Source: Candidatus Thalassarchaeum betae (GTDB lineage Archaea > Thermoplasmatota > Poseidoniia > Poseidoniales > Thalassarchaeaceae). From it: a stretch of DNA of 64,000 nt. The notes below the pieces were generated by a model that did not search any database, was not told where the DNA came from, and saw only the letters and a program-made list of their open reading frames with translations. This document shows, one piece after another, positions 1 through 64,000 of this stretch. The DNA is taken from positions 2,065 through 66,064 of the forward strand of contig JAKUUP010000005.1 of assembly GCA_022447095.1 (NCBI GenBank), written 5' to 3'. The translations under genes and the position numbers were made by a program. Each line of letters starts with the position of its first letter. Within the stretch, counting starts at the first letter, position 1.

Positions 1-16
1 CGCTCCACTGGTTGGA

Positions 17-120
17 CCGCGCTTAGCTCAGTTGGCTAGAGCACCTGACTGTAGACTGGAAACACTTGGTTGTAGGCAGCCATCAGGGGGTCCCCGGTTC
101 AAGTCCGGGAGCGCGGACCA
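17..120 (+). tRNA. tRNA-Tyr (anticodon GUA) with a ~27-nt intron at the canonical 37/38 position; CCA encoded
   Basis: Cloverleaf folded by hand. Acceptor stem CCGCGCT (17-23) pairs with AGCGCGG (110-116), followed by discriminator A117 and CCA 118-120. D arm GCTC-AGTTGGCTA-GAGC (26-42). Anticodon stem CCTGA (44-48) pairs with TCAGG (83-87); anticodon loop CTGTAG has GTA at 51-53. The intron of ~27 nt (55-81) is inserted 3' of position 37. T arm CCCGG-TTCAAGT-CCGGG (93-109). The C1:G72 pair is the archaeal/eukaryal tRNA-Tyr identity element. Confidence 0.8.
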
Positions 121-127
121 CCTTCTA

Positions 128-149
128 CCTGAGTCCCTACGGGACTAGG
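128..149 (+). terminator. Hairpin immediately 3' of the tRNA (stem cct(g)agtccc / gggactagg, loop tac)
   Basis: Inverted repeat seen directly: a 9-bp stem with one bulged G, 8 nt after the CCA end. Possible 3'-processing or termination structure. Confidence 0.25.
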
Positions 150-201
150 TGGGCAGACTGATAAAGGAGAGTTTGGTCGGCGGGCCGCACGAGGTCTGAC
201 T

Positions 202-789
202 ATGGGTGTCCAGCAACATGTCCGCTCACTCTGGAAGTCCCCGAAGGCATCCCTTCCTCCTAGGTATCGACGTGACCGTATGGCGGGCTGGAGACGAGAG
301 CCGGTGTTCCAGAGAATCGAGCGCCCCACTCGCATTGACGCTGCTCGAAGAGTCGGCTACAAGGCGAAGCAGGGTGTCGTCGTAGTGAGGACTCGCGTAC
401 GCCGAGGAGGGCTGCGCAAGAGCAAGGTCCACATGAAGCGCAAGCCGTCCAAGGCGGGCATCAAGAAGATCACGATGGGCAAGTCCATTCAGCGTATGGC
501 CGAAGAGCGAACCAACAGGCGCTATCCAAACCTCGAAGTCCTCAACTCTTACTGGGTTGGAGAGGACGGCAAGAACAAGTTCTTCGAAGTCATTATGCTC
601 GATCCTGCCCACCCCGCGATCAAGTCGGACAAGCAGCTCGGATGGGTTTCGAGCGGCAATAGCCACAGCGGTCGCGCGTACCGCGGCAAGACCAGCGCTG
701 GCAAGCGCGGGCGTGGTCTGCGCAACAAAGGCAAGGGAGCGGAGAAGCTCCGCCCCAGCCTGAAGGCCAACAAAAACCGCGGCAAGTGA
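202..789 (+). CDS. rpl15e: 50S ribosomal protein L15e
   Basis: 195-aa very basic protein with the L15e-specific pattern (RYRRD..AGWR, GYKAKQG.V.RVRVRRGG, KGK...KGAEK.RPS), which is restricted to archaea and eukaryotes. Confidence 0.92.
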   Translation: MGVQQHVRSLWKSPKASLPPRYRRDRMAGWRREPVFQRIERPTRIDAARRVGYKAKQGVVVVRTRVRRGGLRKSKVHMKRKPSKAGIKKITMGKSIQRMAEERTNRRYPNLEVLNSYWVGEDGKNKFFEVIMLDPAHPAIKSDKQLGWVSSGNSHSGRAYRGKTSAGKRGRGLRNKGKGAEKLRPSLKANKNRGK

Positions 790-808
790 GTTCTTACTCG
801 CCGTCAGA

Positions 809-1093
809 TTGATGCCTGTCCCGTCTCGGCCAGTGTCGATGGCCGACCTTCAGGTGTCCGAGATTCGTGGACTCCCGGTGATTATGCCGAGTGGCAGGTT
901 GCTCGGGACCGTCCACGACACCGTCATAGATACTGATGGGTGGACCTGCACGCACATTTTCGTCGCCGACCCTCCAGCCGATCTTGTCGAGGGGCGAATC
1001 CACGTCGCCGTACCGTGGAACTGGGTTCGCTCGATCGGGGACGTCGTAATCCTGCGCTGGTTCCCTCCGACCCCGATTCCTCGCAAGTTGTGA
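809..1093 (+). CDS. PRC-barrel domain protein (alternative start at 839, MADLQV...)
   Basis: Small protein with the PRC-barrel signature (L.G..V....G..LG.V.D...D.DG..........VPW..V..IGD.VIL). Confidence 0.6.
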   Translation: MMPVPSRPVSMADLQVSEIRGLPVIMPSGRLLGTVHDTVIDTDGWTCTHIFVADPPADLVEGRIHVAVPWNWVRSIGDVVILRWFPPTPIPRKL

Positions 1094-1133
1094 GAGTTCA
1101 ATACAGGCAGGCTCCCGCATTGGCCTGATAGAG

Positions 1134-2201
1134 ATGCTAGAACTGCATGTACTAGGAACATCGGGCTCGCGTCCGACCCGCGGCCGCTCGGTCTCCGGCA
1201 ACTACCTCTCGACGCCATCCGGAGGAATCGTCATCGATTGCGGTGAGGGTTTCCAGGAGAGGCTGCTCAAACATGACCTCGCTCTGAAGGCTACCGGCAC
1301 CAACAAGCGCGCCCGCGCTTCCAAGATCAGGGCGGTTCTCCTAACTCACAGCCATCTCGACCACTGCTGGGGGCTACTGCCATTCCTCTACACGATGGAT
1401 CTCGACGGACGCACCGCACCGCTCACCATCATCGCACCGACCGCCGCACCGGGAAGTGAAAGCCATCCCGACTTCTCCGGGCTCTTCGAATCATGGCGGG
1501 ACCTGCTCTCGGGTGAGCTCTCGAAGGGTAGCCTTGGATTCCCCGTTGAGTGGGTACTGATTCCAGTCGAAGGCGACGAGCCGATTGACTCGCCGGTACA
1601 ACCTCTTGAGGGTGTACGCCTAACTGCCGTGCCGACGAGGCACGGCGTCGTCTCGCTCGGATGGATGGTCACAATTCCAGAGCGACCCGGCCGCTTCAAT
1701 CGCAAGCGCGCAGCATCGCTCGGACTCACTGCCCGTCAGGTTTCGCGACTCGCTGGAGGCGAGCCAGTCTCACATGACGGCGCGCAGTTGGACCCTACTG
1801 GCTTCCGCGCCGAGGCCAGACCTCCCTGCAGGCTCCTCGTCAGCGGCGACACCACTCGAGGTGTGGCCTCGTTCAATCAGGAGAGCTTGGGGGGTCCGGT
1901 GGACCTGCTAGTACACGAGGCCACTTACACCAGCGAGTATCATGACAAGTCCGTGAAATACGGACACTCGACCGCTGCGGACGCGGCAACCGCTGCATCG
2001 GCAATGGGTGCGGGTGTTCTTGGAATGGTGCATGTGAGCACGAGGATCAGGAATCCAGATACTCTCGAGTCTGAGGCGAGGGCGATTCATCCTAGCAGTT
2101 TTGTATGTGAGGATGGGGACATCATCGAAATCTCATCGGAGGGGGACATCCAGGTCTCCAGACGTCGTGAAAACGCTTGGATGCCACTGAGCATAGAATG
2201 A
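1134..2201 (+). CDS. rnz: Ribonuclease Z (tRNA 3'-processing endonuclease, metallo-beta-lactamase fold)
   Basis: N-terminus MLELHVLGTSGS..P...R.......GIVIDCGEGFQ and the zinc motif LTHSHLDHCWGLLPF (HxHxDH), with a C-terminal His motif (VHEATY). It is longer than a typical RNase Z (355 aa), with an internal insertion. Confidence 0.75.
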   Translation: MLELHVLGTSGSRPTRGRSVSGNYLSTPSGGIVIDCGEGFQERLLKHDLALKATGTNKRARASKIRAVLLTHSHLDHCWGLLPFLYTMDLDGRTAPLTIIAPTAAPGSESHPDFSGLFESWRDLLSGELSKGSLGFPVEWVLIPVEGDEPIDSPVQPLEGVRLTAVPTRHGVVSLGWMVTIPERPGRFNRKRAASLGLTARQVSRLAGGEPVSHDGAQLDPTGFRAEARPPCRLLVSGDTTRGVASFNQESLGGPVDLLVHEATYTSEYHDKSVKYGHSTAADAATAASAMGAGVLGMVHVSTRIRNPDTLESEARAIHPSSFVCEDGDIIEISSEGDIQVSRRRENAWMPLSIE

Positions 2202-2246
2202 ACGCGACTGCGATACGATTCAAAAGCAAGGGGCAAACCGTTCTGC

Positions 2247-4646
2247 GTGCGCCGAGCGTCCGCCAGCCTGCTAATCGCCCTGCTGCTGGTCAGCGCAGCT
2301 CCATTGGCACAGGCCGACTCCAAGGGAGTCATCTCCTGTCTCAACGCAGATCTCACGATGATGCCTGCCAACTGGGATATCGGAAATCAATCCTGCGTCC
2401 GCGTCGACCTCGGAGAACTGGAGCCCGGCGAGACGCTGTCGTTCGACATCACCTCCGACGAACTCATCGACATCCTGCTCTTCTCGGTCAACTCGATTTC
2501 CGTCTACCAGAACGAGCAGGCCTACAGGAGCAACTCAATCTGGGAGAGCGACTCCGTCTTCGAGAGTTTCAACGGCACAGGAGAATGGCACTGGACCGTA
2601 CCCGATGACCGTGACATGACCCGCTGGTACCTCGTTCTTGACAACCTCGCGCATCCACAGGACGGGGGCGGAGGGGCTCAGGGTGGAACTGACGCCTCAG
2701 TCAACCTCGACTCAGGAATCGTCTCACCCGCACCATTCACTCTAGTCGACACCATAGTGCGACTCGAAATCGGAGGACACTCGATACTCCACGGTCCATT
2801 CCTCGTCGACGCAGGCACACAGGTCAGAATCGACGCGACGACGATGGAAGGGGCTCCGGACGTCTTCCTGATGACAGAGTCCCAAGTGGCCCTTTACGAG
2901 GCCGGCGGCACCGCGGCCTCTCGCGTAGAGGGCACCGACATGCTCCTCATCATGACCGAGCGTCACATGGTCTGGCTCGTGCCCGAGACGTACGAGGGCA
3001 CCGATCTCTATCTTGTGGTTGACAACAGGGCAGGTCCGTCAGGAGGCGGCGCCGGGACTCAGGCAATCGCCACCACCGTCACACTCTCACTCACCCCCAT
3101 ACTGGAGCCGACCATCGGAGGAGGAATCTCCCTAGATGTCGTCGACGTGGGAGCCATCATCACCCTAGATGCCTCAGAGACTCCTAACCGCTCCGGCCAG
3201 ATACTCACCTCTGGATTCAAGTGGGACACCAACGCGGACGGTGTCGACGATACTATCGGCTCTACCGTCAACGTCAGTTGGTCAGACCCGACGAACATTA
3301 CCGTCAGACTCACCGTCGTATCCACAGACGGTCGCAGTGCGAGCGTGTATCAGGAAATCGAGGTCAGTGATATCTCCGAACCAGAGGTCAGCATCGGAGT
3401 CACCGCTGTCCTCGAGCGTACCTACGGTGACAACGTCATCCTGAGTGGGCAGGTCAGTGACAACTGGGGAATCGAGACAATCGAGTGGCTCGTCGACGAA
3501 CAACTCGTCCGATCCAATGCCGGAGACGATGAGGGTGCGACAGTATACAGCCACTCATTCGACTCCAGTTATGCGGCTGGGTCCCACACGGTCACCCTCC
3601 GCGCCACTGACCTCTCTGGCAGGGTGGCCGAGGATATCGCCAGCATTACTCTCTACGACTCGACACCTCCAGTGATCGGAATTTTCGTTGACGAGATATC
3701 CCTGCAGATTGGGCAGACATTCCGCTTTGAGGCCAATGTCACTGATGCTGAGTCTAACGACCTTCTCTTCTCTTGGGACTTTGACGACTCGGTCGACTCG
3801 GACGCGGATGGCGACCCTAGGAACGACGCCGACTCCTACGGTGACTCGGTGCTGTGGAGCTATGAGAAATCGGGCCCACAGTCGGTGGTCTGCCACATTG
3901 AGAACGATGCCGGGCTAGTCAGTGAATTCGAGATTCTCGTCAATGTGATGAGCGGCTCCGAAGACGATGGCGACTACGACCTGATGACCATGGGCATGAT
4001 TGGCCTTGCAGCCCTCATCGGCTTGCTTCTCATCGCGATGCTGTCTTGGCGAATCATCTCCAACCGCAGGCTGGCCACTCTTGTAGCACAGCAGGAGGAG
4101 ACCGAGGAAGCACCCACGACCGCTCCATCGGCGGACGAGCAGAAGGCGATGTGGGGCGGAGGGGGCGGCACGGGCGTATCAGTCCCAGAGTCAACCCCTC
4201 AGATTTTCGGCGACGTCTCCGGCGGGATGTCAGGGGTCACCGCTGATATTTCAACAGCGATGGGGGAGCCCGAGGGAGGCGAGATAGACCCCGACATCGC
4301 GGCACTGCTGGAGTCGGCTAGGCAGTCAGAGTCGGAACCTGCTTCCGGTGCCGCCAACGATTTGCTGTCCGCCTTTGAGAGCGACGACACCGTCGAGAGG
4401 GAAGATGTCGAGTTCTCGCACGAAGGAAGAACCGAGGAGGAAACCTCGACATGGGCTCCTGGTGAGGAAGGGGGAGATGTCTTCCAACCGGCCGATGAAA
4501 CGGAGCCCGAGGCGCAGGACCGGACCGTTCGCCAGAACTGCTCATCATGCGAGAAAATGTTCGAAGTCGATCTGCCGGAGGGCGTCGATGCCGCTAGAAC
4601 CGCATGCCCGCATTGCGACTCGATAGAATCGATCAGCCTCGACTGA
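2247..4646 (+). CDS. Large secreted acidic surface protein (type-I membrane topology) with a cytoplasmic C-terminal C4 zinc-ribbon tail
   Basis: Signal peptide MRRASASLLIALLLVSAAPLAQA; ~570-aa acidic ectodomain with Ig/PKD-like beta-rich segments; a single TM (LMTMGMIGLAALIGLLLIAMLSW); ~200-aa acidic tail ending NCSSCEK...ACPHCDS (CxxC-18-CxxC). Confidence 0.7.
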   Translation: MRRASASLLIALLLVSAAPLAQADSKGVISCLNADLTMMPANWDIGNQSCVRVDLGELEPGETLSFDITSDELIDILLFSVNSISVYQNEQAYRSNSIWESDSVFESFNGTGEWHWTVPDDRDMTRWYLVLDNLAHPQDGGGGAQGGTDASVNLDSGIVSPAPFTLVDTIVRLEIGGHSILHGPFLVDAGTQVRIDATTMEGAPDVFLMTESQVALYEAGGTAASRVEGTDMLLIMTERHMVWLVPETYEGTDLYLVVDNRAGPSGGGAGTQAIATTVTLSLTPILEPTIGGGISLDVVDVGAIITLDASETPNRSGQILTSGFKWDTNADGVDDTIGSTVNVSWSDPTNITVRLTVVSTDGRSASVYQEIEVSDISEPEVSIGVTAVLERTYGDNVILSGQVSDNWGIETIEWLVDEQLVRSNAGDDEGATVYSHSFDSSYAAGSHTVTLRATDLSGRVAEDIASITLYDSTPPVIGIFVDEISLQIGQTFRFEANVTDAESNDLLFSWDFDDSVDSDADGDPRNDADSYGDSVLWSYEKSGPQSVVCHIENDAGLVSEFEILVNVMSGSEDDGDYDLMTMGMIGLAALIGLLLIAMLSWRIISNRRLATLVAQQEETEEAPTTAPSADEQKAMWGGGGGTGVSVPESTPQIFGDVSGGMSGVTADISTAMGEPEGGEIDPDIAALLESARQSESEPASGAANDLLSAFESDDTVEREDVEFSHEGRTEEETSTWAPGEEGGDVFQPADETEPEAQDRTVRQNCSSCEKMFEVDLPEGVDAARTACPHCDSIESISLD

Positions 4647-4700
4647 TCCCCTAGTCTACAAACGATGCAGAGGACGTTCCTGTAGGGCAATACCCTATAG

Positions 4701-4719
4701 CGCACCTCTAGGAGGTGCG
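4701..4719 (+). promoter_or_regulatory. Hairpin that sequesters the Shine-Dalgarno sequence of the downstream giant gene
   Basis: cgcacctc-tag-gaggtgcg forms a perfect 8-bp stem. Its 3' arm contains GGAGGTG (a strong SD) 4-10 nt upstream of ATG 4723. Confidence 0.3.
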
Positions 4720-4722
4720 AGC

Positions 4723-7700
4723 ATGACCAGCACCTCTGTACGGCTCGTGCATCGAGCTCCTTCGGTGTCTCATTCACATACCCTAATGATGGTCCTACTC
4801 TTCCTATTCCCCGTCGTTTCACCAATCGCCAGCGTCAGCGGTGAGGCTAGAATAGAATCGCAGGACTTTGAGATTCTAGATCGACTATCGGAAGTATTGG
4901 AGGAGCGACAGGAGGTTCTGGATGGCAACTCCGTTGGGCAGATGGCCGGTCCGACAATCGAAGGCATCAGCAACTCAGTCACTCCTACCGGCTCGGCCGA
5001 TCCCCTCGCAGATGTCGATGGCGCTATCGAAGGGGCGACGATGGTGGTCACGAGACCCCCGGATCCAGTACACCCCGGTCCTTACCAACTCCTCGTCAAT
5101 CCCGGCAATAGTCCTCCCGGACAGGTGGATAACATATGGCAGACTCTGCTGAATATTACCGACTACGTAATCTGGACTCAGTACACCAACCTCGACGGCG
5201 ATGTCATCGAGAGTTTCGAGGTCGTCACATTTTCCTCCAATCTACTGTCGCTCTTGGATGTCAACTCAGATCCGCTTCTGCACGAAGTCGATATCGACAA
5301 CGACGGCGACGAAGACATCGAGGTCGGCCTCAAAATCGCATGGGAGTTCCTTGGCGGCTGGGGTGTCGAAGATGGGGTGCTTTGGATTGAGCCGGGGATA
5401 TCCTACTCGGTCAAGGTTCTGGACTCAAGCCAGAACGACCCAGACTGGGATAACATGGACAAACTCCAGGTCTCCTTGATCAAAGCCTTCGCCTATTCCG
5501 GACCGGACTCCATCCTCGCACTGGGAGAGGGGGAGACCTACATCTGGGTCGTTGATTCCCGATTCACGACCCAGCCCAACGATTTCACACTGAGGGTAGG
5601 GATAGAGAGATTCTACTTCGACGTCACAGGCGCTGGGTCGGACCTCATAGTCACGTTAATCCAGGCCCTTACACTCGGCATCATCAACTCGGGCGTCGAT
5701 GAGTCTGGAATCACTTTCGCATCGATTTCCGCCCCTTATGCCATAGGAATCAGCAATGACGGACAGTCAACCTGCCCCGACCGATACTCGCCGGACGAAC
5801 TGCTGTACGCCTCACACCTAGAACTGAACTGCGGCGTTGCCGCAGGCTTCGGGTACCTACACTTCTCACCACCCGATGACAGTGGAGACAGAGACATGTG
5901 GGAACTCGCTTACATTGAACTCTCACTACACCCCAACAAGGATGCAGTCATACTCCCCGAACAGGTAGAAATCGTCATCAGGACTGATAGTGTTCTGCCA
6001 GAGAATGGATTGGTCGACGGAGAAGATGGTCTGGACACTATCGAGTACTGGGCTGACGAGAGGACTGATCTCCATATCCACTTCCACGAGAACCGTTCTG
6101 AACTCCCTCCAGAGGAGTCCGCAGAAGGTGCTCGAGGCAATGTCACTGACTCCGTCGGCTGGCTACGCGGGATGCCCGCTGGGTCTCTGTCCGAGGGCGA
6201 GATCCAGAGAGTTTTCACGATGCTGGGTTCCGATGGATCGCAGTCGGAATTGCCCGGTGATCTGCCAGAGCGCCTAGGCCTGATTATCGGAATCAAAAAC
6301 TTCTCTCGCGACGACAGTCAGAATGTCAACGACCCAACATTGCCAGTTAATCCGGCCAATCCTCCGAAGACGCTTATTCTACTACGTTCCGTCCAATCCG
6401 TCGAGGAGGTTGATTACGACTCGTGGTTCCTCCGCGAGGGTGCCGTCGACGATCACAGGAAGATCCACATCTCGGCGAGGAACGTGCCTACGGCTGCGGT
6501 CTTATACGGCTCCTTCGAACTGGGAGGCAGCGACGAGGTCGAAACGAGTTTTGATTCGGAGGAAAGTCTGGACTTCGTATCGAAGATTGTGGACAACGTC
6601 CTGATTAACATAGTCGATTTGTTCCTAGACATCGGCAACGTGCTGAATGATGTCCCTTCGGCCGTAGTCGATGTCATCAGCGGCGGTGTCGATGGCACCA
6701 GCGGTCTTGAGGGACGCTCTTTTCACCTCCTGCTCAACGACAACTGGCTCGTCACCCGATCTGACATGCCAATCGACTACATTTCAGTTCAGATAGGCTC
6801 CAGCACCCATCCGGTCTTGCCCGGCGACCATCTGATGCTGGCTAAGGACAACGACCTCGCTACGGTCGATGGCCGCGATGGTCCCGTAGAGCCGCTGGTT
6901 CCGGTAGCGGCCAGCATCAGATTCAGCGGACTGATCGCATTCTCGTTAGTCGATGACAACGATCTCGACGAGCAAACCGTGACACTCCGAACGTCATCGG
7001 ACGAGTCGTTCGGATTCACCTACATCGAACATCCTCCGACTATACTCGAAGGAGCCTCCTACCAATCGCTGATCATGAGTGACATACCCGACAATCTCTC
7101 CACTCACATCACCCCCGAGAGAATGCAATACACGGCCTCGACCGGCATCGATTCAATCGTCTACGCCGGCCTAGATGGAACCCAGCGCCAAGCCGCGCAT
7201 ATCATTGGAGTTCCAGACAGTTTCACCACAACCTTCGGCACAGTAACCGGCTGGTCCTCCCTCACACCGATATCAACCATTGAGGCCCAAGTCAGCAACG
7301 CTTCCGAGCCGGTGACCATGACCGGTGACCACTTCCTGTTTCACCACGACCCGGTCTCCGAGACTTCGACAATCTCGACTAGGCTGACAGGTCTCAGTGA
7401 GGTCAGTTGGACAGCTCCCGACGAGGAAGGCGCTACCGGTCCAGCGGGCCGCGGCACCGCCCATATGTCAGTGGCCGGAGACAGACAACTGAGCATCAGT
7501 GTCGATCATGCACCCACACAAGGCGACGACGCACTATCTGTGCTCGCATCCATCGATCCGCTCCCTTCCTCGGTATCGGTCGAGATACCCACGGGGGCAG
7601 ACGCTGAATCAGCACTCGCAGTCCCAGAGTTCAACACATCCAATGGACTGTCTGGGGTCGCTTTCTTCATCAGTGGGTTCGCCAACCTCGGCCGCTCTGT

Positions 7701-9111
7701 CAACAGCGTCCTCTCAGGGATCACCTCAGACATATCCACGGGTGCCGAGTCCGAGGACGATGGCTTCTCCTTCGGTATCAAATTGAACGCTGACGCCGCT
7801 TTTGATCTCACAGTCGAGGCCATCCATGGAGATAGTTCTGTAGATGCTCCCCCGTGGGTCCACGGCATAGCGTTTCAATCATCACCCAACGGCATAGCAG
7901 ATGGCTTCCACCTCAGGACATGGCTGCCTAACTTGCCTCCGACCATCGACCTCTCAGTCAGCAGAGCACCCAACTTCAACGGTCAGGACTGGGCAATCAG
8001 CATGGGACTCGAGGATTGGGTGCCCGCGCACAGCGAGTTGATGATTCACGCATATGGAATCAACGGCCAGGATATGTTGCTCACTCTACAGGGCCTGAAT
8101 GTGGGTGAGCCAACTTCGCTGCTCATCGATTCGATATTTGAGATTAGGACGACAGGCGGTATCACAGAGGTTGGGACTACGACCCACTACTGGATGTCCA
8201 ATCGACTTGATTGGGTTCACGCCCTATTGATCAACAGGGAAGCCGGCAGTAGAACTGAGATTATGATACATGATATCCCAGAGGCAGTCGACCTGCAGTC
8301 CAGCATCGGAACCGCGGTATCGCTCGACATGACGGTGCCCGAAGAATATCGGCGTGATGGCACCGCAGTAGGGGCCATCATGCTGCAGCAGATGCAGTGG
8401 ATGGAGGATGCCTGGTGGCCTGCGACAGTCTTCCTAACCGATGTGCCCGGTTCGATCAGCCTATCGACGGCACCTGACCTGACTTTCGACATCACGCAGA
8501 ACATAGCCTTCCAAGGATCGCCAGTCCTCGACTTCACGGCCTCCGATGAAGGCATGTCCCTCTACATCGAGGCTTTCGGAAGGGCCATCAACAAGAAGGG
8601 CGACACCATATTACTGGCTCAGGGAATGACCGATAGGATGGAAATCGGTCCTACCAGTGACTTTGGTCTGACCATCAGATCAAGTGGCGAGGGCGTGGAA
8701 AGACTCTATCTCCGTATGAGCAACGTCCCAGCGACTCCGCCCATCGTCCTCGACGAGATGGAGGCCATGGGGGAGAACCTGCGGAAGGCCACCATACACG
8801 TCAGGGAGATTGTAGGACAGTACAGCATCATTGAGGTCGATGACGTGCAGGGCGGGAGAATCATCGCCTCGGCTCGAGCGTCTGCTCAAGTCGAAGGCAC
8901 CGACTGGGACCTCCGAGGTGTTCTACTGGACGCTCAGATAACCGGAGGAGTCCCGACGGGAACCACCCTCGGCGTGAATGGCATGGCTTCCGACTTGTCA
9001 CTATTGAACATGGTTCCGGGACTTGACGGCTCCACGAAGCACGTGATGGTGCCCGAACCTTTCTCCTCTGCGATTCTGACTTTGCTGGCGACTCTACTGG
9101 GGGGTACCTGA
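4723..9111 (+). CDS. Giant (1462-aa) secreted acidic surface protein with a hydrophobic C-terminal anchor preceded by a PEP motif
   Basis: N-terminal hydrophobic signal/anchor (LMMVLLFLFPVVSPIASVSG); very acidic, Asp/Ser/Thr-rich body; C-terminus VPEPFSSAILTLLATLLGGT, which resembles PEP/PEF-CTERM sorting signals. SD GGAGGTG lies upstream. Confidence 0.7.
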   Translation: MTSTSVRLVHRAPSVSHSHTLMMVLLFLFPVVSPIASVSGEARIESQDFEILDRLSEVLEERQEVLDGNSVGQMAGPTIEGISNSVTPTGSADPLADVDGAIEGATMVVTRPPDPVHPGPYQLLVNPGNSPPGQVDNIWQTLLNITDYVIWTQYTNLDGDVIESFEVVTFSSNLLSLLDVNSDPLLHEVDIDNDGDEDIEVGLKIAWEFLGGWGVEDGVLWIEPGISYSVKVLDSSQNDPDWDNMDKLQVSLIKAFAYSGPDSILALGEGETYIWVVDSRFTTQPNDFTLRVGIERFYFDVTGAGSDLIVTLIQALTLGIINSGVDESGITFASISAPYAIGISNDGQSTCPDRYSPDELLYASHLELNCGVAAGFGYLHFSPPDDSGDRDMWELAYIELSLHPNKDAVILPEQVEIVIRTDSVLPENGLVDGEDGLDTIEYWADERTDLHIHFHENRSELPPEESAEGARGNVTDSVGWLRGMPAGSLSEGEIQRVFTMLGSDGSQSELPGDLPERLGLIIGIKNFSRDDSQNVNDPTLPVNPANPPKTLILLRSVQSVEEVDYDSWFLREGAVDDHRKIHISARNVPTAAVLYGSFELGGSDEVETSFDSEESLDFVSKIVDNVLINIVDLFLDIGNVLNDVPSAVVDVISGGVDGTSGLEGRSFHLLLNDNWLVTRSDMPIDYISVQIGSSTHPVLPGDHLMLAKDNDLATVDGRDGPVEPLVPVAASIRFSGLIAFSLVDDNDLDEQTVTLRTSSDESFGFTYIEHPPTILEGASYQSLIMSDIPDNLSTHITPERMQYTASTGIDSIVYAGLDGTQRQAAHIIGVPDSFTTTFGTVTGWSSLTPISTIEAQVSNASEPVTMTGDHFLFHHDPVSETSTISTRLTGLSEVSWTAPDEEGATGPAGRGTAHMSVAGDRQLSISVDHAPTQGDDALSVLASIDPLPSSVSVEIPTGADAESALAVPEFNTSNGLSGVAFFISGFANLGRSVNSVLSGITSDISTGAESEDDGFSFGIKLNADAAFDLTVEAIHGDSSVDAPPWVHGIAFQSSPNGIADGFHLRTWLPNLPPTIDLSVSRAPNFNGQDWAISMGLEDWVPAHSELMIHAYGINGQDMLLTLQGLNVGEPTSLLIDSIFEIRTTGGITEVGTTTHYWMSNRLDWVHALLINREAGSRTEIMIHDIPEAVDLQSSIGTAVSLDMTVPEEYRRDGTAVGAIMLQQMQWMEDAWWPATVFLTDVPGSISLSTAPDLTFDITQNIAFQGSPVLDFTASDEGMSLYIEAFGRAINKKGDTILLAQGMTDRMEIGPTSDFGLTIRSSGEGVERLYLRMSNVPATPPIVLDEMEAMGENLRKATIHVREIVGQYSIIEVDDVQGGRIIASARASAQVEGTDWDLRGVLLDAQITGGVPTGTTLGVNGMASDLSLLNMVPGLDGSTKHVMVPEPFSSAILTLLATLLGGT

Positions 9112-9112
9112 A

Positions 9113-9694
9113 ATGGGTCTGCTGGAGAGATTGAGGCAAGATGGGAGTAATGAGGAGGAAGACGAGAGAATCGCTCATGATGTGCTGGAAAAAATCGAGG
9201 AAGGTGCTAAGGAAATCGAGGAACGTGCTAGGAGACACATCTCACCGACCAGAGTAATCTTCGCTTCAATCGCAGCCATTCTTCTGCTCGCTACGAGCCT
9301 GTTCGTTTTGACGTGGTTAGTCCCGTACGACAGGGTCAGCGTCGATGTGGTGTATCGTCAGGGTGGTCCCGGACACGTCGTGCTGGTAGAACTGGACAAC
9401 AAGGGCAGCAGGACGATCGAGGACATCAATCTGCACATCAGGTTCATTGATTCGAATGGTATCGAAGTCGATCGATCAATTTTCAATAAGGAGTCCTTGC
9501 CGGCGCATACCTCAGTCGCAGGGGACGACCTCGAGCTGCTCGTCAACGGGACTTCGGTATGGGAGAATTACACAATCGAGATACTGCTGAACTACGAGTA
9601 CTATGGAGGCGATCGCTCCGAGCGTTGGACCCACGATGTAGGAGAGTGGACGATGGAGATGTTCGTCGACAAGTCGCCGTACCGCTTCCTCTGA
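9113..9694 (+). CDS. Small bitopic membrane protein, translationally coupled to the giant gene
   Basis: Starts 2 nt after the upstream stop codon. Acidic N-terminus, one TM (VIFASIAAILLLATSLFVLTWLV), and a beta-rich C-terminal domain. Confidence 0.5.
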   Translation: MGLLERLRQDGSNEEEDERIAHDVLEKIEEGAKEIEERARRHISPTRVIFASIAAILLLATSLFVLTWLVPYDRVSVDVVYRQGGPGHVVLVELDNKGSRTIEDINLHIRFIDSNGIEVDRSIFNKESLPAHTSVAGDDLELLVNGTSVWENYTIEILLNYEYYGGDRSERWTHDVGEWTMEMFVDKSPYRFL

Positions 9695-9744
9695 GCAGTA
9701 TCAAGCATGACTATTGATGGGTTCAAAGAACCCATACGCTCAAA

Positions 9745-12700
9745 TTGGTTACGAGAAGGCGAGAGCCGATGACAAAGCGTTCAGTCTCAGTCGTGATGGC
9801 GGTTTTGTTACTTTCATACCTGCCTATTCTCGACCAGTCATCGTCCTATGAAAACTCCCCCGAAGAGGGCTTGGCACTGGATTCCGCAGTGGAGAGAATA
9901 GAGATATCTCCAGACCCTAACAGCATCCAGAACCTTGGCGCTCCAAACATCTACTCGGGCTATGAGGACATCCGTTCCCTCCGTGCTGACTCAACGATTG
10001 GAGTCTACACCGGGGCCGGACTCCTTCCCGGTGTCGCGATGAGCTCTAAATTGGCCGAGACGCGCTCCGATCTGGCTATCGTCCTAGTCGATGGTGAGGC
10101 CGGCCTCTGGGATGCCAGACAGGAGATCCTAGATGCAGTCGAAGTCGAGATAAGGTCTACCATCCCACCATCGGGATTCCTCGTCCAAGGTTCCCCCGGA
10201 CAACTCGCTGAGTTGACTCGCATCTCCGTGGTCAGCGCCGTACACGATGTCCCAGCCGGACTGTTGGTGCACCCGATGTTCTGGGAGGCTAATGGAGATG
10301 AGACCATCCTCGTTGAGGTACTCGGCTGGAAGGACTCCGAACTCATTCGTCACAGCGAGCCCGGACTAGGCTTGGACGACTCGCTCAGCATCGCTGCCTC
10401 GCTATGGCTCGAAGAGGCATGGTCGCCCGAGCAAGGTAGGATTTGGGGTGAGATTGGTATCAGCGATATCTCTCAGATTGTCAGGCATCCATCGGTGGCT
10501 TACGTGGCACCGCTGCCATTGCTGATGCTACATAACGACGAGGCCCGTGACCACATGGGAATCAACACCGTGGATAACACCTTCATCACCGGGCTAAACG
10601 GCAGCGGACAGAAGATAGCCGTAGGCGACTCCGGACTCGACAACGATCATGGTGACTTCACCGGTAGAGTCTCGGGGCTGACATCTGTCACTCCAGGCGA
10701 CTCATCCACCGCAGATCCTTCTGACGGGCACGGAACTCACGTTGCCTGCACCGTCCTCGGTGATGGCTACCGCAGTAGTGGGACCTACCAAGGAATCGCT
10801 CCAGAGGCCCTGCTTTACTTCCAGGCGATGGAGGATGACGACACCGGAGCCCTCTACAGTTATGGCATCAACAGCATGCTTAACTCGGCCTACAACAACG
10901 GTGCTCGCTTACACACCAACAGTTGGGGCGCAGGCAGTGGTTCAGGCAGCTACTCAACTCAGTCCGAGGACGCCGACGACCGCACCTCTACCTGGGACCA
11001 GTACTGGTCTTACCAAGGGATGACGGTGTTGTTCGCCGCTGGTAACGAGGGCAACGACGGGGTCTCCCCTCCAGGCACCGCGAAGAACGTCATCACCATC
11101 GGCGCCCATCAGAACCGATACAGCGGCGCTCCGGACGATATGTACTACTGGAGCAGCCGCGGACCGACCGACGATGGCAGGATCAAGCCGGATCTGGTCG
11201 CCCCGGGAGAATACGTTCGCTCTTGTAAGGCTCAGGAGGCGCAGGACGCAGAAGGCTCTTGGAGCAACAACTGGTATCTTGAATATACAGGGACATCGAT
11301 GGCAACGCCAGCAGCGGCCGGTGCCGCCGTCCTCGTCAGAGAGTACCTGATGGAGGTCGCTGGCAGACAGGCCCCTCAGAGTGCCCTCGTCAAGGGACTG
11401 CTAATCCTAGGTGCCATGGACATGGGCACCCGGGACATCCCCAACAACAACGAGGGTTGGGGAAGGGTCAATCTGGTCGACTCGCTAATTCCAGACAACG
11501 ATGTCGGCATATTCGTGGATGACCGCTCACGCCTCTCCAGCGGGCAGGTGAGCGAGTACACCTTCGACGTCACCCGCGCCGGCGAGCCGATGAAGGTGGT
11601 TCTGACTTGGTCCGACTACCCCGGCTCTTCATCCTCCTCAAGCCAACTCAGAAACGACCTCGACCTAGAGGTGATTTCGCCTAACGGGCAGGTCACATAC
11701 AAGGGGAACGCCTTCGTCAACGGCCACTCAGTCACTGGCGGTACCAAGGACTCCACCAACAACGTAGAAGTCGTCCTGATGGATAACGCCGCGACCGGCA
11801 CGTGGACAGTCCGCGTGCGCGATGCGCAGCATGGTGGTGGGCGTACATGGCAACCCTACGCGCTCGCAGTCCGTGGAGTGAACGTGAACGACCTGACCCC
11901 CGACCCAGCATTCGTACAGAACTCATTCGAGATTACCTCTGCGATTCCACAGGTCGGCGAGGAGGTCGATGTCACTGTGACTGTTCAGAACCTAGGTGCC
12001 GGTTCCGTAGCCGAAGTCGCTGTGATTGCAAGAGCCGACAGTGAACTACTCGGTACTCAAACTCTGAGCATGTCCCCAGGAGAGTCTGCCGAGTTGTCTT
12101 GGAACTGGACCCCCGACCATGAGGGAGAGGTGGAGTTCACTTTCCACATCGACCCGAGCGATACGGTAGAGGAGACCTCGGAATCGAACAACTACTTGTC
12201 ACAGACGGTGGTGGTCAGCGCACCTGGGGTTCGCGTTACCACCGAGCAGGACACCATGACGCTGGCAGATGCGACCGACAGTTCGACGACTTGGGAGTTG
12301 TTCCTGATGAACACGGCTCTGTTTGAGACCAACGCCTCCATTGTCGTCACCGATCCCGTGCGAGTACAGGACGGCGTCGAGTTCGACTGGTTCACATCTT
12401 TCACCTCGAATACCTTCAACCTCGAAGCCGCCGAGATGACAACCATTGGCCTGACGGTAGTCCATCCGGCCCCACCTCCGCCCGGCCTCTATCGGATGGT
12501 GGTGACCGGGACCGACATTGAGAACGATATCGATTCTGAACTGATGCTCTACTTCGAGGTCCCGATACTGGCTGAGGCCGACATAGTCCTCCCCGGAGAG
12601 CAGTTCCTAGTCAGTCCACTCGAGCCGACAGATCTCCAGATACTGGTCTTCAACGATGGCAACGGTGCTCAGGCCTACGATGTCGAACTCGTCTCCCCTG

Positions 12701-14271
12701 CTGGCTGGCACCTCGGTCTAGATACTCTCGGGGCCTTCGCAGGCTCCTCGCACGGCTCCACAGGCACGCTCGCAAAGGACGCCGGCCGGGCCGTTGACAT
12801 CACAATCAACCCACCGGGCGCGATGATTCCAGCCGACTCTGTCTACGACGCGGCCATCATAGTCCACTCTCGTGTAAGCTCCGACTCCTGGAGTGCAGAC
12901 ATCCAATTAGTCGTCAAGGTGATAGACCAAGTCAGTACCACTCCCTCATCAGATGGCATTGAGCATGACATCGCACCTGATGCTCTTCTGGAGTTTGAGA
13001 TTGAGTTCAACAACCAAGGCAACCGCTTGATAGTCTTCCAACCTTATGTGAGGAGCATTCCTGGTGGCTGGGAAGTCTTAGGCGGTCTGTACCCAGCCCA
13101 CGTCCCAGCCGGTGAGACAGCAGTTTGGCCGGTCTCCCTGCAAGGCAACGGTGTAGCGGTCAGCGGCGATCTTCAATTGAGGTTCGCGACCGAGGACGGC
13201 TACTACGTGGATTGGAACAGGACCTTGGACGTTCTATCCGGAGCCATGCCGACTTTGGATTTCCACCTTGTCGCCCTCCCGGATGGAACCACCGCCGATT
13301 ACCCGCTTGGAGTGCCCGCTCATCCAGTCGGGGCACCGGGGTTCGATCTCGGTTGGACGGTTACCAACGAAGGCTCCACCACATGGCGTCCTATGACCTA
13401 CATGGAAGTGCCTAACGATGATTGGTCTTCGACGTGCGTCGGTCCATCCACCCTCTCCGCCGGTGCCACTTCTACGGTCTGGTGCACCGTCGTCATCCCA
13501 CTGTCAGCCGAAGCCAACTCCGAGCCGATTGTGACTCTGGTAATGGAGGGCGAGGGAGTTGAGGTGAGTGACTCAATCTCGCTGTTGGTCGAGTCCGTAG
13601 CCCGAGTGAGTTGGACCGTCACCAACCAGCAGGTCGCACATGAGGGCTACGAGACCGTGCTCTACCTCGACCTTCAGAATGTCGGCAACTCGGATATCGC
13701 CCATGTCCTGCAAGCCTCTGGTCCGGATGATTGGAACGCACTGATTCTCGATGGGGTGGTTGTCAATCTGCGCCCTGGCGAGACGCGCAATCTCCAACTC
13801 GGATTCACACCCAACACTGGGGTGGATGGAACACTAGTGGTGGAACTCGGTGATTCCAACGATATCGAGGACTCCACCTTCACCATAGAGATCGACGTGC
13901 TGCCAGCGAGGATAGAGGAGGGCATGTCCGCTCTCGAGATGGTACTTGTTGCAACCCTCATCCTCGCCTTCGCCGGAGGAGTCGGATTCTTCGTTTACTC
14001 TAGGACTGGAGCCGATAAGGCCAGTCTGATCAAAACTGAGACACTCAGCAAGATTGCGGACAGCTTCGGGCTTGCCGAGGAGGAGAGAGTGGAGGGCAGC
14101 GGCGTTCCCTGCTGGATATGCAGCCAAGACATCGTCCTCGGCGGGGCGTGGGCTTGCTCTGAGTGCGGAGCGAGGTATCACAAGGGTGGCCAGGTCGATG
14201 GCTGTGACATCGTTTCGATGGGACACTGCATGCACTGCGATGCCGACGTGGACGGGCTTGTAGAAGCGTGA
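9745..14271 (+). CDS. Membrane-anchored subtilisin-like serine protease (peptidase S8) with beta-sandwich repeat domains and a cytoplasmic Cys/His-rich zinc-binding tail
   Basis: Signal peptide. Catalytic triad motifs in order: Asp (AVGDSGLDNDHGDF), His (DGHGTHVACTVLGDG), Ser (GTSMATPAAAGAAVLV). Post-catalytic VLTWSDYPG...NDLDLEV beta-sandwich. CARDB-like repeats, TM (LEMVLVATLILAFAGGVGFFVY), and a tail with CWIC, CSEC, C-x7-CMHC. Confidence 0.85.
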   Translation: MVTRRREPMTKRSVSVVMAVLLLSYLPILDQSSSYENSPEEGLALDSAVERIEISPDPNSIQNLGAPNIYSGYEDIRSLRADSTIGVYTGAGLLPGVAMSSKLAETRSDLAIVLVDGEAGLWDARQEILDAVEVEIRSTIPPSGFLVQGSPGQLAELTRISVVSAVHDVPAGLLVHPMFWEANGDETILVEVLGWKDSELIRHSEPGLGLDDSLSIAASLWLEEAWSPEQGRIWGEIGISDISQIVRHPSVAYVAPLPLLMLHNDEARDHMGINTVDNTFITGLNGSGQKIAVGDSGLDNDHGDFTGRVSGLTSVTPGDSSTADPSDGHGTHVACTVLGDGYRSSGTYQGIAPEALLYFQAMEDDDTGALYSYGINSMLNSAYNNGARLHTNSWGAGSGSGSYSTQSEDADDRTSTWDQYWSYQGMTVLFAAGNEGNDGVSPPGTAKNVITIGAHQNRYSGAPDDMYYWSSRGPTDDGRIKPDLVAPGEYVRSCKAQEAQDAEGSWSNNWYLEYTGTSMATPAAAGAAVLVREYLMEVAGRQAPQSALVKGLLILGAMDMGTRDIPNNNEGWGRVNLVDSLIPDNDVGIFVDDRSRLSSGQVSEYTFDVTRAGEPMKVVLTWSDYPGSSSSSSQLRNDLDLEVISPNGQVTYKGNAFVNGHSVTGGTKDSTNNVEVVLMDNAATGTWTVRVRDAQHGGGRTWQPYALAVRGVNVNDLTPDPAFVQNSFEITSAIPQVGEEVDVTVTVQNLGAGSVAEVAVIARADSELLGTQTLSMSPGESAELSWNWTPDHEGEVEFTFHIDPSDTVEETSESNNYLSQTVVVSAPGVRVTTEQDTMTLADATDSSTTWELFLMNTALFETNASIVVTDPVRVQDGVEFDWFTSFTSNTFNLEAAEMTTIGLTVVHPAPPPPGLYRMVVTGTDIENDIDSELMLYFEVPILAEADIVLPGEQFLVSPLEPTDLQILVFNDGNGAQAYDVELVSPAGWHLGLDTLGAFAGSSHGSTGTLAKDAGRAVDITINPPGAMIPADSVYDAAIIVHSRVSSDSWSADIQLVVKVIDQVSTTPSSDGIEHDIAPDALLEFEIEFNNQGNRLIVFQPYVRSIPGGWEVLGGLYPAHVPAGETAVWPVSLQGNGVAVSGDLQLRFATEDGYYVDWNRTLDVLSGAMPTLDFHLVALPDGTTADYPLGVPAHPVGAPGFDLGWTVTNEGSTTWRPMTYMEVPNDDWSSTCVGPSTLSAGATSTVWCTVVIPLSAEANSEPIVTLVMEGEGVEVSDSISLLVESVARVSWTVTNQQVAHEGYETVLYLDLQNVGNSDIAHVLQASGPDDWNALILDGVVVNLRPGETRNLQLGFTPNTGVDGTLVVELGDSNDIEDSTFTIEIDVLPARIEEGMSALEMVLVATLILAFAGGVGFFVYSRTGADKASLIKTETLSKIADSFGLAEEERVEGSGVPCWICSQDIVLGGAWACSECGARYHKGGQVDGCDIVSMGHCMHCDADVDGLVEA

Positions 14272-14277
14272 TTGAAC

Positions 14278-14297
14278 CGCGACCCTAAGGGGTCGCG
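14278..14297 (+). terminator. Perfect hairpin (8-bp stem cgcgaccc/gggtcgcg, loop taag) 7 nt after the subtilase stop
   Basis: Inverted repeat seen directly in the 67-nt intergenic spacer. Confidence 0.35.
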
Positions 14298-14338
14298 ATG
14301 CCCGAAGTCCTTAGAGGGGCGATTGAGTCGGAGCGACG

Positions 14339-17035
14339 ATGAAGCGTGATTCATCGGCCTCTGTGCTGACGGCTTTGCTGCTATTGACTATCATGTCACC
14401 ACTAGCCACCGCTGCAGTCTCAGTGTCGCTTTCTGCGAGTCCGACGGCCCAAGAGGCCACCACCGATGACGATGCAGAGTACGACATCATCGTGACTAAC
14501 GACGGCGATGAGGATATCTCGGTCACTTTGAGCACCCAGCAGGGTAACGACTGTAACGGCTTTTCATCCTCTTTGGACTCCTATCAGGTCTCAGTCGATG
14601 AGGGGACATCTGAGACGGTCGTACTGACTGTCTCTGTGAATGACCAGGCAGACGGTGACTGCGAGACCACCGTAAACGCTCAGGCTACAGCAGGTATCGG
14701 ATCGCCGGCCAACGACGATGTTACGGTAACCACGACTGCTGGTGACGGAGGCGGCCTATACTCGGTGAAACTCACTACCGACGAGCAGATGAAGACCTAC
14801 GGGGGCGAGGATAGCGATGAGGGCGATAGCGTTGCCTGGGATGTCGAAGTGGAGAACAATGGCGAGCAGCAGGCCAACGTCCAACTCGAGATGATATCAG
14901 ACAGCGATTGCGAGTCCGACACCCTCGATGCCACTGTGGATCCACAGGTCCTGCAGTTGGAGCCGGAGGACAAAGAGACCGTCGAGGTCACAGTCGAAGT
15001 TCCTGACGGTAGTTCCACCGAGGCAGGAGACCACTGCTTCATCCTCAGAGCAACGGTGACCAACGACCCTAACGCAGCAGATCAGGCTGAGGACAATATC
15101 ACACTCACTCTGAAGATTCCTGAGCGCAAGGAGTGCGACCCGAACCTCCAGTACACCTCACACAACCTCGACCCCGATGAATCTGCGACCAATTCCTTTG
15201 AGGTCGAGAATATCGGCAACACCGAGTGGACGGTGACGGCAAACGCCCAAGCCCATGATTCGGACCACGACATAACTGACTGGATAGACTTCAACAGCCC
15301 ACTCAGCAAACTGCTCTCCGAGCCCGGAGGCTCTCAGGACGGCCATACGTTCACCTTCTCAGTCACCCCTGACGACTCGGTCGAGTCGGGAACCCAAGTG
15401 GGTATCAGGATACAGGGGCGTGCTGGTACCGCTGTGGGCTGCGAGCAAACGCTCACTGTCACCGTGGGCCAGAGCCACGCCGCTACTATGACCCTGAGCA
15501 AGAACAAACTCTCAAACGTCGAACCAGGGAGCTCAGAAACGGTTTCGGTTCAGATAACCAACCTCGGCAACGGGATGGAAACTCTCTCAGTAGGCGCCAC
15601 AGGACTGCCTCCTGGCTGGCAGATATCCTTCTCCCAGAATTCGGTCACCGTAGGAAGCGTGCACTCCGGCAACAACAGGCAGACCATCAACGCCGAGGTC
15701 TTCGTGCCCGAGGATGCCAGCGCCGAGGATGAGACGGTGATCACCTTCACAGTCGGACGCGGCGGCGGCACCACTCCTTACGACACCAAGGACCTCACAG
15801 TTTCCGTCGCTGCCCGACATGACCTGACCACTTCGATCCTGTCGACCCAGCAGACGGGCCGCTCAGGGCAGACGGTGCAGTTCCCAATAGATGTCACCAA
15901 CTCGGGTAACATCCGTGACACCTTCAAACTCCTGACTTGCGACCCAGGTGACCAGACTGGATGCAACCAGCCGATGTGGGAATCATCCTACTCCGATAGT
16001 CAGGGCAACACGATCACGCAGGTAATCCTTGACCCCAGTCAGACTCAGACAGTGTACCTCGACATCCTCGTCGAGGGTGAGGAGGAGGCCGATTCAGCGA
16101 ACGTGCTCGCTCGAATCGCGATATACGGTACAACTGTAGTGGACGAGCATACTGTGAGCGTAATAGTCTCAAACTACAACTACGCCATGGCGATCACTGC
16201 GCAGAATCCTGGTGATATCCCTGATCAGATTGATGCTACTCTCCCACCAGGAGGCACCCTGACCACTGCATTCTGGGTCGAGAATACCGGTGATTACCCC
16301 GGTGGCGATACTGCCGTGATATCATTGAGCGGCATGGAGTCGTCAGTACTGCGGACAATTACCGTTGAGGGGGTGGAGATCGAGAGTACACTCTCTCTGG
16401 GAATGGGCGAGAGAGTGCTCATTGAAGTAGAGATAGAGATTCTCGATGGCGTGGCGAATGGCGTTTCTGGGGTAGTAAAAGTCAGCGCTTCATCAGAGAA
16501 GAACACTGCCCAGAGCACCTCAGTCGACCTGATTGTCGCAGTCATGACCATCCATGATCTCAGATTCACCCTTGAGGGAGAGGACGAGCAGACCGCAGAG
16601 TATCCAGACAAGGCCATCTTCATCTTGTATGTCACCAATCACGGCAACATACTCGAGACAGTACAGGTCCTGTCCAGTGAGTCACTCAGGGGTTGGTCGG
16701 TCGATGTGGTAGGTGAGGAGTTTGAACTTGAATCGGGGGAGACTCGGGAAGTCGAAGTGAGAGTCACTCCACCTAGCGATTTGCTTGATGATGACACCTA
16801 TCTTTTCACTCTGACCGTGCAGCCGGAAGACCTTGCTGTGGCAGGTCAGCCAATTGACCTGACAGTGATATCGGAGATGCCATCGTCGTTCATCGGCTTG
16901 ACTGAGGAGCAGGCTCAGGCACTGGTCTACGGCTCCATCATTCTCGGTGGGATTCTGGTCGTCGTCCTGTTCTTTCGTTCCCGCGCTGAAAATCGCAGAA
17001 TCGTGGAAGCGCTCGAAAATGAGTTCGAAGACTAG
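14339..17035 (+). CDS. Secreted cell-surface protein built from ~8 CARDB-like (NxGN) beta-sandwich modules, with a C-terminal TM anchor
   Basis: Signal peptide MKRDSSASVLTALLLLTIMSPLATAAV. Recurrent motifs VTNDGDEDI, VENNGEQQA, VENIGNTEW, ITNLGNGMET, VTNSGNIRDT, VENTGDYPG, VTNHGNILET. C-terminal TM (LVYGSIILGGILVVVLFF) and a short tail. Confidence 0.75.
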   Translation: MKRDSSASVLTALLLLTIMSPLATAAVSVSLSASPTAQEATTDDDAEYDIIVTNDGDEDISVTLSTQQGNDCNGFSSSLDSYQVSVDEGTSETVVLTVSVNDQADGDCETTVNAQATAGIGSPANDDVTVTTTAGDGGGLYSVKLTTDEQMKTYGGEDSDEGDSVAWDVEVENNGEQQANVQLEMISDSDCESDTLDATVDPQVLQLEPEDKETVEVTVEVPDGSSTEAGDHCFILRATVTNDPNAADQAEDNITLTLKIPERKECDPNLQYTSHNLDPDESATNSFEVENIGNTEWTVTANAQAHDSDHDITDWIDFNSPLSKLLSEPGGSQDGHTFTFSVTPDDSVESGTQVGIRIQGRAGTAVGCEQTLTVTVGQSHAATMTLSKNKLSNVEPGSSETVSVQITNLGNGMETLSVGATGLPPGWQISFSQNSVTVGSVHSGNNRQTINAEVFVPEDASAEDETVITFTVGRGGGTTPYDTKDLTVSVAARHDLTTSILSTQQTGRSGQTVQFPIDVTNSGNIRDTFKLLTCDPGDQTGCNQPMWESSYSDSQGNTITQVILDPSQTQTVYLDILVEGEEEADSANVLARIAIYGTTVVDEHTVSVIVSNYNYAMAITAQNPGDIPDQIDATLPPGGTLTTAFWVENTGDYPGGDTAVISLSGMESSVLRTITVEGVEIESTLSLGMGERVLIEVEIEILDGVANGVSGVVKVSASSEKNTAQSTSVDLIVAVMTIHDLRFTLEGEDEQTAEYPDKAIFILYVTNHGNILETVQVLSSESLRGWSVDVVGEEFELESGETREVEVRVTPPSDLLDDDTYLFTLTVQPEDLAVAGQPIDLTVISEMPSSFIGLTEEQAQALVYGSIILGGILVVVLFFRSRAENRRIVEALENEFED

Positions 17036-17065
17036 TCACGAGTCGAAAGTTGACTCTGGATAGGC

Positions 17066-17118
17066 TTATTTCTCTGTTTCAGGTGGAATGACCCGTCGGT
17101 CCCTTAGGGACCGTCGGG
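17066..17118 (+). promoter_or_regulatory. T-rich tract (cttatttctctgtttc) followed by an imperfect 13-bp hairpin (17090-17118) between the surface-protein block and nuoA
   Basis: An oligo-pyrimidine/T tract typical of archaeal termination, then acccgtcggtccc-tta-gggaccgtcgggt (one central mismatch), ending 2 nt before the likely nuoA start. Confidence 0.3.
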
Positions 17119-17120
17119 TG

Positions 17121-17576
17121 ATGCTGATGACTTCTGTTCCCGAGGCCTATGTCGCAGTCGCTGTGATGACTCTAGTTGGAATTGGTTTTCCGGTAGTCAG
17201 TTTCATCGCATCGGCCTTCCTAAGGCCTAGAAAAGTCTCCAACGAGCCGTTCAAGATGCGCTCTTGGCTACTACCCGGTTACGAGACCGACCAGAGCCTG
17301 TACCTCCGTAGGGACAGCACCTACGAGTGTGGCGCCGAGCCTGTCGGGGACGCGCACATCAACTTCCACTTCCAGTACTATTGGTACGCCCTTATTTTCC
17401 TAGTATTCGACATCGCGTTCATGTTCCTTGCCTTCGGCGGGGTCATAGCAATGCAAGAGGGAGTGCTAGAAAGACCGGAGGTAATCGGAGCTTTGGCCAC
17501 CCTGACCGCGTTCATAGTGCTCATGAGTCTAGGCGTATGGCACGTCTTCCGAAAGCGGGGCAGGATATACATCTGA
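17121..17576 (+). CDS. nuoA: NADH-quinone oxidoreductase subunit A (ND3 family)
   Basis: YECGAEPVG...INFHFQYYWYALIFLVFDIAFMFL matches the NuoA signature. The longest ORF starts at 17088, but 17121/17127 is more likely. Confidence 0.85.
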   Translation: MLMTSVPEAYVAVAVMTLVGIGFPVVSFIASAFLRPRKVSNEPFKMRSWLLPGYETDQSLYLRRDSTYECGAEPVGDAHINFHFQYYWYALIFLVFDIAFMFLAFGGVIAMQEGVLERPEVIGALATLTAFIVLMSLGVWHVFRKRGRIYI

Positions 17577-17585
17577 GGTGAGGGA

Positions 17586-18182
17586 ATGGCGGACGAAGGT
17601 CAGAACTACTCCATGTTCAACAGCAGGATGCTGGTCGATGTCGTTGGAGATGTCACTGATGAGGCCCTCAAAGCGAGTCGAATCAAGGACATCATCGGGG
17701 TACTCGCAGGGAGGGTCTTCAATTGGGGTCAGCGCAAATCCCTGTTCCCACTCCATCTCGGTATCAAGTGCTGCGCCCTAGAGATGGCCGCCGCCGGAGC
17801 CAGCCGCTTCGACGCCGAGCGCTTCGGCGTCTTCTTCCGATCCAGCCCCCGACAGTGCGATGTCCTGCTTGTAAACGGACCGATTAGCAAGAAGTTCGCC
17901 GATCCGATAGTCCGACTCTGGGAGCAGATGCCCGAGCCCAAGTGGTGCATAGCCATGGGCGAGTGCTCGATTTCCGGCGGACCCTACTTCCAATCCTACA
18001 ACATCCTCGAGGGTGTTGACACTATCATCCCTGTCGATGTATACATCCCAGGTTGCCCACCACGACCAGAGGCTCTGATAGACGGCTTTGACAAACTTCG
18101 ACAGAAGATCATCCGCATCGGCGCTGTTCCGAGTGACGCAAGACCAGAGACAGAAGCACCACTCATCATCGGAGATGAGTGA
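17586..18182 (+). CDS. nuoB: NADH-quinone oxidoreductase subunit B (20 kDa, N2 cluster)
   Basis: CCALEM..., GECSISGGPY, PGCPPRPE. Confidence 0.92.
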   Translation: MADEGQNYSMFNSRMLVDVVGDVTDEALKASRIKDIIGVLAGRVFNWGQRKSLFPLHLGIKCCALEMAAAGASRFDAERFGVFFRSSPRQCDVLLVNGPISKKFADPIVRLWEQMPEPKWCIAMGECSISGGPYFQSYNILEGVDTIIPVDVYIPGCPPRPEALIDGFDKLRQKIIRIGAVPSDARPETEAPLIIGDE

Positions 18183-18197
18183 AAGGGGGGGGTTTCG

Positions 18198-18857
18198 ATG
18201 GGTAAGATAGTACCAATCAAGACGCAGAGGGCCGAGGCTGACAAACTCGCTGCCGCCATTTCGGAGATCGATGGAGTCGAAGCCGAGGTGGCCGAGCGAG
18301 CAAGTGGCACCAACCCCCGCCCGGTCGTGCTCGGAAACAGCTCTCCAGAGAGTTGGAGGGCACTAGCTGAGAAACTCCGCTCCGAGCATGGCGTCGACTA
18401 CTGCTCGATGGTAACCGGCATCCACTGGCCAGAGGGTGATGATGACAAGAAGTGGGAAATCGTCTACCACTTGATGAGAACCGGTATCAGAAACCCACCT
18501 ATTGAGGATGGCCTAGTTCAGCCAGTCATTGTCGACCCCTCTACGGTCAGGGGCTCCGGCACTCCACTGGAGTTGGAATTACATGTCCACCTGCCGGATA
18601 CGAGAACCCCTTCGGTGGACTCGGTTCAGGACATCTGGGTCGGTGCCGATTGGAATGAGAAGGAGACCTGGGATCTCGTTGGGATAGATTTCGATGGGCA
18701 TCAGGGAATGAGGAGGGTGCTGCAGCCCCACGAGACCCCCAAGGGCTTCCACCCTCTGCAGAAGCAGCATCGCCTCCGCTACCACGATTTCCAAGATATG
18801 TACGACGATTCCCAGGGATTCATGCGTAAGCCTGCTGACGCTGGCAAGATCAAGTGA
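18198..18857 (+). CDS. nuoC: NADH-quinone oxidoreductase subunit C (30 kDa)
   Basis: WEKETWDLVGIDFDGHQGMRRVLQPHE (the E.E..D..GI.F.GH...RRIL motif). Confidence 0.85.
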   Translation: MGKIVPIKTQRAEADKLAAAISEIDGVEAEVAERASGTNPRPVVLGNSSPESWRALAEKLRSEHGVDYCSMVTGIHWPEGDDDKKWEIVYHLMRTGIRNPPIEDGLVQPVIVDPSTVRGSGTPLELELHVHLPDTRTPSVDSVQDIWVGADWNEKETWDLVGIDFDGHQGMRRVLQPHETPKGFHPLQKQHRLRYHDFQDMYDDSQGFMRKPADAGKIK

Positions 18858-18866
18858 GGTGAGAAG

Positions 18867-20003
18867 ATGGCAGAGATGTGGATTTCGATGGGCCCCCAGC
18901 ACCCGATGACCCATGGTCTGTGGACTCTCAAAGTCAAAGTCGACGGCGAGACCGTCGTCGACACTGAGCCTGATTTGGGCTACATCCATCGTGGAGTCGA
19001 GAAGATCTGCGAGGCTCGGGATTTCACCCAGATCACGACTTACTGCGACCGCCTCTGCTACGCCAGTGCCAACACCTGGTCCCACTCCTACATCTACGCG
19101 GCTGAGGACCTACTCGAGGTCGAGGTCCCTGAGCGAGCCGAGTACATCCGCTTGGTGGCAATCGAGATCCAGCGCATTGCTAGCCACCTGATGTGGTTGG
19201 GCGCATATGGTCCCGACATCGGCAACTTGTCCGTGATGGTTTGGTGCCTGCGCGAGCGCGAGATGATGATGGATCTTCTCCAAGAACTAGGCGGCTCACG
19301 CATGCACTACAACTTCCCCCGTGTCGGTGGCGTCAAACGCGACCTACCACATGGCTTCGCTCAGCGAGCCCGCGCCAAGCTCAAGTTGTTCCTCAACAGG
19401 ATCCAAGAGTACGAGGCGCTGTTCGACGAGAGCACGGTGTTCCTAGTGCGCAGTCAGGGTGTGGGCTACGCAAAGCCGGAGGAGATGGTGAACCACGGCG
19501 TCACCGGACCCAATCTGCGCGCTGGCGGCGTAAACTACGACATCCGCTGGGCTCACCCTTACTCGGTGTACAGCGAACTTGATTGGGAGCCCCCGGTGGA
19601 ACGCTCCTCGATCAAGGGCGCTGACTGCTACGACCGCTACAGAGTCAGAGTCGAGGAGATGCGTGTGAGCGCGTCGTTGGCGTTACAGGCTCTGGACAAA
19701 ATGCCCGGAGGCGCCGACACCCACCACGAGCCAGGGGACCCGATGATACTCGCTAAGGCGCCCGCCCGGGCCCCTGAGGGAACCACTGGCGCACACCACT
19801 TCGAGGACAGCAGAGGCGAGTCGATGTTCTACATCGCCGGCGGCGGCGAGAGTCGAGGCAAGCAGCCTTACAGGGTCTCGATACGCTCTCCGATTTTCAT
19901 CACAATCCCGTTCGCGGCCAAGTGCATGATCGGTTACAAGGTCGCCGATATACCGGCCATCATGGGCTCCTTTGACCCATGTATAGGGGAGACAGACAGG
20001 TGA
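18867..20003 (+). CDS. nuoD: NADH-quinone oxidoreductase subunit D (49 kDa)
   Basis: MGPQHPMTHG, GYIHRGVEKICE, TYCDRL.YASAN. Confidence 0.92.
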   Translation: MAEMWISMGPQHPMTHGLWTLKVKVDGETVVDTEPDLGYIHRGVEKICEARDFTQITTYCDRLCYASANTWSHSYIYAAEDLLEVEVPERAEYIRLVAIEIQRIASHLMWLGAYGPDIGNLSVMVWCLREREMMMDLLQELGGSRMHYNFPRVGGVKRDLPHGFAQRARAKLKLFLNRIQEYEALFDESTVFLVRSQGVGYAKPEEMVNHGVTGPNLRAGGVNYDIRWAHPYSVYSELDWEPPVERSSIKGADCYDRYRVRVEEMRVSASLALQALDKMPGGADTHHEPGDPMILAKAPARAPEGTTGAHHFEDSRGESMFYIAGGGESRGKQPYRVSIRSPIFITIPFAAKCMIGYKVADIPAIMGSFDPCIGETDR

Positions 20004-20008
20004 TTCAC

Positions 20009-21586
20009 ATGGCTAGCGGCGACTGGTTGAACATCGTTGGTTGGTCCGAGTCTTTGACCAGTTGGTCGATGGACAACGTGCACGACGTCCTGCCTTCCAA
20101 CGACATCGACATGCAGGTCACCATACCGAGCACTTGGGCATGGCCGGAACCGATAACCATGGGTCCAATCTTCAATCTGCAACAGGGCTTCGCTAGCATT
20201 CAACCAGCTCTTGAGTCGTTCATGCATGCCACCATCATGTGCACGGTCGTCTTCACTGTCATGATGCTCACTATGCTGGCCATCCCATACATCGAGAGGA
20301 AGTTCATCGGACGGCTGATGGACAGACTCGGTGCCACCACCACCATGAGGAGCCTGTGGGTCGGCGAGAGCGGAGTGACAGCGGGGGAGTGGTGGAAGCA
20401 GTTGCCCTTCGGCATGGGTATCCCTATTGGATGGGTCGTCAACCTGCTGAACTCGTATTGGGGTAACAGTCACGAACTTGAGACTGTATCCAGAGTCAAC
20501 AACCGTAGTTATCATGGCTACTGGTTCCTTCTTCCCGGATTCTTTCAGGCGTTCGCCGACTTCATGAAATTCGCTACCAAGGAGCACATCGTACCGAAGA
20601 ACGCCGACAAGGTGGTCTTTGAGATCGCCCCTGTCATTATCCTCGCGACCACTATCATGGTGTTCGCCTTCGTACCGTTCGGCCCGCATATCTATGCTGC
20701 CAATCCAGAGCTCTCCCTCCTTTTCATGATGGCAATCTTCGGAGTCGCTCCGCTCGGGGTTTTCTTCGCCGGATGGGCCTCTAACACCAAGTACACTTTG
20801 ATCGGCGGGATGCGCTCGGCAGCCCAACTCACAGCATACGAGATACCGCTACTCATCACGGTTCTCGGCGTCGCGGTGCTCAGTGGCTCGTTCAACATCA
20901 TCGAGATAGTCGACTTCCAAATGGGCCAGAACGAAGGCAACGTCTGGAACATCTTCCTACTGCCGTTGGGCGCGGCTCTGTTCCTCATCACCATGATCGC
21001 CGAGGTCGAGCGCATACCGTTCGACATGCCCGAGGCCGAGGCCGAACTCGTTGAGGGCTGGTGGACCGAGTATGGGGGCATCCGGTGGGGCCTGATGTTC
21101 GCTGCCGAGTACATGCGCTCGTACGCCGCATGCATACTGTTCGCACTATTCTTCCTCGGCGGTTGGGAGGCGCCGTTCCAGCATACGCTCGCGGGCTTGC
21201 CAATCGTTGGAGGCACCTTCGAGACTGTCTTCACCGTCGTCCCAGGTCTCGTATGGGTCCTGATCAAGGCTTGGCTGTTGTTCGCTGTGTTCGTCTGGAT
21301 CCGCGCCTCTCTCCACAGGGTTCGCACGGATCAGATACTGGAGTTCGGCTGGCGCTATCTCCTGCCACTATCGATGGTCAACCTCGTTGTAGCGACCATA
21401 CTGCGATTGGAGGTCTGGACAGGAGAGCCATGGGACCTGTGGGTCCCGGTCGCCCTCACACTTGCCGCGCTAGTACTGTTCGTGATACTCGCTATCGATG
21501 AGGACGAGGAGGCGCTGGAAGTCCAACGCCGTCCCTACAGCACTCAGGCCGTGGTCAAGGCATCGCCAGGGAGTCACAGGGACTAG
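20009..21586 (+). CDS. nuoH: NADH-quinone oxidoreductase subunit H (ND1), with N- and C-terminal extensions and an internal insertion
   Basis: IERKFIGRLMDRLG, GFFQAFADFMKFATKE, AEVERIPFDMPEAEAELVEGWWTEYGG. About 525 aa versus ~330 typical. The ORF can extend to 19979, overlapping nuoD. Confidence 0.85.
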   Translation: MASGDWLNIVGWSESLTSWSMDNVHDVLPSNDIDMQVTIPSTWAWPEPITMGPIFNLQQGFASIQPALESFMHATIMCTVVFTVMMLTMLAIPYIERKFIGRLMDRLGATTTMRSLWVGESGVTAGEWWKQLPFGMGIPIGWVVNLLNSYWGNSHELETVSRVNNRSYHGYWFLLPGFFQAFADFMKFATKEHIVPKNADKVVFEIAPVIILATTIMVFAFVPFGPHIYAANPELSLLFMMAIFGVAPLGVFFAGWASNTKYTLIGGMRSAAQLTAYEIPLLITVLGVAVLSGSFNIIEIVDFQMGQNEGNVWNIFLLPLGAALFLITMIAEVERIPFDMPEAEAELVEGWWTEYGGIRWGLMFAAEYMRSYAACILFALFFLGGWEAPFQHTLAGLPIVGGTFETVFTVVPGLVWVLIKAWLLFAVFVWIRASLHRVRTDQILEFGWRYLLPLSMVNLVVATILRLEVWTGEPWDLWVPVALTLAALVLFVILAIDEDEEALEVQRRPYSTQAVVKASPGSHRD

Positions 21587-21594
21587 GAGGTGGG

Positions 21595-22566
21595 ATGATG
21601 AGTTACAAGGCGAATACCGGACATCCTCACGCGACTCCGAACTTCCGCAACCTCATTATCCGTCCGATGTGGATGACCCTCAAAACCGCACTAAGGACAG
21701 TCCCCTTCGTCGGCAAATTGAGATTCCTGAAGAACGACTATCACGGCAAACCCACAGTCATGGTGGACCAAGTCACGATGGACAGGGTCGGCTCAGAGCA
21801 CCCGAGCGTCGGCCAGAAATTCGCTCCTGACAGGGAGACCAGCCAAGTCATGCCTTTCGTCGAGCGACCGGTCACGGTGATGTACCCCTACGAGCGCCTT
21901 GAGGATCTCGAGCCATGGCTCTTCGTGCCCGGGAATTACTTCGGCCGTATCGGAATAGTATGGGAAACCTGCACAGCTTGCAAGTTGTGTATCCACGCTT
22001 GTCCAAATGACTGCCTCCACATGACCACCGAGGTCCGAGTGAACGTGCTTGAACTCTCCGAGGATGGCGACGAGTGGCACGGCTACGGGGGCGAACTCGA
22101 GGAGGGCGGCTACGCAGCTAGGGAGAAGGAGGAGTACCACGACATTGCCGCAAGTTTCGATTTGGTCAACGCGCACGCCGACGCACCTCAACAGTACGAC
22201 TTCGCCGAAGTCATCGAGATCTCTGGCGACAAGGCGACTGTGCGGTGGTCCGACGGCTCGGGAATCGAGACCGTTGACTCTACGTCCCTCAAACCGGCCG
22301 AGCAGGACATCGTGTCGGGTCAGATAGACCTCGGCAGGTGCATGTTCTGCGGGCTGTGCGCCGAGGCGTGCCCGTTCGAATCCTTCTTCATGACCAACGA
22401 GTATGACGGGATGTCTGGTTTCTCCCGAGAGGAGCTGTGGATGGACGCCAGCAGAACCCGCGTCTTGCCTGCAGTCCACCAAGAGAGAGTTGACATGGAA
22501 CTCGCTAAGCGCGCTGAGAAGGAGAAGCAGAAGCGCGCTCGCAAGGCTGCCCGAGCAGAGGCGTGA
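21595..22566 (+). CDS. nuoI: NADH-quinone oxidoreductase subunit I (2x[4Fe-4S] ferredoxin), with a ~100-aa insertion between the cluster motifs
   Basis: CTACKLCIHACPNDC and CMFCGLCAEACPFES are separated by ~115 aa, against the usual ~30. The C-terminus is Lys-rich (KRAEKEKQKRARKAARAEA). Confidence 0.85.
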   Translation: MMSYKANTGHPHATPNFRNLIIRPMWMTLKTALRTVPFVGKLRFLKNDYHGKPTVMVDQVTMDRVGSEHPSVGQKFAPDRETSQVMPFVERPVTVMYPYERLEDLEPWLFVPGNYFGRIGIVWETCTACKLCIHACPNDCLHMTTEVRVNVLELSEDGDEWHGYGGELEEGGYAAREKEEYHDIAASFDLVNAHADAPQQYDFAEVIEISGDKATVRWSDGSGIETVDSTSLKPAEQDIVSGQIDLGRCMFCGLCAEACPFESFFMTNEYDGMSGFSREELWMDASRTRVLPAVHQERVDMELAKRAEKEKQKRARKAARAEA

Positions 22567-22570
22567 GACA

Positions 22571-22834
22571 ATGCAAATCGACCTCGAGGCACTGGTGTTC
22601 GTAATTCTGGCAGCGACCGCCATTGGCGGCGCGCTGGGGTGTGTCTACGCCCGTAAGGTCGCCCACTCGCTGCTTTCACTCATGATGATGTTCTTCGCGG
22701 TTGCAGGAGTCTTCGTGATGGCCAGTGCGGAGATGCTGGCAGCGATTCAGATTCTCGTGTACCTCGGCTCCGTGATGCTCGTAGCCATGTTCGCAGTAAT
22801 GCTCACCCGCAGGCAGATACAGGAGGGCTTGTAG
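22571..22834 (+). CDS. nuoJ1: NADH-quinone oxidoreductase subunit J, N-terminal half (J1)
   Basis: MQIDLEALVFVILAATAIGGALGCVYARKVAHSLLSLMMMFFAVAGVF matches the NuoJ N-terminal helices. A stop codon is followed 1 nt later by the J2 start. Confidence 0.75.
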   Translation: MQIDLEALVFVILAATAIGGALGCVYARKVAHSLLSLMMMFFAVAGVFVMASAEMLAAIQILVYLGSVMLVAMFAVMLTRRQIQEGL

Positions 22835-22835
22835 G

Positions 22836-23102
22836 ATGAGGGCACTGTCCGCACTGGCCCGACTGGGTATATTTGCATTCATCCTGATTCTGCTCTCCGA
22901 GGTCATGTCCCACTCGATGTGGGGCTCGACTGAGGTGGCACCTTCCACACTCGACTTTGCGGTAGCTCTGTTCGGCGAGTGGTCGATGGCCACTGTGGTC
23001 CTCGGCGCGTTGCTGGCAATGGCCATGATCGGGGCCTCCTATCTAGTCCGTGACGAGCGCTTAGTCAATCTAATCTGGGATATGGAAGGTGATGACCAGT
23101 GA
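22836..23102 (+). CDS. nuoJ2: NADH-quinone oxidoreductase subunit J, C-terminal half (J2)
   Basis: Two-TM protein contiguous with J1 and ending 4 nt into nuoK. A split nuoJ is known in some archaeal operons. Confidence 0.65.
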   Translation: MRALSALARLGIFAFILILLSEVMSHSMWGSTEVAPSTLDFAVALFGEWSMATVVLGALLAMAMIGASYLVRDERLVNLIWDMEGDDQ

Positions 23103-23401
23103 TAGAGGCTAGTTGGATAGCTGGACTCGGCGTCATACTGTTCGGAATAGGTCTTCTCGGCGCTTTCAGCCGCAAGAACGCCATCGTGGTACTGATGTGC
23201 ATCGAGGTGATGCTCAACGCAGCCAACCTCAATTTCGTCGCCGGTGCTGTCCACTACGGCGACGTCAACGGCTGGGTGTTCACTGCCATCGCAATCGCAA
23301 TTTCAGCAGCCGAAGTAGCAATCGGGCTCGCTATCCTGTTGTCCTTGTACAGCACGCAGGAGACGATATACCTCGATGAGGCGAATATACTGAAAAATTG
23401 A
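23099..23401 (+). CDS. nuoK: NADH-quinone oxidoreductase subunit K (ND4L); GTG start overlapping the J2 stop
   Basis: LLGAFSRKNAIVVLMCIEVMLNAANLNFVAG. Confidence 0.9.
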   Translation: MIEASWIAGLGVILFGIGLLGAFSRKNAIVVLMCIEVMLNAANLNFVAGAVHYGDVNGWVFTAIAIAISAAEVAIGLAILLSLYSTQETIYLDEANILKN

Positions 23402-23410
23402 GGTGAGAGC

Positions 23411-25738
23411 ATGAGTGAGTCGAACAACGAGTGGCACCTCCTGCTACCGGTACTACCGTTCCTAGCAGTCACGCCATACCTATATTCGACTGGCTGGGAG
23501 TCTGTAGAGGCCGCTTACCTGATCGTCGTGGTCCCGCTGCTGACTTTCCCACTGATCTTGATTCTGGGTCAGATGTACAACGGCAACGAGACCTGGAAGC
23601 AGCGCTACAAGGAAGGAGGCATCTTCGCCCTTGGCGCCCTCGCACTGTCCCTCAGCATAGCCGTCTGGATAATCTACGACTATATTTCCGGATCAGCACA
23701 CTTCGAGGCCAACTCGGTGGTCGACCCGTTCTCGTGGCTAACCTTCGATGTCCTACAACATAGCGGCTCGCAGTGGGAACTCAGCACCGGCTTCGCCGAC
23801 ATCGGAGTCGGCGTTTGGATAGACTCGATCAGCCTGATGCTGCTTTTCGTCGCGACCTTCCTGTGCTTCCTGATCTGCTGGTTCAGCCTCGGCTACATGA
23901 ACACGGACTCGATCAACGAGGACCGGAACCACCGCTTCTACGGGGAGTTCGTGCTCTTCGGCATCGGCATGTTCGGAATGGTGCTCGCTGACAACTTCCT
24001 GTGGCTGTTCATCTTCTGGGAGATAATGGGACTCTGCTCCTATCTCCTCATCGGCTTCTACTTCTGGAAGGAGAGTGCCGCTGCGGCTGCCAAGAAAGCC
24101 TTCCTGACTACTCGCGTGGGTGATGTTTTCCTGATGGTCGGTTTGCTGATTCTGTACAACATCTACGGATCGCTGGAGTTCGCAGTGATATTCGACGACC
24201 CCTCGACTGGCGTCGGCGGGGCGCTCGTCGACTCAGGAGAGTTATTTTGGGCGTTGATGATGCTCTTCATCGGGGCAGTTGGCAAGTCGGCCCAGTTCCC
24301 GCTCCATGTCTGGCTGCCGGACGCGATGGAGGGCCCGACACCGGTTTCCGCGCTCATACACGCCGCGACGATGGTGAACGCCGGCCTCTACCTCGTCGCT
24401 AGGATGGTGCCTTTCGTTGACATCGGTCATGGCGGAGTCGCAGGACTCGAGGACATCGGACTCATCATCGCTTGGATAGGTGGCATCACAGCGTTCATGG
24501 CCGCCGCCATCGCCCTCGTCCAGAACGACATCAAGAAGGTCCTCGCCTACTCGACGATGAGCCAACTAGCCTACATCTTCACTGGGTTGGGTGCAGCCCT
24601 CTTCCTCCTCAATATCGGGGAGAACCATGCCGGGTACTTCGTCCTCGGTGCTTCGATGTTCCACCTGTTCAACCACGCCATGGCCAAGGGGATGCTGTTC
24701 ATGGCGAGCGGCTCGGTCATACACGAGGTGCATCACGCCCACGACCATGTACGTGAGTTGAGCCTCAAGTATAGCAGCCATGAGGGAGAGGACCCATCGG
24801 CCTTCGACCCGCAGGACATGCGGATCATGGGCGGATTGGCAGCCAAGATGCCGGTTACTGCCACAGCGATGATGTTCGGATCGATGTCCATCATCGGCAT
24901 ACCTCTCATTGGCGGCTTCTGGTCCAAAGAAGGCATCATCGCTGAGACCTGGGCCACCTGCCTGCACGAAGAGCCGATGATGTTCGTACCCGCCCTCCTT
25001 GTTCTCGCGACTGCGGGTATGACGGGCTTCTACATGACGAGGATGTGGCTGATGACCTTCGCCGGGCCACCCAAGAGCGAGGTGGTCGGGCACGTTCACG
25101 AAGCCACCCCTTGGATTAAGGAGCCGCTGATCATACTCACACTAATCACAGCCATTGGCGGATTCGGTTTCGCATTACTGGGAGCAATTAACTTCCTCGG
25201 TGGCGAGTCGGACCACTTGGCTATTCACGGCGACGACCTCATTTCAGCGATACTGAATGAACTCGAACACGCCTTCCTGCCCGATGATCCCAATCTGAGA
25301 CTGGTTGGCTGGACTACGATCCTCATCGCTATGGTTCTGGGGCCTGTGATGGCCTCACGCATCCACGGCGGACGGCTCATCGACGGGGTCGAGTCCAGTC
25401 CCTTCGTTGCTTGGCTGGTCAACCTCTCCAGCCGCTTCGGCTCGCAGAATGTCGACGAGTTGGCTAACTCGCAACTCGCTGAGGCTCTGCGGAGGAGGTT
25501 GTACTTCGATGACCTCTACGAAATGGTACTGGCAAAGACCGCTATTCCCCTCGCATCCTTCTCGGCTTGGTTCGACCAGAATGTCATCGACGGAGTCATC
25601 AAACAAATCGAGTCAAAATCAGCTTCCGGTTCGGTGCAAATCCGCAGAGTGACCACGGGTAACGCGCGCGACTACATCCTGATGGCAGCGGTCGGAATGC
25701 TCTCTATCTTCGCACTGATATGGGGGGTGAGCGCTTGA
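23411..25738 (+). CDS. nuoL: NADH-quinone oxidoreductase subunit L (ND5), elongated to 775 aa
   Basis: FWEIMGLCSYLLIGFYF, WLPDAMEGPTPVSALIHAATMV, plus a long C-terminal amphipathic region. Confidence 0.9.
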   Translation: MSESNNEWHLLLPVLPFLAVTPYLYSTGWESVEAAYLIVVVPLLTFPLILILGQMYNGNETWKQRYKEGGIFALGALALSLSIAVWIIYDYISGSAHFEANSVVDPFSWLTFDVLQHSGSQWELSTGFADIGVGVWIDSISLMLLFVATFLCFLICWFSLGYMNTDSINEDRNHRFYGEFVLFGIGMFGMVLADNFLWLFIFWEIMGLCSYLLIGFYFWKESAAAAAKKAFLTTRVGDVFLMVGLLILYNIYGSLEFAVIFDDPSTGVGGALVDSGELFWALMMLFIGAVGKSAQFPLHVWLPDAMEGPTPVSALIHAATMVNAGLYLVARMVPFVDIGHGGVAGLEDIGLIIAWIGGITAFMAAAIALVQNDIKKVLAYSTMSQLAYIFTGLGAALFLLNIGENHAGYFVLGASMFHLFNHAMAKGMLFMASGSVIHEVHHAHDHVRELSLKYSSHEGEDPSAFDPQDMRIMGGLAAKMPVTATAMMFGSMSIIGIPLIGGFWSKEGIIAETWATCLHEEPMMFVPALLVLATAGMTGFYMTRMWLMTFAGPPKSEVVGHVHEATPWIKEPLIILTLITAIGGFGFALLGAINFLGGESDHLAIHGDDLISAILNELEHAFLPDDPNLRLVGWTTILIAMVLGPVMASRIHGGRLIDGVESSPFVAWLVNLSSRFGSQNVDELANSQLAEALRRRLYFDDLYEMVLAKTAIPLASFSAWFDQNVIDGVIKQIESKSASGSVQIRRVTTGNARDYILMAAVGMLSIFALIWGVSA

Positions 25739-27336
25739 TTGATGACCCCCTGTCAGTGATCACCCTCGTCCCTCTGGCGGCAGGCTTGATTCTGCTGGTA
25801 CTGCCTCAGATACTACCAGGCGACTCGGCTGACGGCCTCAGGCGTGTATCGCGCAACATCAGTATGGGCGTGGCCCTAGCTATCGCCACGATCACGACCA
25901 TGCTGTTCGTGGGAGAGATAGGCAACATAGACTGGACCAACATCACTCAGGGAGGATACGTCCTAGAGAACGAGGCCGTCTCCCTAATCCCCTCCATAGG
26001 AGTGTCTTGGAAAGTAGGTGCTGACGCACTCTCGTTTCCGATGATTTGGCTCACAGCGATCCTCATACCAGTCTCGATGCTGGTCGAGTGGGACGCCAAG
26101 AGGGGGCACCTCTTCCACCCACTTCTCCTGATTATGGAAAGCGCACTCATCGGCGTCTTCGTCGCTCTCGACCTGTTCGTCTTCTACGTCTTCTGGGAGC
26201 TTACTCTGATTCCGATGTTCCTACTTATCCTTGTTTGGGGTGGGGAGGATCGCCGCTACGCGGCGATGAAGTTTTTCATCTACACATTCACAGCAAGTGT
26301 CTTCATGCTCGTCGGCATCCTCGTGATGTACTTCCATACCGACCCGATATCCGGCCTCGGCGACTTGTCCGGACACCACTTCGACTTGGTTGCCATGACG
26401 GCTCAGGAAAATCTGATTCCCAGCGAGGGCCTCAGGCACTTCGTCTGGTTCCTCCTGCTCATCGGCTTCGCCACCAAGATGCCCAGCGTACCGGTCCACA
26501 CTTGGTTGCCGGACGCACACGTGCAGGCTCCCACGGCCGGCTCGATGCTGCTTGCTGGAGTGATGCTGAAGATGGGCGCCTACGGATTCCTGCGAATCTC
26601 GGTCACAATCTTCCCTGAGTCAACAGTGGTGTTCATCCCCCTACTGATAGTTCTGGGGATGGTGAGTTTGGTCTACGGAGCATGGGTCTGCATGGGCCAG
26701 ACCAATCTCAAGCGCATGGTCGCCTACTCCTCAGTCTCGCATATGGGACTGATCTTCCTCGGTATCGCCACTATGCAGCCTCTGGGTATCGCTGGGGCGC
26801 TGTTCATGATGTTGGCCCACGGTATCATCAGCCCGCTTCTGTTCGCCGTGGCTGGGGCGTTCAAGCACCACTATCATACTCTAGAGATTGGCTCTATGAG
26901 GGGCATGGCGCATCACAGCCCGTGGCTTGCTGGCCACATGATGTTCGGCTGGATGGCCAGCCTCGGCCTACCGCTGCTCGCCGGATTTGTCGCAGAGGTT
27001 ACAATCCTGATCGCATTTTGGATGTCTTACGGTTGGCTAGTGCTGCTACCAGCGCTCACACTCATAGTCACGGCCGCGTATTACCTGAATTCGATGCAGC
27101 GCACCATCTTCGAGTCGAACGACCCGCATCAGGGAGACCTACCTGACTCCTTGCACGGTGAGCAGCCGAGCGACATAACCTGGCACGAGAATATCGGGAT
27201 GTTCGTGCTGGCTGGCATGACCGTACTCTTCGGCATTATGCCATTCATCTTCTGGGACATGATGTCAGACTGGAGTTCCAGCTTCGTACTCGATACGATG
27301 GTGGAAGCGATGCACTCACAGGGGTGGAGACCATGA
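25720..27336 (+). CDS. nuoM: NADH-quinone oxidoreductase subunit M (ND4)
   Basis: WLPDAHVQAPTAGSMLLAGVMLKMGAYGFLRI. Start choice is uncertain; the longest ORF overlaps nuoL by 19 nt. Confidence 0.88.
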   Translation: MGGERLIDDPLSVITLVPLAAGLILLVLPQILPGDSADGLRRVSRNISMGVALAIATITTMLFVGEIGNIDWTNITQGGYVLENEAVSLIPSIGVSWKVGADALSFPMIWLTAILIPVSMLVEWDAKRGHLFHPLLLIMESALIGVFVALDLFVFYVFWELTLIPMFLLILVWGGEDRRYAAMKFFIYTFTASVFMLVGILVMYFHTDPISGLGDLSGHHFDLVAMTAQENLIPSEGLRHFVWFLLLIGFATKMPSVPVHTWLPDAHVQAPTAGSMLLAGVMLKMGAYGFLRISVTIFPESTVVFIPLLIVLGMVSLVYGAWVCMGQTNLKRMVAYSSVSHMGLIFLGIATMQPLGIAGALFMMLAHGIISPLLFAVAGAFKHHYHTLEIGSMRGMAHHSPWLAGHMMFGWMASLGLPLLAGFVAEVTILIAFWMSYGWLVLLPALTLIVTAAYYLNSMQRTIFESNDPHQGDLPDSLHGEQPSDITWHENIGMFVLAGMTVLFGIMPFIFWDMMSDWSSSFVLDTMVEAMHSQGWRP

Positions 27337-29030
27337 GTTCGATTTTTACCGACATAGACGCCGAGACGGTGGAACTTATCCTGCCTGAACTCATCATGCT
27401 GGCGGGCATGCTCGCGATGATTCTCATACCCAATCTCGGAGACGCCACGATGAGGATCCCCCTCACAAAGACGCGAATCCCCATCCTGTTCGGAGGGACG
27501 AGGTTCGCAACGACGAACAACCCGAAGATCCCCAATCAGATTGCATCGACGACCTTTGGGCTTGCATTGGTCTCAGCCTTCCTGTTAATACACAATGAGG
27601 GCGATGTCGGAAACGCCCTGCACGTTGACGAGTTCAGCAGGTTGTTCACGATTATTTTCACAGCGGCCTTGTTGCTTGCTTCGATTGCTACGACTCACAG
27701 GTTGCCGGCGAGGCCCAAGGTGACCGCGCCGATCGAGACAGACTCGTTGGCTAGGGCCGATGCGAAAATCAACGCACTGATAGACAATCGGAGGCAGGTC
27801 GACTTCCACATCCTTCTGGTCACGACCGGACTTGGGATGAGCCTGATGGCGATGGCCACCAACTTGTTCATGCTCTTCGTCTGCCTTGAGCTCGCCTCAC
27901 TCTCATCGTACATCTTGGTCGCCTTCCACAAGGAGATTGATGTCGGCGGCGAGGCCGGGACGAAGTACTTCATCGTCGGCTCGGTGGTCTCAGCGATCGG
28001 AATCTACGGTATGTCCCTTCTTTACCTCTGGAACGGCAACTTGGACATGGCCAACCTAGAGACCTCTTGGGATGCAATGGAGGCGATGGACCCATTCGCT
28101 GCTATCGGTGCCGGCCTGATGCTGGTCGCCTTCGCATTCAAGGTCGGCGCAGCCCCATTTCACCTCGCTGTTCCCGATGCCTACGCAGGTGCCTCTTCAC
28201 CTGTGGCTGGGGTCTTGGCAACGGCCTCCAAGGCGATGGGCTTCGTCGCACTGATGCGCCTCCTACTCATCGTAACCATGCCAGCGGCTGGAGAGGCGTT
28301 CTGGTTCGCAGTGCTTGCCTTAATCTCGGTGGTGACTATGACGTGGGGCAATCTGGCAGCGCTGACCAGCGACAACCCGAAGCGCATTCTGGCATACTCG
28401 AGCGTAGCCCACGCTGGCTACATGCTGGCCGCACTCACCGCCGTCGGCAGTGGGCTGGCTGACGCCGATGCAACGGCCCTACTGATGACCGCGGTGTTGT
28501 TCCACCTCGTCGTCCTCTTGCTGTTCAAGTTCGGCGCCTTCCTCGTCCTCTCGATGCTCGAGACTGAAGGACGCAGTCATCGACTCGAGGACCTCCACGG
28601 ACTGGCTCGAAGGGATCCGATTGTAGCCGCCTCCATGTTCATCTTCATGCTCTCGTTGGCGGGTGTCCCACCGCTTTCCGGGTTCCTGTCGAAACTCTTG
28701 ATGATCAACGGTATAGTCAACGTCTCCGCCGGCACTGGAGCACTGTCGTCTACATCGATAGTATCTTGGGCTCAGGGCGTCGAACCCATCTTCTGGCTGG
28801 CCGTCGCGATAGTCCTCAACAGCGCCCTGTCTCTGTTCTACTATCTCAGAATCGGACTGGTGATGTTCTTCGAGTCCCCAGAGAGCGAGAGGACGCTCAA
28901 GCGCGCAGGATCCCTCAGGATGGCCATAGTGGGATGCGCGCTGCTCACCCTGCTCTTCGGGGTCGGTCCGATGAGCGAGTCACTTCTCGACTTGGTTAGC
29001 GCAGCAGTCGACTCTTTCGCGGGCAACTGA
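27324..29030 (+). CDS. nuoN: NADH-quinone oxidoreductase subunit N (ND2), elongated to 568 aa
   Basis: ASLSSYILVAFHKE..., AAPFHLAVPDAYAGASSPVAGVLATASKAMGF. There is a ~40-aa insertion after TM1. Confidence 0.85.
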   Translation: METMSSIFTDIDAETVELILPELIMLAGMLAMILIPNLGDATMRIPLTKTRIPILFGGTRFATTNNPKIPNQIASTTFGLALVSAFLLIHNEGDVGNALHVDEFSRLFTIIFTAALLLASIATTHRLPARPKVTAPIETDSLARADAKINALIDNRRQVDFHILLVTTGLGMSLMAMATNLFMLFVCLELASLSSYILVAFHKEIDVGGEAGTKYFIVGSVVSAIGIYGMSLLYLWNGNLDMANLETSWDAMEAMDPFAAIGAGLMLVAFAFKVGAAPFHLAVPDAYAGASSPVAGVLATASKAMGFVALMRLLLIVTMPAAGEAFWFAVLALISVVTMTWGNLAALTSDNPKRILAYSSVAHAGYMLAALTAVGSGLADADATALLMTAVLFHLVVLLLFKFGAFLVLSMLETEGRSHRLEDLHGLARRDPIVAASMFIFMLSLAGVPPLSGFLSKLLMINGIVNVSAGTGALSSTSIVSWAQGVEPIFWLAVAIVLNSALSLFYYLRIGLVMFFESPESERTLKRAGSLRMAIVGCALLTLLFGVGPMSESLLDLVSAAVDSFAGN

Positions 29031-29074
29031 TTCTGTATGCTCAACTTCACATAGGGGACGCTCGACGGAGCCGC

Positions 29075-29590
29075 ATGGCCCGTAGGGAAGAGAAGGTCGA
29101 CACCGAGCTTCTGGCTAGGCTGGAATCAAGTGGAGACCGCATCCGCGTCCCTCTTCCCAACCGGAAGGTGAACGAGATGTTCGCAATCGCCGATCAGATA
29201 CTCGGCGGACGCAGGGTGCGCGCTGTGTGTGAGGACGGCGAGAGCCGACTCGCGCGCATCCCTGGCAAGATGCGCCGTAGGCAGTGGGTCCGCGAGGGTG
29301 ATCTGATTGTCGTCCAGCCATGGGACTTTCAGGATGAGAAGGCCAACGTCTGCATGCGCTACACCAAGACACAATCACTCTACCTCTCAAGGAAGGGTGT
29401 GCTGCCTGAGATAGTCGATCTGTTTGGCATGGCTGACTTTGAGGCCGTAAAAGGTCCCGACCAAGAGATACCCGAAGCTGCCTCAGAGCCTGAAGCAGTG
29501 GAGGCTACAGATACCGAATCCGTCGAGCCTGAACCAGTAGCAGAACCTGCTCAGGATTCTGAGGACGACATAGACTCATTCTTCGGGTGA
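29075..29590 (+). CDS. eif1a: Translation initiation factor 1A (aIF-1A/eIF-1A, OB fold) with an acidic C-terminal tail
   Basis: VRAVCEDGESRLARIPGKMRRRQWVREGDLIVVQPWDFQDEKANVCMRY matches the eIF-1A S1-like core. Confidence 0.85.
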   Translation: MARREEKVDTELLARLESSGDRIRVPLPNRKVNEMFAIADQILGGRRVRAVCEDGESRLARIPGKMRRRQWVREGDLIVVQPWDFQDEKANVCMRYTKTQSLYLSRKGVLPEIVDLFGMADFEAVKGPDQEIPEAASEPEAVEATDTESVEPEPVAEPAQDSEDDIDSFFG

Positions 29591-29594
29591 GAGA

Positions 29595-30476
29595 ATGTCC
29601 GACGAGTTCGACAACCAACCCGACATCGACGCTCTGATGAGGGGCGAGAAGAAGCACGAGTGGATGTCAGAGCCGCGCTTCAAGAGGATGTTCACCGAGG
29701 TCGAAGACGCATTGCAAGGAGTCCTTGGAAAGGGCAAGTTCGAGTGGGTGGACAGAAGAGTCTTCGACCAAGTTTTCGACCGCTCGACCCTGCTGGCCGT
29801 CCACAAACTCATGCAGAAGGGGGAGATCGAAACCATCGACTATCCCATAGCCCGAGGAAAGGAAGCTCACGTCTTCCACGCCACGACCAACCACGGTCCA
29901 GTAGCAGTCAAGATATTCCACACAACCAACGCCGTGTTCAAGGGTCTGGCGAAGTACATCGATGGAGACCCCAGATTCAGCGGCCTCTCACGACGCCACC
30001 GGGAACTGGTCAATATTTGGGTGCGTAAGGAGTTCCGCAACCTCAAGCGAATGCGCAAGCACGGACTCAAGGTCCCCGAGCCCCTTGACAGCCTGAAGAA
30101 TGTCCTCGTCATGAGCTATCTTGGAGACGACAAGGGCGCGAGCCCCCGTCTCAAGGACATCACCATCGACAAGCCGTACGAGGTGTTCGAGGACCTTCTC
30201 GACTTCATCGCCATCAACTGGCAGACCTGCAAACTCGTCCATGCAGACTTCAGTGAGTACAACATCCTCTGGTACGACGGCGAACCTTGGGTCATCGACG
30301 TCGGTCAAGGAGTGACGCACCAACATCCCAATGCCGAGGAGTTCCTAGTCAGGGACATCACTCGGCTGGTTGAATGGATAAACAGACAGGGACACACCAT
30401 TGACGTGGCCGAGAGCCTAGCGAGAGTGCTGGATGACCCTGTTCCGACCCTGCCCCCGCTCTCGGGCGGAGATTAA
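29595..30476 (+). CDS. rio1: RIO-type serine/threonine protein kinase (Rio1)
   Basis: GKEAHVF....G..VAVKI(FH)T, LVHADFSEYNILW, VIDVGQGV (RIO kinase catalytic/metal-binding motifs). Confidence 0.85.
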   Translation: MSDEFDNQPDIDALMRGEKKHEWMSEPRFKRMFTEVEDALQGVLGKGKFEWVDRRVFDQVFDRSTLLAVHKLMQKGEIETIDYPIARGKEAHVFHATTNHGPVAVKIFHTTNAVFKGLAKYIDGDPRFSGLSRRHRELVNIWVRKEFRNLKRMRKHGLKVPEPLDSLKNVLVMSYLGDDKGASPRLKDITIDKPYEVFEDLLDFIAINWQTCKLVHADFSEYNILWYDGEPWVIDVGQGVTHQHPNAEEFLVRDITRLVEWINRQGHTIDVAESLARVLDDPVPTLPPLSGGD

Positions 30477-30502
30477 AGCAGGGTGGCGGGTCGGCCGCAT
30501 TC

Positions 30503-31234
30503 GTGGAGCCACTAGCACGCATCCCACAGGACCGCATAGCCGTGCTGATAGGCAAGGGCGGCGAGACCCGGAGGATGCTCGAGGAGGCCAGTGGAGCCAC
30601 GATCGAAATCGATTCGAAGTCCGGCGAGGTGATGGCGGACTGGGGTGAAAGCGAGGCGGATCCGGTGATTCGCATGAAGATGCCCGATGTCATCGTGGCC
30701 ATAGGACGCGGCCTCGCTCCCAAGAGGGCAGTCCAACTCATCGAGGACGAGGTCTTCCTCAAGATGTACGACATCCGTGATTGGGTCGGACGCCAGCCGA
30801 ATCAGACGCGTAGGATGAGGAGCAGGCTGATCGGCAGAAACGGACGGATACGCACCCTCATCGAGGAGATTTCCAATTGCGAGATGGCGATTTACGGCTC
30901 GACCGTGCTCGTCATCGGCGATGAGGACGGACTCGCCCTCGCCAATCCTGCGATTGAAGGAATCCTACGCGGCTCCGAGCACAGCACAGTGCTCCATGGA
31001 TTGGAGCAGGACCGCAAGCGCCAGAGATTACGCTCGCGTAGCCTGGAGAGTTACGAGGAGCGCGACCCGAACGAGCCTTCGGTTTTCGAGACCCTCGTAC
31101 CGGGGCTGGCTCAGGCCCGCAGTCGCCGAGAGCGCCGTTACACAGATTCCCAAGTTGACCCTAATGACGAGACCGAGGTCGCACGAACTCTCGAACTCGC
31201 AGAAGATGAGGAAATCATCTACGAAGAGGAGTGA
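30503..31234 (+). CDS. KH-domain RNA-binding protein (Dim2/Pno1-like, two KH domains) with an acidic C-terminal extension
   Basis: IGKGGETRRMLEEASGATIEID and LIGRNGRIRTLIEEISNCEMAIYG carry GxxG KH loops. Adjacent to aIF1A and rio1. Confidence 0.75.
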   Translation: MEPLARIPQDRIAVLIGKGGETRRMLEEASGATIEIDSKSGEVMADWGESEADPVIRMKMPDVIVAIGRGLAPKRAVQLIEDEVFLKMYDIRDWVGRQPNQTRRMRSRLIGRNGRIRTLIEEISNCEMAIYGSTVLVIGDEDGLALANPAIEGILRGSEHSTVLHGLEQDRKRQRLRSRSLESYEERDPNEPSVFETLVPGLAQARSRRERRYTDSQVDPNDETEVARTLELAEDEEIIYEEE

Positions 31235-31253
31235 TTCATACCGCCATGCATAA

Positions 31254-32561
<1,308 letters not shown>

Positions 32562-32629
32562 AATCGACATCTATGATGTCGAGCCCATTCAATTGAAGGC
32601 TCGCGTGCTGTCTGAGGGGTCCGAGAGAC

Positions 32630-34189
32630 ATGGACAGGCTGCCTACTCGTATCGACCGTGGAAGCGACGACTTCCAGTCCCGGCGAGAGAAGAACGTGAC
32701 TCTGGCAGAGGAACTCAGAGACAGGCTAGACTCTGTCAAGGACGGCGGAGGGGGCAAGTAGGTCGAGCGTCACCGAGAGCGAGGCAAGAGCCTGCCAAGG
32801 GAAAGGATCTCCGAGATATGCGATGTCGGGACTCCGTTCCTTGAACTCTCGACCCTAGCGGCAAACGAACTGTATGACGGGAGAGCCCACTCTGCAGGTA
32901 TCGTAACCGGAATTGGGGTGGTGCACGGCAAGGAGTGTATGTTCGTGGCCAACGATGCGACAGTAAAGGGAGGCTCGTACTACCCGATGACAGTCAAGAA
33001 GCACATCAGGGCGCAGGAGGTCGCCGAGGAGAACAACCTCCCCTGCATATATCTGGTCGACTCGGGGGGAGCCTTCCTACCGATGCAGGACGAGGTCTTC
33101 CCCGACAAGTTGCACTTTGGCCGTATCTTCCGCAACCAAGCCATCCTCTCCAGCAAGGGGATTCCGCAAGTGGCCGCCGTGCTCGGATCGTGCACCGCTG
33201 GAGGCGCCTACATCCCGGCGATGTCCGATGAATCGATTATTGTCAAGGGCAACGGCACCATCTTCCTTGCCGGCCCGCCGCTGGTCAAGTCGGCCACCGG
33301 TGAGGAGGTCACCGCCGAGGAGCTCGGCGGGGCCGACTTGCACACCAAGGAGTCGGGCGTCGCTGACCACTTTGCTAACGATGAGCCTGAGGCATTGCGC
33401 ATGGTGCGCAGTGTAGTTGAGAACCTAAATGTCGACCCCAAGCACAGGCTCGATGTCTCGCAACCCGAGGAACCTGCACACGACCCTCAGGACCTGATGG
33501 GCATCATCCCAGGCGACAATCGTACACCTTACGATGTCAGGGAGGTCATATCCAGAATCGTCGACGGTTCGCACTTCCACGAGTTCAAGCAACGCTACGC
33601 CAATACTCTGGTCTGTGGCTTCGCTAGAATCCATGGTTATCCCGTTGGAATCGTCGCTAACAACGGAATTCTGTTCTCCGAGTCCGCGCTCAAGGGAGCA
33701 CACTTCATCGAGCTCTGCGGCCAACGAGGCATCCCACTTGTGTTCTTGCAGAACATCACCGGGTTCATGGTCGGCCGTGATGCCGAGGCCGGAGGCATCG
33801 CCAAGGACGGGGCTAAACTCGTCACGGCCGTATCATGTGTCCCAGTTCCGAAGTTCACAGTCATCATCGGCGGCTCACACGGTGCAGGTAACTACGGCAT
33901 GTGCGGCCGGGCCTACGACCCGCGATTCCTGTTCATGTGGCCGAACGCCAGAATCTCGGTGATGGGCGGCGAGCAGGCTGCCAGCGTTCTGTCGTCGGTA
34001 GGAAACGTCGATCCCGACGAGATTCGCGTGCGGTACGAGAGTGAGAGCAACCCATACTACTCCAGCGCACGGCTCTGGGACGACGGTGTAATCGACCCCC
34101 GAGACACCCGTGATGTGCTCGGACTGTGCATATCAGCCAGCCTCAACGCGCAGATGCCGGACCAGGACTACGGCGTTTTCAGGATGTGA
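32630..34189 (+). CDS. Acyl-CoA carboxylase carboxyltransferase (beta) subunit (propionyl-/methylcrotonyl-CoA carboxylase beta family) with one in-frame TAG at 32759-32761
   Basis: Downstream of the TAG: [45 protein letters not shown], and the second CT domain. Upstream, in the same frame: [15 protein letters not shown]...[45 protein letters not shown]. The total is 519 codons, i.e. the normal beta-subunit length. Confidence 0.7.
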
Positions 34190-34190
34190 T

Positions 34191-35063
34191 ATGGTGAGGA
34201 TGAGCGATGTCAGGCCGTCAGCGGAATTCTGCTCGTTGAGCATCGACGCCTCGGTCGCCACTCTAACTCTAGAGCGAAGCGACGTCTACAACGCACTCAA
34301 CGTGCAATTAATCAGCGAACTCGTCGACACACTCGACTGGACCGCGCAGCGCTCCGTCGGCACAACCGGCTCGCTGCGCGATCAGGACGACTCCGAGTAC
34401 CTGCGGGTGCTGGTGCTCCGTGGCGCAGGACGGCACTTCTGCGCAGGAGCCGACATCAACATGATGCGCGATGCAGGGGTAAAGACCCCGGAGGAGAACC
34501 GCGCCGACTCCGAGCGACTCGACCGCTTATTCAACACCCTGTGGACACATCCTTGTTTCACCATCTCCACCGTTCAGGGGGTGGCGCTGGGTGGCGGTGC
34601 CGGCCTCCTCGCCTGCTCTGACCACGTAATCGCTCTGGAAAGCGCGAGAATCGCCCTGTCCGAGGCCAAGTTGGGAATCCTGCCTGCGGTAATCGGGCCA
34701 TACGTCCTCCGCCGTGTAGGCAGTGCTCAGTTCCGACGGCTCGCCATGCTCGCAGGGCGCTTCGACGGACACGAGGCGTTGAATATCGGAATGATCGATC
34801 AGGTCTCCACCTCATCGGAGGAGTCTGCTGAGATGGTCGACGCCGCGATTGCTACGGTGATGAGCACCGGTCCCGTGGCGGTTACTGAGGCCAAGAAACT
34901 CGTTCAGACCCTCGAACGCTGGCATGGCACCGATGAGGATCTGCGTCGGTGGACGATGGACAAGACCAGCGAGATGAGGGGCTCACCCGAGGGTCAAGAG
35001 GGGCTGTCAGCGTTCCTCGACCGCCGGCCGCCGGCCTGGTCACCGGAGGATCAGGACGGTTGA
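34191..35063 (+). CDS. Enoyl-CoA hydratase/isomerase (crotonase fold)
   Basis: LTLERSDVYNALN...ELV and VLRGAGRHFCAGADI (oxyanion-hole motif). Starts 2 nt after the beta-subunit stop. Confidence 0.8.
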   Translation: MVRMSDVRPSAEFCSLSIDASVATLTLERSDVYNALNVQLISELVDTLDWTAQRSVGTTGSLRDQDDSEYLRVLVLRGAGRHFCAGADINMMRDAGVKTPEENRADSERLDRLFNTLWTHPCFTISTVQGVALGGGAGLLACSDHVIALESARIALSEAKLGILPAVIGPYVLRRVGSAQFRRLAMLAGRFDGHEALNIGMIDQVSTSSEESAEMVDAAIATVMSTGPVAVTEAKKLVQTLERWHGTDEDLRRWTMDKTSEMRGSPEGQEGLSAFLDRRPPAWSPEDQDG

Positions 35064-35065
35064 AC

Positions 35066-36619
35066 ATGACATCAGGACCCTTGGACAACGCTCCTCGACC
35101 CTTCGGCACGGTGCTGGTCGCGAACCGCGGCGAGATCGCCGTACGGGTGCTGCAAGCTGCCAGAGAGGCAGGGCTCCGTGGGATAGCCGTCTACTCGGAC
35201 GCTGATGCCAACTCCCTGCACATCGAGGTGGCTGACGATGCAGTCCACCTTCCTGGCTCCACCCTCGCTGAGACCTACCTCAACTCAGAGGCCCTGATAT
35301 CAGCGGCCGGCGATTGTGGGGCCGAAGCGATACACCCGGGATACGGTTTCCTCTCCGAGCGAGCTGACTTCGCCATAGCCGTCGAGGACGCTGGACTGGT
35401 TTGGATCGGCCCACCTTCAGGCGCTATCTCAACGATGGGAGACAAAATCTCAGCGCGCATTCGGATGCTTGAGTCAGGAGTGCCCGTGATACCCGGCGAG
35501 GAACTCTCGGTTCCTGACGGAGCGGATCACCTCGGCGCGCTAGCATCCTGCGCAGCCAGAGTCGGCTACCCCCTACTGCTCAAGGCCAGTGCGGGAGGAG
35601 GCGGCAAGGGGATGCGCGCGGTGCACGAGCCCAAGATGCTCAGGACTGAGTACGAGGCGGCATCGCGAGAGGCTTCAGCCGCCTTTGGTGACGGTACGAT
35701 ATACGTCGAGCGACTACTCTCTGGCGCACGGCACGTGGAGGTGCAGATTCTCGCCGACTCCCACGGAAATTGCATCCACCTCAACGAGAGGGACTGCTCT
35801 TTGCAGCGCAGGCACCAGAAGGTGATTGAGGAGTCTCCTTCCCCGGCTGTGGATCATCAGTTGCGCCAGGCCATGGGGGACGCAGCGGTGACGGCAGCCA
35901 AGGCAGTGGATTACATTGGTGCCGGAACTGTGGAATTCATGTTGTCTCCAAAAGGAGATTTCTATTTCCTTGAGATGAACACCCGATTGCAGGTCGAGCA
36001 CCCTGTGACAGAGATGACCACGGGCATAGATATCGTTCAGAAACAGTTTGAGGTGGCTGCGGGCTTGCAATTGGGAATAGCGCAAAGTGATGTCGGTATG
36101 AGCGGCCACGCCATCGAAGCGCGAATCTACGCAGAAGACGCATCGAAGGGATTTCTTCCTGTGGTTGGCAGACTGGCATTGTGGAAGCCGCCGCATGGCC
36201 CGGGAATCAGAGTCGACTCGGGAGTCAGGCAGGGCGATGTCGTAACCACCGATTTCGACCCGATGCTAGCCAAACTAGTCGTCCACGCCCCAACTCGCCA
36301 GGCTGCTCTGCGCAGGCTCGACGCCGCCTTAGCTGACCTAGTGGCGCTGGGAGTGACCACCAATATCGGATTCCTCCGTAATGCGGCCGCGCATCACGCA
36401 TTCGCGAGCGGGAGTATCACCACTGAGTTTCTGGACTCCGCTCCCATCTCCGAATTCGCCGAGCCGGGAGCAGATCCGGCCGTCCTCGTCGCCATAGCTT
36501 CTGCAGCCCAGCGACTTGGGATGGAGCGAGCCCCTTTGGATGTCGCGTCTGGCTCCGTAGACGAGCACACAGGACATTCAGGTGACCCGTTCAGGACCCT
36601 GTCGAGGTCATTCCCCTGA
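35066..36619 (+). CDS. accC: Biotin carboxylase subunit of acyl-CoA carboxylase (ATP-grasp)
   Basis: VLVANRGEIAVRVL.A..E.G, HPGYGFLSE, LLLKASAGGGGKGMR, EMNTRLQVEHPVTE. No C-terminal biotinyl domain. Confidence 0.9.
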   Translation: MTSGPLDNAPRPFGTVLVANRGEIAVRVLQAAREAGLRGIAVYSDADANSLHIEVADDAVHLPGSTLAETYLNSEALISAAGDCGAEAIHPGYGFLSERADFAIAVEDAGLVWIGPPSGAISTMGDKISARIRMLESGVPVIPGEELSVPDGADHLGALASCAARVGYPLLLKASAGGGGKGMRAVHEPKMLRTEYEAASREASAAFGDGTIYVERLLSGARHVEVQILADSHGNCIHLNERDCSLQRRHQKVIEESPSPAVDHQLRQAMGDAAVTAAKAVDYIGAGTVEFMLSPKGDFYFLEMNTRLQVEHPVTEMTTGIDIVQKQFEVAAGLQLGIAQSDVGMSGHAIEARIYAEDASKGFLPVVGRLALWKPPHGPGIRVDSGVRQGDVVTTDFDPMLAKLVVHAPTRQAALRRLDAALADLVALGVTTNIGFLRNAAAHHAFASGSITTEFLDSAPISEFAEPGADPAVLVAIASAAQRLGMERAPLDVASGSVDEHTGHSGDPFRTLSRSFP

Positions 36620-36628
36620 GGTTAGAAT

Positions 36629-37129
36629 ATGGATTGGAGCGTGGGAGAGGACAGCAGGCGGTACACCGCCGCCCTGAATGACTCAGACGGCGCTCTGATA
36701 CTCTCGTCGGTACAACAGGATGGAATGGAACTCGACTCTCCGGAAATCTCAATCACCCGTGATGACCATCACGGGCGACTCAGGGTGGAAATCGCCGGGA
36801 CTCCTCGACTCGCCCACGTGGCCAAGGTCGGTGATGCTTGGTGGATACACCTAGACGGGCGAATCCACATCGTGCGCGCGCACGAGCCCGGCAGCGCCGG
36901 GACCGAACCCTCCGAAGGAACCCTCTCTGCACCGATGCCCGGGACGGTGCTCAAGATCCACGTCAAGGAGGGGCAGAGAGTGCGCAAGGGACAGACACTA
37001 GTTGTGTTGGAGGCGATGAAGATGGAGCACCGAATACAGGCCCCGAAGGCGGGCGAGGTCACAAATCTCCACTTTTCCGAGGGCGACAGAGTCGATATGG
37101 GTGAGATTCTGGTACAAATCGGCGATTGA
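36629..37129 (+). CDS. accB: Biotin carboxyl carrier protein (biotinyl domain, EAMKME)
   Basis: PMPGTVLKIHVKEGQRVRKGQTLVVLEAMKMEHRIQAP contains the biotinylation motif AMKM. Confidence 0.85.
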   Translation: MDWSVGEDSRRYTAALNDSDGALILSSVQQDGMELDSPEISITRDDHHGRLRVEIAGTPRLAHVAKVGDAWWIHLDGRIHIVRAHEPGSAGTEPSEGTLSAPMPGTVLKIHVKEGQRVRKGQTLVVLEAMKMEHRIQAPKAGEVTNLHFSEGDRVDMGEILVQIGD

Positions 37130-37171
37130 TGCCGGGTTTGGGTTAATATCACGCCCTGCAGTCGGACGCCC

Positions 37172-37762
37172 ATGCAAGAGGTGACCATCATCATGGCCAC
37201 CCTGATGGGCATCAGCCTAGCCGCAGCCTCGGGATTCCGTGTCTTCCTGCCCCCGTTCCTGCTATCACTGGCTGCTCGCTTCAACGTGGTTTGGTTTCTA
37301 GACATAGATCTCATAGGAACCCAGTTTGAATTCTTCACGTCCACTCTGTCGATAGTCGTCTTGGGAATAGCTACAGTAGCGGAGTTCGCTGCGTTCTATG
37401 CTCCTTGGGTCGACAGCGTTCTCGATACCATCGCAACGCCGGCTTCTATCGTAGCAGGCGTCGCGATGACGGCCATAGTACTCGAGGGCAACGACCCGAT
37501 TATTCAATGGACAATTGCTATTGTCGCTGGAGGCGGTGTGGCGGCTACCATCCAGTCTGCCACGGTAGCCATTAGGGGTCTGAGCTCGACTTTCACCTTC
37601 GGATTGGGGAACCCGGCTGTGGCTACAAGTGAGAACGTCGCGAGCGTGGCACTGACTCTGATTGCGATTCTGATTCCATTCCTCTCTGCGTTGTTCGTGC
37701 TACTGATAGTGGCCCTGCTTCTAAGAATGAAGCGAAAGAAGAAGGAACCAGTGGTTCATTGA
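37172..37762 (+). CDS. DUF4126-family integral membrane protein
   Basis: SGFRVFLPPFLLSLAARFN...., Gly/Ala-rich helices and a basic C-terminus (RMKRKKKEP). Confidence 0.5.
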   Translation: MQEVTIIMATLMGISLAAASGFRVFLPPFLLSLAARFNVVWFLDIDLIGTQFEFFTSTLSIVVLGIATVAEFAAFYAPWVDSVLDTIATPASIVAGVAMTAIVLEGNDPIIQWTIAIVAGGGVAATIQSATVAIRGLSSTFTFGLGNPAVATSENVASVALTLIAILIPFLSALFVLLIVALLLRMKRKKKEPVVH

Positions 37763-39036
37763 AGTGGCTCAAGGGCGCCCTGCCCACCCATGTAGGGCCT
37801 GAGGACCTCGGGGATGCTGACGCGACCGTCCTCCATCTGGTTCTGTTCCATTATGGCTACTAGGGCTCTGCTCGTGGCCACGGCGGTCGAGTTGAGCGTG
37901 TGGACCGCCGCATTACCCTCAGTGGTACGGTATCGCATGCGCAGTCGGTTGGCTTGGTAGTCGGTGCAGTTGGAACAAGAGACGACCTCCTTGTAGCCCC
38001 CTGCTCCCGGTAGCCAAGCCTCCAAGTCGTACTTCCTAGATGCCACTGTCCCCATGTCTCCTGTGCAGATGTTGACCACCCGGTAGTGCAGTCCGAGGTT
38101 GTCCCATAGGCCGATCGCGTTGTCTAGAAGCTCCTCGTGGTGACCCCAGCTGTCATCGGGATGACAGATGACGATCTGCTCGATTTTCGTGAACTGATGG
38201 ACGCGCCATATACCCCGATCCGAGAGTCCATGCGCACCAACCTCGCGACGGAAGCATGGCGAGACACCGACGAGTCTGATTGGCAATTCCGATGGTTCGA
38301 TGATCTCATCCATCCTCATCGCTGTGAGCGGATGCTCACTAGTTGCGATGAGATAGTGCTTGTCCGGCTCGACTCCGTACATCACGGTCTCAAAGTCCTC
38401 GAGGTCGGTGACGCCCTCGTAGGCTTCTCGATTCATCATCAGCGGCGGCTGGACAAGTGTGTATCCTCTATCCATCAAGAAGTCGGCTCCGTACTGCTGG
38501 AGGGCCATCTCCAGCCGCGCCAAGTCACCCTGCATGAAGTAGAAGCGACTCCCGGTGACCTTGGCACCTCGAGCCTGGTCGACCCATCCATTCATCTCTA
38601 TCAAGTCGTTGTGGTTGCGCGCCTCGAAGCCCAACTCGACCTTCTCTCCGTGCATGCTACGGAGCGTATTCTTCTGATCGTCCTCACCTACGGGAACGTC
38701 AGTGTGCAGGATGTTCGGGATTCGCATCCTCAGAGCATCGCGTTGTGCTAGGCACTCGTTTGAGTGCGCACCCAACTCATCGATTTTCGCGCCGATGTCA
38801 GCAACTTCCGCCATAATTGAGTCAGCAGCGGCGGAGTCGCCCGACTTCTTAGCCGCCGCAACCCCTCTCGCAGCTTCGTTTCGGGCCTTACGCAGTTGGT
38901 CGGCGTCGTATCTAGCCCTGCGCCACTCCTCATCGAGACGGATGACCTCGTCGATGTTCTCGTGCGTCAGCCCACGCCTGTCGTGGTCGGCCCGAATGAC
39001 GTCAGCGTGTCCCCTGAACATGCTGATGTCGAGCAT
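37756..39036 (-). CDS. serS: Seryl-tRNA synthetase (bacterial-type class II)
   Basis: MLDISMFRG N-terminal coiled coil, FRREVGAHG (motif 2), and a motif 3 region. Confidence 0.9.
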   Translation of the reverse strand: MLDISMFRGHADVIRADHDRRGLTHENIDEVIRLDEEWRRARYDADQLRKARNEAARGVAAAKKSGDSAAADSIMAEVADIGAKIDELGAHSNECLAQRDALRMRIPNILHTDVPVGEDDQKNTLRSMHGEKVELGFEARNHNDLIEMNGWVDQARGAKVTGSRFYFMQGDLARLEMALQQYGADFLMDRGYTLVQPPLMMNREAYEGVTDLEDFETVMYGVEPDKHYLIATSEHPLTAMRMDEIIEPSELPIRLVGVSPCFRREVGAHGLSDRGIWRVHQFTKIEQIVICHPDDSWGHHEELLDNAIGLWDNLGLHYRVVNICTGDMGTVASRKYDLEAWLPGAGGYKEVVSCSNCTDYQANRLRMRYRTTEGNAAVHTLNSTAVATSRALVAIMEQNQMEDGRVSIPEVLRPYMGGQGALEPLQ

Positions 39037-39090
39037 TGCGACCAGCCCTCAGGGCTGGTCAGCATCCCTTCAATCAATCGGCTATTCCGC

Positions 39091-40179
39091 TCAGAAGAAC
39101 GAGATGTCCTGCCAAAGAGCGGTTGGGCCAAGCGCGATGATGGTCGCAATCAGGTACCCGAGTATGCTGCCGCCGTTAAGAAGAGGCAGACCCGCCTGCG
39201 GATTCCCGCGTGCGACCTGAGTCATCAGAGCAACATAACCGGCTAGGCCACCGACAAGAGTTCCCAGTCCAACAGTCAGGGGGCCTGCGTGCATGGTCCC
39301 GCCGAATAGCGTAGGGATCTCAGGACCCATCTCAGGCAGGAAGGAGACAGCCGAGATGACCAGCATTCCCGGGAAGATGACGTCTCCCAGACCCATGAAC
39401 AGAGCGTCCCTGCCACTCTTCTTCGGCTCGGGCATGTTCTTGACAGGGTCATCCCAGTCCATGTCCTCGGGCGTCTCGCTACGCATCACCTGATCCCCCT
39501 CTTCGAGGAATGAGTAGTCCTTGCTTTTCGGAGCGACCAGTAGCACAGGCAGTTTGAGGTCGATCATGGTGTCTGCCAGTTCGAGCATGTGCTTGCTACT
39601 GTTGACCGCCCAATGGTCGTAGACTGCTGCTATCACCATGAAGAGTATGATGAGGACGGGCACGAATGTGACCCCGATAATCGTGATGACCCCGGCTCCG
39701 ACCAGAATCCCGACCCCGTTCACCACATACCACTCAGGATACCGATGCAGCAGCACCATCAACGCGGTGTTGATGAGAACGATGCTTCCAACCACTGTTG
39801 TGAAGTTGTGGATCCTGATCATAATCCAAAACAACTCGATGTAGGGGGCCAAAGCATAGAACATACTGAACCACAGCGCGACCATCACGATTCCCTTGAT
39901 GATGAAGTCCAAACCCTTTCGTGCTAGCCAGATTATTACGACAGTGAAGATCAGAATGAAGAACATCTCCAGAATGACGTTACTGGCTTTCGTGGCACCC
40001 TCCTCTCCGAAGGCCCTAGCTTCGGGTACGTTGTAGATTGGCTGGATACTCAGTCCGAGCAGAATCGTTCCCACGAACATCCCAGCCATCCCGGTCATCG
40101 AGGCCCATTGCTCCTGCATCTCCTCAAGAATACTGGAGGACTCACCTTGGGCCATGCTCCCACGAACTTCAAGGCCCAT
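39091..40179 (-). CDS. Presenilin / signal-peptide-peptidase family intramembrane aspartyl protease (A22) homologue
   Basis: Nine predicted TMs with YD (AAVYDHWAV), GxGD (FMGLGDVIFP) and a PAL-like (ALGPTAL) motif in the canonical order. Confidence 0.7.
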   Translation of the reverse strand: MGLEVRGSMAQGESSSILEEMQEQWASMTGMAGMFVGTILLGLSIQPIYNVPEARAFGEEGATKASNVILEMFFILIFTVVIIWLARKGLDFIIKGIVMVALWFSMFYALAPYIELFWIMIRIHNFTTVVGSIVLINTALMVLLHRYPEWYVVNGVGILVGAGVITIIGVTFVPVLIILFMVIAAVYDHWAVNSSKHMLELADTMIDLKLPVLLVAPKSKDYSFLEEGDQVMRSETPEDMDWDDPVKNMPEPKKSGRDALFMGLGDVIFPGMLVISAVSFLPEMGPEIPTLFGGTMHAGPLTVGLGTLVGGLAGYVALMTQVARGNPQAGLPLLNGGSILGYLIATIIALGPTALWQDISFF

Positions 40180-40230
40180 ATCACCTTGACCCGTTCGCGC
40201 CTGAGCCCATCCGGCGACCGGGGATCCGAA

Positions 40231-41448
40231 ATGAGCGTCCGAGACTGGCTTGAAGAGCGCAAATCAATGGGCGTAAAACTAGGCCTTGACAACTGCCAGA
40301 TAATCCTCGAGCGGCTTGGGGACCCGCACTTGGAATTCCCCTCTATCCATGTCGCAGGAAGCAATGGCAAGGGCTCCCTGTGCGTTCAACTGTCCGCTGC
40401 CGCAACCGCTAGCGGTCTGACTACGGGACTGTTCACCTCACCACATTTGGTCACTGTCGAAGAGAGAGTCCGCATCGATGGCAGGCCAATCGCTCCCGCA
40501 ACCTTCGACCGGCTCCTCAATGCCGTCAGGGATGCTGCCTCCATCAAACCGGTCTGCAACCCTACCTACTTTGAAGCGACTTTCCTAGTCGCGATGCTTG
40601 CGTTCAGCGAGTCCGGGGTGGATCGAGGTATCATAGAGACTGGCATGGGCGGCAGGCTAGATGCCACGAGATTGGTCGATGCGGACTTGTGTATTCTGAC
40701 CACAGTTTCTCTGGAGCACACCGAATACCTCGGCGATACCCTTGCAGAGATTGCCGCCGAGAAGGCTGCAATTCACCGCCCCGGCACCACATTCATTGCC
40801 CTAGAACCTGAGGATGCAGAGGTCAGGCGCGTCATACAGAAGACCGCTGGAGATGACCTGTCTTGGTGGCCCAACGAAAGACTCGACTCGACATGGGATG
40901 ATCATGGTTCGATAGTCGATACCGTCGCCAGTATCAGAGGATGGGCGACTACTCGTGCAGATTGCCACTGGCCAGGGCGTTCACCAGGGTATGGAGAAGA
41001 TTGGGTTGAAGGCGTTGTGACCAGTCTCAGCGCGGCTCACAACGCCGAGAGCCTCGAGCGTGATTTATCTGAGAATCATCCCATCACTGTGGTGCTGCTG
41101 GGGATGAGCGAGAAGGCAGATTTGGAGGCGACCTTGGAGCCCGTTGTCGCCGAGATATGCATGGACACGCCCCTTCCAAAGGTCGTATTCACCGAGCCTC
41201 GGACCGGCCGCAATCCTGCAGTATCGGTAGAGGCGCTTTCCGAGATGATGGAGAGGATGGGTGCCGGACACATTCCGACAGCTGTGGAGAAAGACCCCAC
41301 AAAAGCGTTTGAGATGGCCGGGCAGATGGCGAGGGAGGAGGGGCACCAACTGCTCGTGATAGGAAGCGTGTATCTCATCGGTGACTTGCTGAAACATGTC
41401 GTCGAGAGAGACGGATTGAATCTCTGGGATGAGTTAACTGTCCACTAA
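40231..41448 (+). CDS. folC: Folylpolyglutamate synthase / dihydrofolate synthase (Mur ligase family)
   Basis: IHVAGSNGKGS P-loop and TSPHLV.V.ER. The longest ORF starts at 40108, but ATG 40231 (MSVRDWL) fits family N-termini. Confidence 0.8.
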   Translation: MSVRDWLEERKSMGVKLGLDNCQIILERLGDPHLEFPSIHVAGSNGKGSLCVQLSAAATASGLTTGLFTSPHLVTVEERVRIDGRPIAPATFDRLLNAVRDAASIKPVCNPTYFEATFLVAMLAFSESGVDRGIIETGMGGRLDATRLVDADLCILTTVSLEHTEYLGDTLAEIAAEKAAIHRPGTTFIALEPEDAEVRRVIQKTAGDDLSWWPNERLDSTWDDHGSIVDTVASIRGWATTRADCHWPGRSPGYGEDWVEGVVTSLSAAHNAESLERDLSENHPITVVLLGMSEKADLEATLEPVVAEICMDTPLPKVVFTEPRTGRNPAVSVEALSEMMERMGAGHIPTAVEKDPTKAFEMAGQMAREEGHQLLVIGSVYLIGDLLKHVVERDGLNLWDELTVH

Positions 41449-41466
41449 GAACCCAAGTATGATGAC

Positions 41467-41814
41467 TTGCTGAGATGCTCGCATCACATGTCTGAGAAGG
41501 ATGATGACAAGGTCGAAGTCAAGGTGGTAGTCGAGTCTAGGGACTCGGCATCAAAAGTCATCCTGATCGCCCTCACATTGGCCCTCGTCGGCGTTCTGAT
41601 CGCAGTCATCTCCGGAGGGGGCGTCGAGGACCTGCTGCTCAAGAGGGGCGAAACCGGAGAGGGTAACTGTGGGGACGGGATCGACAATGACAAGGGTGGC
41701 CAGGCCGACGATGACGACCCCGACTGCTATTCGAATCCTGAGGTCTGGGAGGGATACGACCCTAACCGCACCGAGGCAAACCGCGATAACGACCCGCCCG
41801 GAGGCAAGCCCTGA
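41467..41814 (+). CDS. Small membrane-anchored protein with an Asp-rich Ca-binding-like exodomain (alternative start 41488)
   Basis: TM (VILIALTLALVGVLIAVI) then GNCGDGIDNDKGGQADDDDPDCYSNPE (thrombospondin-type-3-like D.D.DG.D motif). Confidence 0.45.
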   Translation: MLRCSHHMSEKDDDKVEVKVVVESRDSASKVILIALTLALVGVLIAVISGGGVEDLLLKRGETGEGNCGDGIDNDKGGQADDDDPDCYSNPEVWEGYDPNRTEANRDNDPPGGKP

Positions 41815-41823
41815 GGTGACGGC

Positions 41824-42261
41824 ATGAGTGAGAAGTGGGACAGACGTTTTCTTGAGCTCGCCTCGCACATCTCCACTTGGAGCAAGGACCCATCGACCAA
41901 GGTCGGTTGCGTAGTGGTAGGCGAGGATAGGGAAATCCGCTCAACGGGCTTCAATGGTTTCCCGCGAGGCATCGAGGACGATGCCGAGAGACTCGAGGAC
42001 CGTGCACAGAAGTACCCACTGATTTGCCACGCCGAAGAGAATGCGATTATGCACGCTGCAAGGATCGGGATTTCGCTCAAGAGCAACACAGCCTATGTCA
42101 CATGGCCTCCTTGCTCGCGCTGCACGCGCTCACTCATCCAAGCCGGCGTCTCCGAAGTCGTCTATCCGGCTGGAATCGACATCCCGGAGCGCTGGGAGGA
42201 GGACCTAGAGATAGCACTGGGGATGATGGAAGAGGCTGGAATATCGGTCAGGCAGGTCTAG
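41824..42261 (+). CDS. dCMP deaminase (cytidine/deoxycytidylate deaminase zinc-binding family)
   Basis: CHAEENAI (H(A/C)E zinc ligand) and PCSRCTRSLIQAGV (PCxxC). Confidence 0.85.
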   Translation: MSEKWDRRFLELASHISTWSKDPSTKVGCVVVGEDREIRSTGFNGFPRGIEDDAERLEDRAQKYPLICHAEENAIMHAARIGISLKSNTAYVTWPPCSRCTRSLIQAGVSEVVYPAGIDIPERWEEDLEIALGMMEEAGISVRQV

Positions 42262-42881
42262 GACAGGCTGCCCAGCAGATTCTCCAGATCCTCGTGCAAA
42301 CCCTCGACGGTGCCTTCGTTTATCAGTATCAGGTCAGCCATCTCCGCAGTTGCGACAAGGGCCTGACCGGCTTCATCGCTAGCCACCTCCTCGGACTCCT
42401 CCTGCGCCACGAAGGTCGCTCTGTCCGCAGGGTCCCCTAGACGAGCCCGGCTCTGCGAGCGTGTCCATCGCGAATCGGCGCCAGCCGTGACTTCGATGAG
42501 GATGAAATCATCACGAGCCCGCAGCGCCTCGACCTCGCCGGGCGTGCGGATCGAGTCGATGACCGCATCCTCGCCTCCGAGAGCCTCCAGCAGCATCTCA
42601 GCGAGTATGCCAGGTCCTCCACGGCGCCGCAACTCTCTACCGCCTTCGATTAGCGCCTCGCGACTCTCCTCGATGCCCTGTTCAGCAAGCCAGGCGCGAA
42701 TCGAGTCCGAACATGAAACCGTTCGAATCCCTCTGCCAGCGAACCACTGCACTACCGTGGTCTTCCCTGAGGCGTTTCGCCCAGTCAATCCGACCAACAC
42801 AACCCACACCGCGGGTCGAACGCGCATAGGGATTGCGTCATGACCAGTATTGCCGCGTTCTAGCATACTGTAGTTCAGCAT
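42258..42881 (-). CDS. P-loop nucleotide/nucleoside kinase (dephospho-CoA kinase / NMP kinase-like)
   Basis: VLVGLTGRNASGKTTV Walker A. The start is more likely at MRVRPAVW (42827). Confidence 0.5.
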   Translation of the reverse strand: MLNYSMLERGNTGHDAIPMRVRPAVWVVLVGLTGRNASGKTTVVQWFAGRGIRTVSCSDSIRAWLAEQGIEESREALIEGGRELRRRGGPGILAEMLLEALGGEDAVIDSIRTPGEVEALRARDDFILIEVTAGADSRWTRSQSRARLGDPADRATFVAQEESEEVASDEAGQALVATAEMADLILINEGTVEGLHEDLENLLGSLS

Positions 42882-45819
42882 TGTGAATCGCCCTCAGCAG
42901 TCGAACCCTCTCGCCAGCGATGTGTCCTCGTAGCACCCTTGTCGCAGTCTCCTCGGCGATACCACGTCCCATAAGGCACAGCACCGCATCGAAGCCGTGT
43001 GTCCGGACCAGTTCTGCGTTCTTCTCCATCTTGCCGCGGACCTTTGGGTCCCCACTGTCAACCCACTCTGCGAGCATTGCCTCCATCCTCTCGGGTGCAC
43101 ACGCCTGCATCGTTCCGCTGCATGACGAGCAAGGCTCAATCCTAGCTTCGAAGCGATCGACTCGCCTTCGACTCCTGCTCTTGCAGTTCAGGCAAATCAG
43201 GACCGCCCGCTCGTTGAGCAGACGCAATTCTAGGCGCTCTCGCAGGTCCTTGTCGGACCACGATGGCAGAAGCAGGTCACGCTCGCTCTTCGGACTCATT
43301 CCCAGAGGCCCTGGCACCGTGTGCACCACCTCGATATCCTCTTCTTGCACCTGCCTCAACAGGTCCATGGTCGCATCGATATCCATCCTCTCGTGGAAGA
43401 GCTTGTCGAACGACTCCTCGATGACAGGAGTCCCTCGGTAGCGTTGCATCAAGCCATCCAAATTGACTTTGCGCGGGTCGACGCCTTTCTTCAGAACGCC
43501 CATCCGACGAGCCACTTGAACTACTCTCCACCGTATTGCACGCCCGTGTGGGATGGTCATCTTCAGTATCGAAGGCAGCGCTATCGGCGGCGTCTCTTTC
43601 AGCCATTCAATCACATTTTGAGGAGTCATTCCAGGGACTTGGAAGGCTATTCGGTATGGGTCAATCAGGGCCCTGCCCATTTTTCCTTCACGCATCGAGC
43701 CCATGGCTTGGATGAGATGAGCCAAGGTCTCGTTGACCTTCGAGCCGCTGCAGGTGTTCAGTACCACCGTACCGTTCCTGTCCTCAACAGTGATGCACCT
43801 ATCGTCAGGAAGGTATCCTGTCGCATCCACATGCTCTGCGACGGTCGAGATTAGAGTATGTCCGGCATCTTCCGATAGTGGGTAAGCATCGAAAGCCAGG
43901 TAACCGTCTTCAGGTGGCAGGATGCCTATTGCAATCGCTGCACTGCGCCTCAGTCTACCGACTTCTTGAGCGACCTCTTGGGGCACTGGCGGCAACTCGC
44001 CGGCCCACACCGGCGCCTCACCAGTCTCCTTCACGGGGGCCACCACGAGTTCCTCTTGCTCCGGGTCGGCGTCGATAATCTCCCAAGTGCGTCCAGCCAT
44101 CACGAATCTACGTGCTCGCCCAATCGAGTCCTCGCCGCCATTTCCCAGCGAGAGGACGAAGGCCTCGTCGACAGAACCCAGTACCTTGCGAGTGACGACG
44201 TCTCGAACGCGGTAGGACATCTCATCGGGGATCATCGATATGTGGTCAGTCCGAGTCTTCCCCAATCTACCGGCCGGTGAGAACCACCCGCTCTTGAGGG
44301 AGTCGGGTAGCGCCGGCAGGAACTGCCGACGCCATTTCTCCTTGTCTGTCTCTGAATGATCCTCATCCCAGCGTGGCCTCTCCATTGGCGCATCGCCTTG
44401 GCTCCTCGATGCCAATTCCACCCACAGTTTCGCAGACCATGTGGTCACATCGGATTTCGACGGCTCGTCCACGAGTCTGACTAGCCAGCGATCGTCCAGC
44501 ACCCTCAGTAGAGCAAGAGTCGACTCATGACTCCACTCGTGGAAAATCGAGCATCTCTGGATGATATCCGTCGCCTTCTCCAGAGGCACGACCCCCCTCT
44601 CCATTGACATCTGCAGGAGTTGATTGGCGGCGACCACTCCTGGATCGGTGCGCCACCCGACCCCCTCGATCTCGCCGACCATCGCCCTGCGCGCGATGAC
44701 CGCGCCCTCTGCAATGCCGTCCACCTCCCATGCGAGTATCTCTCCTCTACCGGTCCCTCCAAGATGATGCTCGGCGCGACCGACCCTCTGCAGCATCCTG
44801 TCTACTGCCCGCGGGCTCTGCAGTTGGTGGACTCTGCGAATCGAGCCGATGTCTATACCTAGCTCGAGGCTGCTGGTGCAGATCAACCCGTGCAGTTCGC
44901 CTGCACGGAGTGCATTCTCCATATCGAAACGAGTCTCGGCGGCGAGGCTCCCGTGGTGAACTCCTACCACAATTTCGGGAACGAGGGTAGCCAGCCTCTG
45001 TGCAACGGTCTCCGCAGTGCTTCTGGAGTTGACAAAGACCAGTGATGGCGAGTCCTCCATCAACGAGGCTGCCAGCCTGCGGAATGCAGCGATGGAACTG
45101 GGCGATACCGACCATTCTACAGAGAGCAACTCGTCCTCTGCCGAGGCAGGCTCTCGATGGACCAGCAAGCGAGTCGTTCTCGGAGCGGGCCCAATCACAG
45201 GCTCGGTCGAGTCAGACATCCATTTGGCTACCTCGTTGGGGTTGCCAACAGTCGCAGACAGACCAATTCGTTGGATCGGGTCAGAGCAGTAGTCCTCTAT
45301 ACGCTCGATGCCGATTAGGAGTTGTGAGCCCCGCTCCGAGGCAGCGAGGTCGTGAACCTCATCGAGTACAATTGCCTTGAGTCCTGCCAGATGCTGCCTC
45401 AGCCGGCTACCGAGCAGCATGATCTGCGTGGTCTCAGGAGTTGTGACCAGCAGGTTCGGCGGGTTCCTAGACTGTCGAGTTCTCTCCTTCTGGGACGTAT
45501 CACCGTGTCTCAGACCGACGCTCAGTCCCAACGGCTCAAGCATCTCTGCGAGTCGCCTGTCGATGTCGCGGTTCAGCGCACGCAGAGGAGTGACATACAG
45601 TATCGATAATCCTTCCCAGCCCTCTTCCAGTGCGCGCGAGGCGAGAGGCAGGACGGCCGCTTCGGTCTTGCCGCTCCCTGTGGGAGCCAGCAGCAGTCGA
45701 TGCTCGCCATCGACTATCTCTGCCATAGATTCATTTTGTATCGGAGTCAGAGTCCAGCCCAGTTCCTCGACCAACTCCCTTACCTTAGGGTGAAGTCGGT
45801 CGAGCGGAGTGCTGGCCAT
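42838..45819 (-). CDS. lhr: Lhr-family large ATP-dependent helicase (superfamily 2, DEAH)
   Basis: LLLAPTGSGKTEAA (motif I), VLDEVHDL (DEVH), SSLELGID (motif VI region), plus a ~500-aa C-terminal Lhr-specific extension. Confidence 0.85.
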   Translation of the reverse strand: MASTPLDRLHPKVRELVEELGWTLTPIQNESMAEIVDGEHRLLLAPTGSGKTEAAVLPLASRALEEGWEGLSILYVTPLRALNRDIDRRLAEMLEPLGLSVGLRHGDTSQKERTRQSRNPPNLLVTTPETTQIMLLGSRLRQHLAGLKAIVLDEVHDLAASERGSQLLIGIERIEDYCSDPIQRIGLSATVGNPNEVAKWMSDSTEPVIGPAPRTTRLLVHREPASAEDELLSVEWSVSPSSIAAFRRLAASLMEDSPSLVFVNSRSTAETVAQRLATLVPEIVVGVHHGSLAAETRFDMENALRAGELHGLICTSSLELGIDIGSIRRVHQLQSPRAVDRMLQRVGRAEHHLGGTGRGEILAWEVDGIAEGAVIARRAMVGEIEGVGWRTDPGVVAANQLLQMSMERGVVPLEKATDIIQRCSIFHEWSHESTLALLRVLDDRWLVRLVDEPSKSDVTTWSAKLWVELASRSQGDAPMERPRWDEDHSETDKEKWRRQFLPALPDSLKSGWFSPAGRLGKTRTDHISMIPDEMSYRVRDVVTRKVLGSVDEAFVLSLGNGGEDSIGRARRFVMAGRTWEIIDADPEQEELVVAPVKETGEAPVWAGELPPVPQEVAQEVGRLRRSAAIAIGILPPEDGYLAFDAYPLSEDAGHTLISTVAEHVDATGYLPDDRCITVEDRNGTVVLNTCSGSKVNETLAHLIQAMGSMREGKMGRALIDPYRIAFQVPGMTPQNVIEWLKETPPIALPSILKMTIPHGRAIRWRVVQVARRMGVLKKGVDPRKVNLDGLMQRYRGTPVIEESFDKLFHERMDIDATMDLLRQVQEEDIEVVHTVPGPLGMSPKSERDLLLPSWSDKDLRERLELRLLNERAVLICLNCKSRSRRRVDRFEARIEPCSSCSGTMQACAPERMEAMLAEWVDSGDPKVRGKMEKNAELVRTHGFDAVLCLMGRGIAEETATRVLRGHIAGERVRLLRAIHNAELQYARTRQYWS

Positions 45820-45861
45820 GGCTTCCGGCCGAGGTCGTGTGAAGAAAACCCTCCCACCGAA

Positions 45862-46890
45862 CTACGGATGAGGAGGGACCTCTGATGACCAGTTTTCCAT
45901 CTTGTTCAGACTGATGGTGACGTTGGTGATTTCACCGTCCTCCCAGTAGTCAACGGCGATGAAAGTGGGCCTATCATCAACTTCTTCCCAGCACCCCAGT
46001 GCTCTTTCGAGCAGGGTATCGTAGTCGTTGACCTCCTGAGCGCGTACAGGGTCAGCCAAGCCGAAGACGCTGGACAGCCAGTTGTTCAGGTGCCAAACCG
46101 GCTGTACCCCATCGCCCCTGCCGACCCTGCATGACATGTCGTCTTGCTCATCCTCACCGTATGGGGTGTCCCAGCTGTGCGTCCATGCATGGTGGAGCCA
46201 GGGATACCGCTCATCGTACTGGTAGTCCCAATAGACGACGAGGTCCGTACCGTTGAGCGCCATCTCGCCGATGCTTGGCCAAGGCTCGCCGGGAGTGTGT
46301 ACGAAGGTCCTATCGAGCATCCCCGTTTGGTTGAACAGAACCTCAAGATGCTCGCCCGGGACGTAGTTCTCCAGCAGCAGGCTGACCACGTCGCCACTAC
46401 TGTTATTCATCAGTGAGCTCAGATGCCTCAGCCAGGAGTATGCATCAACCTCGGAGTAGATGCACGGGTGTAAGAAGGTCGAATCGGGATCTCCGTGGCA
46501 AAATCGAACATCGTCGACGCTGGTATCGTCCTTGGACAGGTGATGCGTGTCGAGCATGTATGCACGAATCCCTCCATCCCACTGCGCCTGCAATGCGGTC
46601 TTGTGATTCATCGCCATCCAAACTCCGTCTTCGATGGTCGCGAACGAATTGTGAGTCTCGGGGAATGTGAAGTTGTCATACGAGCGTAGGCAATACTCGG
46701 CCTTGCCGTGGCATAGCAGGGAATCACTCGCATTCAGGGGGTCAAGACCATGTTCTCCCTCCCAGCCGTTCGGCAGACCATCTCCGTCATCGTCTGCGTA
46801 AGGATCGAGTTCCGCCCCCTCCTCATTACCAAAGCATCCTGACGAAATTAGACTGCAACCCACGAGAACAACCATCCATGGGTGCTTCAT
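45862..46890 (-). CDS. Lipoprotein with a PLC-like phosphodiesterase domain
   Basis: Lipobox-type signal MKHPWMVVLVGCSLISSGC and FPETHNSFAT (the H-N-S catalytic motif of the PI-PLC X-domain family). Confidence 0.5.
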   Translation of the reverse strand: MKHPWMVVLVGCSLISSGCFGNEEGAELDPYADDDGDGLPNGWEGEHGLDPLNASDSLLCHGKAEYCLRSYDNFTFPETHNSFATIEDGVWMAMNHKTALQAQWDGGIRAYMLDTHHLSKDDTSVDDVRFCHGDPDSTFLHPCIYSEVDAYSWLRHLSSLMNNSSGDVVSLLLENYVPGEHLEVLFNQTGMLDRTFVHTPGEPWPSIGEMALNGTDLVVYWDYQYDERYPWLHHAWTHSWDTPYGEDEQDDMSCRVGRGDGVQPVWHLNNWLSSVFGLADPVRAQEVNDYDTLLERALGCWEEVDDRPTFIAVDYWEDGEITNVTISLNKMENWSSEVPPHP

Positions 46891-47023
46891 GGTATGCAAT
46901 ACCGCGTTCCACTCATGAAATAATCGGATTTCACCCTCTTTGGGACTACCTGTCATGTTGCAGAGCGTGAAACGACTCGTCGGAAGGCACTAATCGGGAG
47001 AGCATGACCCCGCGAGGAGGAAG

Positions 47024-47854
47024 ATGGCGCGTAGAGGCACTCGAAAACTCGGTCTGTTCGGCCGTTGGTGGGAAAGTCAGAGGGACCGCCACTTCCAGAT
47101 AATCACCTACTCGACCATAATCTCGGTCGCCTGTCTGGTGTGGGGCTTCGTCTTCCTGTTCGTTCTCGGAGGCTATGGCGACCCGGAGCAGCAAGCGCTG
47201 GTACCGTGGAGTTGGCTAGCGTTAGTTGGCGGGCTCGTCGTAGCGTTCTACGTAGCACCCGAGTTTTTCGTCTACATGGGACAGCGTCAGATTCTTGAGG
47301 ACATCCTGCTGATTGACTCGCGTCCTGAGATCCTGCGTCGCAGGAAGGAGGCGGAGGACGCCGCAGACATGCTTGGCAAGTCCTACCAAGCGCGTCTGAT
47401 GGGCCTGTACCAGTTGCACAACATCAACATCGGCAAGAAGTACAAGGTCGAGTCCGTCGGTCCGATCAGAGATGACGACTCGTTCGACGAAGAGGATTTC
47501 ATCGAACTCCCATCGGTAACTGACTCGTGGTGGAGCACCAGTGACTCGACTCTCTCCAGACTCCTCCCCGGACTTTGGGTGCTGAGGAATCCGATGGCGA
47601 ACCGCGGTTTGATCACGGGGTTTTCGTTTACCACAATGCTGCTTCTGTCTAACAGCGTGTTCGGTATCTTCACTGGAGCCAGTGGCGAGAGAGACCACAC
47701 TCTAGACCTGACTGCATCTATTCACGAGATGGAGAGGATCTACGAATCTTCGCCGCATTACGACGTCATTAGCCTACTCTTCATCGTCGTATTCGCAACT
47801 CTTCTGTTGTCAACGCGACCTCACATTGAATCACCTAACAACGAGGAGGAGTGA
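47024..47854 (+). CDS. Membrane protein of unknown function
   Basis: SD GGAGGAAG upstream; four predicted TMs; acidic C-terminus. Confidence 0.5.
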   Translation: MARRGTRKLGLFGRWWESQRDRHFQIITYSTIISVACLVWGFVFLFVLGGYGDPEQQALVPWSWLALVGGLVVAFYVAPEFFVYMGQRQILEDILLIDSRPEILRRRKEAEDAADMLGKSYQARLMGLYQLHNINIGKKYKVESVGPIRDDDSFDEEDFIELPSVTDSWWSTSDSTLSRLLPGLWVLRNPMANRGLITGFSFTTMLLLSNSVFGIFTGASGERDHTLDLTASIHEMERIYESSPHYDVISLLFIVVFATLLLSTRPHIESPNNEEE

Positions 47855-47855
47855 C

Positions 47856-48722
47856 ATGGCATCCGGATTCTCTTGGATTAGAGAGGCCATGCTGGCCGGT
47901 GGTCTCGTAGTGCTGGTACTGATATCCATGTGGGTTGCCACCGGCTCATTCCCTCCTATGGTCGTGGTCGAGTCAGGCTCGATGATGCATACCGAAGAGG
48001 GCTCAGTCGGGGCCATCGACCCGGGCGACCTAGTACTGGTCATGAACCCCGACAGGGTCGAAATAGTGACCTTCGTCGAGGCAACAGAGGAGGACAACGA
48101 GAATTTCGGCTACGAGACGCACGGGATGGCTGGAGACGTCATCATCTACCAGAAGAACGGAGGTTCAGACACCCCGGTAATACACCGGGCCCTGCTCAAG
48201 GCCGTGGCAAACGACTCGGGAGGATGGGACGTTCCCGGAACCACATTGCTCAATGTGGACAGCATAACCTGGACCTTGGATTACCAATGTTCGTACCACG
48301 GCGGCACTTACGACCTCATGATAGATCGTTGGGTGCCACCGCACGAAGGTTATCTGACTACAGGTGACAATGTGGACACCAACGGTTGCAAGATTGACCA
48401 ATTAAGAGCCACCAATCCAGATGCTAGCGAGCAGTACATCCGAGGGAATGGACTCAAGGACGAGAACGGCAATCCGGTCCAAGCCGTGAAAGACGAGTGG
48501 GTCGTCGGAGTGGCCTCAACAGAGATTCCATGGCTTGGGGCGGCCAAACTCTTCTTTTCTGGGACATCGTCATCAGTAACCGACACGGCATGGAGGAGTC
48601 TCGCAGTTGTGATAGCCGTGATCATAGCGGCCCCGTACATCCTCGAGACTGTGGTGGAAAGACTCAGGGTCTCCTCCGACGAGGAAGAACCCGAGGAATC
48701 CGCCGACGAATCATCGAATTGA
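47856..48722 (+). CDS. Signal peptidase I (archaeal/eukaryal Sec11-type S26B) with a C-terminal TM and acidic tail
   Basis: VVVESGSMMHT (catalytic Ser), GDLVLV.  The Sec11-type conserved His/Asp region is present. Confidence 0.75.
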   Translation: MASGFSWIREAMLAGGLVVLVLISMWVATGSFPPMVVVESGSMMHTEEGSVGAIDPGDLVLVMNPDRVEIVTFVEATEEDNENFGYETHGMAGDVIIYQKNGGSDTPVIHRALLKAVANDSGGWDVPGTTLLNVDSITWTLDYQCSYHGGTYDLMIDRWVPPHEGYLTTGDNVDTNGCKIDQLRATNPDASEQYIRGNGLKDENGNPVQAVKDEWVVGVASTEIPWLGAAKLFFSGTSSSVTDTAWRSLAVVIAVIIAAPYILETVVERLRVSSDEEEPEESADESSN

Positions 48723-48730
48723 TGGGGCGA

Positions 48731-50242
48731 CTAGCCCATCATTCTAGGCAGGATGATCGGCACAGCCACGATGATGAGCACTAGTATACTGCTCATGCTG
48801 CTGATTCTGTCGGCTAAGTATTCCAAGCGCATAGGGTGCATGTTTCTATTCAGTCTGGTGAGTATGGAGTGGGTGCCATCGCGTACGATGTGACCCCCAT
48901 CGAACGGGATCATTGGAATCAGGTTGGCGAAACCCAGCAGGAAGTTGATCCAAACCAACCAGAAAAGGAAGTCGAACAGCATGAGCATGCCGTCGGTGCC
49001 CAGAGCAGATGCTATCGCACCGCCACCAGCCTCGAGCATGGCCCGCTCTTCGAGTAGCATCGTCTGACCATCGAATTGTATTGGGATCCCAATCATTGCC
49101 AAAGGAGTCAGAGACGTCGCTAGGACGGTCTGCCTTAACGAGAACTCGCCACTCATGATGTTGGAGTAGTAATCGACTGAGGAAGACCCGGATCGCAGTC
49201 CGCTGACCCCTAGGAACGCATCACCCGGCTCGATGCCTAAATCAGCCAACAGGACCTCTGTATCCTCGATGCACACAGCATCTCCATCACATTGCCCTAG
49301 GTGGTACTGGTAGCGATCCCCGAGAGTTACAATCAGATCACGTTCCACACGCTCCCCCTCCTGGTCAGGATGAGAGAGTACCGTGAATATCGCTTGGTCC
49401 CCGACCGACAGCTCGACCATCTCGTTGGAGAAGGCCTCGTAGCCCAGCACCTCGTTGCCGTCGATGTGAGTGATTATCTCATAGGGTAGCAAGCCTGCTT
49501 CCTCAGCAGCCTCATCGGCGATTATCCCAGACGCGTGTACCCCAGGGTTGCTGGCGACGAGCCCCGCAGCGGTTACGGATAGCAGAATGAGAATAACATA
49601 GGTCGCGATGATGTTGATGGATGGCCCGGCGGCGTACAGTCTCATCCTCTCTCTTCGAGGAGCGCGAATCATCTCGTGCATCTGCGGTTCCGCAAAAGCT
49701 CCGATAGGAACAGGTCCAGCTAGTAGGAGTCCGAAACTACTCACACGCATCCCATGCGCACGAGCTTGGATGCCATGACTGTACTCGTGTATCACCAGTG
49801 CGAAGACCAAGGCGAGAACCGGCCACCAGAACGGCACGAAACTGTTTACACCTGGTATCAGCAGCAGGTCACTGGCTGGCAGGTACTCCTCAGGCGGAGC
49901 CATCGCGGTGCTGATTGCCGTGAGCACGAGTAGTGCGACAACGCCGAGCATGACGAAAAGGCAGAGCCAGATCGACATCTCCCCGAAGCCCCGCCAGAAT
50001 CTCCTGTTCCGAGAAATTTTCTCCAGCACATCCTGGCCGTGCTTAGTTCGAATCATTAGGACGATTCCGAGCACTCTCGAAATTCCTAACTTATCGAGAG
50101 ACCCATTGTCCTCGAGATACAGCAGACCGAAGTACCACAGTCCTGCAACCCCCACTCCCCATAGCGGCGTACCCAGTGAGTAAAGCAGGTACAACAGCAG
50201 CAGCGGAATCAGATAACTCCTCGACTGCCCGTCCTCTTGCAT
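48731..50242 (-). CDS. Site-2 protease family (M50) intramembrane zinc metalloprotease with a PDZ domain
   Basis: HEYSHGIQARAHG (HExxH), NLIPMIPFDGGHI (the LDG motif) and a PDZ-like segment in between. Confidence 0.85.
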   Translation of the reverse strand: MQEDGQSRSYLIPLLLLYLLYSLGTPLWGVGVAGLWYFGLLYLEDNGSLDKLGISRVLGIVLMIRTKHGQDVLEKISRNRRFWRGFGEMSIWLCLFVMLGVVALLVLTAISTAMAPPEEYLPASDLLLIPGVNSFVPFWWPVLALVFALVIHEYSHGIQARAHGMRVSSFGLLLAGPVPIGAFAEPQMHEMIRAPRRERMRLYAAGPSINIIATYVILILLSVTAAGLVASNPGVHASGIIADEAAEEAGLLPYEIITHIDGNEVLGYEAFSNEMVELSVGDQAIFTVLSHPDQEGERVERDLIVTLGDRYQYHLGQCDGDAVCIEDTEVLLADLGIEPGDAFLGVSGLRSGSSSVDYYSNIMSGEFSLRQTVLATSLTPLAMIGIPIQFDGQTMLLEERAMLEAGGGAIASALGTDGMLMLFDFLFWLVWINFLLGFANLIPMIPFDGGHIVRDGTHSILTRLNRNMHPMRLEYLADRISSMSSILVLIIVAVPIILPRMMG

Positions 50243-50322
50243 GGCATCAGGGTCGCATTTTCCCTCTTCAACCTGCGTCTTGGAGTAGCAAGCGACTTGA
50301 GACGGAACCTCCTCCGCTGTCC

Positions 50323-50514
50323 ATGGCGGACGACCTGCTGGAAGACGACAGGAGCCTGAACCGTCGCATTGACTCCCTCAGACGCGAGCGTGACAGCGTC
50401 AGAAGACTACTCAAGCAGGCCTCACTGGACGATATCACTGTTAATCTCGAGCGCCTGAAGAATAGGCTCGATATCTTGGAAACGGAGTTATCCGGAGAGC
50501 GGGACTCTGACTAG
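50323..50514 (+). CDS. Small coiled-coil protein (63 aa), hypothetical
   Basis: MADDLLEDDRSLNRRIDSLRRERDSVRRLL... The ORF could extend upstream to 50176. Confidence 0.3.
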   Translation: MADDLLEDDRSLNRRIDSLRRERDSVRRLLKQASLDDITVNLERLKNRLDILETELSGERDSD

Positions 50515-51095
50515 TTTGCCGACTCAAGCATCGATTTGTAGATCTGTGCACTGGTCTGGTCGGACTCGATGGAGCGCGCCCCGTCAGAGCGGCAGACCAG
50601 AGCAAGGAAGCGATGCAGTGGCATACCTTTCCCCCAGTCAAGGTGAGGGGTCCCATTACGCGTCAGTGGAAGCTTGGGGATGCTCCTCGACAGATGACGT
50701 AATTTCCCAGTCAACGTCTCCACCTCAACTCTCATAATTCTCCAACTGTCACCCCTGACGCCCTTCAGTCTGTATGCGTAGAGTGGCAGCAGCCCGCACC
50801 TCTCTCCGGTCGAACGGAGGGCCTCGTACTGGGCCATCGTCCTCCCGGACAGGTACTGCCGCGGGTACTTCGATGACTTGACTTCGATTGGAAAGCACAT
50901 GTCACCGCGTAGAACCAGTAAGTCACCAGTGCCTTCGGAGCCGCTACCAGGCGCCCTGACGACTAGGAAGGGGCGCTGGATGACTTGCATCGCGCGGGCG
51001 CGTTCCATCTCACTGCAAGACCTAGTGATAGCACGGACGCCCTTCAGTTCACCTGCGAGTACTGCACGCAACTCACGCTCGTAAACGCCGCCCAC
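50511..51095 (-). CDS. hjc: Holliday junction resolvase Hjc-like nuclease
   Basis: ERELRAVL...(insert)...VVRAPGSGSEGTGDLLVL.....FPIEVKSS shows the PD-(D/E)xK arrangement of Hjc (GSG...D...E.K). It carries extra insertions and a C-terminal extension. Confidence 0.55.
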   Translation of the reverse strand: MGGVYERELRAVLAGELKGVRAITRSCSEMERARAMQVIQRPFLVVRAPGSGSEGTGDLLVLRGDMCFPIEVKSSKYPRQYLSGRTMAQYEALRSTGERCGLLPLYAYRLKGVRGDSWRIMRVEVETLTGKLRHLSRSIPKLPLTRNGTPHLDWGKGMPLHRFLALVCRSDGARSIESDQTSAQIYKSMLESAN

Positions 51096-51139
51096 GGTGC
51101 TATCGCATTCTCAGGGTTCTTGAGAACATTGGTCGGGGA

Positions 51140-51781
51140 TCACTCGAACTTGCCCTTTCGGTATTCACGAGTCCTGTCGACACCCGGAAAACGGTCCTCA
51201 CTTTCACGATAGACCGTCTTCATGTTGGTGAGGAAGTTATTCTCGTCGGTGACAATTAGCACCATGTCAACCCCAGGGTCTTCCTCGGCATCCATCCAAT
51301 CGAGAATAATTTCCATTGTCATTCGCGCTCCTTCTCTGTGAGGATATGCGAAGACATCCATTCCTAGGGGTGGAGTGACCAGAGTTTCGCGGGGCTTGAG
51401 TTTCTTGACCTCGGCGAACAGAGCCATGTACGACTTCTTCAGCATCTCACGCCTGAATGTATCCTGAGTCGGTCTCCTGCAATCCGGTCCGACCACATGT
51501 ATGAGGTGCTTCGCTGGCAGGTTGAACGGAGGAGTAGTCACAGCCTCGCCGACGCCGCATGGCTGGAGATTTGTCTTGCGCCGCTCTCTTGCGATACCGG
51601 CGCAGAATTCTCTCAGCTCGGGTCCGGCGGCTTGATGCATCTTCTCATCCAGACCCTCCCTACCGGCTAGTCTGTTGTTGGCAGGGACGACCATGATGTC
51701 GCCCTCTATGCGGGGCAGATTACCGAACACGACTCTGACCTGGCCATGAAGACATTCTCTGACGATGACTACCTCTGCCAT
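51140..51781 (-). CDS. Macro-domain protein (ADP-ribose / O-acetyl-ADP-ribose processing)
   Basis: IMVVPANNRLAGREGLDEKMHQAAGPEL resembles the VVNAAN..L..GGGV motif. Confidence 0.65.
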   Translation of the reverse strand: MAEVVIVRECLHGQVRVVFGNLPRIEGDIMVVPANNRLAGREGLDEKMHQAAGPELREFCAGIARERRKTNLQPCGVGEAVTTPPFNLPAKHLIHVVGPDCRRPTQDTFRREMLKKSYMALFAEVKKLKPRETLVTPPLGMDVFAYPHREGARMTMEIILDWMDAEEDPGVDMVLIVTDENNFLTNMKTVYRESEDRFPGVDRTREYRKGKFE

Positions 51782-51853
51782 AAGTCTCCCAAGGTGGGGC
51801 CATCGGATATCTATTCATCGTAGGGATTCCAGTAGATTTTCGAATAGGCAACC

Positions 51854-52117
51854 TTGATTCGCGATGACTACTCAGATTCGGACATGTCGGTGGGATATGT
51901 GCTGATTTACGTTGAGCCAGGCTCGGAATCCAGCGTACATCAGGCCGCTTCCGACCTTGCTTGTGTCACCGACGCAAATCTTCTCTTCGGTGATTACGAT
52001 CTCATAGTCAAGGTTGAGGGCGACAGTATGGGCGACATAGCACGAAATGTCGTTGAATCCATTCGTTCGATACCTGGTGTAGTTAACACGAAGACACTGG
52101 CTTGCGCAGAAATCTGA
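51854..52117 (+). CDS. Stand-alone Lrp/AsnC C-terminal (RAM) ligand-binding domain protein
   Basis: YVLIYVEPGSE..V...A.....V.......GDYDLIVKVEGDSM..I...V..I..IPGV..T.T is the RAM fold pattern. There is no HTH domain. Confidence 0.65.
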   Translation: MIRDDYSDSDMSVGYVLIYVEPGSESSVHQAASDLACVTDANLLFGDYDLIVKVEGDSMGDIARNVVESIRSIPGVVNTKTLACAEI

Positions 52118-52133
52118 GATTTCAACCCCTTCG

Positions 52134-52149
52134 GTTTCTTCAGAAACCC
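52134..52149 (+). terminator. Hairpin (ggtttc-ttca-gaaacc) 17 nt after the RAM-domain gene stop
   Basis: Perfect 6-bp inverted repeat flanked by C-runs. Confidence 0.25.
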
Positions 52150-52232
52150 CCTCATAGAGGCGCAGTATAGCGTTTCTCCGCCCATAACTTCATTATCTCT
52201 TCTGAAAGCCGCCGAGACGGAGGAATTGCTTC

Positions 52233-52496
52233 ATGTCTGGAAAGAAATACTTCGTACTGATGGAAGGCGGTAGCGACACCACACAGGTGTTTGTGAGCAA
52301 GCAGCCCCGCGGTGCAGCCCTCAAGGCCGCCACGCGAGGACACACCAACATTGAGCTGAGGGAGCGCGGGACTAACAAGGTCCACTGCTTCAGTGGCTGG
52401 ACTGAGATGGTGAACAAGCCCAAGAATGGGCCTGCATGGCTACCGGCTAAGATCAAGAAGGCGAACGTCAAGAAGAGTGGAACCAAGCGCCTCTAA
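52233..52496 (+). CDS. Archaeal chromatin protein MC1
   Basis: KQPRGAALKAATRG..., ELRERGTNKVHCFSGWTEMVNKPKNGPAWLPAKIKKANVKK is near-colinear with Methanosarcina MC1 (KQPRQAALKAANRG, RLRERGTKKVHVFKAWKEMV.APKNRP.WMPEKISKPFVKK). Confidence 0.9.
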   Translation: MSGKKYFVLMEGGSDTTQVFVSKQPRGAALKAATRGHTNIELRERGTNKVHCFSGWTEMVNKPKNGPAWLPAKIKKANVKKSGTKRL

Positions 52497-52590
52497 GCGC
52501 TCGGTGCACTTTTCCTGTCATCGTAGTACGGATTGCCCGTAAAGAGTAGCGTAGCGTATACTCGGATACTATTCGGGGTCTATACGCTCT

Positions 52591-53361
52591 TCATCCACGC
52601 AGACCTAGTTTGCGCGCCAGCATGGCCAGTGGATCGTAGTATTCGGTCACCACTCTCTCCTTGAGAGGGATGATCGCGTTGTCTGTGATGTTGATGCCTG
52701 CAGGACATACCTCGGTACAGCACTTGGTGATGTTGCAGTAGCCGATGCCGAAATCATCCTTGATCTCAGGAATTCGGCTCACGGTGTCCAGTGGGTGCAT
52801 TTCGAGATTGGCGAGTCGGACGAAGAAGCGCGGGCCGGCGAACTCGTCGAACTTCTGGTGCTCGCGCAGAACATGGCAGGTGTTTACGCAGAGCATGCAT
52901 TCTATGCAGGAGCGGAACTCCTGCAACCGCTCAGCCTCCTCTTGGTGAAACTCCCAGTCGGGTTCCTCGTGGCCGCTAATCGGCTCGATGAGCTTGACCA
53001 TCTCGTATGCCCAAGAATTGTCAGTCACCAAGTCCTTAGTCAGCGGGAAGGCCTGCATCGGCTTGATCAGGACAGGCTCGCCATCTGGGGTCTCCTCAAG
53101 GACGTCTTCCATCCTAGTCATGCACATCAACTTCGGCTTGCCATTGACCTCAGCGCTGCACGAGCCGCACTTGCCCGCCTTGCAGTTCCAGCGGCATGCA
53201 AGGTCCGGGGACTGCTCGGCTTGTATCCGGTGAATGACGTCTAGCACCACCATGCCCTCATCCATCTCGACGGTGTAATCGACCATCCGTCCGAATGGCT
53301 CGCCGTCGGCATCCGACTCCCCTCTGAACACCCTGAACGTGACCTCGTTACTCATACTCAT
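52591..53361 (-). CDS. sdhB: Succinate dehydrogenase/fumarate reductase iron-sulfur subunit
   Basis: CRWNCKAGKCGSCSAEVNG ([2Fe-2S]), CIECMLCVNTC and CNITKCCTEVCPAGI. Confidence 0.9.
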   Translation of the reverse strand: MSMSNEVTFRVFRGESDADGEPFGRMVDYTVEMDEGMVVLDVIHRIQAEQSPDLACRWNCKAGKCGSCSAEVNGKPKLMCMTRMEDVLEETPDGEPVLIKPMQAFPLTKDLVTDNSWAYEMVKLIEPISGHEEPDWEFHQEEAERLQEFRSCIECMLCVNTCHVLREHQKFDEFAGPRFFVRLANLEMHPLDTVSRIPEIKDDFGIGYCNITKCCTEVCPAGINITDNAIIPLKERVVTEYYDPLAMLARKLGLRG

Positions 53362-55220
53362 TCCTCCTCATGCAGGTCATCCGCGTCCAGCAGCGACCTG
53401 AGCTTCTCCGATATCGGAGGGTAAGAAGCGTAGTCGATGTCCATAGAGCCGCCCTCGCCCATTGAGATCACGCTGGTGACCTTGCCCCAGTGGTGGTGGT
53501 CCGTCTCGGGGAAATCGTCGCGGGTGTGCGCGCCACGGCTCTCTTCGCGTCTGTGAGCAGCGAGAGCGCACATCCGACTGACTTCGATCATCGCACTCAA
53601 CTCGAGCGCCTGATGCCAACCCGGGTTGTACGTTCTTCCTCCGCCTGGAGATGTGGCAGCAGCGCGCTCTTCCAGAGAGTCTAGGTCTGCAATGGCCTCC
53701 AGAAGCAGATCCCTGGTCCTGATGATGCCGGCCTTCTGCTGCATCATCTGGCGCAGGTCGCTCACGACCTTGGCCGGGTTCTCACCGCCTTCGCGGCTCA
53801 AGGGCTCTAGAGTTTCTGCCACTACATGGTCGACCTCGGACTGGTCTACGTCAGTGAAGTGACTCATCAGTTTGGCCGCCTCGGCGGCCTGCTCACCAGC
53901 AATCTTACCGAACACTAAGAGGTCGGTCAGAGAGTTGCCACCCAGTCGATTGGCTCCGTGCAGGCCGGTTGCCACTTCTCCGGCAGCATATAGGCCGGTC
54001 ACCGAGGTCTCCTGGGTGTTGGAGTTGACCTTGACGCCACCCATCACGTAATGGGCTGTTGGCCCGACCTCCATTGGTTGCTTGGTGATGTCCACTGCAG
54101 CGAGTTCCTTGAATTGGTGGTACATCCCAGGGAGCTTCTTCATAATCTGCTCTGGATCGCGCCAGGAGATGTCGAGGTAGACGCCGCCGTGCTCGGACGC
54201 TCTCCCAGCATCACGCTCGCTGTTGATCGCCTTGGCAACCACGTCGCGGGTCAGCAGCTCGGGAGGCCTGCGATGCGTAGCGGGCTTATCGGAGATGACC
54301 TCGTCGACCCAAGCGAGCGCCTCCTCCTCGGTGTCGGCGAACTCATCTGCGTACATCTCAGGGATGTAGTCGAACATGAAACGCGCACCCTCGGAGTTTC
54401 GTAGTACGCCGCCTTCCCCGCGAACTCCCTCGGTGACCAGTATGCCCTTGACTGAGGGGGGCCAAATCATGCCGGTGGGATGGAACTGGACGAACTCCAT
54501 ATCGCCCATCTCGGCCCCAGCCCAGTATGCCAGAGCGTGACCCTCGCCTGTGTATTCCCACGAGCCCGAGCAGACCTCCCAGCAACGCGTGAGCCCCCCG
54601 GTTGCGAGAATAATCGTCTTGGCCTTGAAGACGTGTAGTGAACCGTCGTTGCGATCATACGCGAAGCATCCGGAGATGCGACCATCGGTCTCGAACAACC
54701 TGCGCACGGTGAATTCCATGAACACGTCCATCCCCATGTGGATGCCCCTCTGCTGCAGCGTTCGAATGAGCTCGAGGCCGGTGGCATCGCCGATGTGCGC
54801 CAGCCTCGGATAGGTGTGCCCGCCGAAGTTGCGCTGGCTGGTCAGCCCCTCCGCCGTCCTGTCGAAGACAGCGCCCCATTGTTCGAGTTCGCGAATCCTG
54901 TCCGGCGCCTGCTGAGCATGGATCTGCGCCATCTGCCAGTCTCCGAGGTACTTGCCTCCTTTCATGGTGTCACGGAAATGGATCTCCCACGAGTCCCGGG
55001 GGTCCTTGTTGGCGAGGGCCGCGGCAGCGCCGCCCTCGGCCATCACAGTGTGGGCCTTGCCCAGCATTGACTTACAGATCATGGCCACGCTGACTCCCGC
55101 TGCGCTGGCCTCGATAGCGGCCCGCAGCCCAGCTCCCCCAGCGCCGATGACGACAACGTCATGCTCATGCATCACGATGTCTTCCATCAGACACCACCCC
55201 ACAGGATGATCTCTGTCCAC
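53358..55220 (-). CDS. sdhA: Succinate dehydrogenase/fumarate reductase flavoprotein subunit
   Basis: DVVVIGAGGAGLRAA (FAD binding), FHPTG (covalent FAD His), and an active-site R/H region. Confidence 0.92.
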   Translation of the reverse strand: MDRDHPVGWCLMEDIVMHEHDVVVIGAGGAGLRAAIEASAAGVSVAMICKSMLGKAHTVMAEGGAAAALANKDPRDSWEIHFRDTMKGGKYLGDWQMAQIHAQQAPDRIRELEQWGAVFDRTAEGLTSQRNFGGHTYPRLAHIGDATGLELIRTLQQRGIHMGMDVFMEFTVRRLFETDGRISGCFAYDRNDGSLHVFKAKTIILATGGLTRCWEVCSGSWEYTGEGHALAYWAGAEMGDMEFVQFHPTGMIWPPSVKGILVTEGVRGEGGVLRNSEGARFMFDYIPEMYADEFADTEEEALAWVDEVISDKPATHRRPPELLTRDVVAKAINSERDAGRASEHGGVYLDISWRDPEQIMKKLPGMYHQFKELAAVDITKQPMEVGPTAHYVMGGVKVNSNTQETSVTGLYAAGEVATGLHGANRLGGNSLTDLLVFGKIAGEQAAEAAKLMSHFTDVDQSEVDHVVAETLEPLSREGGENPAKVVSDLRQMMQQKAGIIRTRDLLLEAIADLDSLEERAAATSPGGGRTYNPGWHQALELSAMIEVSRMCALAAHRREESRGAHTRDDFPETDHHHWGKVTSVISMGEGGSMDIDYASYPPISEKLRSLLDADDLHEEE

Positions 55221-56068
55221 CAGCCCATGGTGCAGGCGTAGATGTACAAGTCAGCGAACATGACGATGAACAGAGAATAGAGGGCCCATTCTTTGTGGTA
55301 CTCGTTAAACCACGTCGACACTCTCCACATCCGGTATCCCAGTATGGGTCTGGAATCTCTCGTCCAGAGATTAGCTCCCCCTCCGACCAGATGTCGGAAG
55401 GCATGGCAACCGAAGGTGTAGCCAGCTAGGGCAATGACGTTGACAGCTAGGACCAAGGAGCCCACCGAGACCCCGTATGAGTGAGCATGACTCACCGGGT
55501 CGTGGAAGTTGACTGACATCCAGACGTCGTACGACAGTATTGGCAGGTATGCCAACGCGGCGTAGAGGAAGTAGCGATGCAGGTTCTGGACGAGCAGCAG
55601 CCCGGTCTCGCCGCTGTACTCGTTCCACGGCTTGGAGACCGCGCAACCGGTGGGTTGCTGCATGAAGGCCCGATAGTACGCCTTGCGGTAATAGTAGCAT
55701 GTTCCTCTGAAGCCAGCGGGGAAGATCAGAATGAACATCGCCGGACTCATCCACCACAACTGCTGAGGAATCCAGGAGTTCTCATCTGGGTAAATAAGCG
55801 GACTAAACAACGGACTTAGAACGTGACTACCTTCGCTCTCTATGGCCATTGTTTGGTTGCCCGCACTCCTGCCGAACTCCTCAAAGATCCAGAAGTCGGC
55901 TTCCATGAACCCACGCCAGGTGGCGTATACGATCATGATCCCAAGGTAGGCGGCCATCGCCGTCGGCCCCTTCCACCAGTCATCGACCCGGTCTGTGACA
56001 CCGAACCCCTTCTTCATCGGGAGCGGGAGTTTGATGCCCTCACTCATGTCCATCCCTGATGCCCGCAT
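55187..56068 (-). CDS. sdhC: Succinate dehydrogenase/fumarate reductase diheme cytochrome b membrane anchor (five-TM type)
   Basis: Five predicted TMs with conserved His. The N-terminal DDWWKGPTAMAAYLGIMIVYATW resembles Wolinella FrdC (LDWWQSATGLFLGLFMIGHMF). Confidence 0.5.
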   Translation of the reverse strand: MRASGMDMSEGIKLPLPMKKGFGVTDRVDDWWKGPTAMAAYLGIMIVYATWRGFMEADFWIFEEFGRSAGNQTMAIESEGSHVLSPLFSPLIYPDENSWIPQQLWWMSPAMFILIFPAGFRGTCYYYRKAYYRAFMQQPTGCAVSKPWNEYSGETGLLLVQNLHRYFLYAALAYLPILSYDVWMSVNFHDPVSHAHSYGVSVGSLVLAVNVIALAGYTFGCHAFRHLVGGGANLWTRDSRPILGYRMWRVSTWFNEYHKEWALYSLFIVMFADLYIYACTMGWWTEIILWGGV

Positions 56069-56161
56069 CGCGCGGTCCTAGCCCCATAAGGGATTGCATG
56101 AGTCCCCTTGGGACTCAACCGTCGGTGCAAGGTTCAAGGCGCACAGCCCTAATCGTCAGAT

Positions 56162-56269
56162 ATGGTTGGGGGAGACATCGAGACATCGATCTGCCTCAAC
56201 TGCGGGCACATGCCGGGAGCGTGGCTGCCCGGGCTGCCCTGCCCAGAGTGCGGGGAGCCAATGCTCTGA
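56162..56269 (+). CDS. Candidate 35-aa zinc-ribbon micro-protein (MVGGDIETSICLNCGHMPGAWLPGLPCPECGEPML)
   Basis: Lies below the ORF-track cutoff; translated by hand from the 209-nt gap between sdhC and the aldehyde dehydrogenase gene. CxxC-x12-CxxC. Confidence 0.35.
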   Translation: MVGGDIETSICLNCGHMPGAWLPGLPCPECGEPML

Positions 56270-56277
56270 GCGTAGCG

Positions 56278-57924
56278 TCATGCAAGGCCCGCGTAGTCAG
56301 CGTCGGCTTCCTCGATGTGGACTTCGTCAACGTCCATCTGCGCCAGTTGCAACTTGCCGGAGAGCTCGTCGTTGACGGCGTGCCAGTACGAGTATGCCTC
56401 GATAACCCAGATGCCCGACTCACGAGTGCCGTTGCCGCTGCCCTTGACACCACCGAACGGCAGGTGAGCCTCAGCCCCAGTGGTGGAGTTGTTGATACCG
56501 GTCATCCCGGCCTTGATACCGGTCTTGAATCGGTATGCCTCAAGCCTGTCATTGGTGTAGCAGGCGCTGGATAGACCGTAGGGAGAGGCGTTGGCGAGGT
56601 GGAGCGCGTGGTCGAAATCCTTCGCCTTCACAACAGTCACCGCGGGCCCGAAAATCTCCTCGTGGAAGCACTCCATGTCTTCAGTCACATCGGCATATAC
56701 GTGAGGCCACATGTAGACTCCCTCGGAGGCGTCCCCGACGAAGTTAATCGGCTTGTTTTCGTTCGTAATTATCCCCTCACCCCAAAGTTTGGTCGCACCA
56801 CTGGATTCGCACATCCCGAGATCGCTCAGGAAGTCCTTGGCGTACTTCTCCGACAGCATGGGTCCGTACAGGATATCGTCGTGGCGCATCGAGTCGCCGA
56901 CGCTGGTTGACTCCACTTTAGCCATGAACTTCGACATGAATTCGTCGTAGATCTCTTCGTGGATGATGAGATTGCCTAAGGAAGTGCAGCGCTGACCCGC
57001 TGTGCCGAAGCCAGCCCAGTAGGCTCCCTCCACTGCGTTGTCAAGGTTGGCTGATGGCATCACGACGAGAGGATTCTTGCCGCCGAGTTCTAGTGAGCAG
57101 GAGACTAGGTTACGACCGCAGATCTCGCCGATCATCTTGCCCACTGCGGTCGAGCCAGTGAAACTAATCTTGTTGACCATGCCCTCGTCGACAGCATCGA
57201 CAAGGCTCTGACCGGCACCTCTGCCCTTTCCGTGAACTAGGTTGATGACTCCATCAGGCAGACCCGCCTCATGCATTATGCGCGTGAGCATGAAGGATAG
57301 CAGAGGCGCGTCCTGCGGCGACTTCCAGACGCAGGTGTTGCCGCACATGATGGCGGGAATCATCTTCCAGAACGGCACTGCGGCTGGGAAGTTACAGGCG
57401 TTGATGATGCCGCAGACCCCCAAGGGTCGGCGGTAGGTGAAAAGCTCCTTGTCCGGCAATTCGGAGTTGACCGTTTGACCGTACAGTCGGCGACCCTCGG
57501 ATTGGAAGAATAGGCAGGTGTCGATGGCCTCTTGGACCGACCCCGCGCTCTCCATGAGTGTCTTACCGATTTCGCGAGTCTCGACTCGAACGATGTCATC
57601 TTTGTATTCCATCAGTAGGCGCCCCATGTTTCCTATGATCTGACCGCGTGTGGGAGCGGGCGTTGAAGCCCAGCCAGGGAAGGCCGCCTTTGCTGCACTC
57701 AAGGCATCGTGAACATCCTCTTTTTCGGAGAGCGGAAACTCGCCGAGGCAGTCGTCCAGCCAAGCCGGGTTGTGACTCTCGAACGTGCCTCCGTCCTTGG
57801 CCAGAGTCAACTGCCCGTTGACGATGTTGTAACCACGAACCTTTGGACTCCCGTTTGGATTGGCGTTCTCCATAACTTCGAATCCAGTCTCAAGCACATG
57901 GGTCATGTCTCCCGCGAATCGCAC
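56278..57924 (-). CDS. NAD(P)-dependent aldehyde dehydrogenase
   Basis: ELGGKNP (catalytic Glu), GQRCTS (catalytic Cys), FTGST.VG. Confidence 0.9.
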   Translation of the reverse strand: MRFAGDMTHVLETGFEVMENANPNGSPKVRGYNIVNGQLTLAKDGGTFESHNPAWLDDCLGEFPLSEKEDVHDALSAAKAAFPGWASTPAPTRGQIIGNMGRLLMEYKDDIVRVETREIGKTLMESAGSVQEAIDTCLFFQSEGRRLYGQTVNSELPDKELFTYRRPLGVCGIINACNFPAAVPFWKMIPAIMCGNTCVWKSPQDAPLLSFMLTRIMHEAGLPDGVINLVHGKGRGAGQSLVDAVDEGMVNKISFTGSTAVGKMIGEICGRNLVSCSLELGGKNPLVVMPSANLDNAVEGAYWAGFGTAGQRCTSLGNLIIHEEIYDEFMSKFMAKVESTSVGDSMRHDDILYGPMLSEKYAKDFLSDLGMCESSGATKLWGEGIITNENKPINFVGDASEGVYMWPHVYADVTEDMECFHEEIFGPAVTVVKAKDFDHALHLANASPYGLSSACYTNDRLEAYRFKTGIKAGMTGINNSTTGAEAHLPFGGVKGSGNGTRESGIWVIEAYSYWHAVNDELSGKLQLAQMDVDEVHIEEADADYAGLA

Positions 57925-58050
57925 TTACGCCATGAATCCTACTCCTCGGGTCCCATTGTTCCGATAACCGTTTGAGCCAAAGGGACAACTCTTTGTTGGT
58001 AGGTTTAACTAGCCTCATGAACGAAGGGTATCTGCTAGGAGCGTGCCGTT

Positions 58051-60276
58051 GTGTCAGAAGACTCGTCAGAATCCTTGACTCTCAGGGTGGCGAAGGCCAT
58101 ACCAAGCGATGTAGGACACGGCCGAGCGCGTGTTCCTTTCGACAACGAACTCAATCTCAAACCCGGCGACATAGTCGAGATCGCGGGCGAACAAAGCACC
58201 GCCGCCATCGTCTGGCGCTGCCGACCCGAGGACGCAAACCTAGGAGTTATCAGAATTGACGGAATAATCAGAAAAAACGCAGGCGTGAGCCTCGGTGACC
58301 GCGTCACCATCACCAAGGTAGAGACCCAACCGTGCGAGCGTTTGGTGCTCAGCCCTGTGATGGCGAAGCAGCAGAAGGTCCGCTTCGGACCAGGCATCGA
58401 GGGCTTCGCCCGACGCGGCCTCAACAAGCGACCGGTGGTCGCCGGCGACCGCATTTTCATCCCAGGCATGACTCTGTTTGCCGAGGCCCTCCCGTTCGCA
58501 ATCGTCTCGACCAATCCGAAAGGCATCGTACAGGTACTCCCGGACACTGAGATAATCATCAAGGAGGATGCCGTAGATGAGGAAGAAACCGGACAGATCC
58601 AGACCATCTCCTACGAGGACATCGGTGGCATCGGAGAGCAACTGCAGAAGGTTCGTGAGATGATTGAACTCCCGTTGAAGCACCCCATCCTCTTCAGGCG
58701 TCTCGGAATCGACCCTCCGAGGGGTGTACTGCTCCATGGCCCACCCGGGACCGGTAAGACCCTAATCGCCAAGGCAGTCGCCTCAGAGACGAAAGCCCAT
58801 TTCACTTCAATCAACGGTCCGGAGATTATCTCGAAGTATTACGGGGAGAGCGAGAAGCAACTCCGCGAAATTTTCGACGAGGCCGCTGCCAACGCCCCAG
58901 CGATCATCTTCATTGACGAACTCGACAGTATCGCGCCCAAGCGAGAGGACGTCACCGGGGAGGTCGAGCGTCGGGTCGTAGCCCAACTCCTGACTCTCCT
59001 CGATGGTATGGAGGGGCGCGACAACGTCGTTGTGATCGGCGCAACCAACCGCCGTGACGCCATCGACCCGGCTCTGCGCCGACCCGGCCGCTTTGACCGT
59101 GAGTTGGAGATCGGCGTTCCCGACAAGAACGGCCGCGAAGAGATCATCAATATCCACACCCGTGGAATGCCGATTAGCGACGACTTCGACATCGATTGGC
59201 TGCTCGATAACTCGTACGGCTTTGTCGGCGCCGACATCTCGGCCCTTGTCCGCGAGTCGGCGATGAAGGCGCTGCGCCGATACCTCCCTGAGATTGACCT
59301 CGACGAGGAGCAGATTCCTCCCGAGGTTCTCGAGAAGATGGAGGTCACCATGTCTGACTTCCGTCAGGCCATCAAGGAGATAGAGCCGAGCGCTCTGCGC
59401 GAGATATATCTCGAGGTCCCTGAGGTCTCTTGGGACGAGGTCGGTGGTTTGGAAGAGGTCAAGGAGAGGCTCAAGGAAAGCATCGAGTGGCCTCTGACCA
59501 AGCCCGAATTGTTCGAGCATTTTGGAATCAGCCCTCCGAGGGGAATCATCCTGTTCGGAGCCCCCGGGACTGGCAAGACCCTGATTGCCAAGGCGATAGC
59601 CAACGAGGCCAAGGCCAATTTCATCACCATCAAAGGGCCGGAATTAATCTCTAAGTGGGTAGGTGAATCGGAGAAGGCCGTCCGCGAGGTTTTCAAGAAG
59701 GCCAAGCAGTCCAGCCCCTCCATCGTCTTCCTCGACGAGTTCGAGAGCATTGCAGGCATGCGGCGATCCTCTTCAGGTGATGGCTCCGACGTCATGAACC
59801 GCGTCGTGAACCAACTACTGAGCAGCATGGACGGCGTCGAGAGCATGGAAGGCGTCATAGTGGTCGCCGCGACAAACCGTCCAGAGATGATCGACCCCGC
59901 ACTCCTGCGGAGCGGCAGGTTCGAGCGCGTCCTACACATCCCACCGCCCGACGCTGCCGCGATGGAAGAGATCCTCAAGATTCACACCGCGGACATGCCG
60001 CTTGGCAGGTTCAAGCTCAACAGCCTTGCTTCAAGTCTGCAGAATTACACCGGCGCCGACATTGAGGCTATTTGTCGCGAGGCCGCTTTGATAGCGATGA
60101 GGGCTGAGCGAAAGACAGTCTCGAAGAAGCACTTTGAGCAGGCAATCGGGCGAGTACGCCCAACCGTTACCGATGAGATGATGCAGTACTACGGTCGCAT
60201 GGAAGCGATGCTCACCAGTGGCCTCGAGTCGGTCCGCCGGCGTCCTGATGGCCTCTCGGGTATCGAATCTGTATGA
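58051..60276 (+). CDS. cdc48: Cdc48/VCP-like AAA+ ATPase (N-domain plus D1 and D2)
   Basis: Two Walker A motifs ([30 protein letters not shown]), two Walker B motifs ([16 protein letters not shown]), second-region-of-homology arginine fingers, and an N-terminal double-psi barrel. Confidence 0.92.
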
Positions 60277-60285
60277 GGTAGAAGA

Positions 60286-60528
60286 ATGCCTACGACCTTC
60301 GGCCGGGAGATCCTAGGCAGAGAAGTCGTTGACGAATCCGGCGACAAACTGGGCCACATGGCAGACTTCAGGCTCGACACCGACACCGGTAGTATCGTGG
60401 CTTTGCTGGTCTCGATCAAGTCCGACATAGATCCCACTATGCTGCCTTGGCCCACCGTTGACGGGCTTCTCTCGGTCCCCGTTGAGGAAGTCGCCGGGGT
60501 CGGTGCGACGGTTCAACTAGCACGTTGA
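60286..60528 (+). CDS. PRC-barrel domain protein
   Basis: ILGREVVDESGDKLGHMADFRLDTDTGSIVALLV; paralogous to 809..1093. Confidence 0.65.
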   Translation: MPTTFGREILGREVVDESGDKLGHMADFRLDTDTGSIVALLVSIKSDIDPTMLPWPTVDGLLSVPVEEVAGVGATVQLAR

Positions 60529-60577
60529 CTAGTGATGCACGGTCCGTTCATCGCCACATAATGGTCTTAAGACGAAG

Positions 60578-62281
60578 TTGAGGCTCGTAGCCCGTTCCTA
60601 CGGAACGGAGGCTCCCAGCATGGCGGATTGGCGCGTTTTGTCAAAGCAATTGACGACGCACCGTGCTCGCCGCGGAGCTCTCATTTTCGCTTTCTGGGCG
60701 CTTCTGCTGATTCTGGTCTCGTCAGTGCTCCAGACCTACATCATCGACGGGCAGACCCACCAGTCGGCCTATGGCGATGACTGGAATGATCTGGGGGCAT
60801 TCAGGGCGGACATCAACAGCATGGGGATCGAGACCACGGCTCTGGTATCGAGCCCTCTACTGCTGAGCGAGATTGACCACCCAGAGGAGGCAATTTTCAT
60901 CGTCTCGGGGGTCGAGCGTGACACCATTTCACTTCCTCGCTTCACTGGAGATGAGAATGTCATCGAGTTCTCCGAGGGCGAGGGATACACCACATCCGAG
61001 ATACTGGCAATCGAGGCCTTCGTCGAGAGCGGCGGGACTGTCCTGCTGATGGACGACTTCGGCTACTCGAGCAACCTCGCTGATCAGTTCGGCCTTGACT
61101 ACTCGGGCCACAGATTGTACGACGAAGGCTCGTATGCTGTGGAACTCGGGGCTGATTACGTGTGGATCAACACCGGATCTGCATTCAACTTCACTACAAA
61201 CTCTGGATCTCTAGCTTCGATCCACCCCTGCCTGAAGGACCTCGACAACGACGGGGTCATTGACATCCTCGACCCGGAGCCCCTAGATCCTTCTATCTCC
61301 TCTTTTGTAACTGAGTCCGACGCAGGACTGTGCGCACACCGCTATTCATCCACCGGAGAGTGGGACTTCACGGAGGGCTACCGCCTCCTGACCAACGCAC
61401 CCTCCGCCTTCGAGAAGGCAACATCGTACAACCCCGTCGAGAACCGCTATGCGATTGGCAAGTCCTCCCTCGACTCGTACCTCGATACCAACGACGACGG
61501 CAACCTTACCGTCGGCTTTGAGTCATTGGGAATCGAAGGTGACGAGCAGGGCCCCTTCGCAGTCTACGTTCGATACTGTCAGGACAGGCTGTGCATCGAT
61601 GCCGATTCGGGCAGAGTGCATTTCGTAGCCGACGGCTCGCTGCTGATCAACGCACTATACGACCCGACCTCGGTCGGGCAGTTCGCAGCCGGTGGAGGTT
61701 CGACCGCTTCGATCTCCATGCCGGAAACTGACAACCGCAAGTGGGCTCTGGATATCATCGCGGAGGCCCTTCTAGTGAGCCCCAACTCGACCGAGGCCAG
61801 CTCTAACGCCATAGTCATCTTCGACGAGAGCCGCCACCAGCAACCGACGCTGTTCGGAGATACCTACAACCTGCTGTACTATCTCCTGATTTACTTCACC
61901 AACGACTGGATGGCGATGCTACTGCTCTTCCTCACACTGTTCATCGTTCTCGAAGCCGTCCTCATCCGCAAGGAGGACCCTGAGGACTGGCGCCACGTGT
62001 TCCGAATCATCTACTACGGATTCGGCGATGCCAGACGCTACGAGTACTACCAGCGCCCCGAGAAGATACGACAGGTCCTGCTGTCTCGAATAAGGAACCT
62101 GAACACGTTATCCCGTGAGGAATTCGACGCGCTGCCGGCTGTGGAGTTGCAGCGAATGGTCGATGACCCGGTCCTCGTAAACTTCATCTTCGAAGACAGG
62201 AGATACAAGCCGGACGAGCTGGTCGGCGTCATCAAACGGATCAAGGAATGGGGTCGCACCGATTCGGGAGTGGAGGCGTAG
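60578..62281 (+). CDS. DUF4350-like membrane protein (GATase-like ectodomain between two TMs), first gene of a MoxR-associated module
   Basis: N-terminal TM, AIFIVSGVE........ILAIEAFVESGGTVLLMDDFG, a second TM near the C-terminus, and a cytoplasmic tail. Confidence 0.45.
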   Translation: MRLVARSYGTEAPSMADWRVLSKQLTTHRARRGALIFAFWALLLILVSSVLQTYIIDGQTHQSAYGDDWNDLGAFRADINSMGIETTALVSSPLLLSEIDHPEEAIFIVSGVERDTISLPRFTGDENVIEFSEGEGYTTSEILAIEAFVESGGTVLLMDDFGYSSNLADQFGLDYSGHRLYDEGSYAVELGADYVWINTGSAFNFTTNSGSLASIHPCLKDLDNDGVIDILDPEPLDPSISSFVTESDAGLCAHRYSSTGEWDFTEGYRLLTNAPSAFEKATSYNPVENRYAIGKSSLDSYLDTNDDGNLTVGFESLGIEGDEQGPFAVYVRYCQDRLCIDADSGRVHFVADGSLLINALYDPTSVGQFAAGGGSTASISMPETDNRKWALDIIAEALLVSPNSTEASSNAIVIFDESRHQQPTLFGDTYNLLYYLLIYFTNDWMAMLLLFLTLFIVLEAVLIRKEDPEDWRHVFRIIYYGFGDARRYEYYQRPEKIRQVLLSRIRNLNTLSREEFDALPAVELQRMVDDPVLVNFIFEDRRYKPDELVGVIKRIKEWGRTDSGVEA

Positions 62282-62283
62282 TC

Positions 62284-63552
62284 ATGTGGACGCGCAAGGC
62301 GGCCCTGATGCTGACCAGCGGAATCAGCCTGATTTTGGTCGGAATGATGATTTCGAACTTCCAACTGATGATAGCCGGTCTGACATTCATCTCGTTCCTA
62401 GCCATCAACGGTTGGGTTTCAGGCCATTCCGATCTGGAGATCACGCGAACCATCAACGGCACGGAGACCACGATGGCCAACGTCTACAAGGGGGACGACG
62501 TGATAGTCGAACTCACCATTTCCAACAACTCGTACCGCAGGACCCAGCAACTGGAGGTCTTCGACAACGTCCCGCACGAGATGAAGATGAGACAAGGCAT
62601 CAACCAGATGCGCATGAACCTCGGACCGGGACAGTCCACGCGGATCAAGTACAGGGTTAGATGCCCGCTCCGTGGACACTACACCTTAGGTCCCGTTTCA
62701 GTGCGATACCGCAACGCGTTCAACCTCTTTGCGAACGAGTCCAAAGTGCAGGACAGGACCGACATCACCGTGTTTCCCCAGGTCAGGGAGATCGAGGAGG
62801 CCCTGCTACGCTCTGACGTTCCCAAGATGTACACCGGGGCAACCACCCTCAAGACCCCCGGGCCGGGGATGGAATTCTACTCCCTCCGCGAGTATCTGCC
62901 CGGAGATGCCTTCCGCTCGATCAACTGGAAGGCGTTCGCCAGAACCGGCGAGCTGATGGTCAACGAGAAGACGAGGGACGCCGTAACGGACGTCTTCATC
63001 ATTCTCGATACCAGAGATGTCTCCAGGATCGGGACCGTCCTCAAGAACCCGCTGGAGATGGGAACGATAGCCGCTGCGTCGGTATCAAACTACTTCATCC
63101 GCAGACGTGACTCGGTCGCTCTGGTCACCTACGGTGACAAGATGGACTACCTGCCGCCGGAGACCGGTGACAAGCAGGGCTACAAGGTCCTGAGCAATTT
63201 GGCTGCGGTCCGAGCAAAAGGCTCCATGCCTCTGCAGGCCGTCACCAACGCGATGTCGTCGAGGATGAGTCGCGGCTCCCCAGTCTTCATCATCAGCAGC
63301 CTTGAGGGGGACGGCACGACGCTGCCCGCTATCCGCAACCTCGCAGGCAGGGGGCACGAAGTCATCGTGCTGTCTCCGAGCAGCATAGACCTCGAGAGGC
63401 TGATCAGCAGGATCCCACGCATGTCCTACGAGGTCCTCAAACTGGAGAGGCAGAACCGACTGACGGCAATCTCCGGCTACGGCGCCAAGGTGATCGACTG
63501 GATGCCCGATGTAGAGCTCTCTCAGGCTCTGTTGCAAGTGAGAACAGTCTAG
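62284..63552 (+). CDS. DUF58 (vWA-like) protein
   Basis: Two N-terminal TMs; YSLREYLPGDAFRSINWKAFARTGELMVNEK (the DUF58 signature) and DVFIILDT. Confidence 0.75.
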   Translation: MWTRKAALMLTSGISLILVGMMISNFQLMIAGLTFISFLAINGWVSGHSDLEITRTINGTETTMANVYKGDDVIVELTISNNSYRRTQQLEVFDNVPHEMKMRQGINQMRMNLGPGQSTRIKYRVRCPLRGHYTLGPVSVRYRNAFNLFANESKVQDRTDITVFPQVREIEEALLRSDVPKMYTGATTLKTPGPGMEFYSLREYLPGDAFRSINWKAFARTGELMVNEKTRDAVTDVFIILDTRDVSRIGTVLKNPLEMGTIAAASVSNYFIRRRDSVALVTYGDKMDYLPPETGDKQGYKVLSNLAAVRAKGSMPLQAVTNAMSSRMSRGSPVFIISSLEGDGTTLPAIRNLAGRGHEVIVLSPSSIDLERLISRIPRMSYEVLKLERQNRLTAISGYGAKVIDWMPDVELSQALLQVRTV

Positions 63553-63573
63553 GGGATGAGGTGATGGCAATGG

Positions 63574-64000
63574 AAGCGGTACCGGACTCGCAGACCCTGC
63601 ATATTCCGAAACTGCGTCGGCGCTGGCAGGTACTCTTACTCCAGATTATCTCGACGGCCTCCCTCCTCATGGTGATGAAGCGTATGAGCGTCGTCTTCGG
63701 CTCCTGCACCGAGCAGTTCATTGAGGACTCAGGAGGGATCGAATCCACTTACTGGTGCCCCGCATACGAGCACACCAGAGGCCTGAACTACTGGCAGAGC
63801 TCGGGCTCAATTGAACTGATCCTGCCGGATTTCCTGCATGGACTCACCGATATGTCTGGAGAGCCGCTCACAGGGGATGCCACCTTCGTGGCTCCTCTGG
63901 CGCTGTGCATCGCCGTCACAGTGGCCTGGGTCTTCCTGCTTCATCAGAGCGAGAAGATCCAGACCTTGGTCAACAGGGCGGTCTCCATCGGCTTCGTCGC
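63574..64000 (+). CDS. Membrane protein, 3'-truncated by the window end
   Basis: Open frame to the last base; a TM (VLLLQIISTASLLMVM) and Cys/Trp-rich segment. Confidence 0.3.

Follow-up and report, generated by a model that had tools for sequence, protein, structure and literature searches.

The methylcrotonyl-CoA carboxylase (MCC) beta gene in the 64,000-nucleotide stretch of DNA from ‘Ca. Thalassarchaeum betae’ analysed here (hereafter, the window) is interrupted by a single in-frame TAG, which is probably a base-calling or consensus artefact in one assembly, as suggested by population-level signatures of private variants and by published error motifs. The MCC beta gene of the organism itself is almost certainly normal. 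Sequencing or assembly error was one of the explanations offered in the initial annotation, next to a very recent nonsense mutation and stop-codon suppression or recoding, and it emerges as the best supported of them: the stop belongs to a private cluster of substitutions confined to T's, and it falls in the T>G/A>C class of changes, which resembles noise and depends on the project from which an assembly comes.

Translation from ATG 32630 to the terminator TGA at 34187-34189 gives 519 codons, in which TAG 32759-32761 (codon 44) is the sole in-frame stop; the earlier description of a single amber codon in an otherwise intact frame is thereby confirmed. The following features of the locus are referred to below.

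32630-34189, + strand: MCC beta-type carboxyltransferase gene, 519 codons with a single interruption at codon 44 (from translation, Pfam, structure relatives and orthologues)
32759-32761, + strand: in-frame TAG, codon 44 (from translation and contig comparison)
32918-34189, + strand: 423-aa open reading frame beginning at GTG 32918 (codon 97), the first in-frame start past the TAG
34191-35063, + strand: enoyl-CoA hydratase (methylglutaconyl- or carboxygeranoyl-CoA hydratase-like), intact
35066-36619, + strand: biotin carboxylase, 517 aa, intact
36629-37129, + strand: biotin carboxyl carrier protein (BCCP), 166 aa, intact, the protein being identical to the BCCP of conspecific contigs

With the stop masked, PF01039 (Carboxyl_trans) matches residues 48-509, corresponding to profile positions 2-483 of 493 (E 3e-150). 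The conceptual protein, at 519 aa close to the ~520-560 aa expected of an MCC beta subunit with a complete Carboxyl_trans domain, has the same length as its orthologues. Homologues number in the thousands; the best 120 are 510-527 aa long, mostly 519 aa, and the orthologues of 519 aa bear the name 3-methylcrotonyl-CoA carboxylase beta subunit. The nearest homologues are labelled Thalassarchaeaceae, "Euryarchaeota archaeon" or Thermoplasmatota. Among solved structures, the top relatives are MCC beta chains (4q0g, 2.5e-216; 3u9r, 2e-214; 8j4z, 2e-212), with weaker matches to geranyl-CoA carboxylase (GCC) beta (5ikl, 8e-132) and propionyl-CoA carboxylase (PCC) beta (~1e-80); by these E-values the protein belongs with MCC beta, the beta subunits of PCC and GCC and the carboxyltransferases of ACC being more distant. 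Judged by its homologues, the gene at 32630-34189 is an ordinary, widespread MCC beta gene of Marine Group II.

It shares the full-length Carboxyl_trans architecture of the MCC beta subunits of P. aeruginosa (3U9R), M. tuberculosis (AccD1, 4Q0G) and human (MCCC2, 8J4Z), from which the archaeal copy differs by the in-frame TAG at codon 44. The genes for carboxyltransferase, hydratase, biotin carboxylase and BCCP follow each other in an order that is kept in all conspecific contigs, and by gene content they are assigned to a liu-type leucine-catabolism cluster with the carboxyltransferase gene first. Whereas known MCC has one fused alpha chain, the archaeal locus encodes biotin carboxylase and BCCP as two genes (35066-37129). 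The N-terminal part of the BCCP weakly resembles the BT domain of MCC-alpha (PF21139), with an E-value of 2e-4 that falls short of the cut-off. Upstream of the cluster lie genes for eIF-1A, a RIO kinase, a KH protein and a DUF63 protein, which, taken with the labels of the nearest homologues, assign the window to a Marine Group II archaeon.

Taken at face value, the TAG would be costly to the protein. A 423-aa product re-initiated at GTG 32918 lacks residues 1-96, including ~49 residues of the carboxyltransferase domain. Alignments with solved MCC beta chains begin at query residue 4-22, so that the missing stretch belongs to the folded subunit. A search for the truncated 423-aa product found no gene on record with such a product. 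The 83-aa open reading frame at 32593-32844, whose presence was initially attributed to the stop, lies in another frame and does not depend on the TAG for its existence, being a spurious overlapping frame.

Comparison of orthologues, which had been proposed as a check, gave a clear answer as to the residue expected at codon 44: among the best 120 homologues, this column holds Tyr in 92 and His in 28. Conspecific contigs were retrieved by exact match to the BCCP protein of the window, which yielded ten contigs from independent metagenomes of several projects and samples. All have the same gene order as the window, and their identity to it over 8-20 kb is 99.45-99.82 %, except that contig L009 is near-identical across the carboxyltransferase gene only, its identity over the entire 8.8 kb being 95.7 %. 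In each of the ten, the 519-aa gene is uninterrupted and codon 44 is TAT (Tyr). In a contig with ~94.5 % identity codon 44 is TAC, and more distant lineages have TAC, TAT or CAT. Codons 39-44 read GGC GGT GGT GGC AAG TAT in the conspecific contigs vs GGC GGA GGG GGC AAG TAG in the window, so that the stop is one of three neighbouring differences.

32744-32755, + strand: G-rich run (GGC GGT GGT GGC in conspecific contigs), with GGC and GG-ending motifs just 5' of the altered T's
32749-32761, + strand: cluster of window-private substitutions, namely T>A at 32749 and T>G at 32752, both synonymous (GGT>GGA and GGT>GGG, respectively), and T>G at 32761 (TAT>TAG)

Over the 1560 nt of the gene, the window has only 4-7 mismatches to any of the ten contigs, of which the cluster supplies three; outside the cluster the gene has one other private change, which is synonymous. 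To set this against a wider background, further conspecific loci were added, so that 51 kb of the window could be compared with at least three comparators at ≥99.3 % identity. Over these 51 kb the window has 18 private substitutions and zero indels. The chance that three of 18 randomly placed private variants fall within 13 nt is p ~1e-4; clustering of this degree does not arise by chance, and the three changes therefore represent one event.

Among the assemblies and lineages examined, none but the window has this haplotype. Exact-pattern scans for the TAG allele found no match in GTDB representative genomes or in JGI metagenome contigs, and the wild-type 41-nt pattern gave no match in the GTDB representatives either. 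A scan of the JGI metagenome contigs for the GGA-GGG haplotype that left the third base of codon 44 free was equally negative, and GGA-GGG was found in none of the lineages examined, which range from 79 to 99.6 % identity. A private variant of the window in the biotin carboxylase gene was looked up as well and gave no match.

A locus in decay can be rejected, as it has no lesion besides the TAG. The initial annotation had named frameshifts and further stops nearby as the sign of such decay; in the 51-kb comparison no frameshifts were seen, and the 48 further gene models checked are all free of internal stops. The gene thus has one stop and no indels, its neighbours are intact, and the lesion does not recur in independent samples.

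The stop could instead be a real private nonsense allele, very recent and perhaps produced by one multi-nucleotide event that hit three T's, with loss of the beta subunit; it would then mark the onset of pseudogenisation, or else be a rare harmful variant caught by a low-coverage consensus. This account is the main rival to an artefact, and we consider it unlikely but not negligible. In its favour, the remaining variation of the window looks real: of the 18 private substitutions 12 are at third positions and 10 are synonymous, and several are common to more divergent relatives, which together suggest that the private variants of the window are genuine polymorphisms. All three changes in the cluster are also at third codon positions, and two of the three are synonymous, as in real variation, with the reservation that, of the four T's available in the 13-nt span, three occupy third positions in any case. 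Clustered real variation is known in this population, and stops do occur in other assemblies (see L022 and L007 below). On the other side, the allele is absent from all ten conspecific contigs and from both large collections, and neither the gene nor its operon displays a second lesion or relaxed selection.

Two further clusters of private changes are present in the window. At 28178/28190, two private synonymous C>T changes, 12 nt apart, lie in a Proton_antipo_M-family (complex I antiporter-like) gene, and at 36373-36418 four private changes within 46 nt, synonymous or V>I, lie in the biotin carboxylase gene. Both are probably short recombination tracts, and no donor for either was found among the loci fetched.

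Elsewhere, the window encodes three very large proteins in a row at 4723-17035, of 1462 aa (no Pfam match), 1500 aa (Peptidase_S8 and CARDB) and 898 aa. This region is more variable among the conspecific contigs, two of which (L012 and L019) have N-gaps and shorter gene calls there. A complete complex-I-like (nuo) operon follows downstream at 17121-29030. Minus-strand open reading frames at 58-60 kb were considered as broken genes and rejected, the 741-aa open reading frame on the plus strand being a genuine CDC48.

To weigh an artefact against a real allele, all private variants of 20 near-identical assemblies were pooled and sorted by class. The private transitions comprise 108 synonymous and 28 nonsynonymous changes (79 % synonymous), 79 % of them at third positions, which identifies them, by this measure, as real variation filtered by selection. 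The private T>G/A>C changes, by contrast, comprise 18 synonymous and 31 nonsynonymous changes and 2 stops (35 % synonymous), with 49 % at third positions; W>G, F>C, Q>P and V>G are among the radical replacements in this class. Transitions and T>G/A>C changes differ in synonymous share with a Fisher p = 4.5e-8. Because random T>G/A>C changes in these genes would be 17 % synonymous against the 35 % observed, ~70 % of the class appears unfiltered, and by the same calculation an estimated ~30 % would be real.

Two other properties of the class point to a technical origin. When changes are oriented as T>G, the altered T directly follows GG in 21 % of them vs 8 % in the background (p = 0.003). Moreover, T>G/A>C changes make up 53 % of the private variants in assemblies of project LUOE20-1 (L003, L008, L018, L024 and L026) vs 14 % elsewhere (p = 3e-7), whereas the biological mutation spectrum of one population should not vary by project. 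The excess in LUOE20-1 has the character of a project-specific error signature, one that yields false nonsynonymous and nonsense variants. Sequencing by two-colour chemistry would be in keeping with an excess of T>G/A>C. This noise-like behaviour of the T>G class, dependent on project and favouring GG, speaks against the nonsense allele.

The T>G/A>C class contains two stops, each a TAT>TAG. The window gene has the first; the second is in L018, where a private TAT>TAG at 1770 is followed 12 nt downstream by a private GGT>GGG at 1782 (window 9355 and 9367). It splits a 193-aa gene (window 9113-9694) unrelated to the carboxyltransferase, in an assembly in which 12 of 18 private variants are T>G/A>C. 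A like lesion in another gene is more easily explained by chemistry than by biology, which again weighs against a real nonsense allele.

The sister assemblies hold other irregularities. In L018, a 1-nt deletion near 13257 (window ~20842) splits a gene for an NADH dehydrogenase subunit (window 20000-21586). L007 has a private stop at window 27991, TCA>TAA (C>A), in the Proton_antipo_M-family gene at 27333-29030, and a private C>G at a distance of 25 nt; it is one more nonsense change confined to a single assembly. L022 carries 7-8 private changes within 25 nt at window 54588-54612, seven of them at successive third positions and six synonymous, in a succinate dehydrogenase/fumarate reductase flavoprotein gene on the minus strand (53358-55187); from this pattern, it looks like a short tract imported from a divergent lineage.

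Published error profiles fit the cluster in part. In Illumina metagenomic data substitutions cluster and affect T at the highest rate, G being the preferred replacement, and the 3-mers that precede errors tend to end in GG, above all CGG and GGG (Schirmer et al. 2016, PMC4787001). A GGC motif can be followed, within ~10 nt on its 3' side, by the start of a series of consecutive miscalls (Nakamura et al. 2011, PMC3141275). In the window cluster, all three altered bases are T and two of the three are changed to G. The preceding 3-mers are CGG at 32749, TGG at 32752 and GTA at 32761, and GGC motifs are present at 32744-46, 3 nt upstream of the first change, and at 32753-55, 6 nt upstream of the third. 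The cluster therefore has in common with Illumina sequence-specific errors the tight clustering, the T targets and the GG/GGC context, and the signature recurs in sister assemblies; it differs in that one change is T>A and in that the third T follows GTA, and the likeness is one of sequence signature.

On this evidence, the true codons 39-44 of the organism would most probably be GGC GGT GGT GGC AAG TAT, and a normal 519-aa MCC beta would be made. In and just past the G-rich run, three T's within 13 nt were probably miscalled (T>A, T>G and T>G), the third of these miscalls, at 32761, having turned a Tyr codon TAT into TAG. Some observations run counter to error. The window is otherwise clean, and three consensus errors at one spot in a clean assembly would therefore require coverage to have dropped there, or else a systematic problem affecting one strand. 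The first change, T>A, departs from the canonical T>G, and real clusters of third-position transversions do exist, as in L022.

Such clusters bring in another explanation, namely that a short tract from a divergent lineage introduced GGA-GGG, and that a later change or error made the TAG. The two other private clusters of the window, all synonymous or conservative, resemble short imports of this kind, and L022 has an obvious imported tract. We nevertheless regard an import at the carboxyltransferase gene as very improbable. The more divergent orthologues supplied no donor: in lineages with 94.6, 82, 81 and 79 % gene identity the two codons are GGT-GGT, GGC-GGA, GGT-GGC or GGT-GAG, and these lineages have further differences in flanking codons which the window keeps unchanged. 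The absence of GGA-GGG from the JGI contigs, whatever the third base of codon 44, argues in the same direction, and an import needs a separate event for the stop.

The remaining possibility offered initially, that the TAG is decoded by a suppressor tRNA, as pyrrolysine, or by programmed or near-cognate readthrough to give the full-length enzyme, is extremely unlikely. It draws on the frame, which is perfectly kept on both sides of the TAG, and on a tRNA-Tyr(GUA) gene present in the window. TAG is near-cognate for tRNA-Tyr(GUA), and rare leaky readthrough would restore the wild-type Tyr. TAG is, however, a frequent terminator here: of 52 gene models in the window 37 end in TGA, 11 (21 %) in TAG and 4 in TAA. 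Global decoding of TAG would be harmful, as the next in-frame stop past the TAG terminators is often tens of codons off. Only one gene of the window has an in-frame TAG, and the TAT found at this position in the conspecific contigs, with TAC, TAT or CAT farther out, indicates that it is not a conserved recoding site. The ~30 nt compared downstream of the TAG are the same in TAT-bearing contigs, and the fold of the 120 nt from the TAG onward is unremarkable (z = -2.0).

A search of the 64-kb window for other in-frame TAGs in genes and for a suppressor tRNA(CUA), both suggested initially as checks, found neither, the tRNA search being done with ARAGORN and Rfam. The sole tRNA in the window, detected with Rfam at 17-117 (+ strand; 101 nt, 56 bits), is tRNA-Tyr(GUA), with an anticodon loop C-U-G-U-A-G followed by a ~30-nt intron after position 37 and an encoded CCA end; ARAGORN reported no tRNA in the window and missed this intron-containing gene. 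Nor does the 64-kb window encode the combination of a tRNA(CUA) with pylS/pylBCD that pyrrolysine would require. Pyrrolysine and amber suppression, as in the methylamine methyltransferase genes of Methanosarcinales and Methanomassiliicoccales, shares with the window gene only a lone in-frame TAG in an intact conserved gene; it differs in that the window TAG is unconserved in orthologues, in the frequent use of TAG as terminator and in the lack of a tRNA(CUA) in the window. To our knowledge, the carboxyltransferase family does not use pyrrolysine. That the TAG is real in a strain of Marine Group II and tolerated through readthrough at a useful rate, for example by tRNA-Tyr(GUA) or an unrecognised suppressor, with full-length MCC as the outcome, is likewise scarcely credible.

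The TAG is not an indication of an altered genetic code, and whichever explanation holds, there is nothing new in kind. Its main lesson is a caution for metagenome-derived genomes of this population, in which isolated T>G/A>C changes beside G-runs are mostly artefacts. An artefactual TAT>TAG, which occurred twice among the 20 assemblies compared, mimics recoding or pseudogenisation. The finding has little biological importance, and the stop very probably does not belong to the organism; if the stop were real, it would amount to a strain-level loss of leucine catabolism, a minor finding.

What the first reader, a model, noticed from the sequence alone, without database searches (positions are those of the whole stretch)
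56162..56269. Unannotated 35-codon zinc-ribbon ORF in the sdhC / aldehyde dehydrogenase intergenic gap
ATG 56162 to TGA 56269 encodes MVGGDIETSICLNCGHMPGAWLPGLPCPECGEPML (CxxC-x12-CxxC). It is below the 60-aa ORF cutoff and occupies an otherwise unexplained 209-nt gap flanked by two minus-strand genes. Archaea are rich in such zinc-finger micro-proteins.
Basis: seen in the sequence. Interest (0 to 1): 0.5.

Follow-up and report, generated by a model that had tools for sequence, protein, structure and literature searches.

The report
Conserved 35-residue four-cysteine archaeal microprotein gene
The 35-codon reading frame is a real, strongly conserved gene for a tiny four-cysteine metal-binding protein found across Marine Group II archaea, but what that protein does in the cell remains unknown.

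Summary
It encodes MVGGDIETSICLNCGHMPGAWLPGLPCPECGEPML and fills the 209-nt gap between two minus-strand genes.

It is a real gene. The same frame, start and stop recur in 72 of 80 related Thalassarchaeaceae (MGIIb) loci and in 120 metagenome loci. All four Cys are invariant. Variation sits at third codon positions (entropy 0.54/0.32/1.55), and pN/pS is 0.235. Only this frame is open in all 72 unique sequences. A GGTT[CAG]A motif ends exactly 24 nt before the ATG in 29 loci, which fits its own promoter and a leaderless mRNA.

The family is 32-40 aa and acidic (pI about 4.2). It reaches no Pfam or NCBIfam cut-off. Public sources call it 'hypothetical protein' or give it stray labels (rubrerythrin, RpoP, YacG). 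It occurs in both MGII families.

Linkage to sdhC is lineage-specific. Other members lie after a HAD phosphatase gene or opposite an acyl-CoA desaturase gene.

Best reading: a free-standing Cys4 (probably zinc) knuckle protein that binds a protein partner. An iron-binding mini-rubredoxin is the main rival. It is a new family of a known kind, of moderate interest.

The parts
56162..56269 (+). Coding sequence of the 35-aa Cys4 microprotein, stop codon included
   Evidence: Sequence and ORF list. Identical peptide called as a gene on two public contigs. Frame conserved in 72/80 related loci. Codon-position entropy 0.54/0.32/1.55 and pN/pS 0.235. It is the only frame open in all 72 unique core sequences. 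GC3 is 0.83, against 0.72-0.75 for neighbouring genes.
56192..56206 (+). First metal knuckle, C11-L-N-C14-G15
   Evidence: Cys, Cys and Gly are invariant in 72/72 unique genome-locus sequences and in all aligned database members.
56207..56239 (+). Conserved loop between the knuckles, residues 16-26 (HMPGAWLPGLP). G15 of the first knuckle is the twelfth spacer residue.
   Evidence: M17 is in 71/72 sequences. P18, G19, P23 and G24 are invariant within MGIIb. Position 16 is H/F/Y and position 21 is W/F/Y. In other lineages the loop reads LLGAF/TIGIF.
56240..56254 (+). Second metal knuckle, C27-P-E-C30-G31
   Evidence: Both Cys are invariant. Gly is present in 70/72 sequences and replaced by Asp in the rest.
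56131..56137 (+). GGTTCAA, a promoter-like (TATA-box-position) motif whose end lies 24 nt before the ATG
   Evidence: GGTT[CAG]A occurs within 110 nt upstream in 59 of 75 unique upstream regions, against 6.6% expected. Its end is exactly 24 nt from the start codon in 29 loci, even where the N-terminal length varies from 5 to 8 codons. No Shine-Dalgarno sequence precedes the ATG, although many genes in the window have GGAGGTG-like ones. Promoter function and a leaderless mRNA are inferred.
56099..56117 (.). Perfect palindrome TGAGTCCC-CTT-GGGACTCA between the divergent starts of the microgene and sdhC
   Evidence: The arms are conserved in close relatives and replaced by other perfect palindromes in other lineages: GGGCCCC/GGGGCCC in L058 and GAACCCC/GGGGTTC in the L059 group. 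Its role as operator or RNA hairpin is not established.
56085..56099 (-). Conserved block CATAAGGGATTGCAT, just upstream of sdhC; a putative sdhC core promoter
   Evidence: It is conserved in MGIIb loci. Variants such as CATAAGTCATTGCAT and ACAATAAGTAATTGTAT persist next to sdhC in loci that lack the microgene. Function is inferred.

Best explanation
The region 56162-56269 is a genuine protein-coding gene. It is transcribed from its own promoter, probably as a leaderless mRNA. The product is a 35-residue acidic protein made of little more than two CxxCG knuckles. These four cysteines most likely hold one metal ion, probably Zn2+, and fold the peptide into a minimal zinc-ribbon or rubredoxin-knuckle domain. 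The protein has no Lys or Arg and a net charge of about -3.4. The conserved loop between the knuckles is hydrophobic and aromatic. For these reasons it most likely acts by docking onto a protein partner as a small adaptor or accessory subunit, not by binding nucleic acid. The family is restricted to marine Thermoplasmatota of the order Poseidoniales (MGIIa and MGIIb). Shown: gene reality, purifying selection, invariant Cys4, family range and genomic contexts. Inferred: metal identity, fold, leaderless transcription, and a protein partner, whose identity is unknown.
For: Coding evidence: there are 10 synonymous and 0 non-synonymous differences between the window and L001/L002. The ORF is present in 72/80 sdhC-anchored genome loci. 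Third-position entropy is 1.55, against 0.54 and 0.32 for positions 1 and 2. pN/pS is 0.235 in this frame; four of the five other frames exceed 1.6, and the fifth is 0.376. That fifth frame is interrupted by stops in 17 of 72 sequences, and only this frame is stop-free in all 72. Start and stop positions are conserved and lengths are 32-40 aa.

Expression signals: a GGTT[CAG]A motif sits at a fixed 24-nt distance from the ATG, and there is no SD sequence although neighbouring genes have one.

Fold class: there are two C(P)XCG knuckles. The weak but consistent best matches are zinc-ribbon or rubredoxin-like models, such as Zn_ribbon_3, Zn_Ribbon_1 and NF033497. The top Foldseek matches are Cys4 ribbons: NrdD, the rubrerythrin C-terminal domain, small Cys4 proteins of archaeal and eukaryotic large ribosomal subunits, and RNA polymerase chain L.

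Charge: mean net charge is -3.4 and pI about 4.2 over 59 unique peptides.

Range: about 55 clusters at 90% identity in 5.8 billion proteins, followed by a sharp E-value drop. Only 40 of 1.84 billion representatives reach E<=1e-3. Locus titles and neighbour genes are labelled Thalassarchaeaceae or Thermoplasmatota, and close relatives (84% identity) of the context C neighbour gene are labelled Poseidoniaceae.

Precedent: haloarchaeal C(P)XCG microproteins mostly bind zinc (PMC11241148).
Against: No metal, transcript or peptide has been observed. The AlphaFold2 model has modest confidence (mean pLDDT 64.9) and no structural match is significant (all E>1). No curated zinc-ribbon family reaches its cut-off. 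The CxxCG-x11-CPxCG spacing and the CG[YFH] and CG.P residues also match the iron-binding rubredoxin-like domain of rubrerythrin, so Zn versus Fe is open. Genomic contexts differ between lineages, so no partner can be named.
Confidence: 0.6

Rival explanations
1. The peptide is an iron-binding mini-rubredoxin, a stand-alone version of the Fe(Cys)4 C-terminal domain of rubrerythrin. It would shuttle single electrons to or from membrane redox enzymes encoded next to it.
For: The best curated-model match is NF033497, rubrerythrin-like domain, at 20.4 bits and E=3e-4. Pfam RUBY_RBDX scores 16.7 bits for a family member. The second-ranked Foldseek match is P. furiosus rubrerythrin 1nnq_A, at 40% identity over 25 columns. 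JGI pipelines label several members 'rubrerythrin'. In three of four contexts the nearest neighbour is a redox enzyme: the type-F SDH anchor, an acyl-CoA desaturase that needs an electron donor, and an AhpC/TSA-redoxin-like protein.
Against: All HMM scores are below cut-off (32 bits for NF033497). The most frequent context in the metagenome sample is downstream of a HAD-IB phosphoserine-phosphatase-like gene, which is not a redox enzyme (86 of 120 loci). The solved M. smegmatis type-F SDH consists of SdhA, SdhB and SdhC only and passes electrons internally to quinone (PMC8054011). Cys4 knuckles of this type bind zinc in most tested archaeal microproteins (PMC11241148). Sequence alone cannot decide the metal.
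Confidence: 0.2
2. The microprotein is functionally dedicated to succinate dehydrogenase in MGIIb. It would be either an accessory subunit or assembly factor of the type-F complex II, or a Brz-like small regulator acting on the shared 93-nt control region with its palindrome.
For: The gene is transcribed divergently from sdhC-sdhA-sdhB at about 95-140 nt in most of the 72 MGIIb loci, while the ALDH gene on the other side comes and goes. The same arrangement is seen in more divergent members. A conserved, co-varying palindrome lies between the two starts. There is precedent for a small zinc-finger protein that regulates the neighbouring gene (Brz, PMC2253796).
Against: In L043, L076, L077 and L078 the ALDH gene abuts sdhC with only 54-65 nt between the matches and no microgene. 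In several loci a 211-aa B3_4-domain gene separates them. In the HAD and desaturase contexts no SDH gene lies among the nearest neighbours. The peptide is acidic with no basic residues, which is unfavourable for DNA binding. Similar GC-rich 3-nt-loop hairpins are common in other intergenic regions of the window, so the palindrome is not specific to this pair.
Confidence: 0.1
3. The ORF is not translated. The conservation would reflect a cis-regulatory element, an RNA, or the antisense 41-codon ORF (56156-56281, minus strand).
For: The ORF is short and has no Shine-Dalgarno sequence. It lies between two minus-strand genes, where a terminator or promoter would be expected.
Against: There is a three-base periodicity of substitutions and pN/pS is 0.235. 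The antisense ORF's frame has pN/pS 1.99 and is interrupted by stops in 38 of 72 sequences. There is no Rfam match even at E<=1. Where the ORF is absent the spacer shrinks so that only 54-65 nt separate the ALDH and sdhC matches, so the extra DNA is the gene itself.
Confidence: 0.03
4. The peptide is a mis-sized copy of a universal small zinc-ribbon protein, such as RNA polymerase subunit RpoP/Rpb12 or a zinc-ribbon ribosomal protein.
For: A JGI pipeline names one member 'RPC12/RpoP'. There are weak NCBIfam RpoP matches at E 0.0085-0.07. Chain L of S. pombe RNA polymerase II (3h0g_L) and small ribosomal proteins appear among the non-significant Foldseek matches.
Against: RpoP models score 13-16 bits against cut-offs of 63-103. 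The protein ends five residues after the second knuckle and lacks the basic C-terminal tail. It is acidic. The family is confined to one archaeal order, which does not fit a universal subunit.
Confidence: 0.02

Closest known systems
Haloarchaeal C(P)XCG zinc-finger microproteins (e.g. HVO_2753, HVO_0758 of Haloferax volcanii; PMC6562870, PMC10716476, PMC11241148)
   Same: Archaeal proteins under 70 aa built around two C(P)XCG motifs. They are stand-alone genes often missed or mis-started by annotation. Most tested members bind one zinc ion.
   Different: There is no detectable sequence-family relationship: the NCBIfam HVO_2753, HVO_0758, HVO_2142 and HVO_0416 models score 8-12 bits against cut-offs of 70-90. 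At 32-40 aa this family is shorter. It is confined to Poseidoniales and has its own conserved loop (G[HFY]MPGA[WF]xPG). No phenotype or metal data exist.
Brz, the bacteriorhodopsin-regulating zinc-finger protein of Halobacterium salinarum (PMC2253796)
   Same: A small CPxCG zinc-finger protein encoded in an intergenic region next to the gene it controls.
   Different: Brz lies in the same orientation as bop and is about 60 aa. Here the gene is divergent from sdhC only in MGIIb and sits elsewhere in other lineages. Sequence similarity to Brz was not tested. The peptide is acidic.
Rubredoxin-like C-terminal domain of rubrerythrin, and NCBIfam NF033497 'rubrerythrin-like domain-containing protein' (archaeal)
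   Same: A CxxCG and CPxCG pair with similar spacing, and an aromatic residue after the first CG. It is the best curated-model match (20.4 bits) and a top Foldseek match (1nnq_A).
   Different: The score is below the 32-bit cut-off. There is no four-helix diiron domain, so the pipeline label 'rubrerythrin' is wrong. Iron binding is untested.
RNA polymerase subunit RpoP / Rpb12
   Same: A protein of about 45 aa with one Cys4 zinc ribbon.
   Different: RpoP models are far below cut-off. There is no basic C-terminal tail, the charge is acidic, and the distribution is limited to one order.
Generic bacterial CxxCGYDL...PG..CPECG zinc ribbons at the ends of larger, often membrane, proteins (P0070, P0071, P0088, P0091, P0099)
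   Same: Identical Cys spacing and a 'PG-x2-CPECG' second knuckle. These are the weakest significant or near-significant profile matches, at E 1e-4 to 1e-3.
   Different: Those ribbons are domains of larger Planctomycetota-type proteins. They lack the SIC...MPGA[WF] signature and the acidic N-terminus.

Membership tests
C(P)XCG zinc-finger microproteins of archaea (operational class; PMC6562870, PMC11241148) | Protein shorter than 70 aa | tested here: met
   35 aa in the window. The family is 32-40 aa over 59 unique peptides.
C(P)XCG zinc-finger microproteins of archaea (operational class; PMC6562870, PMC11241148) | [quoted passage not shown] | tested here: met
   CLNCG (residues 11-15) and CPECG (residues 27-31). 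The Cys are invariant and Gly nearly so.
C(P)XCG zinc-finger microproteins of archaea (operational class; PMC6562870, PMC11241148) | Binds one zinc ion | not testable with these tools
   This needs metal analysis of purified peptide. The literature notes that several C(P)XCG proteins do not bind zinc (PMC11241148).
Named haloarchaeal families HVO_2753 / HVO_0758 / HVO_2142 / HVO_0416 (NCBIfam) | Score at or above the curated cut-off of the family model | tested here: not met
   8-12 bits against cut-offs of 70-90.
Pfam zinc-ribbon families (Zn_Ribbon_1 PF13240, Zn_ribbon_3 PF13248, DZR PF12773) | Score at or above the gathering threshold | tested here: not met
   14.3-18.5 bits against 25-27.3 for four family members. 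The matches mostly cover a single knuckle.
Zinc-ribbon fold | Two knuckles on beta-hairpins around a Cys4 site in a confident 3D model with significant structural matches | tested here: inconclusive
   AlphaFold2 mean pLDDT is 64.9 with almost no regular secondary structure. The best Foldseek PDB matches are Cys4 ribbons but all have E>1.
Rubrerythrin / NF033497 rubrerythrin-like domain proteins | Score at or above the NF033497 cut-off (32 bits) | tested here: not met
   20.4, 18.5, 11.8 and 11.2 bits for four members.
Rubrerythrin / NF033497 rubrerythrin-like domain proteins | Diiron four-helix-bundle domain (for rubrerythrin proper) | tested here: not met
   The whole protein is 35 aa, so there is no room for it.
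Rubrerythrin / NF033497 rubrerythrin-like domain proteins | Fe(Cys)4 centre with redox activity | not testable with these tools
   This requires spectroscopy of the purified peptide.
RNA polymerase subunit RpoP/Rpb12 | Score at or above the NCBIfam cut-off, plus a basic C-terminal tail after the ribbon | tested here: not met
   10.6-15.7 bits against cut-offs of 63-103. The protein ends 5 residues after the second knuckle and its pI is about 4.2.
Subunit or assembly factor of type-F succinate dehydrogenase (Sdh1-like) | Obligate genomic co-occurrence with the sdhCAB operon | tested here: not met
   It is adjacent in 72/80 MGIIb loci. It is absent from that position in 6 loci that have upstream sequence, and in 94 of 120 metagenome loci it lies in HAD or desaturase contexts. 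The solved Sdh1 has only SdhA, SdhB and SdhC (PMC8054011). Genome-wide co-occurrence could not be tested.
Brz-like small zinc-finger transcription regulators | Regulates transcription of the adjacent gene | not testable with these tools
   Only the arrangement is seen: a divergent promoter region with a palindrome. Sequence comparison with Brz was not done.

The most novel reading that the evidence does not exclude
The peptide is a minimal, 35-residue Fe(Cys)4 rubredoxin that serves as a soluble electron carrier or extra subunit for membrane redox enzymes of Marine Group II archaea. Candidates are the type-F complex II in Thalassarchaeaceae and the acyl-CoA desaturase in Poseidoniaceae. This would fill the missing electron-donor role for an archaeal desaturase and add a component to a newly recognised class of succinate dehydrogenase.
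Probability: 0.12. Interest if true: 0.6.

Novelty: new member of a known kind. Interest (0 to 1): 0.4.

Why it matters
Marine Group II archaea are among the most abundant archaea of the surface ocean and remain uncultured, so their biology is read almost entirely from gene catalogues that discard or mis-start very short genes.

This work adds a strongly constrained, order-wide microprotein family to that catalogue. The family has no Pfam or NCBIfam model and carries contradictory pipeline labels. The work fixes the true start codon, since public calls of 53-84 aa are over-extended, and gives a signature for annotating the gene: S-I-C-x2-C-G-[HFY]-x3-[AEV]-[WF]-x-P-G-x2-C-P-x-C-[GD].

It also gives a practical warning. 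The window's peptide has no Lys or Arg, so trypsin-based metaproteomics cannot detect it.

The biological pay-off depends on finding its partner. If that partner is a respiratory or lipid-desaturating enzyme, the interest would rise.

Tried and rejected
I solved this by putting the 53-aa over-extended database member P0002 first in alignment A3.
I replaced it with a degenerate DNA pattern.
- Rfam found nothing in the gap, even at E<=1.
- The sigma-70 promoter and intrinsic-terminator scan found nothing. It is not designed for archaea.
- ARAGORN found no tRNA in the window, yet Rfam found one.
- AlphaFold2 with a 30-sequence alignment gave only pLDDT 64.9, and Foldseek against the PDB gave no significant match. 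The fold is therefore argued from motifs only.
- Guilt by association failed. Four different conserved neighbourhoods share no common function.
- Two 90%-identity clusters contained unrelated long proteins: DnaK in one, and a cytochrome c protein in another. A third contained the neighbouring HAD hydrolase. These are clustering artefacts, not fusions.
- I considered and rejected the antisense 41-codon ORF, the upstream in-frame ATG that gives 53 aa in some relatives (interrupted by a stop here and in L004 and L010), RpoP or a ribosomal protein, and LysW-like carrier proteins (no acidic C-terminal tail).

Full report
**1. The observation**

The window has ATG at 56162 and TGA ending at 56269 on the + strand. 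The frame encodes MVGGDIETSICLNCGHMPGAWLPGLPCPECGEPML. The cysteines are spaced CxxC-x12-CxxC, and both knuckles read CxxCG. An in-frame TAA at 56150 excludes a longer N-terminus.

The ORF lies in the 209-nt gap 56069-56277. On one side is the start of a minus-strand 293-aa membrane-protein gene (55187-56068). On the other is the stop of a minus-strand aldehyde dehydrogenase gene (56278-57924; Pfam Aldedh, E=3e-139).

The 293-aa protein has no Pfam or NCBIfam match. It does match the membrane anchor SdhC of Mycobacterium smegmatis Sdh1 (PDB 7d6v_C, E=2.6e-34). It is followed by sdhA and sdhB.

A 35-codon ORF alone means little, since 67 ORFs of at least 25 aa overlap 54000-58500. The motif is rare, however, with only 3 such Cys patterns in six frames of 64 kb.

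**2. Source organism**

The sdhC-like protein recovers 80 loci from MAGs labelled Candidatus Thalassarchaeum, Thalassarchaeaceae, Poseidoniales or Marine Group II. The best is Ca. Thalassarchaeum betae at 96% identity. The window is therefore from a Marine Group IIb archaeon.

**3. Is it a gene?**

- The identical peptide is called as a gene on two public contigs. Against those contigs the ORF shows 10 synonymous and 0 non-synonymous differences, plus a TGA-to-TAG stop change, while the flanks show ordinary changes and an indel. With roughly a quarter of sites synonymous, ten out of ten by chance is of the order of 1e-6 (my estimate).
- tblastn finds the peptide in 72 of the 80 sdhC loci, always on the strand opposite sdhC. 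Two of the remaining loci have no upstream sequence.
- Across 72 unique 81-nt core sequences, the mean entropy at codon positions 1/2/3 is 0.54/0.32/1.55 bits. pS is 0.805 (saturated) and pN is 0.189, giving pN/pS 0.235. Four of the other five frames exceed 1.6.
- The remaining antisense frame, at 0.376, shares its wobble position with the sense frame, and stops interrupt it in 17 of 72 sequences. Only the proposed frame is stop-free in all 72.
- The frame of the window's antisense 41-codon ORF is interrupted in 38 of 72 sequences and has pN/pS 1.99.
- The four Cys, G15, P18, G19, P23 and G24 are invariant in MGIIb.
- A Met 5-13 codons before the 'SIC' motif and a stop 5-6 codons after the second knuckle are conserved, giving proteins of 32-40 aa.
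- Upstream in-frame ATGs exist in some relatives, and gene callers there report 53-84 aa. That region is interrupted by stops in this window, L004 and L010, and it is not conserved at the protein level.
- In-frame GC3 is 0.83, against 0.72-0.75 for neighbouring genes and 0.56-0.65 for the other two frames of the same stretch.
- Rfam finds nothing.

**4. Expression signals**

Many genes in the window carry GGAGGTG-like Shine-Dalgarno sequences. This ORF has none.

Instead, a GGTT[CAG]A motif (GGTTCAA at 56131-56137) occurs within 110 nt upstream in 59 of 75 unique upstream regions, against 6.6% expected from its background frequency. Its end lies exactly 24 nt before the start codon in 29 loci, 31 nt in 10 loci, and 39-41 nt in 10 loci.

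The 24-nt spacing holds while the number of codons between the ATG and the ribbon varies from 5 to 8. The motif therefore tracks the start codon, not the domain. An element at -31 to -25 from the ATG is where an archaeal TATA box sits relative to a transcription start (established knowledge). I infer an independent promoter and a leaderless, or in some lineages short-leader, mRNA. This is inference; no transcript data were available.

In the window, GGTTCAA is not over-represented overall (6 matches against 5.5 expected), and one copy is simply a tRNA T-loop.

**5. Family and range**

No Pfam or NCBIfam model reaches its cut-off. The best are NF033497 (rubrerythrin-like domain, 20.4 bits against 32), Zn_Ribbon_1 and Zn_ribbon_3 (15-18 bits against 25-27), and RpoP models (13-16 bits against 63-103). 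phmmer against PDB sequences gives nothing below E=0.37.

A profile search of 5.8 billion proteins finds 54 clusters at E<=2.8e-6. The next hits are a Planctomycetota protein at E=0.05 and a second unrelated protein at E=0.97. An exhaustive profile search of 1.84 billion representatives finds only 40 at E<=1e-3. About 25 of these are small family members. The rest are generic or repeated zinc ribbons in larger proteins.

Source names are 'hypothetical protein', or the pipeline labels 'rubrerythrin', 'RPC12/RpoP' and 'YacG'. Individual variants are seen on up to 272 contigs.

Over 59 unique peptides the family is acidic, with mean net charge -3.4 and pI about 4.2. The window's peptide has no Lys or Arg at all.

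**6. Genomic contexts**

- **Context A (MGIIb).** The gene is divergent from sdhC-sdhA-sdhB, about 95-140 nt from it. The aldehyde dehydrogenase gene converges on its 3' end in close relatives but lies 0.5-2 kb away, or is absent within 4 kb, in others. The same arrangement holds for the divergent members P0053 and P0051. In some loci a 211-aa B3_4-domain gene is inserted between the microgene and sdhC.
- **Loss beside sdhC.** In L043, L076, L077 and L078 the dehydrogenase match ends only 54-65 nt before the sdhC match, and no Cys-motif ORF exists. The extra DNA in this window's gap is therefore the microgene, and SDH does not need it next door.
- **Context B.** Here the order is a 280-aa unknown protein, then a HAD-IB phosphoserine-phosphatase-like gene, then the microgene 25-30 nt downstream or overlapping it. 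The microgene converges with a saccharopine-dehydrogenase-like gene, AspRS or aCPSF1. The HAD neighbour is labelled Candidatus Thermoplasmatota archaeon.
- **Context C.** The gene is divergent by about 110 nt from an acyl-CoA desaturase gene and convergent with a 3-hydroxyacyl-CoA dehydrogenase gene. Close relatives of that desaturase (84% identity) are labelled Candidatus Poseidoniaceae, so the family spans MGIIa and MGIIb.
- **Context D (one contig).** The gene lies 13 nt downstream of an AhpC/TSA-redoxin-like gene.
- **Metagenome sample.** A degenerate-pattern scan returned 120 loci, all carrying a family member: 86 in context B, 23 in A, 8 in C and 3 too short to classify. These proportions reflect the pattern used, not nature.

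The neighbourhoods share no single function.

**7. Structure**

AlphaFold2 with a 30-sequence alignment gives mean pLDDT 64.9 and almost no regular secondary structure. This is expected for a fold that depends on a metal the method does not model.

Foldseek against the PDB gives no significant match. The top-ranked ones are Cys4 ribbons or knuckles: the NrdD C-terminus, rubrerythrin 1nnq_A, small Cys4 proteins of archaeal and eukaryotic large ribosomal subunits, chain L of S. pombe RNA polymerase II (3h0g_L), and DUF35 ribbons. The fold class rests on the motif, not on the model.

**8. Mechanism**

- **Shown:** the product is a conserved 35-aa peptide with an invariant Cys4 site and a conserved hydrophobic, aromatic loop with two Pro-Gly turns.
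- **Inferred:** the four Cys bind one metal ion and make a minimal ribbon. Zinc is the more likely metal, by analogy with haloarchaeal C(P)XCG microproteins (PMC11241148). The acidic, Lys/Arg-poor composition argues against nucleic-acid binding, and therefore against RpoP-, ribosomal- or TFIIB-like roles. It favours docking on a protein.
- **Main rival (about 0.2):** an Fe(Cys)4 mini-rubredoxin. This is suggested by the rubrerythrin-domain resemblance and by redox enzymes as neighbours in contexts A, C and D. A desaturase needs an electron donor.
- **SDH-dedicated role (about 0.1):** this is weakened by the losses and the other contexts.

**9. Comparison and novelty**

This is a new, lineage-restricted family within the known kind 'archaeal C(P)XCG zinc-finger microproteins' (PMC6562870, PMC10716476, PMC11241148). 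Brz of Halobacterium is a precedent for a small zinc-finger protein encoded beside a gene it regulates (PMC2253796). It meets the operational definition of size and two motifs, but belongs to none of the named families.

A survey of lineage-specific archaeal hypothetical proteins notes Poseidoniales-specific modules and many unassignable zinc-finger-like families, but does not describe this one in its main text (PMC9258230). A search for papers containing both 'Poseidoniales' and 'zinc finger' returned four, none about this family.

**10. Verdict**

It is a real, well-conserved microprotein gene of unknown partner. Interest is moderate (0.4).

**Limits.** No expression or metal data were available. 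The contexts were sampled with biased probes. Copy number per genome is unknown.

Noticed in passing
window 17-117 (+): Rfam finds a 101-nt tRNA (56.4 bits), evidently with an intron, that ARAGORN did not report. The anticodon-loop region reads CTGTAGA, possibly tRNA-Tyr (my reading, not checked).
   Followed up: partly
window 55187-56068 (-), with sdhA 53358-55220 and sdhB 52591-53361: The SDH membrane anchor has no Pfam or NCBIfam match. It aligns to M. smegmatis Sdh1 SdhC (7d6v_C, E=2.6e-34), and both His ligands of the membrane-embedded Rieske-type 2Fe-2S cluster (H155, H240) are conserved. MGIIb archaea therefore appear to use the recently defined type-F complex II.
   Followed up: partly
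window 4701-4719, 9717-9735, 32564-32582, 39040-39060, 56099-56117; also 131-146: Perfect GC-rich hairpins with 7-9-bp stems and 3-nt loops number 10, against 5.75 in shuffles, and half lie in the 6.7% of DNA that is intergenic. The one beside the microgene is replaced by different perfect palindromes in other lineages (L058, L059 group). A near copy, GAGTCCC-TAC-GGGACT, follows the tRNA. Their function is unknown (terminator, processing site or protein-binding site).
   Followed up: partly
L100, L105, L110, L113, L117, L121, L166, L180, L195, L212 (and L017, L013, L024, L020, L073): In one MGIIb sublineage the microgene lies about 750 nt from sdhC. In the L1xx loci listed first, a 211-aa B3_4-domain gene (PF03483) fills that space. 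The five genome loci in brackets show the same spacing, but their insert was not annotated.
   Followed up: partly
L042 3583-3645 (-): A second, partial copy of the 3' half of the microgene (GHLPGAWLPGLPCPECGEPLL) lies about 110 nt downstream of the intact copy. It is probably a small tandem duplication remnant.
   Followed up: no
L090 1354-1776 (+) (protein P0093): A 140-aa protein on a short contig next to an outer-membrane efflux (OEP) gene ends in DDIEISICFDCGHMVEGWLPEQRCTECGGPMG. This closely resembles the microprotein, including its acidic lead-in (profile E=8.6e-5). It may be a fused or transferred copy outside Poseidoniales.
   Followed up: no
L091 4120-4837 (-), L092 3257-3974 (-): In the lineage carrying P0051, the single sdhC-like gene upstream of sdhA is replaced by two gene calls of 167 and 73 aa. 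This could be a split anchor or a frameshift; I did not examine it.
   Followed up: no
window 14110-14166 (+): This is the only other Cys4 pattern (CWIC-x12-CSEC) lying in a long ORF of the window, 9745-14271, which encodes a very large protein. It has no similarity to the microprotein.
   Followed up: no
protein clusters: Three 90%-identity clusters that hold microprotein members also contain unrelated long proteins: DnaK, a cytochrome c family protein, and the neighbouring HAD hydrolase. These are clustering artefacts that could mislead automated annotation.
   Followed up: partly
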